Made by a program: the position numbers and the translations under genes
Notes under the pieces: generated by a model
Database searches by the model: none
What the model was told of the DNA's origin: nothing
The model's input: only the letters and a program-made list of their open reading frames with translations
Origin: Okamejei kenojei
Lineage: Eukaryota
Assembly: GCA_035221665.1 (NCBI GenBank)
Contig: CM069132.1
Location: 40,610,001 to 40,674,000, forward strand
Length of the DNA stretch: 64,000 nucleotides
Reading direction: 5' to 3'
In this document: positions 1 to 64,000 of the stretch, piece by piece
Numbering within the stretch: position 1 is the first letter of the stretch
How the letters are laid out: the number at the start of each line of letters is the position of its first letter

Positions 1-175
1 GTAAGTTATACTAAGTTGGTTGGGTTTCTGTATTGTTTAAATCCCTTACAGAAACTTCGTAATGCAGAAAAGGATCAAAAAGACGCTGCTTCAAGCATGC
101 CATTGAAGACCGCTGGACTTCGGAGCGAGATCGGCGGGCAACATTCCCGAAGCTGACCATTGATTTCCGGCAGCA

Positions 176-3100
176 CCCTTGGGGGGTGTTTGCTAGTCTG
201 GGAGGATTTAAACCAATGTGGCAGGGGGATGGGTACAAGAGCAGAGAGGCAGGTGGGTGTAAAATGAGGGTAGAAGCAATAGGTAGCAAGTGAAAAGTAA
301 AAGTGGCAGGCAGACAAAACCAGGGCAAAAATCAAAAATGGCCACTTTTCAACATAATTGTATAAGGGGTAAGAGTGTTGTAAAAACAAGCCTGAAGGCT
401 TTGTGCCTCAATGCAAGGAGTATTCGTAATAAGGTGGATGAGTTGAACGTGCAGATAACTATTAATGATTATGATATAGTTGGGATCACGGAGACATGGC
501 TCCAGGGTGACGTAGGCTGGGAGCTGAACATCCAGGGATATTCAATATTCAGGAGGGATAGAGAGAAAGGAAAAGGAGGTGGAGTAGCGTTGCTGGTTAG
601 AGAGGAGATTAACGCAATGGAAAGGAAGGACATTAGCTTGGAGGATGTGGAATCGGTATGGGTAGAGCTGCAAAACACTAAGGGGCAGAAAACGTTGGTG
701 GGTGTTGTGTACAGGCCACCTAACAGTAGGAGTGAAGTTGGGGATGGTATCAAACAGGAAATTAGAAATGCGTGCAACAAAGGTAAAACAGTTATTATGG
801 GTGACTTCAATCTAAATATAGATTGGGTGAATCAAATTGGCAGGGGTGCTGATGAAGAGGATTTCTTCGAATGTATGCGGGATAGTTTTCTAAATCAACA
901 TATAGAGGAACCAACGAGAGAGCAGGCTATTTTAGACTGGGTTTTGAGTAGTGAGGAAGGGATAGTTAGCAGTCTTGTTGTACGTGCCCCTTTGGGCAAG
1001 AGTGACCATAATATGATTGAGTTCTTCATTAGGATGGAGAGTGACATTGCTAATTCAGAAACAGTGGTTCTGAACTAAAAGAAAGGTAACTTTGAGGGTA
1101 TGAGACGTGAATTGGCCAAGATTGACTGGCAAAGGGTTGACGGTGGATATGCAATGGAAGACATTTAAAGACTGCATGGATGAACTACAAAAATTGTTCA
1201 TCCCAGTTTGGCAAAAGAATAAATCGGGGACGGTAGTGCATCCATGGATAACAAGGGAAATCAGAGATAGTATCAAAGCAAAGGATGATGCGTACAAAGT
1301 AGCCAGAAAAAGCAGCATACCAGAGGACTGGGAGAAATTCAGAGACCAGCAGAGGAGGACAAAGGGCTTAATTAGGAAAGGAAAAATAGATTATGAAAGT
1401 CAATTGGCAGGGAACATAAAAACTGACTGCAAAGGTTTTTATAGATATGTGAAGAGAAAGAGATTAGTTAAAACAAATGTAGGTCCCTTGCAGTCAGAAA
1501 CAGGTGAGTTGATCATGGGGAACAAGGATATTGCAGACCAATTGAATAACTACCTTGGTTCCTTTCAATTCACTTCCTTATGTCTTCACTAAGGAAGACA
1601 TAAATAATCTGCCGAAAATAGCAGGGGACCACGGGTCAAAGGAGGAATTGAGTGAAACCAGGTTAGTCGGGAAGTGGTGTTGGGTAAATTGAATGGATTA
1701 AAGGCCGATAAATCCCCAGGGCCAGATAGGCTGCATCCCAGAGTATTTAAGGAAGTAGCTCCGGAAATAGTGGATGCATTAGTGATAATCTTTCAAAACT
1801 CTTTAGATTCTGGAGTAGTTCCTGAGGATTGGCGGGTAGCAAACGTAACCCCTCTTTTTAAGAAGGGAGGGAGAGAGAAAACGGGGAATTACAGACCAGT
1901 TAGTCTAACATCGGTAGTGGGGAAACTGCTAGAGTCAGTTATTAAAGATGGTATAGCAGCACATTTGGAAAGTGGTGAAATCATTAGACAAAATCAGCAT
2001 GGATTTACGAAAGGTAAATCATGTCTAACAAATCTTGTGGAATTTTTCGAGGATGTAACTAGTAGCGTGGATAAGGGAGAACCAGTGGATGTGTTGTATC
2101 TGGACTTCCAGAAGGCTTTCGACAAGGTCCCACATAAGAGATTAGTATACAAACTTAAAGCATACGGCATTGGGGGTTCAGTATTGATGTGGATAGAAAA
2201 CTGGCTGGCAAACAGGAAGCAAAGTGTAGGAGTAAACGTGTCCTTTTCCCAATGGCAGGCAGTGACTAGTGGGGTACCGCAAGGCTCAGTGCTGGGACCC
2301 CAGCTATTTGCAATATATATTAATGATCTGGATGAGGGAATTGAAGGCAATATCTCCAACTTTGCGGATGACACTAAGATGGGGGGCAGTGTTAGCTGTG
2401 AGGAGGATGCTAGGAGACTGCAAAGTGACTTGGATAGGCTGGGTGAGTGGGCAAATGTTTGGCAGATGCAATATAATGTGGATAAATGTGAGGTTATCCA
2501 CTTTGGTGGCAAAAACAGGAAAGCAGACTATTACCTAAATGGTGGCCGATTAGGAAAAGGGGAGATGCAGCGAGACCTGGGTGTCATGGTACACCAGTCA
2601 ATGAAAGTAGGCATGCAGGTGCAGCAGGCAGTGAAGAAAGCAAATGATATGTTAGCTTTCATAGCAAAAGGATTTGAGTATAGGAGCAGGGAGGTTCTAC
2701 TTCAGTTGTACAGGGTCTTGGTGAGACCACACCTGGAGTATTGCGTACAGTTTTGGTCTCCAAATCTGAGGAAGGAATTATTGCGATAGAGGGAGTGCAG
2801 AGAAGGTTCACCAGACTGATTCCTGGGATGTCAGGACTGTCTTATGAAAAAAGACTGGATCGACTCGGTTTATACTCTATAGAATTTAGGAGATTGAGAA
2901 GCGATCTTATAGAAAGTTACAAAATTCTTACGGTGTTCGACAGGCTAGATGCAGGTAGATTGTTCCCGATGTTGGGGAAGTCCAGGACAAGGGGTCACAG
3001 CTTAAGCGTAAGGGGGAAATCCTTTAAGACCGAGATGAGAAAGACTTTTTTCGCACAGAGAGTAGTGGGTCTCTGGAACTCTCTGCCACAGAGGGTAGTT

Positions 3101-3288
3101 GAGGCCAGTTCATTGGCTATTTTTAATAGGGAGCTAGATGTGGCCCTTGTGGCTAAGGGGATCAGAGGGTATGGAGAGAAGGCAGGTACGGGATACTGAG
3201 TTGGATGATCAGCCATGATCATATTGAATGGCGGTGCAGGCTCGATGGGCTGAATGGCCTACTCCTGCACCTAATTTCTATGTTTCTA
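176..3288 (+). mobile_element. CR1-clade LINE, 5'-truncated near the end of ORF1, almost complete ORF2 plus 3' UTR
   Basis: APE endonuclease motifs (LNARS, ITETWL, VYRPP, MGDFN, LDWVL, SDH) in ORF 290-1078; RT motifs (KSPGPD, NYRPVSLTS, QHGF, LDFQKAFD, GVPQGSVLGP, FADD) in 1674-2789; CR1 C-terminus (TRGH, WNSLP) in 2741-3199; 3' end TTTCTATGTTTCTA. Confidence 0.95.
290..3199 (+). pseudogene. CR1 ORF2 (endonuclease/reverse transcriptase) broken by frameshifts into four ORFs
   Basis: Collinear ORFs 290-1078, 1107-1592, 1674-2789 and 2741-3199 in different frames. Confidence 0.9.
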
Positions 3289-4152
3289 TATCCCATTGAT
3301 GTACACCTCTGTCTAGCCACTTATCTCCGACATTATATTAATGACACACAAAATATAAGGAGAATGGAAACAGGTCTATTCATCAGTTTTTAAAGCCCAT
3401 ATCACATGGTAACTGTGCAGACAATTTCCAGGTGGCTCAGGGTGGTGTTGGATGCAGCAGGGGTAGACACTGATATTCAAATCTCATTCTACCAGGGCTG
3501 CGTCCACATCAGCGGCGAGGACCATGGAGGTACGCATGGACCATGTCCTCGCAGCAACGGGCTTGGCCAACGGAGACGCATCTCAACGGTTTTATAACAA
3601 ACCTGTGGCCACTCCTGCGACATTTGCAGATACTGTTTTAAGTTCTGTTCCCTGAACGGTTCCTGAACTCAGGGATTTTTTGTTTGTATTAATGAATACA
3701 TTATTGTTTTTCTGCTCTGTTACAAGTCTGAAATACGTTAACACACTTCCTCCATCAGTTATTACGGCAGTGTGTGAGCATGGACGTGGTCCAGGGCATG
3801 AAATCACAGAGCTTTGAAATCTTCACGAAGTCACTCACATGACTCCGAAGTAAAATAGTAAGATTAAACGAGAACTTACCAGTTTGAAGTTTGATCCTTA
3901 TTTTATGAGGAGTTACGATGAGGGATTTCGTGCCCTCCGCTCCCAACCCTCTATCATAAGGTCAACTGGTATATGGTTTCTCTTAATCTTACTATCTCCA
4001 GTCAGTTCTGCTATCTGTGATTTCACACTGCTGCTTTGAAGAATGTTGCGCATGCGTGCTGGTGGGGTCTTCACGAAATCCCTCATCGTAACTCCTCATA
4101 AAATAAGGATCAAACTTCAAACTGGTAAGTTCTCGTTTAATCTTACTATTTT
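3289..4152 (+). mobile_element. DIRS1-type retrotransposon remnant: tyrosine recombinase C-terminus, ICR and right terminus
   Basis: Translates (with frameshifts) as YPIDVHLC...VQTISRWLRVVLDAAGVDTD...KSHSTRAA...FYNKPV, homologous to the YR at 32262-33234; termini nearly identical to the element at 31688-32028. Confidence 0.9.
3854..4150. repeat. Perfect 79-bp inverted repeat (3854-3932 / 4072-4150): DIRS internal complementary region versus right terminus
   Basis: AATAGTAAGATTAAACGAG...GGATTTCGTG and its exact reverse complement. Confidence 0.95.
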
Positions 4153-4759
4153 GTTGCATATCCTTTGCATGTAATGACTGCTTGAAGTCTTGTTTTGGGG
4201 GCTAGTTTCCTTCAGTTTTCTCTTCAGCATATAAAAGTCATGCCTAATTGGGTTCAGATTGGGTGAATGATTTGGCCACTCAGGAATTGACCATTTTTAA
4301 GCTTTGAAAAACTCCTTTGTTGCTTTTGTTTGGGATAATTGTCTTGCTGTAGAATGAACTACAGCAATTAGGAGTAAAATTAGGAGTAAAATTAATGAAG
4401 TCAGATGCTTGTTGATCTTGGTCCCTTTAACAGTCATTGCATTACAGGAAAAATGTGGAGGCATTGGAAGGAATGCAGAAGTGCTTTTACCAGGATGCTG
4501 CTTGGATTAGAGATTAGCTATAAGGATTGATAAACTTGGAAGTATTGTAAGCTGAGTGACAACCTGATAGAAGAATATTCTGACAGTTAAAAGGTTTGGA
4601 AGGATGTATGAGCCAGGCACATGAAAGTCGGACTAGCTCAGTTAGACAATTTAGTCAGCATAAACAAAGTGGGCTGAGAGAGAAACACTGCTTCTGTGCT
4701 GTATAACTATGTGACTCGAGCTCTATGACTCTATATAACATTATGAGCATCATAAACAC

Positions 4760-5035
4760 TAGTTTAGTTTAGTTATACAGCATGGAAACAGGCTCTTTGG
4801 CCCACCGAGGTCACGCTGACCATCGATCTCTATTCACACCAGTTCTCTGTTGTCCCACTATCTTATCCACTCTCTCCCTACACAAGGGAAATTTACAGAG
4901 GTCAATTAACGTACAAACCTGAATTTCACAGGGAGAATGTGCAAACTCCACACGGCTAGCACCCGGGGTCAGGATCGAACCGGGGTCTCCGGCACTGTGA
5001 GGCAGCGGCTCTACCAGCTGCGCCACTGTGCCGCC
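4760..5035 (-). mobile_element. tRNA-derived V-SINE (HE1-like)
   Basis: Minus strand: A box TGGCGCAGCTGG, B box GGTTCGATCC, V-domain GTGTGGAGTTTGCACATTCTCCC, (ACTAA)n tail. Confidence 0.85.
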
Positions 5036-5339
5036 ATAGCTAAGGTTATATATTTAAGTTTTTTTTACATGGAGGGTGATGGGTGCTTGGAACATGCCAC
5101 CAGGGGAAGTGGTAGAAGCAGATATGAAAGCAACATTGAAGAGGCATTTAGACAGACATGTGAACAGGTAGGGAATTAAGGGTTATAGATCACATGCCGG
5201 CAAATATGCAGTTTAAATAGTCTTCATGGTCAGCACATTATGGGCAAAAGGCTCTGTTCCTGGGTGCTGTGCTCTTCTATGTTCTATGAGCACATAGTAT
5301 ATAAGTAGAGATCTCATGCCTGTACTGTATAAGGATTGC

Positions 5340-5640
5340 AACACAAAGTGCCGGAGTAATTCACAGGTCGGGCAGCATCTCTGAAAGATAGGGTAGGTGA
5401 CATAGAGTCAGAAGAAGACTCTCGACCCGAAACGTCACCCATTCCTTCTCTCCAGAGATGCTGCCTGTCCCGTTGAGTTACTCCAGCATTTCGTGTCTAT
5501 CTTCGGATAGGTGATTATTTGGGCCGGGGCCCTTCTTCAGAAATGATGCCCATCCATTTCTTCCAGGGATGCCAGCTGGCCCGCTGAATTACTCCTATGC
5601 TATGTGTTTTTCTTTTTGTTAACCGGTCGTTCCTTCGGTT
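5340..5640. mobile_element. Penelope-derived fold-back repeat cluster with degenerate hammerhead motif
   Basis: Inverted arms ACACAAAGTGCCGGAGTAA... / ...TTACTCCAGCATTTCGTGT; motif CAGAAGAAGACTCTCGACCCGAAACGTC near 5409-5436. Confidence 0.7.
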
Positions 5641-5780
5641 TGTATAAGGACTAGTTAGGTCATGGCAGCCAGAGTCCTGTGTACAATTCTGGTCACCACC
5701 CTACAGGAAAGATGTGAGAGCATAAGAGATGGTACACGGAAAATTTACAAGTATGGTGTTAGGGCTGCAAATTTATAGTT

Positions 5781-6400
5781 ATAACCATATAATAACCATA
5801 TAACAATTACAGCACGGAGACAGGCCCTCTCAGTTTTCCTCCCCCCATCTACCTGCACTCAGACCATACCCCTCCATTCCCTTCACGTCCATATACCTAT
5901 CCATTACTTTTAAATGTTAAAATCGATCCTGCCTCCACCACCTCTGCTGGAAGTAGCCACCAGAGTAAAGAAGTTCCCCCTCACGTTACCCCTAAACTTC
6001 TGTCCCTTAATTCTCATGTCATGCCCTCTTGTTTGAATCTTTCCTACCCTCAATGGGAAAAGCTTATCCACGTCAACTCCCTTATCCACGTCTATCCCTT
6101 TCATCATTTTAAAGACCTCAATCAAGTCCCCCCTTAACCTTCTGCGCTCCAAAGAATAAAGACCTAACTTGTTCAACCTTTCTCTGTAACATAGTTGCTG
6201 GAACCCTGGCAACATTCTAGTAAATCTCCTCTGTACTCTCTCTATTTTGTTGACATCCTTCCTATAACTAGGCGACCAAAATTGTACACCATACTCCAGA
6301 ATTGGTCTTACCAATGCCTTGTACAATTTTAACATTACTTCCCTACTCCTATATTCAATGCTCTGATTTATAAAGGCCAGCACACCAAAGGCTTTCTTTA
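5781..6400 (-). mobile_element. CR1 3' fragment nested in an older plus-strand CR1 fragment (about 5655-6420)
   Basis: ORF 5910-6383 (LYKALVRPILEY, RRLRGDLIE, TRGH); TTATATGG-type tail; older copy reads AGTTAT before and GAGAAGAGATTG after the insert. Confidence 0.85.
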
Positions 6401-7723
6401 TGAGAAGAGATTGATGGGCTCAGGGTGAGCAAAGGAGAAATGCGGAGGTAATGCAGCCGAGGTATGTAGTAATAAGTGGGCCCTAACTGTCTATTCAAAG
6501 AAATAGATTAAACAACCTATCTTTTTGGTGACATTGGAAAAGGCAGATGGAACTTACTATTACCATTTTATTCAAGAGCATCAATGAAGGTAATGTTGCA
6601 CTTCCCTACTTTCAGTCTAATAATATCAACCTATTTTTATTTAAATCTATGGGTGGAATTTAAATCCACAATCTTTTATCTTTAGCTATAATGATCCCAT
6701 TGTATCCAGGCTTGACATCAAGCACCAACAACATCTTGGCTCTAAAGGACGTTCTGTTTGATATATAGTGGCTGTCTTTGTGTCCTGTCTTTTGCTTCAT
6801 GGGACAATTCTGTGGTAAATCTGTGAGAATCTGAAGCATTCTCTCCTCTTGCCCATCATAGTTAATTCTGCAGAGCAGGACTGTGATGGGCCAGATCAAA
6901 CTGCATTGTCCCCCATCTACCCTCAAATGTTCAGTGCATCTTTGACATCTGAATATAATAGTGTAGATGTCAGTGCTTTGCTGAAGGTCAGACACCCTGA
7001 GTTCAGTGGCCAGCTTCAGATCATAGTTAGCAGAGGGTCAGGTGCATTTGACATTCAGTTCCCTAGTTTACATCAGCCATGGCTGGCATACAAGCAGCAG
7101 TCCCTTTCATTTGAGTATAGTTCTTGACCTTCTTTAAAATACTAGGTTCTGATGAAGCTTTGTTCCTCTTTATTTCACTTTATATTGCAGAGGTTAAACA
7201 TTTTTAAATACATTATTATTTGCAATTATTTACATCCATTCAAACTCTATTAAAATGTTCCTGAATGTCCCAGAAGCCTTTTTGATGGCCAGTTCAACAG
7301 GTAATGCATCAGTGAATGCTGTTTTAGGAATAGAATGCAAGCTAATTGTGGATGGCAAAGAGGATCAAATGTGTACAATAATCAGCAGCACCACTTATTT
7401 ACTTTGTCAAATGTTCTTTTGACACAGCATTCAGCGCTTTTTTTCCCCTTTTTAAACCAATATTCTCAAGGTCACATTTTTTACCTCAGTATATTTTGTT
7501 TTGAAAATGAATAGGCTTAGATTGGCACATTAAGCAAAAGGTGTTTATGATGTTTGATGTATGATGTTCATACATTTTCTGGAATTGTTAGTATTATTTA
7601 CAAAAATAAAGGCAATTCATAGTGTTATGATCTCAGAAAGGGAAAGTTGAGATGAAGAACGTTCCCCAAAGTCTCTTTCATTCAATCTCCTTCATGTCTT
7701 TCATTCAGTTTCCTGCACTTCAG

Positions 7724-7808
7724 AGCCTGGTTATGCAATCCAAGGCCATGGGAACTCAACTATGATAACCCTGGAAAAATGAAAATCATTCGTCTTGGGT
7801 CAGATGAG
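7724..7808 (+). CDS. Possible internal coding exon of an unidentified host gene (AWLCNPRPWELNYDNPGKMKIIRLGSDE)
   Basis: Pyrimidine tract and CAG acceptor at 7721-7723, open frame in unique sequence; donor weak (GC type or GTCAGA). Confidence 0.25.
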
Positions 7809-8789
7809 GCAGTTTTTTTTTTTTTGCAAGTTAAAAAAAAACTCAACAATGTTTGCTGGGTGGCAATGTGTGCGACATATCCAGAGAAGAGTGTTGGTAA
7901 GCCATAAGCTATCAAAGATTTGATGGCAACATTGATCTGGGCAGACACAAAGGGAGCAGCCCAGGGACAAAGCATACCCTGGAGTGTTGAATCCTTTGGG
8001 CTTGGCTATCTAACCAATTTTCTGGTTTGGTTGGATTGGGTAGCAAAAATGATGAGCTCAGGTTAGATTTAGTTTGATCACACTAAGCTGAGGTTCGGAT
8101 CAGATTTTAACTTTATTACCAAAGCAGACCTCTACCACAATCTTTCCGTTTTTAATGTACTGCTTTGGCTCTTATCTTTTGAGCTTCAGTTTTTATTTGG
8201 AGTAAAACATTTTCAAGAATCTTAATAAGCTCCATGAGAAAGCTGTTTGGACTGTTTTGCTATTTAATAACGATTTCTGATGAACCTTCTGGTGATTATA
8301 GCATTTACAAATCATTGCATGAAAAGCTTGCTCCCAGTTGTTTATTTAATAAGTATTGTCTGCGTGATTGTTGCCAGCTTCTCACAGCTTGATGCTTGAA
8401 TTTGATTTTAAAGATAGTAATTGTTTGTTTGGATTAACAGTGCACTAAGTATAAAGTCTGATGGCACAAGTGATTGCAGATGGTGGGATCTGGACCAAAA
8501 CAAAGGAGGGCTGCTGGAGGAACTGTCCAATGGAGGGAAATGGACTCTCTGTATTTCGGGTCAAGACCCTCCTTCATCCCAGATGAAGGGTCTCGACCTG
8601 CTACTTATGAGCAGTGCACATAGTATTTATGGCTAATAGGGTTAAGTTGTTGTTTCACATTTCTTCTGCCATGATACAAAACCTGTGTATCTTAGAATTG
8701 TGTGAGCAATGTCATTCTATTTAGTTGGCACTTTCAGTTTAAGGAACTCAGTAAGTAGTTTTAGGACGATTTGAAAGAATATGACAAGT

Positions 8790-9180
8790 GACATTAGAAC
8801 AGGTCACTGATATCATCTCCTTGGCCCTACACTCATCCCTGGAGCAGTTCAGAAAAAAAGAAAAATAGGCTCCTATTCATCAACATAACTCTGCTTTCAA
8901 TACCATTATCCCAGCAGGCTGGAGTTAAGATGTGCCATAACCAGCCTCTTGAAGCACTCCATGATGGTGAATGTCAAGGCCACTGGACAGTAGTTATTAG
9001 CTTTGAGATCCTGCTTTTCTTTGGCACCGGGATGTTAGAGGTCTTCTTGAAGATGGTCTGTACCTCAGAACGGAGTAGGGAGAGATTACAGATGTCCGTG
9101 AATACTCGCACGGGTTGGTCCGCACAGGGCCTAAGGACAAAGCCCAGCACTTCATCCGGACTAGAAATTGTATCATTCTG
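8790..9180. mobile_element. Decayed Rex1-like RT fragments in opposite orientations
   Basis: Plus about 8790-8915 resembles ISLALHS...RLLFI...SAFNTIIP; minus 8920-9180 gives CADQPVRVFTDICNLSLLRSEV...PVPKK; both match the RT at 43158-44597. Confidence 0.75.
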
Positions 9181-9713
9181 TAGCACCAAGTAAGATTGGG
9201 CAGTTAATAACTATTGAATTCTTGCACCCATAAGCATCAGCTTAGGTTATTGTTCTTTTCAATCAGAAAACAATGTTACTTCATATGCTACCCAGAAGAT
9301 TCACATGATAATTTTGATTTCCTTCCTAATTTTCAAAAATGAATTTAAAAAATGCTTTTTCATGTCATTTCCAGAGCATTGCTACATAGAAATGTTGTGT
9401 CATAATTTAGCCTTCGCTAGCTACTTGATGTAACAATTTATGATTTTGGTATTAGAATGACTTAACTTTATGAGCACTGCAAGTAGTATACATATTGACC
9501 TGAGACAGAGTTAGTATAATTAAGTTAGTTAATTATCTCACTCTGGTGAGTTTACTGGTGAAAGGAAATTAAAGACAAAGATCATTACTCAGTCATTTAT
9601 ACTTCAGAGTTTGCAGAGATAAAAGATCATTATTCAAGTGAAGAAGAATTGCATTTTATTTTCCACATGGGATATCCTACTTGTTTTCCTTTCCATTCCC
9701 TGCTGTCTACTAG

Positions 9714-9750
9714 ATGAAGACATTATTTTAAACAAAAGTGCAACCAAAAA
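9714..9750 (+). CDS. Possible 37-nt coding exon ((D)EDIILNKSATK)
   Basis: Long pyrimidine tract and TAG acceptor, donor GTAATG at 9751; no homology support. Confidence 0.2.
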
Positions 9751-10994
9751 GTAATGGGCATGCATTACTACATTTCCAAATAGTCTTTTATCACATTTCG
9801 TTCTTTGTGCAATGGCTTTTTAAATGAAATGTCCTTAATTGAGTAGTGAAAGCATTTTCCATTAACACTTCCTGCACCATGGAGAAAAAATAATTGGATT
9901 AAATTAAGTTGTTGGAAAGTGAGATTACATAACGAAGGATGAAAAGTCGGTGACATTTTCAAAGTCACTTTTAAGGCTCATTTGTTAAATGAAGGTTATT
10001 CAGTAGTGATTAATAATGTGGTAAAAAAGGTATATGTTTCCCCTCAAAGTTTAAAGGTTATCAAAGTATGTAGCCTACATTTAATAAAAACAGACTTATT
10101 TAGAGTAATGCCTCAATGAAACCTATAGAAGATGTCAAACTGCATAAACTGTTTTTGGGTTATCATTTATGATATTTCTTAGCTAAGAAGTTAATGACAA
10201 CATTTGAACAAATTTAATGTGCTGTTTTTTATTAATAGGTAAATCTTCTACCAATTTGGACAGAGGGATAGACATAAGAAACTGCAGATACTGGTTTACA
10301 AAAAAAGACATAAAGTGCTGAAGTAATTCTGCAGGGCAGGCAGCATCTCTGGAGAATATGGATAGATGACATTTTGAGTTGTGACCCTTCTCCAGTCAGA
10401 AGAAGGGTCCCGACCCAAAATGTTGCCTATATAAAGTTATTCAAGCGCTTCGTATCTTATTTTTTTAAACAAAGGGATACTCTCTATTTCTTCTGTCAAT
10501 TATCAGCTTGACAATGAGTAACATCTTAGTTACCTTTCCGTCCTCAAATTAATTGCCCTTTCATTAAAATTATCACATTGTTAAAATGTTATGTGGAGAT
10601 GAAAGCTTATTTCATGAATTGTGTGGAGTCAACTTTCCACATTCAATGTAAGGAGCATACAATTTTTGGTGCACAGTTGAAACTGGGAATAATGACAGGT
10701 TATTGGGTACCAAAAACAAAGGTCTTCTTGAACACTTTGTGCAAAATGGTATTTGGATCCAGCTTCCCAACGACCTGTTTCAAATCTGTATCATAGAATC
10801 TTGTATCTAAAATCATAAACATTTAGTCATTAAAATCCAATACAGAATTTCCAACATTAAAGATAAGCACAGGCAAATTGTACTCATTTGTACAATATCA
10901 GATTAATTTAATTTCAGGAAAAATTAATTCACATGATTCTTCCAGGGCTGTGACACTTCTCAGTTGACCATATCTTCAAATTTGTTTCATTAAG

Positions 10995-11710
10995 GTATTT
11001 GGTTGATGGCAAGACCCTTAAACACCATTGATGTGCAGAGATTATCTTGAGGTCTAGGTCCATAGCTCCTTGAAAGTGACAACACAAGTAGGTAGAGTGG
11101 TAAAGAACATGTATGGTATGCTCACCTTCGTTGGTCTGAGCATTGAGTATAAGAGTCAGGAAGCCATGATGTAGTTCCATGCAACTTTGATTAGGATACA
11201 TTTGGAGTAGTGTGTGTGGCTTGGTCGCCCAATTATAGTAATGATGTGGAAACTTTGAAAAGGGTACAGAAGAGATTGACCATAATGTTGCTTGGATTAG
11301 GGTTTATTTTGGCTACAAGGAGAGATTGGACAAACATGAGTTGTTTTATCTAGCATGTTGGAGAGTGAGGGATGATCTGATAGAAGTGTGTACAATTATG
11401 AAAGGCATAAACCTAGACCAAATCTAATAGCTCAAAACTGGACATCTATAAAATGCTGTGAATCACCAACATAATAGGAATATATTCCTATTCCTGAATC
11501 TGGAATGATTTGCCACAGAAGGCTGTAGAGACCAAGTTAGTGGATATTTCTAAGGCAGAGAGATAGATTCTTGATTAGTACAGGTGTCAGAGGGGAGAAG
11601 GCAGGAGAGTGGGATTAGAAGAGAGAGATAGATCAGCCATAATTGAATGGCGGAGTAGACTTCATGGGCCGAATGACCAAATTCTACTCCTGTTCCTTAT
11701 GACCTTATTA
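10995..11710 (+). mobile_element. Decayed CR1 3' fragments
   Basis: Degenerate CR1 C-terminal coding sequence and 3' UTR (GATCAGCCAT...GGCCGAATGACC). Confidence 0.7.
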
Positions 11711-13027
11711 ATGTACAGCACCACGCATACATCCTCATGATTTTTAATATCCATTATTTTATCAATACAGTAATTCCAGGTGATCAACCCTAATTTACTG
11801 AGAGTTGCAAAAGGATATGCCAAAAAGTAAAGCAATCCCACAGATCAGATCTGATCAAAGCTGAAAGGATCAAAGTTTAAAGGAAATACGCATGGCAAGA
11901 TATTTTTTTACAGTGGGAGGGCTTTTTCCTGTGCTGTACTGTTCTATGTTCAAAGCTTTGGACTTTTAGTTTAGTTTAATTTATTTTAGAGATCTGGTAA
12001 ATCAAGCAAATCAGGTTGCGAATCTTAAAAAGATATTAAAAAGCTAATGAGACAATGTGGCTTTAAGAATAACCTTGGAAATTGGCGGTTCCCAGTGTGC
12101 GATTGCTAAAAATAATGTTTAAACCTCCATAGTCTTGCTCAGCTGTCAGCTGCAAGTAAATAATTTGCCTTGACTTTTGCATTGAAGCATTGACTAAAAC
12201 CAGGACTAATCTAATCCGACTACTTGCCAACCATTCCTCCCAAACTTAATATTCAGAGTGATGGAAAATGTAATTGACAATGCTCTTAAGTGGCAATTGC
12301 TTTCTGATTTCAACTCACCAACACTCTGCCCTGGTTTTGCTAGAACCACCTGGCTCCAGAGCCTCATCACACCCTCCAAAGAGTTGAATTCCAAAGGGAA
12401 GTAGCAGAGAATACCCCTGATTCCAAGCCATTTGACCAAATGTAATGACAAAAATTAAAATTAATGGGCAGGAGTAAAACACTCCAAAGTCCAATTATAC
12501 ATTGGAAGATTGTTGTCTTTGTTGGAGGTCAGTCATCCCATTGGATCACCATTTCCAGAGTTCCTCAGGGCAGTGTCCTAAGGCGAGTGCTTTATCACTG
12601 ACCTTCCACATGGTTTACTTTCATTTGCTTCTATTCAAAATATTTACTATCTGCAAATAGCAACATTCCGGCATGGATACAAATGGACAAAATACAAATA
12701 ATATTTGAGCTTTGAAAGTATCAAAGACCATTCCAAATGAGCCTAACCACCCATTCTCGAAACTCACATAGTTAGTTTAGGATCAAGAAAAGTCATGAAG
12801 ATGGTGGAACCCAAATTGTCCTGGGGCACTCCTGCAGCCATGTTCTGGGAGATATTTTTGTTAATAGGATGACAAGTTATGAAAAAATCACGGCCTATAA
12901 AAGGTTACCAACAGATTAAGTGAGTGAGCAGTTACATAACAAGGGAATGTAATATGAGGAAATATGGTTATCCTCTTTTGTAGGAAAAGTATGTTGTTGA
13001 AATGGAGACAGGCTAAAGAATAGTGCT

Positions 13028-13164
13028 TCTTCTTCTTTCGTGTGGCGTGCACAGCCTAAAGTTGTTGGACAACTTGTTCTATTTGATCTTCCGTTTGTGC
13101 ACGTCGAGTTGATTGCATTAGTCGAAGCAGGGCGGACCTCGTGAAGGTTGCAATCTTCCACCCC
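13028..13164 (-). mobile_element. 137-bp non-autonomous retroposon with HDV-like ribozyme head and (GAA)n tail, 12-bp TSD
   Basis: TSD AAGAATAGTGCT at 13016-13027 and 13165-13176; minus-strand 3' end ...GCCACACGAAAGAAGAAGA; inserted in a CR1 remnant. Confidence 0.85.
13111..13164 (-). ncRNA. Minimal HDV-like (nested double pseudoknot) self-cleaving ribozyme, predicted
   Basis: GGGGUGG(P1) AA GAUUGCA(P2) ACC(P3) UUCACGA(L3) GGU(P3') CCGCCCU(P1') GCUUCGA CUAA(J4/2) UGCAAUC(P2'); G1-U wobble at the cleavage site. Confidence 0.8.
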
Positions 13165-13871
13165 AAGAATAGTGCTGAATAGTGTTGATGTTCGTGTATC
13201 TGAAATATTGAAAGCCAAAATGCAGGTTGAATGAGTATTTATTTTTAATGAATGTTTCCCTTTCCTGCAACATTGATGGATAACAATGGTAATAAAGTAT
13301 TTTTACATCTATTTTGATTTATGCTGAGACCACAGCAAGAGTATAGCATAGAATTTTGGTTTCTTTATCCAGGTGTAGTTTTGTGAGGAATAGTGGAATA
13401 TGTTGAGCTTACCCTCATTGGAATTTAGGAGATTGGAAGGTGATCTTTTTTGAAACTGATACCAAAAGGGGGTGACATTGCAGAGACTAATGTATGGAAA
13501 TGTACAACTGGGGGACATCGTTTTTAGAATAAGGAGACCCCATTTAAAAAAAAGTTTCTTCTCTGTGTCTTGAATCTTAAGATTTCTATTTCTATTAAAC
13601 CAATGATCTTATTAAAAACAGAAATGGACTGAATTATTTTGGCGAATTGCAATTTGAAGGTTATAAAGAAAAACAGTAAAATTGTATTTGTGACCATGAT
13701 CAAGTAAGCCATTATCTTTCTAAGTGACAGAGAAGGCACAAGGGTACTTGGCCAACTTCTACTTTTATTTTTGCGTCATTTATAAAACGATGACCTTTAT
13801 GGAAAGGCTAACATTTCTTGCTCTTCCCAGCTTGTCCTCAAAGTTGTAGTGAGCCATCTTCCTGAACCAAG

Positions 13872-14090
13872 GGGTACACAAAAGGCTGGAGAAACTCAGC
13901 GGGTGCAGCAGCATCTAAGGAGCGAAGGAGATAGGCGACGTAAGCTGTTTGTGGTGTGAAAATGAGAAGCTAGTGCGACTAGGGTGGGGGAGGGAGATAG
14001 AGGGAATGCCAGGGCCCGAGGGCTGAGGGAGAGGTGGGAAGGGGAGGAGACAGCAAGGGTTAACAGAATTGGCTGAGGGAGAGGTGTAGT
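13872..14090 (-). mobile_element. Penelope-derived repeat fragments
   Basis: GTACACAAAAGGCTGGAGAAACTCAGCGGGTGCAGCAGCATC...; same family as 42283-42586. Confidence 0.7.
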
Positions 14091-14124
14091 CTGTCTCTTG
14101 AAACTACTTCTACAATGTTGGCAG

Positions 14125-14695
14125 GTTTGGGGTAGTTTCTATCTGCTGAAGTCGCTGTCATGTGGCCAATCAGCACCTATTATCTTGTTGGAAAATGTTC
14201 AAAAGATCTAGCAACCAATGTAGCATTGTTGTATCCAATTAAAAATGTTAAAGACTTAAGAACTAAGTACGTAGATAGATTAAACCCCCGATGACCAACT
14301 CCACTTTCTCTTCATCCAGAAGGTCCTTTAATTACTTGTGAAAAGACTGACAACAAGATTATCAAGCAAGTATTCACAACAAAGTATAGGCTTAACAATG
14401 CTACATTGGTCTGAAGAAGGGTCTCGACCCGAAACGTCGCCTATCTCCTTCGCTCCTTAGATGCTGCTGCACCCGCTGAGTTTCTCCAGCTTTTTGTGTA
14501 ACCCCCCATAGGCTTAACAAAGTCAGTTGCATTAGAAATAAAGTCAGATAAAGCATTTGTGTATTGTTTCATTATAGCAGTACAAATAAAGCTTCTCCTG
14601 GCTGCCTAAATTGTAATTACACCTATTACACTGCAACCAGAAAATTTCTGTCATAATCTCGTTCTGATTCATATTAATGTATTTTCATCCTTTCA
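14125..14695 (+). repeat. Diverged AT-rich direct repeat, copy 1 (copy 2 at 18452-18988)
   Basis: Collinear blocks TTTGGGGTAGTT, AAGATCTAGCA, AATTAAAAATGTTAAA, ATTACTTGTGAAAAGA, TCAAGCAAGT, CAGATAAAGC, ATTACACTGCAACCA, TTCTGATTCAT. Confidence 0.8.
14408..14441 (+). ncRNA. Minimal type I hammerhead ribozyme motif in a Penelope-derived repeat (14409-14505)
   Basis: GGU-CUGAAGA-A-GGGUC-UC-GACCC-GAAAC-GUC-GCC: intact CUGANGA and GAAA boxes, stem II, palindromic ACGU helix III, GUC triplet. Confidence 0.65.
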
Positions 14696-17127
14696 ACTGA
14701 CACCAAAATGTACCTGAATTCACTGTTCCCACTTGAAAGCTACACTGGCAAGGTGCATGAGTTGGAGGATAGGGGTTGTAACGTTGAAGCCCTAGCAGTT
14801 GCCAACTGGACTAGGGAATTGTGAAATTACCCATGTAAAATATGTTAATCTCCTCGATTCACTGCCTGCGAAATGTTTATAACATTTAAGCTCGAGGTAG
14901 TGAACTTTGAGCTATTTGTAATTTAAATAGTTATATGTTAAAATTTGAGTTCCTTTGGTCAGCACTTCCAGTGATTTCACTGCCAATTTCTGTTGATTTA
15001 AATTATTAAGTATGTTGTATAATATTAAATTTGCTCAGTTTGCAGTAGTTAACGCCTATTCGGTTAAAGGAGATTTTGTATTGATTCTAGGGATGCCTAC
15101 ATTTTGGTTTAGGAATTATGTGAAAGACACAGGCTTTTAGATTTTGAGATTCAAATTTAAGGGAATAAGTGGAGAGGTTTTACCATAAAATTAACCGTAG
15201 GTCTTAACTTTAACAGTGTAGGTGTTTACTTCCTCCTTTCCGAAAAATATTATTTTGACAGAAACAATGTTTATTTTTTATTCTGAAGGATTTGGTGATG
15301 TTCGATACCCTTCTTCAGACCCTTCTCTCCAGAGATGCTACCTGTCCCGCTGAGTTACTCCAGCATTTTGTGTCTATCTTCGGTGTAAATCAGCATCTGC
15401 AGTTCCTTTCTACGCTTTTATTTTTATTCCAATTGATTGCAATAATTAGAAATGTTTTATTTATGTGAAAAGGACTTTGATTTTCTGTGACCAAGCTGTT
15501 CCCTTCCTATTTGTCTACCTTTTTTCAGTTATTGTGCAAGACTGACAGATGGCTCAGTGAAAAGGGCTAGCCCTTGATGACTCCTCACCACAGTTTTTTA
15601 AAAGAGCTGGAGACCGGGTATGGTGTTGACACATTGTCAGATTAGGAATCCAAGAGACCGAACCAATAATCTATATTTGTACCATAAAATTCCCACAAGA
15701 ACACATGAGCAATTCATTTAATCAAATAATCTAGAATTTTTAAAAAGGACTGGTTCAGTAAAGATTACCATGAAGCTACCAAATCGGGGTAAAAGACAAT
15801 TTCATTTGCTCAATTCCTTTTGGAGGAAATATGTTGTCCTTACCCAAGATGGAATTTGTTAAATCTTTAATGTAGCAGATCTCTGAAATCACCTAGTTAA
15901 CCACTCAGTTTATTCATAGTTGTTATTTTAAAAGATCTTAAACTCTTTGGACTACCCCAGATTGACCTAAGTATCAAATTCAGACAGCAAATTTGTTCCC
16001 AATCTGGTCGAACTTGTAAAGGTCCTTCTTGTAAACAACTGGAATTGGTGTCCAAATTGGAAGCCAAAAAAGATAAGCAACCTGACATAGTCATATTCAC
16101 ATAAACTTGCTTTACAGGCTGCTTATCAGACTCCGCCATCACTGGTTGGACACAGTCTCAGAGTTGGTGAAACAGTGAGATACAGTCAAGAGGGAACAGC
16201 TTTGGAAATCCTTGATATTGATTCTAGACCCCATAATATCTCACGGCATAAAATATAAAATGCACAAAGATACTACCCTTCTGAATAGTACCTACCATTT
16301 CCCACCCCTGCATTACCTGATTAATCAGCATATTATGTTGCGCGAATTTGGAAGCAGCAAGGGCAGAGGATGGACTTCATAATCGATAGGAGTGGAATTA
16401 GGCCATTCGGCCCATCAAGTCTACTTCAATCATGGCTGATCTATCTTTCCCTCTTAACCCCTTTCTTCTGCCTTCTTCCCACAACTCTTGACGTATGTAC
16501 TAATCAAATGGGGCACGTACTTCCAATGGAGAATGCCATTGTCCATCAGAAAGCACGGCAATTCGTCTACCAACTGAGTGGACAAACTCAGAAAGACATT
16601 ACAAAACTAGGTCTCAAGCAGATAGTGAGCAATCCAAAGTGCCTGCTGCAGACGCATCTGTCAATGAATGCATTGGAAGAAGTGACAAATGTACATTCCT
16701 CTTGGAGACCTAATCATGTTTTCACACTAAGAACACTATGCATCATACTGTGCAACAGTAAATTATCCTAATTTGGACAAATTCAACAGATTGGAAGTGG
16801 AAACTGAGCATCCACAACATGCTCTCAATCAGCAGCAACAAGAACAATGTAACTGCTTCACAAACTGTCACCATATGGAGTTGCAAATCGCTCACTATCA
16901 TTATTGTCTAGCTCAGGGATCAATACTAGTTCAACGATGAAAGCAGAAGGGCATATCAAAAGTACCACCAGACCGAGTAATGAGGTTCCAACCTGGCTAA
17001 GCTCCAGGAATAACCTTGTGAGTGCTAAACACTAAAAGCAGCATCCAATGGATCTGATCAAAGCTCTGCAGTCCTGCCACATCTCGTGAACTGTTTAGCA
17101 CCTCACAATAACCAGTTCCAAGAACTA

Positions 17128-17329
17128 AAGATAGACACAAAATGCTGGAGTAACTCAGCGGGACAGGCAGCATCTCTGGAGAAAAGGAATGGATGACGTT
17201 TTCGGTTGAGACCCTTCTTCAGACTAAAAGCCACCCATTCCTTCTCTCCTGAGATGCTGCTTGTCACGCTGAGTTACTCCAACATTTTGTGTCTATCTTC
17301 GGTGTAAACCAGCATCAGTAGTTCCTACA
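17128..17329. mobile_element. Penelope-derived fold-back insertion with 15-bp TSD
   Basis: TSD CAGTTCCAAGAACTA at 17113-17127 and 17330-17344; inverted arms about 17128-17195 and 17233-17299. Confidence 0.85.
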
Positions 17330-17435
17330 CAGTTCCAAGAACTATCTTGTCCTCAGTGGTCTGTGTCCAGCCTGCAAGTGACAAAGGCAAGGCTGGAGCA
17401 TTTTCCACCATCTTCAGCTAGAAGTGCCAAGTGGA

Positions 17436-17683
17436 TGAGGAAAAACTTTTTCACACAGAGTTGTGAATTTATGGAATTCTTTTCCTCAGAAGGCAGTGGA
17501 GGTGAATTCACTGGATGCATTCAACAGTGTTAGAGCTCTTAGGGCGAACGGAATCAAGGGGTATGGGGAGAAGGCAGGAACGGGGTACTGATTGTGAATG
17601 ATCAGCCATGATCACATTGAATGGCGGTGCTGGCTCAAAGGGCCGAATGGCCTACTCCTGCACCTATTGTCTGTGTATCTATG
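17436..17683 (+). mobile_element. CR1 3' end inserted in an older decayed LINE
   Basis: WNS-type coding end and 3' UTR nearly identical to 3180-3288; flanked by TGGATGA. Confidence 0.8.
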
Positions 17684-18451
17684 GATGATTCATCCTCCCA
17701 AGATTTCCATCATCACAAACACTTCTTGTCAGCCAATTGGATAAATTTCACACAACATCAGAAAGCAGACCAGAGGAGTTAGTATAGCTACAATAAAGAA
17801 CGTGAAGTGGAAGTGAAGAGGCACTGTGGCGGCACAGAAGGGAAGCTCCCGTGAGGAACCGCAGGGCTGGACAAGGACGGACCCGGCAGCCGAAGGGAAC
17901 AAAGACCTGGCAGCCGACGAGAACAAAGATGCGGGAGCTGGCTGAGAACAAGGACAGACCCAGTGGCCGCCAGGAACCAAGACCCTGTGTCCTGCAGTCA
18001 CTGTAAAGAAAGGCCTGGTGAAGACCGGAGAGTCGAGGAAGGAGCCGCTGGCGACGACGTAGGCAAGGAGTGGGCCGGTAGGTGAGGGAGGTCGCTAGGT
18101 CTTTATTCTCCTCGACTGCCGGGCATTGGGTCCAGCGCTTCAATGTCAGCTGCAGGAAAAGCCCCCCGTGACACAGAAGCGGTCGGGCAAGGAGAGGGAC
18201 ATCGGGTCACGGGCCTGCAGCAGCCTGATGCTTACCTGGATCGAGGGCATTCTAGTACTTCCAGCAAGTGGACCAGACTTTGGACTTTTTCTTTGTAAAC
18301 AGTGTCAAAATGTGCCAAATGTGCATTTGTGGGTTGTGCGAAAGAATTTCACTATGCTGTGCATACGTAACAATAAAGAGCCATTGAACCCGGAAAATAT
18401 CTTCCTGGACCACCATGGTTCATCACATGAAGGTACTTTAATGTTGGCTGA

Positions 18452-18988
18452 TTTGGGGTAGTTCCTATCCACTGCAGGTCCTGTCATGTGGTCACTGTGC
18501 ACCTAATAGATGGTTTGAAAATGTTTGAAAGATCTAGCAGCCAAGGTAACATTAAAGACACAAAGTGCTAGAGTAACACAGCGGCTGAGTTACTCCAGTA
18601 CTTTGTTTTGATTTTGGTAAACCAGCATCTGCAGTTCCTTGTAGCAGCCAAGATAACATTGCTGTGCTTAATTAAAAATGTTAAAAACTTAAAAACTAAA
18701 TGCATAATGAGATGAAACACCTTATGACCATTCCATTTCCCCTTCGCCCTCGGTAGTAGATCTTTTCATTACTTGTGAAAAGAATAATGACAACTATGTC
18801 AAGCAAGTGTTCACAACGTGCTCAGTCAGTTGCACTATAAAATATGTTCAGATAAAGCGTTTGTGTAATGTTTCATTGCAGTAGTTTGAATAAGAGCTTT
18901 TCTGTGTGTCAGTGTCTAAATTCGAATTACACTGCAACCAATGTAATTCCCCTCATAATCCCATTCTGATTCATGTTATTTTCAACCT
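18452..18988 (+). repeat. Diverged direct repeat, copy 2, interrupted by an 88-bp hairpin insertion (18554-18641) with a 19-bp TSD
   Basis: TAGCAGCCAAGGTAACATT 18535-18553 and TAGCAGCCAAGATAACATT 18642-18660. Confidence 0.8.
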
Positions 18989-19002
18989 TTTTTCAACATA
19001 GG

Positions 19003-19485
19003 AACTATGTGCCTGCACTCCTAAATCCCTCTACTCCACAACACTCCGCAGAGCCATGCCATTCAGTTCCTGTATAGGTCCTGCCCTGGTTTGACTTCCC
19101 AAAATGCAATACCTCGCACTTCTCTGTATTAAACTCCATTGTCCATTCCTCAGCCCACCTGCCCAACCGATCAAGATCACGCTGCAATTTTTGACAACCA
19201 TCATCGCTATCTTCAATACCACTCATCTGCATACTTACTAATAGTGCCTTGTACGTTCTAAACCAAACTCTTGATTCAGAAGAAAAACAGCGCCGAACCC
19301 TAAGGCACACCATTAGTCACAGACCTCCAGTCCGAAAAACAACCTTCCACCTTTACCATTTGTTTCCTTCCATTAAGCCAGTCAGATAGCTCTCCTTGGA
19401 TCCCGTGATCTAACTGTCCAGAGCAGCCTACCATGCAGAACCTTGTCAAATGTAGAGCAGCCTACCATGCGATATCTTGTCAAGT
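19003..19485 (-). mobile_element. CR1 RT fragment
   Basis: LQRDLDRLGRWAEEWTMEFNTEKCEVLHFG in ORF 19005-19313. Confidence 0.85.
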
Positions 19486-20882
19486 GCTATATGGTCAAAT
19501 ATTATAACGTTATGCTTAATAATGTTATAATATTTTTCAACATAGTTGAAAAATATTGTTTAAAAAAAAAATTGTAGGAAATTGTTTACGAAATCACCTT
19601 TCTAATCTATTTAGAAATGGAGTATTGTTCAGGACAAAATCAGTGGTCTGTTGTGTTAACCCTTTACCTCATAAGAAACCAAAACTTACTGTGATAAGTG
19701 AAACAGAGGTTCATTAAATTAACCTCTGATAGAAATCTTTCTCCTAATTCTTCAGCAAAATTAACATTCACAAGGAGTTTTGCGTGCTAAGTGTTTGTAC
19801 TTGAGCCTTCAAATAGCTGCTACATTTAGTAATTACAGCAAGTACAAGCTTTCTTTCACAGAGCTATTATTAAGAAGGGGCCTTTCACATGCAATCACAA
19901 TTCTTCCCTTATGAAAACCAATAAAGATGTACCATAGAGGGCACAGTTGTAAGATGTATAAAGCCCTGGGGGGTGCATTCTTCTGACAGCTGCTTCACAA
20001 TTCTTAACAAAGCAAATGTCAAAGTTGTCGAGCCTGTCATATGAAAATGATCCATGTAACCATGGTCTCCTTTTCCCTGGATAATAAACCACTGTCTGCT
20101 TTGCAGTTGCAGTGTCAAAATCTGCAATCTATTATAAATATTTTATATCCGTCTATAAAAGCAATTGGTAGGAGTTTTAACTGTTCCCAGTCCCAAGTTT
20201 ATTATTGGGCTGATGTCTTTCATATAGCAGCTTACCACATCCAACATGTCTTGTAAGAGACCACCATTATCCACTAGTATTAACACCCAGTATAAGCTGC
20301 TGCTGGATAATATGGAAGACACTGATTTGTTGAAATGCAGTGGACCTTCCACATATCCATCATTGAAAAGAGTACAGTTATCACTGAAAGCAGCACATTG
20401 CAAAGAAATGTCTCTTTTACTTGATGTTTCTATAGGAGGCCACAACATCCAGTTTGTGTTCTACCTCTGCGCTACACTTTAAATATTGAAAATGGACACT
20501 AGATCACCCAGTATCTTGACCAAAATACAGATTGTCATTGCAGTGCCGTCTTATTTCATATCTTACATGTAAAGGTGTAACATATACATTTTGAAAAATG
20601 TTGGGGGGAAAACTTGTACATTTTGAACTTGTTCCTCAAATTTTAGATCGATACCTGTCTTGACTATGTATGGTTCCTAATATCCCAAACAGTAAATTAT
20701 TGAATCCTTAAAAGGAAAAGTTGGTAAGCAAAAGCATTTCAATGGTTCAAAGGTTCTTTATTTGTCACATACACCAATTGGTGCAGTGAAATGTGGATTG
20801 CCATTGCAGCACATTAAAAAGAATACAACATAACAATAATAAAGAAATTTAAACATAAAAACATCCCCCCCACAATGGTTCC

Positions 20883-21069
20883 TGTAAATGAAAACTTTAC
20901 AAGCTCTTAAGTGTACAACATCTTTTAATGATAGCACTGGGTATTACACACACCTTCAAGCACCGGCTACATTTTCCTACTGAGGGGAAGGCGTTATGAT
21001 TGATGTTAACTGGGCGGGGTTAATGGGAGTGAGGTAACTATATTATTGGTTGCATATAAACCATCTACA
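20883..21069 (-). repeat. Gypsy 3' LTR (187 bp)
   Basis: TGTA...TACA termini directly adjacent to the polypurine tract. Confidence 0.85.
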
Positions 21070-21163
21070 TCCTTCCCCTTAGAAATAAAAAAAAACAGAT
21101 TGTTGTCACGACAACCGAATTAAACAGCAGAATTAAACGAAATCGCCGTAGCGAACAGGCGGC

Positions 21164-24004
21164 TTACTGATCCTGCCCGAGCGCGTACGGATGTCTCCCC
21201 CCTCCCCCCGAAAGAGCAGAAGAAGCAGGAGGACGCAAGGCAGCCGGGGAACCAGGGAAGGGCATTGGGGTGGGAGAAACAGGAGAGGGAGAACCGCGAT
21301 CGGCAACAGGGGACCCGCGCAGAGGGGAACCAGGCGCCCGCGACGGGGACCGAGGCATGCAGGGAACACCAGCCGGGGCGGCAGCCGGCTGCTGATAGGA
21401 GAGTGGAGGGGCATAGGGCCCAGGGGGCTGCGGCTGTGGCTCATTAACCGCAAGCAGGTGTTGTCGGCTTCTTCGGTAGATGGAACCCTCACAGTCGACC
21501 AGATACGAACGAGGTGAGTCGGCCACCCCAACCACGGTGGCCAGACGGTAGTGCCCACTGGCGGTCTGCAAACGAACAACCTGTCCGGGCAACAGAGGAT
21601 CGAGTGGTCTGCACGACCGATCGTGGGAACGCCGCTGGCTGTCATGTTTCTCTTGAATTCGCCTCTGCACGGAGGCGGGCTCCAGCACCCGAGGTTTCAG
21701 CTGGCGCTGGGCAATCGGGACGGTGGATCTGGTAGTTCTGGACATCAGACGCTGAGCAGGGGACCCCATGGCCGGATCCCTGGAAACATTCCTGAGGTTC
21801 AGGAGATCCAAATACAAATCAGAATTGGATAGTCGCGCCTGTTCCATCAGAAGCTTGGCGCTGCGGACGGCCCGTTCTGCTAGGCCGTTCCTCTGTGGGT
21901 ACTCTGGGCTGCTGGTGAAATGCACGAAGTTCCACTTGTCGGCAAAGCTTTTGAATTCTCGGCTTGTAAACTGCCTGCCGTTGTCAGTCTGCAGCCTGAC
22001 CGGGGTCCCAAAAGTGGAGAAGTGTTTCCGCAGCTTGCGGATCACCATCTCCGACGTGAGGGATGTCAGCAAATCCACTTCGAACCAGTTGGAGTACGAG
22101 TCGACCAGGACAAGGTAGTGGTTACCACGCCACTCGAATATGTCGGCAGCCAGCGAGGACCAGGCCAAAGCAGGGGCGGGCTGTTGCAGCAGGGGCTGTC
22201 GCTGCTGGTGCGGCGCAAGACTGTTGCACGTGGAGCAGGCAGAAACTCGGTCTCGGATATATTTGGCCATTCCAGGCCAATAGAATTGGCACTGAGCGTG
22301 GGCAAGCGTTGCATCGACCCCAGGGTGTCCGCTGTGGGCTGCACAAAAGTAAAAGTCAAACAGGGAGGACGGGACCACAACTTTATGTCCCTTGACGATA
22401 ACGCCATCCTGGAGCACCAGTTCGTCGCGGACCAGGAAGAAAGGCTGTGCTTCAGACGGCGCGGCGGAGCGCTTTGTTGGCCACCCTGCTTTAATCACCG
22501 ATGCAAGCTGCTGCAAAGCCAGATCGGCAGCGGTGTGCTCGGCCAAAACCTGTAGCTGCTTGGTGGGAATAAAGTTAAACGCCCAGTACGAGCAAGTCCT
22601 CTGTTTCGTAGGGGTGGCGAGCGCAGGAGGTACGCGGGGCTCGCGACAGGGTGTCCGCAATGTGCATCTCGGTGCCCTTCTTGTAGATTATGTCAAAGTC
22701 GAAGCGCTGGGAGCTGCAGCATCATACGCTGCAGCCTGGCAGGGGCAGCGTGAATCGGCTTGTTCAGGATTGTCACCAGTGGCTGGTGGTCGGTTTCGAC
22801 CGTAAATCTGCTGCCGAACAGGAAGTCTCTGAACTTGGAGCAGGCGAACACCACCGCGAGCAGCTCTTTCTCGATCTGAGCGTACCGCTGCTCGGTGTCC
22901 GTCATGGTGCGGGAGGCATAGGAGACGGGATGCAGCGATCCATCGACAGACTGAAGGCAGGCCGCACCCAGACCGAACTTGGAAGCGTCACAGGTGACGG
23001 TGATGGGGCGACCCACGTCGAAGAACCGCAACGTCGGAGTGCTAATCAGTTTCGACTTGAGGCGGTCAAAAGCCTGCTGGTGATATGGGAGCCAGGCCCA
23101 GGCGATATCCTTTTTGTCAGCTGCCGCAGGGAGCACTCAGCTCACTGAGGTTTGGTATAAACTTGCCAAGGTAGTTCACCATGCCCAAGAATCGTTGCAG
23201 ACCTGGCACGTCGGTGGGGGCTGCCATTTCGGAGATGGCAGCGACCTTCAAGGGGTCGGGCTTTAGTCCGTTAGGGGTGAAAACATGTCCAACATACGTG
23301 ACCTCTGAGACACGAAACCGGCACTTCTTGGGATTCAGCTTCAGGTTCGCCTGTCGCGCGCGATCCAGGACGCGGCGGAGGTTCAGGTCGTGCTCGGCAA
23401 GGTCCTTCCCGTAAACCAGGATATCATCCACGATGATGGCACATGGCAGGTGCGCGAATAATTGCTCCATCGTCTGCTGGAACACCTCGCTAGCAGAATT
23501 GATGCCGAATGGCATTCGCAGGAACTTGAATCTGCCGAACGGTGTGGCGAAGGTCGTCAGGTCAGAAGACGCTTTGTCCAACGGGACCTGCCAAAACGAG
23601 TTCTTAGCGTCTAGGACCGAAAAGATGGTGGCTTGCCCGACCTTTGCCGCCACATCCTCAACAGACCGCATGGGGTAATGTGGTCGCCTGATGGCAAGGT
23701 TTAAGTCCTTCGGGTTGATACACACGCGTATCTCGTTCTTGTCTTTCTTAATCGTGGCAACCATGGTGGAGACCCAATCGGTGGGCTCGCTAACTGCTAC
23801 TAGCACCCCCTTTTCGACCATCTCGTTGAGCATCGCCTCGACCTTGTCCTTCATGGCGTGAGACACCCTGTGAGGTGCGCGGACCACGGGTTGTATATTT
23901 GGGTCAATGGAAATATGGTATGACACTGGTAACTTCCCCAGGTCATCGTCGAACAGGTCCTGGTATTCAGCAACCGGGTCAAACGAAAGTTGCACTTTAA
24001 GTTG
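21164..24004 (-). pseudogene. Gypsy pol, frameshifted into RT, RNase H and integrase ORFs
   Basis: ORFs 23117-24091 (element-derived only to about 24004), 22693-23136 and 21164-22660. Confidence 0.9.
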
Positions 24005-24842
24005 CATTATGAGGGAAGGCGCAAAGTCCAGTCCCAATCCCCATGTCCAACCAGTTTTGAAATCTGTTGAAAATTGATTGGCGTGAATCACATTTATAGT
24101 TATCTTCTTAAAAGTGAATGCAGTACTGCCTATTGAACTTTGGGCACAGGGTACAAATCATTGCTAAAACACGCACTGACACTAATTTGTTTAAACCACT
24201 AGTTCGCTGTAGTTGTGCATAGACTGGCAGGCAGATCTCCTTAACTTCGGGTTATGGAAGATCGCCAGCATGCTGCTGTCTGACATCATTTTGTTTTCCC
24301 ATTTTAGACTTGACCGAATTTCAGATAACTTATGATGCTATTGGTAATTGGAAAATTGGCAGACTTGTCACAAATGTTTGGGAGAGAGTGCATAAAATAC
24401 AGGAATAAAAATGGTCTGTTAAGTAAGATTTATAGTCACTTCAGCTAAATGAAGTAACTGACTACAAAATAGAACAACATTTTCTGTCACTGCAACAACT
24501 TGGTACTATTAATTTGATGGTAGTTGAGACTTTTGTAAACTTTACTTTCAATGCATTGAATTTAAATCAGCTCTGAGTAAATGTCAGTGAAGCTTTGCAG
24601 CACGGAAATGATCTGTTGATTGTTTTATTGTGACACAAATAGTAAGTGAGGAGATGAAATTTCAATTGAGAAGGCTCCTCATGATGCAAGAATAATGTAT
24701 TTAATAATATGAAGGATAACTATTTAAGCATTATAGCATTAAAATAATGAAAATGGATTAAATAGAGATAGTGTTTTTAAATTGAAATGAATCGGAACAT
24801 TAAATAGCATTTTTAACATTGTGTACGATTCATCTCAAATGA

Positions 24843-25160
24843 GGGCGGCACGGTGGCGTAGCGGAAGAGCTGCCACCTTACAGCACCAGAGACCCGGGTT
24901 TGATTCTGTATAGGGGTGCAGTCCTTACAGAGTTTGTACGTTCTCCCTGTGACTGCATGGATTTTCTCCGGGTGCACTGGTTTCCTCCCGCACTCCAAAG
25001 ACGTTCAAGTTTGTAGGTTAATTAGCTATGGTAAAATTGTAAATTGTTCCTAGTGTGTTGGATAGTGTTATTGTACAGGGTGATCGCTGGTGGGCACAGG
25101 CTCGGTGGGCCAAAGGACCCATTTGCACACTGTATCTCTAAAGTCTAAAATCTAAAAAAG
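24843..25160 (+). mobile_element. tRNA-derived V-SINE (HE1-like)
   Basis: GGCGGCACGGTGGCGTAGCGG head, GGTTTGATTC B box, V-domain, TCTAAA tail. Confidence 0.85.
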
Positions 25161-25178
25161 TTAATTTCTGTTTCACAG

Positions 25179-25253
25179 GAAGACGAAGAAGAGCTCGAGG
25201 ATGATGACGAAGAAGGTGATGATGAAAATGATTTCACCCCAGTGAATGAATGA
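25179..25253 (+). CDS. Probable terminal coding exon of an unidentified host gene: EDEEELEDDDEEGDDENDFTPVNE*
   Basis: Acceptor TTTCTGTTTCACAG, acidic codons with synonymous variation, TGA stop, AATAAA 148 nt downstream. Confidence 0.6.
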   Translation, partial: EDEEELEDDDEEGDDENDFTPVNE

Positions 25254-25400
25254 ACGAATGAATTAAATGTAGAAAAAATAAAACAGTTAAATGCCTCAAC
25301 TGTGGATCAACTATTAGAAAGGCATTTGTCATCTTTGTACTTCATTGCAATTATCACCAACTGTTAATTTGTCCGTTAATTCTTTGTCTGTAAACCTGTT

Positions 25401-25406
25401 AATAAA
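25401..25406 (+). promoter_or_regulatory. Putative polyadenylation signal
   Basis: AATAAA followed about 20 nt later by a GT-rich tract (GTGTGTGTGTATGT). Confidence 0.5.
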
Positions 25407-26189
25407 TACCTTCATAACTTGTTAAAAGTGTGTGTGTATGTAGATATCCTTTATTCATAGCATTCATTTATCTGTACTTGTTGATCAATATCAGATTGAA
25501 ATAACAAAACATTTGGTTGCTCAAATAGCTCTTTTTATAAAGAATAATCAAACTCTTGATGTGTTTTAACAGAATTAAATATCATTAAAGAAATTTAAAT
25601 AATTAGTACACTCGATTTTCAGAAAGAGCCGTGACATATTTTGCGCTCATGATTGTTCAGATTACAACTGCATCGTTTGAAAAATTTGTCACCATTAAAT
25701 CCAAATTTAATAGCCACATTGAAATTGCAGTAACACTATTAGAAACAATTCTCTAACAATAGCAAACGGTGTAAATTAGATGCCAAACCTGCATGGCAAG
25801 CCCACTGATCTGTCATGTGCCCATGAAAGTACCTCTTCAGTAGACCACGTACCTGCATGCAGTTCTCGAGTAAGAAGCCAGGTCCCCCTGCCACATGAAG
25901 TCCAGTGCATCAAAGGCCTTTTCTTATCAAAGGCTGAGCTTTCACAATTTCCTTGACAACCATATGCAAATCATCTTCCAGAGATTTTTGCTTATTGTGG
26001 TTCAGATCAAATCATATCCTGTTTAGTCTACACAGATTTAACATGACGGGGTAAAAGACCCAAAGCAGGAAGGAAGCAAATGAAAAGATGAGGGCAAATA
26101 CTGTAGTAAAATAGAACAATATTAACTGACAGGACAGACAGGAGCTTGGCAAAGAGAGGGGAAATAACAGATGATGGCAAAACGGCTGA

Positions 26190-27810
26190 TGTCAGGGAGT
26201 GAATTGGCTTGAGGGACTGGGATATTATAGCCATTCGAGAAACATGGCTGAGATAAGTGCAGGACTGGCAGTTTTATGTTGCAAGCATAGATGCTACCGG
26301 TGTGATAGAGATTCAGGTAAGAGAGGAGGGAGATTTGCCTTTTTGATCAGGGGGGACATAACTAGTTCTTCGAGAGCAAGCTCTTTGACAATGCCCTGCA
26401 TGGTAGGCTAGTCTAGAAGATTAGACTGCATGGAACTCATAGAACATTAGCCAAGAAGGAGTCAAAGGGTTTCTAATTGGAGGCCCATGACCAGTGGTGT
26501 GCGGCAGAGTCAGTACTTGGTCCACTTTTGTTTATCATGTACATCAATGATTTGAATGACAATGTAGTTAATGTTATTAAGAAATTTGCAGATTACATCA
26601 AATTGGCGATGTATTGGACAGGAGAGGAAGGATTTCTAAGTTTACAATGGGGTCTATATCAATTGGGAAAGTGGTTCCAAGCAATGGCAAATGGGATTTA
26701 ACTAACAATTAAGAGGTATTGTACTGTGGTATATTAAACCATAAAACAATGTACGCAGTAAATAGTAGAACCCTGGAGAATGTTGCAGAATAGAGAGATC
26801 TGCTACAGATGCCTGGTTCCTTGGAAGATACACCAGGGACAATTTACAGGTCAATTAACCTACAACCCTGTACATCTTTGGAAACTGGAGCACCTAGAGA
26901 AAACCCACTCGGTCACAGGGAGAATTTACAAACCCATACAGACAGCACCTGTAGGCTGGATCGTATCCGGGTCTCTGGCGCTGTAAGGCAGTAACTCTGC
27001 CGGTGCCCCTCTGTGCCACCCTAGGATCACTTGGAGTACTGTATGCAGTTCTGGTCACACAGCTATGGGAAGGATGTCATGAAGTTGGAAAAAGTGCAGA
27101 AGAGATTCGCGAGAATGTTACCTAGACGATATACAGCAGGTTAGATAGGTTGGCACTTTTCTCCAGCAAAGGTGACTGATGTCCCTGTCCCACATAGGAA
27201 ACCTGAACGGAAACGTCTGGAGACTTTGCACCCCACCCAAGGTTTCTGTGCGGTTCCTGGAGGGTTTTTCAGTCTCCCTAACGGTCGAAAGTGATATCCG
27301 TTTTAAAAATCGGTAATTTTTTAGTCGAAGCCGGTTGGGATGCTAGTTGAAGGTGGTTGCCGGAGGACAAAAACCTCCGGGAACTGCCGGGAACCACACG
27401 GAAATCTTGGGTGGGGCGCAAAGTCTCCAGAGGTTTCCGTTCAGGTTTCCTAAGTGGGACAGGGGCATTAATGATCACCTTATTGAAGTGTAATAGACCA
27501 GGAAGGCATGGATAAAGTGAATGCTCATTGTCTAATTCTGATGGTGGAGGATTATAAAACTAAAGGGTATAGGTTTAAGTGGGAGAGGAGGGATTTAAGA
27601 GGGAATGGGGGCAATTTTTCACCTATAGTATAGATTGCATCGGGAATGAGCTGTCAGAGGAAACTGTTGAAACAGATACAATTATAACTTTCAAAGACAT
27701 CTGGACAGGGTATAGAGATCTATGGGCTATATGGAGACAAATTAGACCAGCTCAGTATGCCAACGTGGTAGGCATGGACAATGGGCTAAAGGATCCATGA
27801 CTGAATATAT
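26190..27810 (+). mobile_element. Old fragmented CR1 carrying a nested minus-strand V-SINE (about 26830-27021) and a MITE
   Basis: SVLGPLLFIMYINDL...KFAD in ORF 26477-26701; degenerate EN and 3' segments. Confidence 0.75.
27180..27467. mobile_element. Palindromic MITE, PIF/Harbinger-like, copy 1
   Basis: Long TIRs TG(T/C)CCCTGTCCCAC...GTGGGACAGGGGCA; flanks TGA and TTA. Confidence 0.8.
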
Positions 27811-28322
27811 GCTTCTATCAGCAGGTGGATGCTCACATTGTAATTTACTCATTTCCATTTAATTTTAAAAGAAAATTGGGATCTGGTTTAAACAACGTTC
27901 TCACTATAAAATAGTGGATATTAATTATCATTAATTTTAATGCTTATTCCGACCAAAGGAACAAATCCATCCTAACTAGCACCTCCCACCTTGACTATCA
28001 ACTAACACATTAATTTCTCTATCTTCAGGTAACCCCTGCATTCCCTCTTTCTCCATCCCTCCCTACCCCACCCCCCCCCCTTCATTAAATTGTTCCATAT
28101 ATCTCTACATCACTGTCTTTATCTCTCATTTCCCTTTCCCGTGATTTTAAAGAAGGGTCTCGACCTGAAACGTCACCCATTCCTTCGCTCCAGAGATGCT
28201 GCCTGTCCCGCTGAGTTAATCCAGCATTTTGTGTTATCTTCAGTTTAAAGCAGCATCTGCAGTTCCTTATTACACGCCTCAATGTTACTGACAGCTAGCC
28301 AGCTCAGATTGTTGCACACAGC

Positions 28323-29625
28323 CCTTTCCAGGATGGTGCTGTCACAGCTGTATAGTCCGTTCCCACAGCTGTATAGTCCGTTCCCACAGCTGTATAGTAT
28401 GTCCCCACAGCTGGATAGTATGTTCCCACATCTGTATAGTATGTTCCCACATCTGTATAGTATGTTCCCACAGCTCTATAATATGTCCCCACAGCTGTAT
28501 GCCCTGTTCCCACAACTATGTAGTCTGTTCCCACTGCTGTACAGTCTACATCTGTATAGTCCGTTCTCACAGCTGCATAATTTGCTCCCATGGCAGTAAA
28601 GTCCATTCCTACAGCTGTATAGTCCGTTCCCACAGCTGTATAATCTGTTCACACAGTTGTATATTCTTTTTTCACAGTTGTACCACAGCTGTATAGTCCA
28701 TTCCCATATCTGTATAGTCTGTTCCCACAGCTGTATAGCCCGTTCCGACAGATTACTATCTAAATGGCGTCGTTAGGAAAAGGGGAAGTACAACAGGATC
28801 TGGGGGTCCTTGTACATCAGTCTATGAAAGTAAACATGCAGGTACAGCAGGCAGTGAAGAAAGCGAATGGCATGTTGGCCTTTATAACAAGGGGAATCAA
28901 ATATAGGAGCAAAGAGGTCCTTCTGCAGTTGTACAGAGCCCTAGTGAGACCACACCTGGGGTATTGTGTGCAGTTTTGGTCCCCTAATTTGAGGAAGGAC
29001 ATTCTTGCTATTGAGGGAAAGCAGCGTAGGTTTACAAGGTTAATTCCCGGGATGGCGGGACTGTCATATGCTGAGAGAATGGAGAAGATGGGCTTGTACA
29101 CTCTGGAGTTTAGAAGGATGAGAGGGGATCTCATTGAAACAAATAAGATTGGTAAGGGCTTGGACACACTAGAAGCAGGAAACATGTTCTCGATGTTAAA
29201 GGAGTCCAGAACCAGGGGCCACAGTTTAAGAATAAGGAGTAAGCCATTTAGAACGGAGACGAGGAAACACTTTTTCTCACAGAGAGTGGTGAGTGCGGAA
29301 TTCTGTCTCAGAGGGTGGTGGAGGCAGGTTCTCTGGATGCTTTCAAGAGAGAGCTAGATAGGGCTCCTAAAAATAGCGGAGTCAAGGGATATGGGGAGAA
29401 GGCAGGAACGGGGTACTGATTGGGGATGATCAGCCATGATCACATTGAATGGCGGTGCTGGCTCGAACGGCCAAATGGCCTACTCCTGCGCCTATTGTCT
29501 ATTGTCTATTGTCACAGCTTCATAGTCTTCCCACAGCTGCTGTTCTCACAGTTGTATAATCTGTACCCACAGCTGTATAGTCTATTCCCACATCTGTATA
29601 GTCTTTTCCCACAGCTGCATAGTCT
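28323..29625. repeat. 21-bp minisatellite (TCCCACAGCTGTATAGTCCGT) split by a CR1 insertion
   Basis: Degenerate tandem units at about 28323-28747 and 29512-29625. Confidence 0.9.
28748..29511 (+). mobile_element. Young 5'-truncated CR1
   Basis: ORF 28764-29357 closely similar to 2560-3199; (CTATTGT)3 tail. Confidence 0.9.
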
Positions 29626-30740
29626 GGGTCCAGGGCAGTATTGTCTCGTCCAACAGCTGCTCGAGTTTAGCTTCTGAGCCCACCTATCGACTACACTGAA
29701 AGTCCATTGCCATTCATTATTTAGTGTTGGGTCCTGTGCATTTCAAAGAGAGCACTGTGAAGGAACACCAAGCCAGGCAAAAGTGTATAGGAAGCCAGTA
29801 CTATGTAAATGTACAATGTTAATTTGTGTCCATTAGGCAGGGGGTTATCAATAAATTGGGTGTTTTTTTCATTGTGTTCCTGTGGAAGCTGAGCTGGTAT
29901 GAAGGGAAGGTGTGGAACACGAATGAAAGGGGAACTGGGTTTGCAACTACTGCAATTGCACTTGGCTTAAGGTGTTCACAGAAGGTTTGGACTGAAACAA
30001 GCTGTGTTCGTTTCCTGCACCCTTCCTCGTTCCAATCTGCTCTTTCAGCTGTCTGTAGTGTGGCTGTTGGTGAGGACTAAACACACATTTTGGCGCACAT
30101 AGAAGCTCACCATTATTTTGAAATCCCTTCTGGCGAATGCTGCAAGGCTCACCCAGAGAGGTCTAAGCAGCTGTGCCAGAGGTATATGGAGTGCAGCATT
30201 TTATATAGCAACCTGGCAGGTTATCCTTGCAATCAGCCTTGCCAATAGAGAGTGATGCTTTGTGACCAGCAGCCACTCTTTGCTGTGTCGTGGTGGCTCA
30301 GATGCAGCTGGCAGGGAATTAAAGCATCAGGATTGCTGTCTGATACTGGGTGTTGAGCTGCAGGATCCTTAAGAAATAGGAGCTGGCAAAGTGGACAGCA
30401 CAACAATGAAGTAGTTACATTACTGTGCAGGGAGGGCTCTGACAGACTAGCAAATTGTGGCCACACACCAATGTTGAGAGAATGAAACAGAACTAACATT
30501 TCAGGTTAAAAACCCTTCATTAGGACTGGAAAACAGAGGAAAGCAAGCATGTTTTAAGCCTCGGAGGGGGAGTGTGGGGGACATGGAGAAAACAAAGGAT
30601 ATGTCTTCTCGACGATGGCTGGAGACTTAAGGTTATACAGGTTACACAATTGATTTTGGGGCATCTAGTTGTGTCACCTGGACAACCTTAGTCTCCATCC
30701 ATTCGCACTGTTCCCTCTACCCTCCTCGACTCTACAGTTA

Positions 30741-31293
30741 TTGCTGCTGCTGTCTCTGTTTGTTGTTCGCCTGACTGAGGTCAGTTCACCAAGGGGAGGT
30801 CAACAACATGAGCCGGAGGCTGGTGTACAAGGCCCCATCGGATGCCAAACATCCTCTGCACCACCTCACCCAGGACTCACAGCTACTGGGACCTCAACAC
30901 CTGTCATCTCGTCGGCCCTTCCCCCATCACACAGCGACCCTCTAAGGCTCCGGTTTCATCATACTATGAGCACCGAGAACCAGCTGGGAACAGGCTTTGC
31001 GACCTCCACAATTCACTGTTGCACGGAACACCATAGCCCCACCTGACTCAGACCTGCCCCGCAAAGAGTGGGTCGCTCTGAACCGGCTCCATACAGGGGT
31101 CGGCCGGTTCAACGCCAACAAGCATTGCTGGGGGCTGCGTTCATCAGCAGCCTGCATCTGTGGAGGACTGCTCTGTCCTCCGCCCCCCTGGTGGGGGGGT
31201 AGACCTCATGGCCCTTGACAACAGCACATTGAACTGGCTACAGCGCCTGCAGGGCGTTACATAACTTCTGCTGCCTCAAAAGCAAGATGAAGA
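30741..31293 (+). mobile_element. RTE-clade LINE 3' fragment with 12-bp TSD
   Basis: DLPRKEWVALNRLHTGVGRF...CICG C-terminus; tail GCAAGATGAAGA; TSD ACTCTACAGTTA at 30729-30740 and 31294-31305. Confidence 0.75.
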
Positions 31294-32261
31294 ACTCTAC
31301 AGTTAAAAAACATGCCTGGTTTTCTTCGTTTTCCAGACTTTTCAAATCATTGACCTGAAATATTGCTTCTGTTTCTGTTTCCACGGATGCTGCCTGACCT
31401 GCTGTGTATTTCCAGCATTTTCTGCTTTTGGTTCAAATTTCCAGTGTCTGCAGTGACTGAGATACTAAAGTGAGGCTAAATTTGAGCAAGTAAGCAATCC
31501 ACGAGCACTAATTAGGCATATGTCTATTAAAATCATTTTTTCAGTTATGGGCATCACAGGATGTCTTGCATTTATTGTTTTAATCAATGCATTTTGATAA
31601 CATTTCAAAAAATAATAATCTAATTGATTCTCCCCCTAACAATGCAAGTTCACTATCTTTGTTTAATCCCTAGCTTTCTAAGTGTAGAATAGTAAGATTA
31701 AACGAGAACTTACCAGTTCGAAGTTTGATCTTTATTTTATGAGGAGTAACGATGAGGGATTACGTGAAGAAGCCCCGCCTGGCGCTGGAACAGCATACTT
31801 CAAAGCAGCAGCATGAAAAACACAGAACACAATAGCCGGAGTAAGATAGTAAGGCTCATCATAGATTTAGAACTACCAGATGATCATTTATTTTATGAGG
31901 GTGTGGAGTGGAGGGCACGTAATCCCTCATCGTTACTCCTCATAAAATAAAGATCAAACTTCGAACTGGTAAGTTCTCGTTTAATCTTACTATTTTACTT
32001 CGGAGTCACGTGAGTGACTACGTGAAGATTTTGAAGCTTCTGTGTTTTTCATGTCGTAGAATTCTTCCATACAACAGTCCGGCTAGGTCAACACATACAT
32101 GAGAAAACCAGACTAGTTTTAGTTCTTTCCATAAATCTTTTAATGATAAAAGAACATATAATAACCCTCTTTTATACCCGAGGGAACCATTACAAAGTGA
32201 TAAAAGATATAAGTGATAACATAATTGATAATATCAATCAATAGTGAAACAAAGCAGGTGA

Positions 32262-33234
32262 TTATAGTGAACCCAACACCGCGTGTCCAAAGCCTGTCAT
32301 TGTGTGAACAGGTTTATTGTAGAACTTTGAAAAAGTTTCTTCTTTACACCACCCTGCGGTTTCTAAAATATGTTCGAGTGGTACGTCCTGTAACTTCGCC
32401 GCGGATGTAGCTGCTGCCCTGGTGGAGTGAGATTTGAACACATCAGTGTCTACTCCTGCTAAAAGTAACACCTGTTTTAACCACCTTGAAATTGTTTGCA
32501 CTGAAGCTTTTGTGTGTGGTTTCTTATGCGTAATCATTAATGTTTTTTTCATCTCCCCGAAGAGTTTTAGTAACTTTTACATAATGATTCAAATGTTTAA
32601 CTACACACAACGTTGGATCAATGGGATAAGCTTGAAACATTACCTTCGCTTCAGTTCTCCCTGGTCTGCTTTGTTTGATCAGATCATAAACATAGAACAC
32701 AATGTTATCTGCAGTCACATGCATACAGTCTAAACGTAACATTTGTAATGTTTGCACCCTTTGAGCTGAAACCAATGCCATTAACATTACTAATTTAAAT
32801 GTTAACCTTTCCAATGACAAACCTTCGATTGGAGTCCATTGCCTAAGTAAGGTAAGTACAATGCTAACATCCCAAATTTCTGTATATCTTGGTTTGGGTG
32901 GATTTTTGTTAAAGATTCCTTTCATAAATCTGGATATTAATGGATGTGACCCAATTGATTTCTGGTCTGAGATTTGTCCTAAATAAGATGATAAGGCACT
33001 ACGTGCACTATTAATGGCACTGTAACTTAAGTGTTGTTCAAAATGCAATTCGGCAAGGAACTCCAATATGTTTGCAATGTTCACAGTATGATAGGATATA
33101 TTTGACTGTCTGCAAAATTTTTCCCATTTCTTTATATGTGTCATATATTGTCTCTGAGTGCTATCTCGCCATGATGCGACTATAATATCCATAGTTCTAT
33201 CCGATAATCCAAGCTCCTGTAGTGGTCTGGTCAA
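32262..33234 (-). CDS. DIRS tyrosine recombinase (one frameshift at 32543-32549)
   Basis: ORFs 32524-33234 and 32262-32552; catalytic R (SAQR), K, HSTR, W (AGW) and Y (KFYNK). Confidence 0.9.
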
Positions 33235-34934
33235 AACCTGCAGATTAACAAATTCATATAAGCATGTAATGGATGAATTTCTTTGGTTACTGGTTTTATC
33301 AATAAATCACTGCTGCTAGGAATTGACATATATGGTTCTTTAATCATGTTTAACATTAATGGGAACCATGGTTGTGTCGGCCAATTTGGAATTACCAATA
33401 ATCCTGTGGCAGAATCTTGTTCTATTTTCTTCAGACATTGCTGAACCAGAGCAAATGGTGGAAAAGCATAAAAGAACATATTCCCCCAGTTTAGTGAAAA
33501 AGCATCTACTGCTACTGCGTCTGGATCTGGTTCCCAAGACACATATTTAGGCAATTGATGATTTAGTCTTGAAGCAAACAGATCAATGTCTGGTAACCCA
33601 TATTGAGTCACAATTTTACTGGAAATTACTGGGTTCAACATCCATTCTGTGTTATCTTTAAACATCCTTGATCTATTGTCTGCCACCACATTGTCTTTAC
33701 CTGGGATATAATTTGCCGAAATCCAAATTTGGTGGTTAATACACCATTGCCATATCTGATTGACCAAACAATCACATGATACCGATCTGACTCCACCCAT
33801 GTGATTAATATATGCAACAGCTGTTTTATTGTCTAATTGTATCAGTACATGCAGATTCTTTTTTGTAGAACAATATGCCTTCAACCCATAAAATGCACCC
33901 AATAATTCTAAATAATTAATACCATATGTTTGGAGAAACATTTCCTCTTGGACAGTCCATCTGCCTCCATAGTTGGTGAATGAATCTGTCGCCCCCCATC
34001 CGAGAGCACTAGCATCTGTTTGTAAAATCACTTCAGGCTGTTGTATCAGAACCTTTTTAGCAGCTTGTGGGACATTTTCAATCCACCATTGTAATTCCAA
34101 TAAAGCTTCTTTTGTTAATTGCATAGGCCTATCAAAATGGCCTGCTCTCTTTTTTAGAGCTCTTATTTTGTCCCTTTGAAGGTTTTGGTAATGTAATGGA
34201 CCAAATTCTACTGCAGGAAATGCTGCTACTAGTTTACCAATAACCTTTGCTACTTCTCGGATGGAGGGATAAGGTTTGTGAATGAGACCCCTACAGGTCA
34301 CCAAAATATCATCAATCTTATCTGTTGGCAAAGTTACTAACATAGTAACTGAGTTAATTACAAACCCCAAATAGTTAATTGACTGTGCTGGCTGCAGCTG
34401 GGACTTAATTGGATGAATCAAGAAACCTAACTTCTCAAATAAAGTTTTAGTTGCTGAAACTGATTTTTCAGCTGATTCCTGATTACTATTGATGATTAAA
34501 ATGTCATCCAGATAAGCCATAATGATGTGCTTTTGTGCTCTTAATTGTGCTAAAGCTGGTTTCAACAGCTTTGTAAAGAGCCTGGGAGCTGAACTTAACC
34601 CATTTGGTAAACCTTTGAATTGCCACAGCTGTCCCAGCCAATTAAATTTTAAATACCTTAGAAAGAACTGATGTATTGGTACTGAATAGTACGCATCCTT
34701 TAAATCAATTGTAGCCATATAACAACCTGCTGATATCAAATGTCTTGCAGTGTTAAATGTTTCCATTTTAAAATGTTTATATTCAACAAATTTATTAAGA
34801 TTTGTAAGGTCCAGAATAATTCTGCAACCACCATCTTTTTTTATTTCTTGGAAATATATTTGACACAAATTGATGCTCATGTTCAACAGTTTTTTCAATA
34901 ACACCTTTTTTAAACAATTTGTCAATTTCCACAT
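33231..34934 (-). CDS. DIRS RT / RNase H / Dam-like methyltransferase
   Basis: IDLKDAYY, LPNGLSSAPRLFTK, YLDD; TDAS, INYLEL, DNKTAV, NVVAD; IDLFAS...YAFPPF...PNWPTQPW. Confidence 0.92.
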   Translation of the reverse strand: MWKLTNCLKKVLLKKLLNMSINLCQIYFQEIKKDGGCRIILDLTNLNKFVEYKHFKMETFNTARHLISAGCYMATIDLKDAYYSVPIHQFFLRYLKFNWLGQLWQFKGLPNGLSSAPRLFTKLLKPALAQLRAQKHIIMAYLDDILIINSNQESAEKSVSATKTLFEKLGFLIHPIKSQLQPAQSINYLGFVINSVTMLVTLPTDKIDDILVTCRGLIHKPYPSIREVAKVIGKLVAAFPAVEFGPLHYQNLQRDKIRALKKRAGHFDRPMQLTKEALLELQWWIENVPQAAKKVLIQQPEVILQTDASALGWGATDSFTNYGGRWTVQEEMFLQTYGINYLELLGAFYGLKAYCSTKKNLHVLIQLDNKTAVAYINHMGGVRSVSCDCLVNQIWQWCINHQIWISANYIPGKDNVVADNRSRMFKDNTEWMLNPVISSKIVTQYGLPDIDLFASRLNHQLPKYVSWEPDPDAVAVDAFSLNWGNMFFYAFPPFALVQQCLKKIEQDSATGLLVIPNWPTQPWFPLMLNMIKEPYMSIPSSSDLLIKPVTKEIHPLHAYMNLLICRF

Positions 34935-36369
34935 TTATTTCTGCCTCTTCAATTGCTGAAAACATGAAACCATAAGCAGGTTTATTTTGTACCGGAGAAT
35001 TAACACCTTCTTTAAATGTAATAGTAGCTCCTGAAACTGTTTGTAAAATAAACCGATCAGATGTGATGGCAAGCCATTCATCATAAAACATTTGTAATCT
35101 CCCTCCAACTGGAGATTTGTCCACAGTTTCTTTAAGCATAGAATAAATTTTTTGTACCTCTCCATATGAACGTGGTGGTCTCCTTCTCCCCGTATACGGG
35201 TGAACATTAGGCTGTGTCGGATGATAGTATTTTCTTATCATACTCCTGCCTCTGTTTCCAAAATCAAATCCCCTTCTTGACGAAAAATACCTTTTTTGTC
35301 CAAAGACGAAAGCTCTCATGTGGCTAATAGATTTAGCCTCTTCATCCATTTCTCTTATTTGTTTAGGCAGGTTTTCTCCAAATAGATAACCAGGAGCTTG
35401 AACACCACTTGATCGACACAGACTTGCAAACCTTGGATGAAATATGGGCCGAATCGCAATTTTCCTCATACAATTAATTTCATAGAAGGAATTGCATAAT
35501 AAGCCCAAAGTATCTTTTTGGATTTTATCCATCTCCAACCCCTCCATTTGCCTTCCAAAAGCAGTAATGGCAGCAGAAATCAATTTGAGGATTCTTTGAA
35601 ATCTTATTTCTTGTCCTCTCATGCCTGGAGTCATAGGCGTCCATATAGACGGATTAACCGTAGGTACCTTCAATGAGGTGCAATTTTCCGGTGTTTTATA
35701 TAATTCTGCTGTTTCAATCATCACAGAATCTTGAAGTTGGTGAGATACCATATAATTAATACTGGCAGCTAGGTTTTCTTCCATAGCCTCACCACTTCCT
35801 TCAGGTATAGCAAAATCTTTTGCCATTTCAGGCACATCTGGCCTTCTCTTTTTTATTCGTGGTGTGCACTCATAATCCACATCACCACTTGCAGGGTCTG
35901 TCTTTTGCAGCCCTGATACACTTGGAATTATATCCAATGAGACTTCCTCCGCCCTTAATCCTGGGTCCGGAGTTTCAAATTCCCAATTTGGCACATAGCC
36001 ATATTCTGTATATTCAAGCCCCTCAGGGTCATTTTGGGAAACTTCTGGGTACTGTGACCCTTGTCTCATTATATTTTGGAGCACTTTCTCCATATGTTCC
36101 ATTTTTAGCCATATAGCTTTATTATCCGGAGGACTTTCATTATCAGAGTCATTATCAGAAACCACGGGCCTCACGGATTTCTTTTTACATTTTCTAGGAA
36201 CATTTTCCTCCATGGTTTGTATTTCTGGAGAAATTATAGTCTCACTAACGGGTGAATCAGCGGCCACCGGTATCGGAACCGGATCCGCACTAAACTCTTG
36301 TCCCGTATCTTTAGCTTCACCCCGGGACAATCTTTTTACCCGCAAAATTTTCCTTTGAGACTTCTCCAT
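34795..36369 (-). CDS. DIRS gag-like protein running in frame into the RT N-terminus
   Basis: 524-aa ORF; gag-like (PENC..LKVP.VN..IW, LFGENL) then VGGRL..FYDEW...IDKLFKKGVIE...FVSNIF. Confidence 0.85.
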   Translation of the reverse strand: MEKSQRKILRVKRLSRGEAKDTGQEFSADPVPIPVAADSPVSETIISPEIQTMEENVPRKCKKKSVRPVVSDNDSDNESPPDNKAIWLKMEHMEKVLQNIMRQGSQYPEVSQNDPEGLEYTEYGYVPNWEFETPDPGLRAEEVSLDIIPSVSGLQKTDPASGDVDYECTPRIKKRRPDVPEMAKDFAIPEGSGEAMEENLAASINYMVSHQLQDSVMIETAELYKTPENCTSLKVPTVNPSIWTPMTPGMRGQEIRFQRILKLISAAITAFGRQMEGLEMDKIQKDTLGLLCNSFYEINCMRKIAIRPIFHPRFASLCRSSGVQAPGYLFGENLPKQIREMDEEAKSISHMRAFVFGQKRYFSSRRGFDFGNRGRSMIRKYYHPTQPNVHPYTGRRRPPRSYGEVQKIYSMLKETVDKSPVGGRLQMFYDEWLAITSDRFILQTVSGATITFKEGVNSPVQNKPAYGFMFSAIEEAEINVEIDKLFKKGVIEKTVEHEHQFVSNIFPRNKKRWWLQNYSGPYKS

Positions 36370-37594
36370 TTTCTATTCCATTTATCTGGCTAAATCAGTA
36401 CGCCAGCGTGACTCTGATTTTAACTTTTACTTTCTCTTTTGCTGGTTTTACCAGCGTAACGTCTCTTTTAGAACGTCCCCACTTTTCCTTACACTTACCT
36501 GCGGGTCCGTTCCGGCCGCTGCGAGGAGCTGCGCTCTGCAACTCTTGCTTCTGCCGTCAGCGTCGACGTAATGCCGTTCCAGCGCCAGGCGGGGCTTCTT
36601 CACGTAGTCACTCACGTGACTCCGAAGTAAAATAGTTTTGTCCCTCAACATTTCCATACAATTATTTATCCCTGCAATCCTTCTTGAATGACGCTATCTG
36701 CATGGTCAATGCATATCAGTCAGATCAAGTTGATACAAGCAAACTTTCCAGTCTGTTGAAAAAGTTAAGGTGGTGCAGATCATGAGACAACATCAAGAGC
36801 TAATGAGAAGCCAAAAGTTTGCACAATTATAACCTGTTATATATGTTTTTCAAAAACAAATCAGACTAAAGGATACTGGGTCATTAATGTACAGGTTAAC
36901 AGTTTTTATAAACCAATCAAAATAATTTTCTAAGAAATAACGAGCATGGTATTCCTTTCCACCTAGCGACTTTACCATTACAATCTTGAAAATGTCAATG
37001 GATTATATTTATTTCCTATTTGCTTAATCTTCTTGTTTATTCTCCTAACATCCATGGTGCCTTGTACTACACAGTTCAGTATTTACCCATGTCACTGAAT
37101 TTCATATCTGCCTTCTGACAACTCTCCAATAAATAACGATTAAAACATATATATGCTTTAACTTGCTATATTAATGCTTAAATGCAAAAACAGACCTGAA
37201 AATAAATAGGACTAAAGTCACATAAAGCATTATGTGTTACTGACAACGATCTTGGCATTTGTAATTGTAGGATTGCAGAGGCTCTGTCATAGTAACGAAA
37301 AGGAAATTGTAGTTGATAGCTCAGACATATTCCCAGAACAATTGATGCCAGAAGAACAAAATCATGGATGAAGAAAAACAGGTTAGTCTAATGAAGCTCA
37401 TCTTTCTTGTATATTAACTTTTTGCCATCATGGCATTTACTTATATTTGGAATTAGTTTTGTTATGCTGCTGAGGATTTCAACTCTTTATCATTCTTACT
37501 GTTAGAAAACTTTTCTTCATATAAATCCACGTTTCATTAATTCCCCCCTTGACTCTGATGTGCTAAGTTTATTTTGAAACAATAGGTTAATAAA

Positions 37595-39435
37595 AAGGAT
37601 GAGAAAAGCTGTCAACAAATACAGTGGGATTTAGATCAGTACCAGATATGGGCAGACAAATGGCAGATAACGTTTAATCCAAGCAAGTGTGAGGGTTTGC
37701 ACTTTGGGAGGTCAAACATAAGGGGGAAGTAGACTTTTAATGGCAAGACAAGTAGATATAGTGGTAAATAAGGCATATGGTGTGCTTTTTAGAGCAGGGG
37801 ATTTATAAGAGTTAGGAAGTCATGGTGCTGCTTCATATAACTTTGATTATGCCACATTTACAATATTGTGACCCTTCTGGTCACCCCATTACAGCAAGGA
37901 TGTGTAGGCTTTGGAGAAGGTTCAAAAGAGGTTTATCTGGATACTTCCTACATTAGAGAGTATAAGGAGATTGTTTTGGATTGTTTTCTCTGGAGTGTCA
38001 GTGGTTGGGGGGGGAGACCTGATAGAAATATGTAAAATTACAAGATGTGTTAGACAGGGTAGACCATCAGAACCTTTTTTCTCAGGGTGGAAATGTTAAA
38101 GAGGGCATAGTTTTAAGGTGAGAGGGGCAAAGTATAAAGACAATGTGCGGGACTTTTTTTTAACACAGAGAGTGGTGGGTGCCTGGAACGTGTTGCCAGG
38201 AGTGGTAGTAGAGGTAAATACAATAGTGGCATTTAAGAAGCTTTTCGGCAGGTAATGGATATGCAGGGAATGAAGAGATATGGATCACATGCATTGATAA
38301 GATTTCTACATCGCAATTTATAATGTAGGGATACAGCATGGAAACACCTCCTGTGACTCATCGAGTTCACACTGACAATCAATCACCCATTTGCACCGAT
38401 ATATGAATCCTATTTTTTAAAATGTCCTCACACATTCTCATCGACCCTCATATTCTATCACTCACGTACACACTTGGGAAAGTTTCCAGTGGCCGGTTCG
38501 TCTCCCAACCCACTTGTTTTTGGGATGGGGAGGAAACCGGAGCAGCTGGGAGAAACTTATGCAGTCACAAAGAGTGCGTGCAACCTCCAGCACCCGAGGT
38601 CTAGATTGTACTCTCGTCACTGGTGCTGTGAGGCAGCACTTCTACCAGCTGTGCTACTGTGCTGCCCATAATTTATTGGTACGACCCTTCCCACTACAGT
38701 TATAGTCATAGAGTCCTTTCGGCCCAACTTGCCCATGCTCACCAATGTGCCCCATTACACTAGTCCCACCTGCCTGCGCTTAGCCCATATTCTTTTAAAT
38801 CTGTCCTATCCATGTACCTCTCCAAATGATTTTTAAATATTGTGATAGTACCTGCCTCAACTACCTCCTCTGGCAGCTCATTCCATTTACCTACCACCCT
38901 CTATGTAAAATGTTTCCCCTCAAGTTCCTATTTAATCTTTCCCCCCTCCCCTTAAACCTATGTCCTCTGGTTGTTGATTCCCTTACTCTGGATAAAAGAC
39001 TGTATTTACCCTATCTATTCCACTCATGATCTTATAAACCTCTATGTTCACCCCTCATCCTTTTGTTTTCCAAGGTATAAAGTCCTATTCTGCTCAACCT
39101 CTCCCTAAAGCTCAGGCACTCGAGTCCTGGCACTATTCTCATAAATCTTCTCTGCACATTTTCCGGCTCAACAACATCTTTCCTATAACAGGGTGACCTA
39201 AACTGAACACAATGCAATGTACAATGTCTTGTCCAACTGTAACATGATCTCCCAACTTCTATACAATACTCTGACCAATGAAGGCCAATGTGCCAAAAGC
39301 CTTTTTGACCACCCTATCTACATGTGACACCACTCTCAGGGAACTATGTACCTGCACTCCGAGATCCCTCCTCTCCACAACACTCCCCAGAGCCATGCCA
39401 TTCACTGTGTAGGTCCTGCCCTGGTTAGATTTCCA
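37595..39435. mobile_element. Cluster of decayed repeats: CR1 plus (about 37595-38295), V-SINE minus (about 38325-38668), CR1 minus (about 38697-39435)
   Basis: Degenerate CR1 RT C-terminal motifs (LGVQVHSSL, VVKKAFG) and SINE V-domain. Confidence 0.75.
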
Positions 39436-39899
39436 GTGAGACAAACTGCCAGAAATTGTAGCACAGCAGCATATTAGGGGAAAGGAGCATAGCTGGGAAT
39501 CCTCGACATCAACCCCATGAAGCCTCATAACTCAAGGCTTAGCATGGAGAAGGAGAGTTCTTCTTGGCTACCACCTGCCATACTACCTCGGCTGATGAAA
39601 CATTGCTCTTACACATCGTATAACATTTTGAGCCCCACCGATAGCAGCAAAGCAGCAAGGGGATAGTGTATAATGTGGCTGTGTGGTAGGAGGGAGGAGG
39701 TAGCACAAATTCCAATGCACATCACCAGGTATATGTCAGTGGCACCAGAGGGCTGGATCTGAGGCAGGTTATGAGTAAACTAGCAAGGGGCATATATATT
39801 TGCTTGACCTTCTCATTGCCAGTCAATCTTTGTAGACATATCTGTCTATGCTACTACTGATTGGAATGACAACTGCATAGATATACTGGTGACAAATCA

Positions 39900-40320
39900 G
39901 GGTGTGGTATGGTGTAGCCGCAGCAGTGTTGCTGCCTTACAGCGCCAGGCAATGTAATCACTCAGCCTGTGACCTGCATGGATTTTCTCCGGGTGTTCCG
40001 GTTTCCTCCCACATTCCAAAACCGTACAGGTTTGTAGATAATTGCTTTGGTATAATTGAATGAATGAATGAATAAATTTACTGGCCAAGTATTCGCATTC
40101 AAGGAATTTGCGTTGGTGCTCCGCCCGCAAGTGACAACATGACATACAGTGACAGTTAGGAATGACACATAAAACATTAAACATTGATAATGAAACAATT
40201 GTAAATTGTAAATTGTTCCTGGTGTGTGTAGGGTAGTGTCAGTATGCGTGGATCGCTGGTCAGCGCGGACTCAGTGCACCGAAGGGCCTGTTTCCGTGCT
40301 ATATCTCTAAACTAAAGTAA
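39900..40320 (+). mobile_element. V-SINE interrupted by a short minus-strand LINE 3' tail (about 40059-40196)
   Basis: SINE body similar to 24843-25160; insert with (TGAA)n end flanked by AATTG. Confidence 0.7.
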
Positions 40321-41274
40321 ATCAAACAAATCCCATGTTCATGTCAAGTGCAATCTCCAAGTGCAAGCTCCAGTGGTACCATCATTGAGCTAAATAGGAT
40401 AGATTTGGAACCGATGCAAGAATTCCAATCTTGGAATCCTTAAGACCCTGTTGCAGCAGCAGGCCCTGTTGCAGCAGCAGAGTTGTGGACCTCTGCGATG
40501 TATAATTCCACCGCCTGGCACTAGTCTACCCAGGAGACCAACCTGGCTCACTGAGCAATGTGGAATGGTATGTTGGGGGTGCACAAATTGCCTCCAAAAA
40601 GTAGTTAACAAACCAGGGAAGCTGCAGCACAACACTGCGTGTGCTAAGCAGTAAAAGGAGTTTGCAATACTCAAAGCCGAATGTCACAACTAATGAAACA
40701 GAAAGCTCTACAGTCCTGCCACATCCAGTTATGAATAGTATTAAATCACCAGTGGTGGCAGGGCCCAGGATGAGAATGCCAAAGGCAAGGCTGAAGCATT
40801 TGCAAACATGTTCAGCCACAAGTGCTGAGTGAATGATCCATCTTGGCCTTTTCTTAACACCATAGGAACCAATCTGCAGCCAATCTGATTCACACCCTGT
40901 GACATAAGGAAATGGCCAAGAGCACTGGATATAGCAGCAGCTATGGGATCAGACAACAACCTAACATTGGTACTGAAGACCTGTACACAAGGACTAACTC
41001 AGCCTCTGGGCAAACAGTTCAATACTGTTACAACACTGGCAACTTGCTGACAAGGCAGAAAGTTGCCCAGGAAAAGCAAGTCAAATCCTACTATTAAATC
41101 TAACCGCTCTCAATCATTATCAAAGTGATGGCAATAGTACCTCGCATCCACAAAAACAATGCAACCACTCACCCAGCGTACTTCCTCCAGCACTTCTCAA
41201 ATATGTGACCTTTACCACCTTGAAGGACAAGGAAAACATGGACAGAGCCTGCCACTTTTAGATTCTCCTTCAAG

Positions 41275-41870
41275 TCATAAGGCCATAAGGAATAGGAATG
41301 GAATTAGGCCTTTCAGCCCAACAAGTTTACTCTGCCATTTATTCATGGCTGAACTATCTCTCACTCTTATCCCCATACTCCTGCCGTCTCCCCACAACCT
41401 CTGACACCTGTATTCATCAAAAATCTATCTATCTCTGCCTTACAAAATATTGACTTGGCCTCTACAGCCTTCTGTGGCAAAGAATTCCACAGATTCACCA
41501 CCCTCTGACTAAATACATTTCTCCTCATCTCCTTCCTAAAAGAATGTCCTTTAATTTTGAGGCTATGACATCTAGTTCTAATCTCTCCCACCAATGGAAA
41601 CATCCACCTACACCTCCACTCTATCCAAGCCTTTCACTATTCTGTATGTTTCAATGAGATCCCCAGTCATTCTTCCAAACTCCAGCGAGTACAAGCCTAG
41701 TGTCAAAAAATGCTCATCATAGGTTAACCTACTCATTCCTGGAATCATTCTTGTAAACGTCCTCTGGAACCTCTCCAGAGCCAGCATGTCTTTCCTGAGA
41801 TATGGAGCCCAAAATTGTTCACAATATTCCAAAAGCAGCCTTAGCAGTGCCTTATATAGCCTCAACTGTT
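41275..41870 (-). mobile_element. CR1 3' fragment
   Basis: ORFs 41608-41865 and 41367-41603 (FSQRVVNLWNSLP). Confidence 0.85.
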
Positions 41871-41949
41871 TTTATATACAAACCCTCTTTAAATACTGCA
41901 AATGAATTTGCTTTCTTTATTACCGAATACCAGTGTGACTTAGAAACAT

Positions 41950-42250
41950 ATTCCGCTTGGGGAGTCCTCTTGGCTTGAACATTGAATTTTCTCAATTCTG
42001 CTAGCCCTTGCTGTCTCCTCTCCTTCCCACCTCTCCCTCAGCCCTCGGGCTCCTCCTCCTTCTTTTTCCTTTCTTCTCTCCGCCCCCCCCCCCCCTCCCC
42101 CCCCACCTCCCATCAGTCTGAAGAAGGGTTTCGGCCCGAAACGTTGTCTATCTCCTTCGCTCCTAAGATGCTACTGCACCCGCTGAGTTTCTTGAGCTTT
42201 TTGTGTACCCTCGATTTTCCAGCATCTGTAGTTCTTTCTTTAACACTTTA
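41950..42250 (+). mobile_element. Penelope-like element 3' end (ORF C-terminus plus pLTR with hammerhead motif at 42118-42145), 14-bp TSD
   Basis: IFRLGS..LGLNIEFSQFC*; CUGAAGA-A-GGGU-UUCG-GCCC-GAAAC-GUU; TSD TGACTTAGAAACAT at 41936-41949 and 42251-42264. Confidence 0.8.
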
Positions 42251-42282
42251 TGACTTAGAAACATGTCTGTCTCTTAATTGTC

Positions 42283-42399
42283 GGTAGATAAAAGTGCTGG
42301 AGAAACTCAGCGGGTGCAGCAGCATCTATGGAGTGAAGGAAATAGGCAATGTTTCAGGCCAAAACCCTTCAGACTGATGTAGGGTGGGGAGGGGGGAGT

Positions 42400-42444
<45 letters not shown>

Positions 42445-42586
42445 GGGGAGAGGAAAGGAGAAAGGAAGAGGGGGAGCCAAAGGGCTGAGGGAGAGCTGAG
42501 AAGGGGAGGTGACAGCAAGGGCTACCGGAAATTGGAGGTCAATGTTTATGCCGCTAGGGTGCAAACTGCCCAGGCAGAATATGTCA
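42283..42586 (-). mobile_element. Second Penelope-like 3' end in opposite orientation, 12-bp TSD, with poly-G tract
   Basis: IFCLGSLHPSGINID motif; TSD CTCTTAATTGTC at 42271-42282 and 42587-42598. Confidence 0.8.
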
Positions 42587-42981
42587 CTCTTAATTGTCAC
42601 TGGATGCAAACTCTCTAACTAAGTCTCCGTTTGAAGAATGGTCTCGACACAAAATTTCGCCTATTCCTTATTTCCAGAGATGCTGCCTGTCCCGCTGAGT
42701 TACTCCAGCTTTTTGTGTCCATCTTCTCCAACTGACAAGATTTCTTTCACCTTCAGAAAGGCAGCAGCGGTTCAAAGCAACAGTTTTTGTTGACCTCCTC
42801 AAGGGTAATGAGGTTGAGCAGCAAATACTGGCTTTGCCAGTGATGTCCACATTCTACACATTAACTTAAAAAAGTGCTGTGTGCAATTCCACACAATTGG
42901 TACATCACTTTATATTTGCATTCCCCTAGTAATGTAATGCAATAGACTATTCTGTAAAACTATTCTGCTTCTGACTGATTT

Positions 42982-45900
42982 AAGTCAAGTCAAAGTCAAA
43001 AGAGTTTATTGTCATGTGTCCCTGACAGGACAATGAAATTCTTTCTTTGCATAGCACAACAGAACATAGTAGGCATTGACTACAGTTATATACTTAAATA
43101 CACACATTAATTAATAAATTAATAAAATGCAAATAACAGATGGAGGGGTATTAATGTTCATTGTTTTGTCTGAGCCAGGTTTAATAGCCTGATGGCTGTG
43201 GGGAAGTAGCTATTCCTGAACTGTGTTGTTGCAGTTCTCAGGCTCCTGTACCTTCTACCCAAAGGTAGCAGGGAGATGAGTGTGTGGCCAGGGTGGTGTG
43301 GATCCTTGATGATGTTGCCAGCCTTTTTGAGGCAGCGACTGTGGTAGATCCCCTCGATGGAAGGAAGGTCAGAGCTGATGATGGACTGGGCAGTGTTTAC
43401 TACTTTTTGTAGTCTTTTCCTCTCCAGGGCACTCAAGTTGCCGAACCAAGCCACGATGCAACCAGTCAGCAAGCTTTCTACTGTGCACCTGTAGAAGTTA
43501 GAGAGAGTCCTCCTTGACAGACCGACTCTCCGTAATCTTCTCAGGAAGTAGAGCCGCTGATCAGCTTTCTTAATAATTGCATCTGTGTTCTCGGACCAGG
43601 AAAGATCTTCGCAGATGTGCACGCCTGGGAATTTGAAGCTCTTGACCCTTTCAACCATCGACCCATTGATATAACCAGGACTGTGGGTCCCCATCCTACT
43701 CCTTCCAAAGTCCACAATCAGTTCCTTGGTTTTGCTGGTGTTGAGGGCCAGGTTATTGTGCTGGCACCATATGGACAGTCGCTCGATCTCTCTTCTGTAC
43801 TCCGACTCATCCCCATCAGTGATACGTCCCACTACAGTGGTGTCATCAGCGAACTTGATGATGGAGTTCGCACTGTGACCGGCTACGCAGTCATGAGTAT
43901 AGAGTGAGTACAGCAGGGGGCTGAGCACGCAGCCTTGAGGTGCTTCCGTGCTGATTGTTATCGAGTCTGACACATTTCCACCAATTCGAACAGACTGTGG
44001 TCTGTGAATGAGGAAGTCGAGGATCCAATTGCAAAGGGATGCGCAGAGACCCAGTTCTGCGAGTTTGGTAACCAGCTTGGAGGGGATGATAGTATTAAAT
44101 GCCGAGCTGTAATCGATGAATAACAGCCTGACATATGAGTTTTTGTTGTCCAAGTGGTCCAGAGCGGAGTGGAGGGCCAGTGAGATCGCGTCCACCATTG
44201 ATCTGTTGTGGCGGTAAGCGAACTGCAGTGGGTCCAGGGTTTTGTCAAGGTAGGAGTTGATTTGCGCCATGATCAACCTCTCGAAGCACTTCATCACCAC
44301 AGGCGTTAGTGCCACAGGTCGATAGTCATTGAGGCACGTCACCTTGCTCTTCTTGGGCACCGGTATTATTGATGCCCTTTTGAGGCAGGTGGGAGCCTCA
44401 GACCTCAGAAGTGACAGGTTGAAAATGTCCGTAAAAACTCCAGCCACTTGGTCCGCACAGGTTTTTGAAACACGACCAGGTATGCCATCAGGTCCAGACG
44501 CTTTTCGAGGGTTCATCCCTCTGAAGGATTTCCTGACGTCGGCCTCTGTGACTGAGACTGAAATACCATCACAGCGAATGGGGGCTCGGGAAGGCACATC
44601 GGAGTTCTCCCTATCAAAGCGTGCGTAAAATGCATTGAGCTCATCAGGGAGTGATGTATCGCCGACATCCGAGCTGCCTCCTGGTTTCGCCTTGTAGGAG
44701 GTGATTGCATTCAGGCCCTGCCACAGCTGCCGAACATCTGTCTCATCCTCCAGTTTGGATCAGAACTCCCTTTTGGCTTTTTTGATGGCCTTACCATATC
44801 TGGACTTCGTGTAGACCACTGTATCATCAGACATGCATGCCCGGTATCTGGTCTTCAGAAGAGTGTGGATCTCAGAGTTCATCCAAGGTTTCTGATTGGG
44901 AAACACTTGGAAGGTTTTGGTGGGGATGCAGTCCTCCACACATTTCTTAATGAAGTCTGTAACGACTGTGGCATATTCATTCAAGTCCGTTGCCGAGTCC
45001 TTGAACATTGCCCAGTCTACAGACTCCAAACAGTCCTGTAGTTGTTCCTCTGCCCCCCCCCGACCAGCTCTGTACTGTCCTCACCTCTGGGGGTGCGCTC
45101 TTTAATTGCTGCCTGTAGGCAGGAAGAAGCAGCACCGCAGTGTGGTCCGATTTACCGAAGTGAGGGCGAGGGATGGAGCGGTAGGCATTCTTGATGGTGG
45201 TGTAGCAGTGGTCGAGGGTGTTTGGTCCTCTGGTGCAGCAGGAGACATGTTGGTGGAAGTTGGGGAGTGATTTCTTGAGGTTTGCCTTATTGAAGTCCCC
45301 AGCAATGGTGGTAACTGCCTCGGGGTAAGACGTCTGGTGTTTGTTGACCATGGCGTGCAGCTCCTCCAGTGCCAGATGGACGTCTGCCTGGGGTGGGATG
45401 TAGACCGCGGTCAGGATGATGGAGATGAATTCCCTCGGAAGGTAGAAGGGACGGCACTTCACCGCCAGATGTTCGAGATGTTGAGAGCAGGAGTTAGACA
45501 GGACTGCCACGTCTGAGCACCATGCAGAGTTGACCATGAGGCAGACGCCCCCTCCTCTCCCTTTCCCCGATGCCAGTGTACGGTCCATGTGGTGGATGGA
45601 GACCCCTTCAGGCTGGACCGCTGAGTCTGGGGAGCTGGGGGTGAGCCATGTCTCTGTGAAACAGAACACATAGCATTCCCTCAGCTCTCTTTGATAAAGC
45701 AGTCTTGCCCTTAAGTCCTCCACTTTATTTTCAAGGGATTGTACATTGGCCAGTAGGATAGTAGGGAGAGGGGGCCAAAGTCCCCTGCGCTTCAGTCTGA
45801 CCTGAAGTCCTGCCCGCCGGCCACGTTTCCGGACACAATGGAGGCTTCCCCTTTGTTTCCAGGTACTGTGTTTCCTATACCTGCTGTTTCTGTGTACCAG

Positions 45901-46130
45901 CGCTGGAACGGGAATTCCCTCACAGACGGCAGCTCCAGCTCCGTAACGAACGGGGGTTCCCTCAAAGTCAGCAGCTCCAGCTTCATTTTTTCTGGGATAT
46001 CCAGCCCGTCGGCTCTGGAGGTCATCCCGGGGTTTATAATGCACAAAATAACCTACACCCACTTAAACAAGGGAGATATGGTAATATTGATACAGAGGCA
46101 TGTCTGGAACCAAGAGCGCAGATGCGTCAA
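42982..46130 (-). mobile_element. Rex1/Babar-clade LINE, near full length, frameshifted
   Basis: EN (LANVQSL, FTETWL, YIPP, AGDFN, TLDH, SDH) in 44977-46062; RT (ASGPDG, DYRPVALT, QFAYR, APQGCVLSP, KFADD) in 43158-44597; AATAAA plus (GACTT)n tail. Confidence 0.93.
43158..44597 (-). CDS. Rex1-type reverse transcriptase (uninterrupted 479-aa portion)
   Basis: Complete RT motif set and C-terminal HPGH...FRNSYFPTAIRLLN. Confidence 0.85.
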   Translation of the reverse strand: MPSRAPIRCDGISVSVTEADVRKSFRGMNPRKASGPDGIPGRVSKTCADQVAGVFTDIFNLSLLRSEAPTCLKRASIIPVPKKSKVTCLNDYRPVALTPVVMKCFERLIMAQINSYLDKTLDPLQFAYRHNRSMVDAISLALHSALDHLDNKNSYVRLLFIDYSSAFNTIIPSKLVTKLAELGLCASLCNWILDFLIHRPQSVRIGGNVSDSITISTEAPQGCVLSPLLYSLYTHDCVAGHSANSIIKFADDTTVVGRITDGDESEYRREIERLSIWCQHNNLALNTSKTKELIVDFGRSRMGTHSPGYINGSMVERVKSFKFPGVHICEDLSWSENTDAIIKKADQRLYFLRRLRRVGLSRRTLSNFYRCTVESLLTGCIVAWFGNLSALERKRLQKVVNTAQSIISSDLPSIEGIYHSRCLKKAGNIIKDPHHPGHTLISLLPLGRRYRSLRTATTQFRNSYFPTAIRLLNLAQTKQ

Positions 46131-46231
46131 TGATTAAATTCGAATTTAGTGAATGTCTTGAATGTTACTAGCAGAAAATGTTCATTACTTCCAAATAATC
46201 ATCTGATAATTTGTGTTCCTCTATTTATTCA

Positions 46232-47630
46232 TTTTTTGTTTGTTTATTTTTGTTAGAAGTAAGTACAGTAGTCTGGTACTTAAGTACCTAATACATAAAT
46301 ACATATTCTCATTCTTGTGCAACTTCATACTTTTAGTTCAATAATAAAAGAACAGTGAGAGAAAAAAGAAATAAAGAGTGTCGGAATAGATAGACAAGCG
46401 AGTAGAAACAGAAAACAAACAAAAAATAAAGGACAGAGGTGAGAAGTTAAAAGATTGAAAGAGAAGGAAAAAGTAAAAAGAAAAAAGAGATTAGTAGAGA
46501 TCTAACTATCTCTTATTTTTGCCCATCCGTCACCCAGTTCTAAACATTTAATTTCTAAGGTTATGTTATGTTGCACCATATGCTTGTATAAAGTTGATAA
46601 ACGGAGGCCAAATCTTTAAGAATTGGTCTACTTTGCCTAGTAAGAGGAATCTCATTTCTTCAAGATGTAGCGTTTCAGACATGTTTGAGATCCACATTTT
46701 GAATGTTGGCGTAGGTGCGTTTTTCCAAAATTTAAGTATACGTTTTTTCGCTGTTATTAGACCATAATTAAGAAAAGCTTCTTGGAATACAGTTAGTTTA
46801 CTTCCCTCTTCCATTGATCCAAAGATAATCAATTCAGTATTGGGGTTCAATTTTGTGTTAAATAGTTTTGTAAAAATTCCAAAAATTTCATTCCAAAATG
46901 TATACAGTTTTGTACAAGAGACAAAGGAATGTGCTATAGTGGCATTTTCAGTTAGACATTTGTCGCAGATGGGGGAAACATTTGAAAATATTTTATTCAG
47001 TCTTGTTTTTGAATAATATAATCTTGAATTTGAAGATATTTGAAATATTGATTACTTTTCAAATTATATTTTAGTTGTAATTGTTGGAATGATGAAAGTT
47101 TTCCCATTTCATACATATCTCCCATCATTTTAATTCCTATTCTTTCCCAATGGGTAAACGTTTTATCAATTATGGATGGTTTGAATGAGGGATTATTAGC
47201 TATTGGAGAAAGAAGCGATAATTTTCTTAATTTTAAAGTTAATTTTATTTGTTTCCAAATTCGTATTATACTATGAATAATTGGATTCTTCTTGTATATT
47301 ACATTGTTCAGTTTTATCGGAGAAAGAAGGATCACTCCTAAATTATAAGGGGAACAATCCTCTTTCTCCATTCTTATCCAATCTACCTGCTGGGCAGAAC
47401 TGTCCAACCAGTAGATCATATTTTTAATATTCACTGCCCAATAATAATACAATAAGTTAGGGAGTGTTGGTCCCCCTGATTCTTTAGATTTGCACAAGTG
47501 TTTTTTTTTTTTTAAATTCTGTGTGATTTATAATCCCATATGAAGTTTATAATATCAGAATCTAATTTTTGAAGAATTTTTTAGGTATGTATATTGCTAT
47601 TGATTGAAATAGGTACAATATTTGTGGTCC
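46232..47630 (-). mobile_element. L1-clade LINE 3' fragment
   Basis: KESGGPTLPNLLYYYWA and AKKRILKFWK...WISNM motifs; A-rich tail on the minus strand near 46232. Confidence 0.8.
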
Positions 47631-49063
47631 TCTATGTGAGGAATGTTAGTGCTCCCATTTTGTACACTGTGTCAGCTTGAGGTGCTACAAGGTTAGCTGC
47701 GGAAGGTAAATTGAGGAAAAATTCACTCTTCACTGTCTCAACATTTGACATATTACAGCTAAGAAACAAAGCATTCACCACTGTATCACCATTGCACAAT
47801 TTCGTCCAGCTGCTGATCATCATTACATTCACTCTTGGGGCTCATACCCACATAGAACATCCTTCCAAATTATCAGATTGATTTTATGTAGCACTCTCAC
47901 AGCTATGGTTAGTATAGATTTCAATTTCATAAACCCAGGACTGGCTCAAACTCAAGCCCCCAAAACAAAAGACAGATAAATAGATTAACTGCATTCTGTT
48001 AAGTAGTCACTGAAATGAAACACTTATTGGAGAAATTACATTAGTGTTATCTTCCTTCCACTTACAATCCCTCTTTTCCTGTGTCTTTGTTGGAAACACA
48101 GGAGTATTGAGTCTGAAGAAGGGTCTCGAGCTGAAAAGTCACCTATTCCTTTTCTCCAGAGATGCTGCCTGACCCGCTGAGTTACACCAGCTTTTTGTGC
48201 CTATCTTCAATACATTTGTGTTGAATTCACTCACATGTTAAGATTGCATACATTATTTTATTATGTTTATTTTGCTCTGTCAAATTCAGAATAGATAGTC
48301 AATGGTAGCTTTTTCAGAAGATGGCACCAATTTTACACCATGAAATAAAGAAGGCTACCATTGAACATATAGAATTATGAAGCCATATATTATGGAAATA
48401 GGCCCTTTGGCATAGCTTGTCCATGTCGACCAAAATGCCTCATCTACGCTAGATCCATGCCTGCATTTGGCCCATATCCCTTTAAACCTGTCCAAATGTC
48501 ATTTAAATGATGTTATTGCATCTGCCTCAACTACCTTATCTGGCAGCTTGTTTCATGTACCTACCACCCCCTGTGTGAAAAATGTGTTACTATTTAAGAT
48601 CTCACAGCAAGAATGACATTGTTTGACAAACAGAGGTCACACTTTCTATTTCACTGAAGTGTTTGCCTGGGTCATGGTAGTATGGGACAGGGTCCCACAA
48701 TCATCTGAAGGAGAACATTTGCCTCGACAAAACCAAAATTATTTTTCAGAAGTTTTTCTTACTGTGTTCTCCTTCAGAAGCAATTCCAGTTCTTCTAGCC
48801 TATCATTCCAACTAGGATTCTCATTTCTGGTAGCTTTTGTACTGTAAGGGTAAAACAATTTCAGATAAATTGTAAAATTGAGTTATCAGCTAAATTAGCA
48901 GCACAGTGTTCCATGCCCTTTAAAAAAGATTCAAACACACTGTTTCCCAGACAAGTGGGAGATGTTTGCTGCACCTGTTCATCTGGGAACTTACAATGCC
49001 TGGGATCGTAGCATTTTACAGATCATTCTATGGGAAAGTGTAGCGTTGGTGAACAAAGCACAA

Positions 49064-49080
49064 CAGCGCCCCCTGCCGCT
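49064..49080 (-). promoter_or_regulatory. Candidate CTCF core motif
   Basis: AGCGGCAGGGGGCGCTG resembles the CCASYAGRKGGCRS consensus; motif match only. Confidence 0.35.
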
Positions 49081-51099
49081 AGTAGTGCAGAAACGTTGCA
49101 GACAAGGGAGGCTATGATTGGCTCAGGAGAGGGCAATGGCACGGTCTGCTCTGATAAGAAATGCCATAAAGGATGGTGTCGGGCACCATATAGAAGAGAG
49201 AGCCCCAGCCTTGGACCGTGTCGCTTACGGTGCCAGGTGATCAAGAACAGAAACATCTTGCAGCATGCGCTTGCTTTTCTAGTTAGCGTTAACATGGACG
49301 TTGGATTGGAGGTGCATTCAAGTTCATCTGATTAAAGAGGCTTGCTTACGTGACTGACCAGGGACGATGAACTAACTGCAAGCAATAAGTCCCAAAATGA
49401 ACAAACTCTGAATAGTGCGTAGGACTTCCCACGCACTATTAAAGCATGGAATAATCTCCACCAAACCACGGTTGCCCAGCCAGATGCAACTAAATTTAAA
49501 GTGACACTTTCTTCCCAATAACCCTCTCTGGCTAAACCCCTCCCTTCACCACCTCCAGTTTAAATTCCAGTTGGAGTATTTTGGAGGACCAAGTAACCAA
49601 GAACCAAGAACCTAGAAAGATCTGTGCAGTCACAGGGTCATAGAGAGATGCAGTGTGGAGCCCAGCCCTTCTGACCAACTTGCCTGCACCAGCCAACATG
49701 TCCCTTCTACACTAGTCCCACCTGCCTGTGTTTGGTCCATATCCCTCCAAACCTGTCCTGTCCATGTACCTGTCCAGTACTTCAGTGGTTGAGGTTATGC
49801 AAAGGAATGTCTGATTTAAAAAAACACAGTTTTCTATGTCTTTGCCTATTTATTTTTAAATATGTTGTAAATAAACTAGAATAAATCTTCACCAATTATT
49901 AATTTACTGTGTGTTTTATATTTGTACACTAATGGCACTGACAGGGATATTAAATAGGAAATTCAAATAAATAATCTTGAATTACAATAGTGTTTGACGC
50001 GAGTTAATATAAAAAAGCCATTTGACATATTAAACCTATCTAAATAAATATGTTTTAAACCTTAAGATGTTTATGTGAATATAAAGACCTACCCTAATGA
50101 TCCATGAAATGAAAAAAAAATGAACTAAACACAATATTGCAATTAATTCATAGCTAAAAAGAGAAACAACTAATTAGAGATGAATGGTGAAACCTAAAAA
50201 TGTAAAATGGTAAACTTTAAATAAAATATAAAACATTTCTTGGGGTAAGTGGTTAAGTTGGAAAATACATCTTCAGATGATTAGCCTGCTGCATGCAGAA
50301 CCAACAGGATAGTTTCATAGTGTTAAAGAAGGAACTGCAGATGCTGGAGAATCGAGGGTACACAAAAAGCTGTACCAGCCTTTTTTGAGTATCACTTCTT
50401 CCTTTCTGTTTGTTTCTGGCTCTGGGGAGCTACCTGGATGGAATGATGATTACACATCCTACCTGAGCCGTGTTTTCTGCCCGTTCTTTAGGGTCCACAT
50501 ACTCTTTTTAACTCACTCCCCAGATAACGGTGTTTCATAGGCACAATAACTCATCAAAAAGTTATTAAACAAGTTCACAATTGCTCCTTTTCCTCACTCC
50601 TACACCTCCTGCGCAATAGATTATTTTTCTTCCTTCCCTAGTGCCACCCTGAGTTTCTTTGAGTTTGTTCTTCATCTTCTGACACCAGCTACTTTGTCTC
50701 TTTCTTGATGTCTTTATTAATTTTGCTCCTTTCTATCAATGGGTTGTTCTCGATCCCAGTATGACACAATTAAAGGTAGTTCCTTAGAATCGCTACCTTC
50801 TCTCTTTTTATACTTCCTTCCAGGTATTGGCAAGGATTTCTCTCATTCTAATTCTGGTTGTTACTGTTTTCCCTTGGACCATCCCAGTGTTATGAGGAGG
50901 GTATTCTATCTTCTCAGAATAATTTCTGTTTTCTGAGGCAGGGGGCAGGTTACTCCATCCATACTCTGGACTAACTGGCAGATCAGGATTATAAAAATGG
51001 ATTCAGCTGCGAGAAGGGTGATTGCCCCCCTGATCCTCTGGCCAGTCCCCTCCTTCATCTTCAGGGACCCAAGTATCCCTAGGGATCCACCGACTTCTG

Positions 51100-52576
51100 G
51101 GACCTCGTGACCCTTTTCTTTGACCCTCCTCTTTGATCTCCTATGGGGCAAGCTCTGCTCCAATGCCCCGTCTCTCCGCAGATATTACACTGGTCTGGCC
51201 CTTTGTACCCTTTCCCATAGAAGTGAGGAAAATCAGGCTCTCAAATAGGCATGTCCCTAAGGTAGTCTGGAAGGACCCAAGCTTTAAACTCTTCCTCTTC
51301 TTTTGATCTAATTTCAAGTTTCTGTATTAATTTCACAGGTCCCTGGAAGGATTTAATAAGAGCGACCAAAGATGGTCTCTTCCCTATCACTTTCTTTTGT
51401 TACTCCCTCCACTAAGGCTTCAGGAGTAGGGTATCCCAGAATTGTCAAAAATGTAATATATTCCTTTGGGGTAATCAGTTGTTGCACTGCTTCCCATAAA
51501 GCTTGATTGTCCATGCAAATTACGTTTCAGGTATTCTCCAAATGAAGTAGATAAATCCTTTCCATATGGTTCTTCAGTCATAGTTGTTGTTGAACTGGGT
51601 TTCACAGGAGTGTAGCTCGGGTCTGTAGCCCGGCGTATTCACCGGTCTGCAGCCCGGGGATAATCTGCACCTACTGCAATATCAAATCTAAAGTGGGAGT
51701 AGGCACCTTGCAGCTAGGGAATTTGTTCTATTTCCATGATATTAGCGATTACCTCACCCGAAATACCGCTTCCTCCGCTAAAAGAATCTCTATATTTTAG
51801 GACTGATTCCTTTATTTCTCCTACTGTTCATTTCAATTGTTCTGGCAGTGGCTTATAAGGAACCTTACTCCTTGCTCCCTTACACAATACACTATCCTTT
51901 GCCAATGAAACAATTGGTGCTAGAGAATCCCTTCCCAATGTCTCCATCTCAAGTTTAAATTTAATGGGTGGAGTCAAAGATGCCGTTGACTCCACTTGAG
52001 TGTCCCGTCACAAGCTGCACATGGTGCCTTGGGATTAGGAATGTAAGAGGGCTGAGAGGAATGCTGCGATTCCAAACCAAAAAGGTCTGCTCATCCTTTT
52101 TAAATACTGGGCTTCCTTCTCTTCAAGGTCCACAATTTGTGACGGGGCCACTTCCCCTTTAAGAGTTTCTGCTCTTCTCTGCTCCTGCTCTCGATCTTTG
52201 ATATCTCCCTCCTTTCTTTCAGAAATCTCCAGAGAAGGACCAGCTCCCACTTCTTCTAGCTCTATTCCCAGCCTTGAAGCTGCCGTCCTCCACTTTGTTA
52301 ACCTAACAATTTCTTTAGTCACTTTCGTCTTCGTGAAACACATTTTCCATAATCCTATAAACTCGTTCCTCTCTCACTATTCCCATACTTCCTCACAATT
52401 TTCCTGATATACATTATCCCAGTCATTAACTTCGGTCATAATTCACTTCCTAGCTCTTGGTTGAATTTTCCTGAAAATTTGCGTAATATCTCAATTCTCA
52501 GAGGAAATTCATCACACATTAATTGGATTGGCCTTTCAGAAGATGTCGTTAGGTCCTTCTCCAGGTTATTTCCCAT
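51100..52576 (-). pseudogene. Retroviral gag remnant with many stops
   Basis: MGNNLEK N-terminus (possible myristoylation), charged coiled-coil-like segment, C-terminal CX2CX4HX4C. Confidence 0.65.
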
Positions 52577-53758
52577 GGTTTTTGTACAATAGAAACAATA
52601 CAGCTACAGATAATTTTCTAATTCACTAACACCTCACACCTCTTCAATAATTTGCTCATATCTTTCAGTCACCAAGGCTACCCAGATCACTCTTGAACAA
52701 TAGCTAACGTCTCCCAAAGCATTAACAGTTTCTTACGTTTCTCATACAATCGCACAGTTCATCTTCCCAATCTACTATTCAATCGCTATTCAATCACTCT
52801 GTTCAATCGCTCTGTTCAATCTCTATTCAATCACGCACTCAACTCTCTTATCAATCTCCCCTCTCATTCACAATCACCCATTCAACTTCCAATCTGTCAA
52901 CAGTTCCGGCTCCCAGACTAAGGTGCTTAATATTAAAATAGCAGCAGTCTCTCCCACTCAAAATACTTCAATTTAACAGAGACAAATGAATCCAAACCAT
53001 GCAAGAAAACTACACTCAAGCCAGAAACTATACCACCTATTACAAGCAAACAAAAACACACTCCAATATAAACTTTAAGCATTCACTTCTTATCACTATT
53101 AAATCGCCCACTATTTTAAATCCTCCTCGTAGTGTGCTCGGTCAACGGAACAATCCCTCCCCTAAAGCAATCGATCGGAAGAATATGAACACCCGATCGA
53201 ACAACCAAGGATCGGACTTCAATACTAACACAATTCCAACCAAACCAGATTTTTTTAGGTTTTCTCTCTAACCGATTATTACCCCAGTTTTCTAAATACT
53301 CAAACTCCTAAACAATACACAATAACAATTCACGATCTTAACACTTTCCAAAAGTATCGCACACGCAACAAAGTATTTATACACAGTTCAGATCCGAAAG
53401 AAATATATACACTGGAAATTTACTAGACTCATCACAGGAATACAATACCTGATAAACACAGTATCTTTAATATACAATTGCAAAAACAAATCACACTTGA
53501 TTTCAATTCTACGTCACGCTGCTTTTAACCAGTGAACCTCTCCCTCAGATACAGAAGACTTTCCCCTTCCTAGGGTACTCTTTACTGAGGTGTACTACTT
53601 CTTAGTTAGCCACTTTTCCCCTTAAGATACTTTCCCTCTCACTAAAGGCTCAGACTTCTATTGTGGAACCCTTCCCTCCACTCTAAGTTCAGACTTAGGG
53701 GTACTGTTTCCCGTCTGGTTACTTTTCACTAAAAAAATAGTTTCCCTTCTCTCAGTTA

Positions 53759-54037
53759 TGCCCCTGTCCCATGTAGGAAACCTGAATGGAAACCTCTGGA
53801 TACTTTGCGCCCCACCCAAGATTTCCTTGCAGTTCCCGGAGGTTCCCAGAGGTTTTTGTCAGTCTGCCTAATGGTCGAAAGTGATTTCCGCTTCTTCTAT
53901 AGAATATAAAAGAACCGGAAACCACTTTCGACCATTAGGGAGACTGACAAAAACCTCCGGGAACCGCACGTAAACCTTGGGTGGGGCGCAAAGTCTCCAG
54001 AGGTTTCCGTTCAGGTTTCCTAAGTGGGACAGGGGCA
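53759..54037. mobile_element. Palindromic MITE, PIF/Harbinger-like, copy 2, inserted in the ERV leader
   Basis: Almost wholly self-complementary; TTA on both flanks (53756-53758, 54038-54040). Confidence 0.85.
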
Positions 54038-55039
54038 TTACGCTTCACTATCAGGAACTAATCAACAAACAATCAGATGGGTACTACTCCTGGATGATCA
54101 GCCACTATTCGGAATCGATCTCAAACACACAATACATACTTCGAAGTTTTATAATACACAGAATTTTGAAGTACGTGCCAGAACCTCAATATGAGATTCT
54201 GTATTTAAATACTTTAATTCAAAAAATTTCAGTTTGTTCTGATCGGACCAATTCGCTTTTTGGTGTGTAACTCAATGTGCGCAAATGCAAATTCAAATTT
54301 AGTTTGGATAGACTTCTCGAATTATTAGAGTATTCTCAACCAATCTATACTCTAACCACCGAGTGCCCAAAGCCTTTACGAGAGTCCTTCCTGTCTTTTC
54401 TGAGATCCTGATATCTCAAACAGGAATGGACTTTAACCAACATAGGCTCACCCTGTCAAAAAGGCTTCATTTCCACCTGCTTGGCCAGGTATCAGCGCGT
54501 AGTCTATTCATGCTGGCAGTCGATGCCGATTTTTGGAGCGCACTTCCAATCTGCACCCCTAGCAACAACGCAGTACTGAGCCGCTTAGCCCTGTTACACC
54601 CAAACCGTCTTGAAATATCCGTTCAATTTGAAACCCGGTCTTGATACGGCCTCGAACCTCTAGTTTTTTTTTTACAGAATAGTTTTTTGGTTTTCACCAA
54701 CAGCTGCAACTACCAGTTTTATGGGCCTTAAACCCAGAGGAGAGGGCCTTAAACCCAACCCTGATGTTATGTTATGGGCCTATAACCCAGTTTTAGTAGG
54801 GCCTCTAACCCCAAAGGCACTAATGCCCTCAGTGCTTGCTAAACTCTGTTCTATGATCTCATTGGGACCCTTTCCCAAGCCCGTGAATGATCGATCTACT
54901 CCAACTAGCGAAGTGACAAAAACCGATGCGAAAACTGCACTCTAACGCCGATTTCTGCACTCGCGATCGGGAACAGCTCAAAACCCTTAATCGCAAGCTT
55001 GTGTTTGGGGGTCCGTTGAGCCCCTGGAAGAGCCCCCAA

Positions 55040-55820
55040 TGTAAATAAGCTCTTCTAAGTTTCCCTCCAGATTAGTTCAGTCAATAAAACACTGATTCAG
55101 GCACTGGAATAACTTATCTTTATTTTTGGATAGAACAACAAATTCCCCTATATGATACCTAATCAACTGTGGGTTTGATCCTTGTATCTGCCTGGCCAAG
55201 CCCTTCAGCCTTGTGCAAGCAGAAACATCCCAAAAGGTCATGCAGTCCCAAGCGCTCTTCCAGAAGATCGACAAAGGACCTCGTGGGGGCTGAATTTTAT
55301 AGGTGCCCAAACATTGAGAGGCCGAACTACAGAAGGGTGGTCTGTTATAATCCAATCAAACATAACAAATTACAACAATACATTATTGACAGTTACACAG
55401 ACCAATAATAGAATTCCCCTTACATTGTTGCAGGAGAAGCTTCCAGAAGAAGCTAACAAAATGTTAATAATGCAACATTTACCCTGGGATTCAACCAAAC
55501 CAGACAGGGCTTAACATTTCAACCAATCAACAATTAACAGGGTAACTGTCTCGCAACATTAATTACAACATGTATACTTAGTTTGCATTTATCCAATTAA
55601 CTTCATGCATTTTACATTTCCTTGGATGTCCTCTGCAGAAATCCCATCCATCTGTCAATTGAATATGCAACACTGATCTGGGCCCTAGACTTACTGGCAC
55701 CATTCAGAAGCTTGTCTTATTTCTGCAGAGCGCACCAGACTTGACCAAAATGGCCTAGCAATACATGAGTCCTTACTAAATTTTGGTACCATAGCTGCTC
55801 GGTTTTAGCCAAGTTTAACA
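55040..55820 (-). repeat. ERV 5' LTR (distal boundary uncertain)
   Basis: TG...CA termini; minus-strand TATAAAA near 55296-55302 and AATAAA near 55119-55124; PBS follows. Confidence 0.65.
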
Positions 55821-56376
55821 CCATGAGGGCAGATCTTCACTCAATGACAACAAAGGAACATGTGAACATGAAGACCACCCTATACGGTAAGAGCAAAATA
55901 CCATTTTCTTTCATCTTTTAAAAATACATCAATATTTAAGTATTATTCACCTTAAGGACGGTATGATGCAGTGTCGTGTAAGGAGCATTGCTCATTGTAG
56001 ATTTTTGAGGAACCATGCAACTCTGGTATAATAATTAACTTTAATTCAAAAAGCTATCAAATCTCCTTATCACATTGATCTAACAACAATCTATATTAAG
56101 TAAATACTCCAAGCATTTCATCAAATTCTCTATGGAGTAAATGGCTGAGGGAAATCATGCAATAGTATTGAAATTCATGAAGATGATTTGCCAATCAGAA
56201 ATCTCGTTCAACTCCATGCATGGTCTGCCACTAAAAACACTCACCTAAATTCCTTTATGTAACCACAAAATTATGTTTGCACATTCTAGTAATAGCTTCG
56301 GTATTTATATATTAATAGAATCCAACTAATTTTATGTTTCCTTTGACTCTTTCCAGACACAGATTGTTAAGCAGGT

Positions 56377-56675
56377 AGTTTAGTTTTGTTTAGAGAAACA
56401 GTGCGGAAACAGACCCTTTGGCCCATCGAGCCCACTCCAACCAGCGATCCCAGCACACCAACAGTATCGTACACACACTAGCGACAATTTACAATTTTGC
56501 CAAGCTAATTAAAATCCAAACCTGTCTTTTGAGTGTGGGAAGAAACCGGATCTCCCGGAGAAAACCCACGCAAGTCATGTGGAGAGCGCACAAACTCCAG
56601 ACAGACAGAACCTGTAGTCAGGATTGAACCTGGGTCTTTGGCACTGTAGGGCAGCAAACCTACCATGTCACCCTG
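56377..56675 (-). mobile_element. tRNA-derived V-SINE
   Basis: GGTTCAATCC B box, V-domain and (ACTAA) tail on the minus strand. Confidence 0.8.
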
Positions 56676-58024
56676 CTCTATAAACCAGTTTAACATGCTG
56701 TCACATGTTCCTTTATATTTACCCACTGTGAATCACTGACAATCATTTATAAATACTTAACTGAAAAGTACTTCCAAGATATAAAAGACAATATATAAAT
56801 GCAAAATACTGTGGGATCTCGATAGGTTGATATGGAAAGGATGCATTCACTTACTATGAATCTGGGGTGAAAGGTAACTTTTTAACAATAAAGGGTCACC
56901 CATTTAAAACAAAATAGTGGTGTCTTATTATTCCCCCTCAGAAGGGGGGATTTATTTCACAAAGGACAATGGAAGCAGAATCTTTGAAAAATTTAAGGCA
57001 AATGTAAAGATTTATTATTGATAAATAAAGGAAAGGTTACCAGGGTAAATTAGAATACATAGTTTAGAACATGGAGCAGTGCACCACAGGAACTGGCCCC
57101 AATGTCCATGCCGAACATAATGCCAAGTTAGACTAATCTTTTCTGCCTGCGCAATGATCCATATCCTTCCATTCTCTATGTATCCCTGTGCTCGAGATTA
57201 CAACAGCCTTGATACTATTACAGGCAATCCCCGCATTATAGCTGTCCAGGTTACGAAAACCTGCCCTTACAGAAATCAGAAATCACAACCCAAAAACCTG
57301 AGATATGGAATGAAATTTGCTCTTACTGAAATAATGCAGGGAAAATTTAAATAAACACAAAATGCAAAAGAAACAAGATTAAACCATTTTTTTAAATTAC
57401 ATGCCATTTTTTGACAAGTGCACTCACAATGTGACAGGTTGGTTTTAGCTTGGCAGGTTTATTAAGCTGTCCTACAGTCCTTTATCCCCCCAATAATTTT
57501 CAATATTATTTACCCTGAAGATGTCTGAAACAGAGCCAGCAAGTTGTAAATCTCAAAGACCACTGTTACTTGTTGTCAGTTATGTGATTAAACTGCCTTA
57601 CCTATATTCAATAGGTGTACAAATGGAAGGCTAGAAGGTGATACGAATCTGTAGTCACTTGTGTCTCCAAACACAGCTGCTGGCTGCTTAAGAAATTGCC
57701 TCCTCAGTCTCCAAAGCAAACCTTTTAAGTGACCCCTGTCATGAAGAACACATGTCCAATTACAATATGGCATCCTATTGGAAGCAGAGTTCCATGTTAC
57801 AGAAAATCATGATGCAGATGGTTTTCTGGGAACTTAGCCCTTCCTTAACAGAGGGTTGCCTTAAGGCAGTGAAGTAGAGTAAGAGGCCGAGGGGCTAAGC
57901 AACCAAACAGACCCTAATTCATATTTTTGTATGCATTCCTGGTTCCAATCAATAAAAGTGAGTCCAAATTGCTAACAAAACAACGTTTTACAAAGATGAT
58001 ACTAGAATTGTGGGGATGGAAATT

Positions 58025-58248
58025 TCAGGAAGGGTCTCGACCCGAATCGTCACCTATTCCTTCTCTCCAGAGATGCTGTTCAAGAAGGAACTGCAGATGC
58101 TGGAAAATCGAAGATAGACAAAAGTGCTGGAGAAACTCAGCATCTATGGAGCGAAGGAAATAGGCAACGTTTCGGGCCGAAACCTTGTCTACCTCCAGAG
58201 ATGCTGCCTGTCCCGCTGAGTTACTCCAGCAGTTTGTGTCTACCTTCA
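58025..58248. mobile_element. Penelope-derived repeat cluster
   Basis: GAAGGGTCTCGACCCGAATCGTCACC plus an inverted partial copy. Confidence 0.7.
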
Positions 58249-59241
58249 AGAAGGATTGAGCAGGTTTAGTCTATTTTCTCTTGAGAAAACAAAAGAGATG
58301 ACCCGATAGACATTATAAGGGAGACAGGCAATTTAGCAATGGGTCAAGTCCATTGTTGCTAATAAATCCAACAAGGAGTTTGGAAGATTTTTCCATTCAA
58401 AGATTGGAGCGAATATGAATCTTGTTACCACAATGTATTAGTTGACATATAAGTTGATAGTGTGGTTAAAATGAGAGGATGCTCAAGGGGAGTAAAAACA
58501 CTAAGGATCTCCTGCATGACTGAGCTAGGTTCTCTATGATATAATGGAATTGATTCTAATTAGAGAGTTATCAAATATAATTATATCAAAGAATACAGTT
58601 ACTGCAAAACCTAACCCAAACGTACAATTTTAATCCAAATTATAACATTTTCATTATTTTATTATTGTTGTATTTCACTTGGCAAATTAATGGGAAAGTT
58701 AGTTGATTTATTGAAGATAGATACAAAAAGTTGGAGTCTTCAGACCATTGAGTTTTTTTGGCAGAAATTTCTGACATTAGGAACCTAAAGATCAAGTGCC
58801 TCAGATCCTGGATAAACTCTGCAACATCCTTGTGAGCTTAGACAATCAGTTCCATGCAAATCAGGCGTATTTTGCATTGCTGTATTGCAGCTTGCTAAAT
58901 ATGAATGCTGAAAGCAATATTCTCAACACCAAATATGTGGTAAATACTTTGTTTCCCACAGAAACACCTCTAATTATTCAAATACTTCATTATAGAACTA
59001 TTTCAGTAAACCTAACAAGAAATTAATTAAATACACTTTGCATATAAATTGTAAGATTATTAAAAAAAATTATCAACTTTGGAAAGTGAGAGCAACTATC
59101 AAGCCAACAATAAATAAAGAGCCTTTTGTTGTTGTGTATACAGAACTTACCCCTAATTCTACGATTACTGATCTCAAGAACTCACATTGCTTGAGCTTTC
59201 CCTGCTGCACTGGAAAACTGTGCAAGTGTTGCAGCCGCTGG

Positions 59242-61619
59242 TGGTGTGTCACACACAGTGCGAACCTTCGGCTCTGAGGGGGGTCACGTGTCTCGATGAT
59301 GGGAGTGGGTGAACTCGGGCCCCTCTGGGGAATATTTAGGGTGGGGATTGCGTGTGCACCGTGGTGATTAGTAGGGAGTCATTAGAATAGTATTAAAGAA
59401 TAATTGGTTTGGACACACTCCGTGTCCCACCTCATTCTTCGCCGGACCGCTTCGAGTCCCACTACATTTGGTGACATACTGATGTCCAAAATTGAAAATT
59501 TGGTGAGCAAAACGCACGCCGCCAGCGACCAACCCATCGTTGCCGCCGACCAGGCCCAACTGAACGCGGTCACCCTGAAGCTGCCGACCTTCTGGACTGC
59601 TCAGCCGCAGGTATGGTTCCAGCAGACCGAAGCGCAGTTTAACATTCGTGGGGACCAACGAGACCCGCTTCTATTATATGGTTGGCGCGCTCGACCAGGA
59701 AACAGCCGATTGTGTAATCCCTTACCTGCAAAATCCGCCGGCGGCCAATAAGTATGGAGGTCTCAAGGCGCTGCTTCTACTCACCTTTGGTCTCAGCCAC
59801 CTGGAATGAGCGGCAAGGATCCTCAACATGGGCGGGCTCAGCGACCGGAACCCATCAGTCCAAATGAACGCATATTCAAACAACAGCCCTGCATGTTTTT
59901 TGAATATGTGTTCCTGCAGCAGTTGCCGGACGACCTCCACCCACTCCTTGCAGGGGTGAGTTTCGAAGACCCCCTGGCATTAGCGGAGCATGCCGACGAA
60001 CTGTGGCTGGCCAGGCGGCAGGAGGTGGGCTGGCCAGGCGGCAGGAGGATCTGGATCAGGTGTCCACGGTGCCCTGGAAGGCGCAGTGGCCTAGGGCCAT
60101 GCCCACCAAGGGCTCCGCGGAGCCTCCTGAGCCTGCCGGAGAAGCCGGTAGAGGAGCGTGGTGCTTCTACCAGCAGCGCTGTGGTTCGGCGGCCCCCCAA
60201 TGCCGCCCACCCTGTTCGTTTCCGGGAATCACTGCGGCGGTTGGCAAGATTCACCGCCTGTAGGCCTGGGACCGGCGCTCAGGCCGAAGATTCTTGGCCG
60301 ACTCGACCAACCCGAAGCATGGGGTACAACACCACATCCTCACTTCGGGATCACCACTTCATGCCCCCCCGACAAATTCCAGCTTGCAAAGGTGGAGTTT
60401 CTGAAGATGGAAGACATGGGGATTGTTCGATGCTCCCACAGCCCATGGGCTTCCCCACTGCATATGGTGCCCAAGGTCTCCGGCGGCTGGAGGCCTTGTG
60501 GTGATTACCTCCGCCTGAACTACGCCACCATCGCAGATCAATACCCCATCCCACACATATAGGACTTCTCCGCACATCTGTCTGGGACTAAGTTCTTTTC
60601 CAAGATCGACTTAGTCATGGCTTACCATCAGATCCCCGAGTGACCGGAGGATGTGCCAAACACTGCCATCATCACCCTTTCAGATTTTTCGAATTCCTGC
60701 ACATGCACTTCGGCCTTAAGAATGCTTTCCAATGCCTGATGGACACCATGGGGCGAAGGGTAGACTTCCTATTCATCTATATGGATGACATCCTTGTGGC
60801 TAGTCGATCGCGGCAGGACCATTGCACCCACCTTCGTCTGTTGTGCCAGTACCTCAACGAATACGGGCTGGTGATCGACCCAGACAAATGCCAGTTCGGC
60901 CTCTGGGCCATCGACTTCCTCGGCCACCATGAGATGCAGCACAGTGTGGCTCCCTTACCAGACAGGGTCGAGGCCATTCGCCGGTTCCCGCGGCCTTCCA
61001 CAGTGTGGAGCCTGCAGGAGTTTGTAGGCATGGCCCAATTTTACCATCGATTTGTGCCGGCGGCGGCAAGAATAATGCGGCCGCTCTTCCAGCTGTTGTC
61101 AGGAAAGCAGCGGGACGTGCAGTGGAGCGACATTGCCGTGGCGGCTTTTCAAGGGCCTGAAGGAAGCATTAGCTTGGGCGACGATGCTGTTGCATCTGTG
61201 GGTCGATGCCCACACAGCATTAACCATGGATGCCTCGGACTCCGCGATGTGCCAGAACAGTCTTTTGATGGCCATTGGCGGCCTCTCACCTTTTTCAGCC
61301 ACCAACTTAACCCAGCGGAGCGAAGGTATAGCGCTTTCGACCGGAAGCTGCTCACCTTGTACCTGGCGGTTAGGCACTTTCGGTATTTTCTGGAGGGCTG
61401 GGACTTCATCGCTTTTACTGACTATAAGCCCCTCACCTTTGCCTTCGCCAAGGTTGCTGACCCTTGGTCCGCTCGGCAGCAGCGCCAAGTCACGGGAGTT
61501 TCTGAATTCACCACGGACAACCGCCACATCACCGGGAAATGTAACCTGGTCGCTGACGCCCTGTTCCGTCCGGCTGTGGGAGCCTTTCTCGGCGTGGCCC
61601 TGGGCATTGACTATTCCAC
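59242..61619 (+). mobile_element. Ty3/Gypsy element (CsRn1/Kabuki-like gag): 5' LTR, degenerate PBS, gag, decayed RT/RNase H
   Basis: LTR ending ACTACA at 59466 then TTTGGTGAC; KLPTFWTAQPQVWFQQTEAQF; [36 protein letters not shown]. Confidence 0.9.
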
Positions 61620-63090
61620 CTTTTATTTTTTAATCATAAAATTTATTCAATTATTAAAAAATAATATTTAAAGGACAAAGGACAAAGGACATTTTATTGT
61701 CACGTACACCAATTGGTGTAGTGAAATTTGATTTGCCATGCAGCACATAAATAAAGATAAGACACAACATCATAGGATTTAACAGTAGGCATAAAAACAT
61801 CCCCCCACAATGGTTCCCACTGTGGGGGAAGGCAGCAAAGTCCAGTCCCATCCCCAGTTCACCCATAGTCGGGCCTATTGAGGCCTCCGCAGTCGCTGCT
61901 ATGGGGCCCGATGTTCCAGGCCGTTTTCGCCGGGTGATGGTGCTCCGGATTCGGGTGCACCTTCTCAGTGGCTTGGGGCACCTAGAACGGCCGCCTCTTA
62001 CACTAGGGGGTGTCTTTTACACAAGGCCGCTCCGGATGGAGCTCCACCACTGGGATGGAAGCTCCCAATGTAAAGTTCAGCTCCGCTGCCCGCAGCTGGC
62101 CACTCCACAGTCCCGCAGCTCCGCGATGTTTTTTGTCGGCGGTCTTCTGCTCACCGGAGCTCCAGCACGGTGACCCAGGCAAGGCATCGCCCCCTTCTCT
62201 CCGCGATGGCGCTCCAGCGGCCGTTCCTGGTGTCCCATGCCGCCGCCGAAGCCAAGGGTCCGGCCGGTCCCATCAAGAAATGCCGCTCCAGGCCTGCTGG
62301 GAGGACACGAGGACGGGTCGACGATGCAGCCCGGAGAAAAGCTACCTCTCCGACCAGGTGGGGACCAGGTAAAGCAGTTTCCCCTTCCCCCCACCCCCCT
62401 ATCCCTACATAAAAAAATATAGACTCCAAACAAAACACTTTTTACAGACTAAAAATAAAAAAAGTTAAAAGACAGACAGCTGCTGGGTGGGCAGCCATAC
62501 CAACTGGACGGCGCCCCCTAGTGTCTACACTACAATAAAACAAGCCAGAACCCACCACCATAATAAAATAAAAACATATACCCATAATAAACTACTGTAC
62601 AACTATGAAACAATCCTTATTGAGGATACATTCAACACCCTGCGGAGCCCAGCGGTCGCGGAACTCCCTCAGGGTGCCCCTGGACAGGGCGTATTCCCTT
62701 TCTAACCACACCTGACTAGCGGATGGCCAGCTTGGCCAGGCACAGGAGCAACCCAACCAGGACATCTTCAGCCCTACCCTCTCCCCTAGCACAGGGTGTC
62801 CAAAGATGAGGATGGTGGGTGAACAATGCAACCAGAAGGCAAGGAGCAGCCCCTTTAAGTATTCAAACAGTGGCTACAGCCTCACGCACTCCACGTACAC
62901 GTGGTACACAGACTCTTCCAGCCTGCAAAAGTGGCAGGCGGCTGGCGAGTCTGTGAACCGCGAGAGAAACAGGTTGCAGGGAACACCTCGGTGCAATACC
63001 CTCCACCCCAGGTCCCCAATGTAGAGGGGGAGAATCCCTGCGTAGAGGGACCCCACCGGGGGCCCCCCTCGCGACCCGAAGGTGAAACCG
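61620..63090 (-). mobile_element. Tx1-clade LINE 3' part, interrupted by a LINE 3'-UTR-like repeat (about 61671-62525)
   Basis: DLGWRVLHRGVPCN...CHFCRLEESVYHVYVEC zinc finger; T-rich end at 61620; inner repeat matches 20741-20882 plus 24005-24050. Confidence 0.8.
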
Positions 63091-63170
63091 GCCGGGACAA
63101 GGACTAGCTGCCCTAGAAGATAGTGGCCAAGCTGTCTTAGCGGAGATAGCGGCCAGAAGATAGTGACCCC

Positions 63171-63558
63171 GGAGGTAGCGGCCCCACAATATCAACGTGG
63201 ACATGGTTGAAGCACCGGCGAGGCACTACGAACTCCCAAACTGGTGCCCAGAAGTGCCGCTGAACCTTCGATGTGTGACATGGAATGCACGTCCGGGCCC
63301 AATGCCGGACTTCCTTCCGCAACCCATGCCATATGAACCTCGCAGCAACCAACGCTACCGTAGCCCGGATAGACGGATGGGCCAATCCATGAATGGCATC
63401 GAAAAAGCGACAACGCCAGGCCGCCAGAACAATAGACCACGACTGCCCCGTGGAGACATCACAGAGGACGGTAACGCCGGCGGGACCCGGTATGGCAGTT
63501 CGGTATGCCGACATCTTCTCGTCCACCAGCTGCGCCACCGCCAATGTGGAATAGTCAA
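63171..63558 (-). pseudogene. Gypsy integrase N-terminal fragment, inverted relative to its parent element
   Basis: HGLAHPSIRAT...WHGLRKEVRHWARTCIPC...HVHVDIVGPLP. Confidence 0.88.
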
Positions 63559-64000
63559 GGAGCTCGTGGGCTCCTTTGACTTGGTACACATCTGGAGGGA
63601 CCTCCACCCCGACTCTAGGGCCTTTTCCAGGAGGTCAGAGGGGGGTGGGTCTCGCATCGACCGCCTGTATATTTCTCGGGTGTACGTCTCCCGCATCTCG
63701 GCGACCTCCATGCTGCCGGTGCCGTGCTCGGACCACCACCTGGTGTGGGCAGAGTTTACCCTGCTGGGCATGAGGGGAGGTTCCACATACTGGCATTTTA
63801 ACAACTGGCTTGCTGGAGGATCGCCGCTTCCGGGGCTCGTTTGAGAGGTTCTGGAATACCTGGAAGGGGAAGCGGGGAGGATCTCACTCCCTGCGGCTAT
63901 GGTGGGATGTGGGCAAGGCCCACATCCGGAGTTTCTGTCAGGAGTACACTAGAGGGTCGACCAAGAGATGCAATTCCACGATCAGACAGCTCGGGAGCGA
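63559..64000 (+). mobile_element. Tx1 endonuclease C-terminal region, continuing past the window end
   Basis: LVHIWRDLHP...SRIDRLYIS...SDHHLV...YWHFNN...WWDVGKAHIR. Confidence 0.85.

Follow-up and report, generated by a model that had tools for sequence, protein, structure and literature searches.

A 137-bp deletion derivative of a Vingi-like LINE in Okamejei kenojei with a putative P4-less HDV-like ribozyme at its head

The insertion and its family

The 64-kb stretch of Okamejei kenojei DNA analyzed here (64,000 nucleotides, termed the window) contains on its minus strand a 137-bp element bounded by two identical 12-bp target site duplications (TSDs) (Table 1); positions within the element are numbered from its first base, G1. 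In a contig of sequencing run X14, which comes from a different organism (E) and covers the orthologous site, position 13027 is connected to the downstream flank and the insert is absent, so the TSD represents a true insertion scar, and the 137-bp insert with perfect 12-bp TSDs described in the original prediction stands at the same coordinates. No coding capacity was found in the 137 nt, and TSDs together with a LINE-type tail occur in many copies, as in bipartite LINE derivatives.

Table 1. Features of the 137-bp element and its flanks in the window
Feature	Position	Strand	Basis or remark
TSD copy at the 3′ end of the element	13016..13027	.	12 bp; present once at the empty site (run X14)
Bipartite non-autonomous Vingi-like retroposon, 137 bp, subfamily A copy	13028..13164	-	Genome copies and comparison with the parent LINE
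Part from the parent LINE 3′ end: last codons, stop, short 3′ UTR, (GAA)n tail	13028..13072	-	84-92% identical to LINE tails
Junction of ~20 nt, partly duplicating adjoining LINE 5′ UTR letters	13073..13092	-	Read by eye
Part from the parent LINE 5′ end, element 1-72	13093..13164	-	85-92% identical to LINE heads
P4-less HDV-like ribozyme fold, 54 nt, predicted cut 5′ of G1 (13164)	13111..13164	-	Descriptor and relatives; activity inferred
J4/2, candidate catalytic C at 13121	13118..13121	-	C in 92/99 copies
Linker of 6 nt in the place of P4	13122..13127	-	15-43 nt in other Vingi-like heads, as a rule with a hairpin
P3, 13146-13148 with 13136-13138; L3 of 7 nt, 13139-13145	13136..13148	-	Descriptor, covariation
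P2 5′ strand, partner 13111-13117	13149..13155	-	Descriptor
P1 5′ strand, partner 13129-13135	13158..13164	-	Descriptor
P1.1, C at 13143 with G at 13128		-	Descriptor, covariation
TSD copy adjoining G1	13165..13176	.	Identical to 13016..13027

Near-identical sequences occur in sequencing runs from six organisms (A-F), and all 40 matches scored in the genome itself were at or near full length with 96-100% identity. Genome-wide, exact matches numbered 6,187 for a 28-nt head pattern and 4,046 for a 35-nt tail pattern, with zero for the reversed-pattern controls. As the exact head pattern was present in 15 of 29 tail-picked copies, the genome probably holds something like 12,000 copies, a rough estimate. 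Among copies chosen by their tail alone, 28 of 30 extended to G1 and two were 5′-truncated, which bore out the claims of a family and of 5′ ends fixed at G1. Loose contig ends also clustered at 13164/13165 in runs X5, X14 and X16; these are contig ends, and it is conjecture that X3 and X5 are RNA runs. Exact TSDs of 8-13 bp flanked 30 of the 50 copies with intact head and tail; an extra G preceded G1 in a single one of these 30, and G stood at −1 in 9 of the 50 copies, that is, without excess.

Copies diverged from the majority sequence by a mean of 5% and a median of 3.7% in the copy alignment, and every pair of the fold described below, together with the catalytic C, was retained in 13 of the 29 tail-picked copies. 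The family falls into two subfamilies, distinguished within the head at positions 8 and 45 only, both of them unpaired. Compared with the majority sequence, the window copy has other bases at positions 26 (in L3), 38 and 99, and its variants at 26 and 38 were found in none of 30 tail-picked copies. An argument built on four variable unpaired sites was dropped, because the enrichment of the variants at 26 and 38 stemmed from the sampling of L001-L030, which had been chosen for likeness to the window copy. Rearranged copies, with an inversion of the head or of the stretch enclosed by the P2 arms, were seen at L003:810-920, at several head loci with unusual continuations and at a joint in run X3; their arrangement resembles the outcome of recombination or template switching at the inverted repeat of P2.

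The original prediction had also noted the absence of Pol III A and B boxes, and this held: the element has no B box and no strict A box, and a loose A-like pattern matches the reverse strand as well. No tRNA was found at the element, and it lacks the tRNA, 5S or 7SL head with Pol III boxes by which SINEs are strictly defined. It also differs from the theta ribozymes, which are phage-borne and cut at a tRNA 3′ end, in having no tRNA and in heading a retroposon. It cannot on these grounds be assumed to be promoterless, since trypanosome Pr77 is both a ribozyme and an internal promoter. A scan of 150 of the 387 unmasked reading frames of the window found no host gene, only mobile-element or sub-threshold matches; as the scan covered this part of the frames, read-through of a host gene is neither shown nor excluded. 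Frame reading placed other mobile elements of the window at 287-3199, 21164-24157, 32524-36372, 43158-46062 and 59752-63634, which we take to be CR1-like, two gypsy-like, DIRS-like and Rex1/Babar-like.

The parent LINE and its clade

Comparison with longer elements of the genome resolved the 137-mer into the first ~72 nt of one LINE, a joint of ~20 nt and the last ~45 nt of the same LINE. The connection was found through head copies with unusual continuations, of which locus L162, 41 kb from the window, carries the shared head, a C-terminal ORF piece and the shared tail within one TSD. The stretch L162:1469-1896 is itself a second internally deleted derivative of ~430 bp, with head and tail as in the 137-mer and a zinc finger in its ORF piece. 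The ORF piece had 713 candidates in the genome; of 30 LINE 3′ loci fetched, 25 ended in the full 137-mer tail, three in part of it and two did not, as counted by eye, and walking upstream from such loci reached copies beginning with the ribozyme-like head. The parent LINE is represented by L234, a 3,044-bp copy with an 8-bp TSD in which head and tail are both present. Parent copies are 82-91% alike, and no intact one was found among 150 scored candidates, in which the longest open frame had 446 aa. Copies of the 137-mer sit within copies of their own parent LINE (L238:499-635 and L222), and the short family has therefore outlasted the parent.

On this sequence comparison the element is an internal-deletion derivative of a 3.04-kb Vingi-like LINE, bipartite and non-autonomous. 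The dependence on a LINE that the original prediction had proposed is thus supported by both ends being common to the 137-mer and one Vingi-like LINE. Its proposal of an independent SINE-like family gives way to a deletion derivative whose head is the LINE's own 5′ end. Elsewhere in the window, at 30805-31167, a weak match to a Vingi-like C-terminus (30% identity, E 2e-8) is probably an older Vingi-like fragment.

To place the parent LINE, we compared its domain content and protein similarity with those of other LINEs. It has a single ORF with endonuclease, RT and zinc finger, and its 3,044 bp leave no space for an ORF1. In the copy L236, five frames gave an RT match and weak APE and zinc-finger matches and no RNase H, which was detected in the control L121, a Nimb-like LINE of the I group that has two ORFs, of which ORF2 is open over 1,276 aa, and ends in (AAG)n. 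Among 120 listed homologues, PF00075 was present in none, and most were ~1,000 aa long with APE and RT and lay on 3.0-3.9-kb contigs. An intact relative, P0001, is 75% identical to the parent LINE, and its best tblastn segment scored 200 bits to an I-group element, 126 to CR1 and 80 to RTE. A PDB search with the LINE protein returned distant RTs only, none of them Vingi or RTE. The clade names Nimb and RTE and the Vingi C-terminal motif are presumptive labels here, and the DUF6451 family of this genome is presumably RTE, as judged from its motifs. In the relevant part of PMC13708176, Vingi is described as compact, with a single ORF, as a sister of Ingi and, unlike Ingi, without RNase H. Because single ORF, compactness and RNase H absence match this description, and given that P0001 lies nearer the I-group element than either CR1 or the RTE family, the parent LINE is assigned as an I-group, Vingi-like element, an assignment based on sequence features.

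Further Vingi-like families occur in the same genome. One of them (L351-L354, corresponding to G000 C23, C22, C1 and C313, together with L341, L344, L347 and L348) is young, with copies 97-99.5% alike; its protein is ~45% identical to that of the parent, it carries its own HDV-like head with a short P4, and its last 17 nt are 88% shared with the 137-mer family. Two more have (GAA)n tails, one formed by L342, L343, L345, L349 and L350 (~95% alike) and the other by the single copy L346.

An HDV-like fold in the head

Under a hand-written descriptor, the first 54 nt of the element, which begin at 13164 on the minus strand, form 18 of the 18 pairs of the HDV topology. P2 (7/7) is entirely Watson-Crick, P3 pairs 3/3, P1.1 is the single pair C22-G37, J1/2 has 2 nt, and J4/2 reads CUAA in the order C-N-R-A and begins with C44, the candidate catalytic nucleotide. 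The HDV-like head first read from this sequence was hence recovered with its C-G P1.1 and its J4/2 C at 13121. The 7-bp P1 with the wobble G1.U36 was likewise borne out; beside five Watson-Crick pairs it holds a second wobble, U5.G32, that the first reading had missed.

Searching both strands of the window with the descriptor gave exactly one match, at 13164. In the 5.1 Mb obtained by shuffling the window 40 times with dinucleotides preserved, again on both strands, there were zero strict and six relaxed matches. Covariance models were less favourable: Rfam reported no HDV-like family for the element, whether at the gathering threshold or with E relaxed to 10, and the check by HDV-like models suggested in the original prediction came out negative. 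Nested folding of the head, with pseudoknots outside its model, gave z = −0.7 and rival hairpins. In the 3′ part of the element (window 13040-13103), a possible stem of positions 62-69 with 112-119, enclosing an inner hairpin, was weak (z = −1.4).

Within the family, covariation is almost absent: the subfamilies differ in the head at two unpaired sites, 8 and 45, and the LINE has U5-A32 where the 137-mer has U5.G32, differences too few for within-family covariation to serve as a test. All 18 pairs and C44 are maintained from the parent LINE through both subfamilies. The 6-nt linker in the place of P4 is also present in the parent LINE; since the parent already lacks P4, the minimal ribozyme would have arisen within the LINE lineage.

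Compensatory change was found at greater distance. We collected 75 metagenome loci of related elements, 23 of which contain the ORF start, and searched the 5′ regions of these 23. The descriptor matched nine of them (eight distinct) in sense, just upstream of the ORF, and none in antisense. With A or G at the catalytic position, zero matches were obtained, and with U two, both rereads shifted by one base. An earlier version of the descriptor had matched six of the 23, one of these additional to the later nine. Several of the 14 regions without a match were visibly truncated or decayed. In the nine aligned heads, 94% of cells were paired and 13 of the 18 pairs showed two-sided change, a value reached by none of 500 shuffles and by none of the slid controls; the result is partly circular because most of the alignment rows were picked by the descriptor. 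Pairs were counted on alignment A2, with its last three rows kept despite partial misalignment; it was used rather than A3, in which MAFFT had misplaced the P4-less rows.

The second Vingi-like family of this genome, found by RT likeness alone, is free of that circularity. In two of its four copies, a different sequence at the 5′ end forms a perfect fold; the remaining two are truncated within P1. At the sequence level it is a clean, non-circular confirmation of the predicted fold, and helix conservation with compensatory change, as had been predicted, is borne out among distant relatives and in this family. The P4 region of these relatives measures 15-43 nt, compared with 6 nt in the lineage studied here, parent included. 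Reading by eye also showed, in L256, an HDV-like head in which a long insertion separates L3 from the P3 3′ strand; it lies ~150 nt before the ORF match at 612, and both descriptors had missed it.

Mobilization, cleavage and significance

Taken together, we consider it likely that the element is a LINE deletion derivative that keeps two cis signals, a 5′ ribozyme and a recognized 3′ end, and is mobilized in trans. The deletion removed almost the whole LINE from its 5′ UTR to its final codons, and the 5′ ribozyme and the protein-recognized 3′ end would have been kept. A copy would be transcribed by upstream read-through or from an internal promoter; the double pseudoknot would fold, and C44 would cut 5′ of G1, so that the RNA has no cap and always starts at one base. 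Its 3′ end would then be bound by a Vingi-type APE-RT protein acting in trans, which would carry out TPRT, giving the 8-13 bp TSDs and (GAA)n tails; the TSDs, tails and shared ends are observed, and the TPRT reaction is taken from established LINE biology. The parent family would have been the first source of protein. The youngest copies may owe their mobility to the younger Vingi-like family, which is similar over its last 17 nt, a suggestion that we regard as rather doubtful. Cleavage by C44 is predicted from the fold, its conservation and the junctions. The predicted cut falls at the first base of P1, where the copies also start, a coincidence of places and not a mapped cut; an internal promoter would fix the 5′ end just as well, and this counts against deriving cleavage from the fixed end.

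An independently assembled SINE-like element, using an RTE or an I-group Nimb-like LINE through its (GAA)n tail, was also considered. Both the RTE and the Nimb-like families of this genome have (AAG)n ends, and RTE is known for bipartite elements and HDV-like ribozymes (PMC5786205, in part). The RTE-type partner named in the original prediction nevertheless had to be rejected: the 137-mer shares with 12 RTE loci nothing beyond a 12-nt chance word and the (AAG)n tail, and RTE offers neither the RT closeness nor the termini; both ends of the 137-mer match one Vingi-like LINE. The best 30 loci with the endonuclease PF14529 proved to be one Nimb-like family, and neither these nor 20 further LINE stretches had similarity to the 137-mer. 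This account is thereby largely refuted, and we hold it to be very improbable. A search for a partner by tail variants gave 98 matches, of which the 30 fetched were truncated or indel copies, and the 501-aa frame of L192 consisted largely of simple repeat.

For the head itself, the reading of the fold as a chance feature of an ordinary repeat agrees with the missing Rfam match and thermodynamic signal. It is opposed by the absence of strict matches in the shuffles, by relatives that match at their 5′ ends in sense only and respond to the catalytic controls, and by the second family; it is refuted in practice, and we give it next to no probability. More weight, although it too appears unlikely, belongs to a head of the same origin that lacks P4, no longer cleaves, and is retained as an internal Pol II promoter or protein-binding 5′ module, with the 5′ end fixed by the start of transcription. 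The Ingi-clade Pr77 head doubles as a promoter (PMC4035085, in part), transcription of bipartite LINEs is attributed to Pol II (PMC5786205, in part), and the short J1/2, the 6-nt linker, the lack of an Rfam match and the rival hairpins point the same way. The 2-nt J1/2 is a risk for the predicted activity; another HDV-like ribozyme was inactive with a J1/2 of 0 nt and weak with one of 1 nt (PMC4908430, in part). Against a non-cleaving head stand the persistence of 18/18 pairs and C44 from the LINE to both subfamilies and the absence of the extra-G cap mark. Moreover, P4-less ribozymes of 51-56 nt cleave in vitro, four theta ribozymes among them, and the phage drz-Mtgn-1 has a similar linker, of 7 nt by our own reading of the printed sequence (PMC10879173, in part). 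We therefore prefer a cleaving head.

The type of element is known from NARTc, RIME, R2 SIDE and non-autonomous Vingi, and it is for this reason not a new class. NARTc, RIME and SIDERs are direct precedents (PMC4035085, repeated in the review PMC6765202, both in part), as are R2 SIDEs. NARTc and RIME, the trypanosome partners of L1Tc and ingi, resemble our element in having both ends of an Ingi-group LINE, no ORF and a 5′ HDV-like ribozyme cutting at the first base, and active ribozymes have been demonstrated in NARTco (PMC4035085). The present element differs in its animal genome, its Vingi-like parent without RNase H, its total of 137 nt and its P4-less 54-nt head, compared with the 77 nt of Pr77. 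R2 SIDEs and R2/R1 SIDEs of Drosophila likewise combine a 5′ ribozyme with the 3′ end of the autonomous element and move by TPRT in trans; R2 is site-specific for rDNA and its SIDEs are rare, whereas our element is spread genome-wide in thousands of copies and would use an APE-type protein (PMC3414825, in part). The non-autonomous derivatives of hedgehog Vingi-1_EE are also internal deletions of a Vingi LINE (as cited in PMC5786205 and PMC4494074) and probably belong to the same class. As for the fold, drz-Mtgn-1 and the theta ribozymes share the lack of P4, a length of 51-56 nt, the common core and J4/2. Such minimal ribozymes are ~99% of phage origin and often cut tRNA trailers, in contrast to the loss of P4 within an animal LINE lineage suggested here; for the eukaryote set (human, mouse, protists) of that study, no match is reported (PMC10879173).

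Two features were not found in the published passages covered: the occurrence of ribozymes in Vingi or across Vingi-like elements, and an animal repeat headed by a P4-less HDV ribozyme. The passages on cartilaginous fish and sharks, including those of PMC3747384, held neither a Vingi ribozyme nor this family.

Some Vingi elements were originally named Ingi. A Vingi ribozyme may for that reason already figure in Ruminski 2011, and the 137-mer family may already be deposited.

Tentatively, and with slightly less than even confidence, we propose that the Vingi clade is headed by HDV-like ribozymes and that this lineage carries an active 54-nt P4-less core in a near-minimal, promoterless 137-nt retroposon, whose ~12,000 copies, nearly half of them pair-intact, would be able to cut host read-through transcripts in sense orientation. 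If cleavage is confirmed, 5′ HDV-like ribozymes would be extended to the Vingi clade. Vingi 5′ UTRs are already placed on the RNAs of gene-insertion platforms (PMC13708176, in part), and these 5′ UTRs may by analogy contain such a ribozyme. Confirmed cleavage would also give minimal HDV ribozymes, whose origin and role have been called open (PMC10879173), a eukaryotic home and a traceable origin by loss of P4, and the thousands of dated copies would then allow a direct test of whether they are purged from the sense orientation in host genes.
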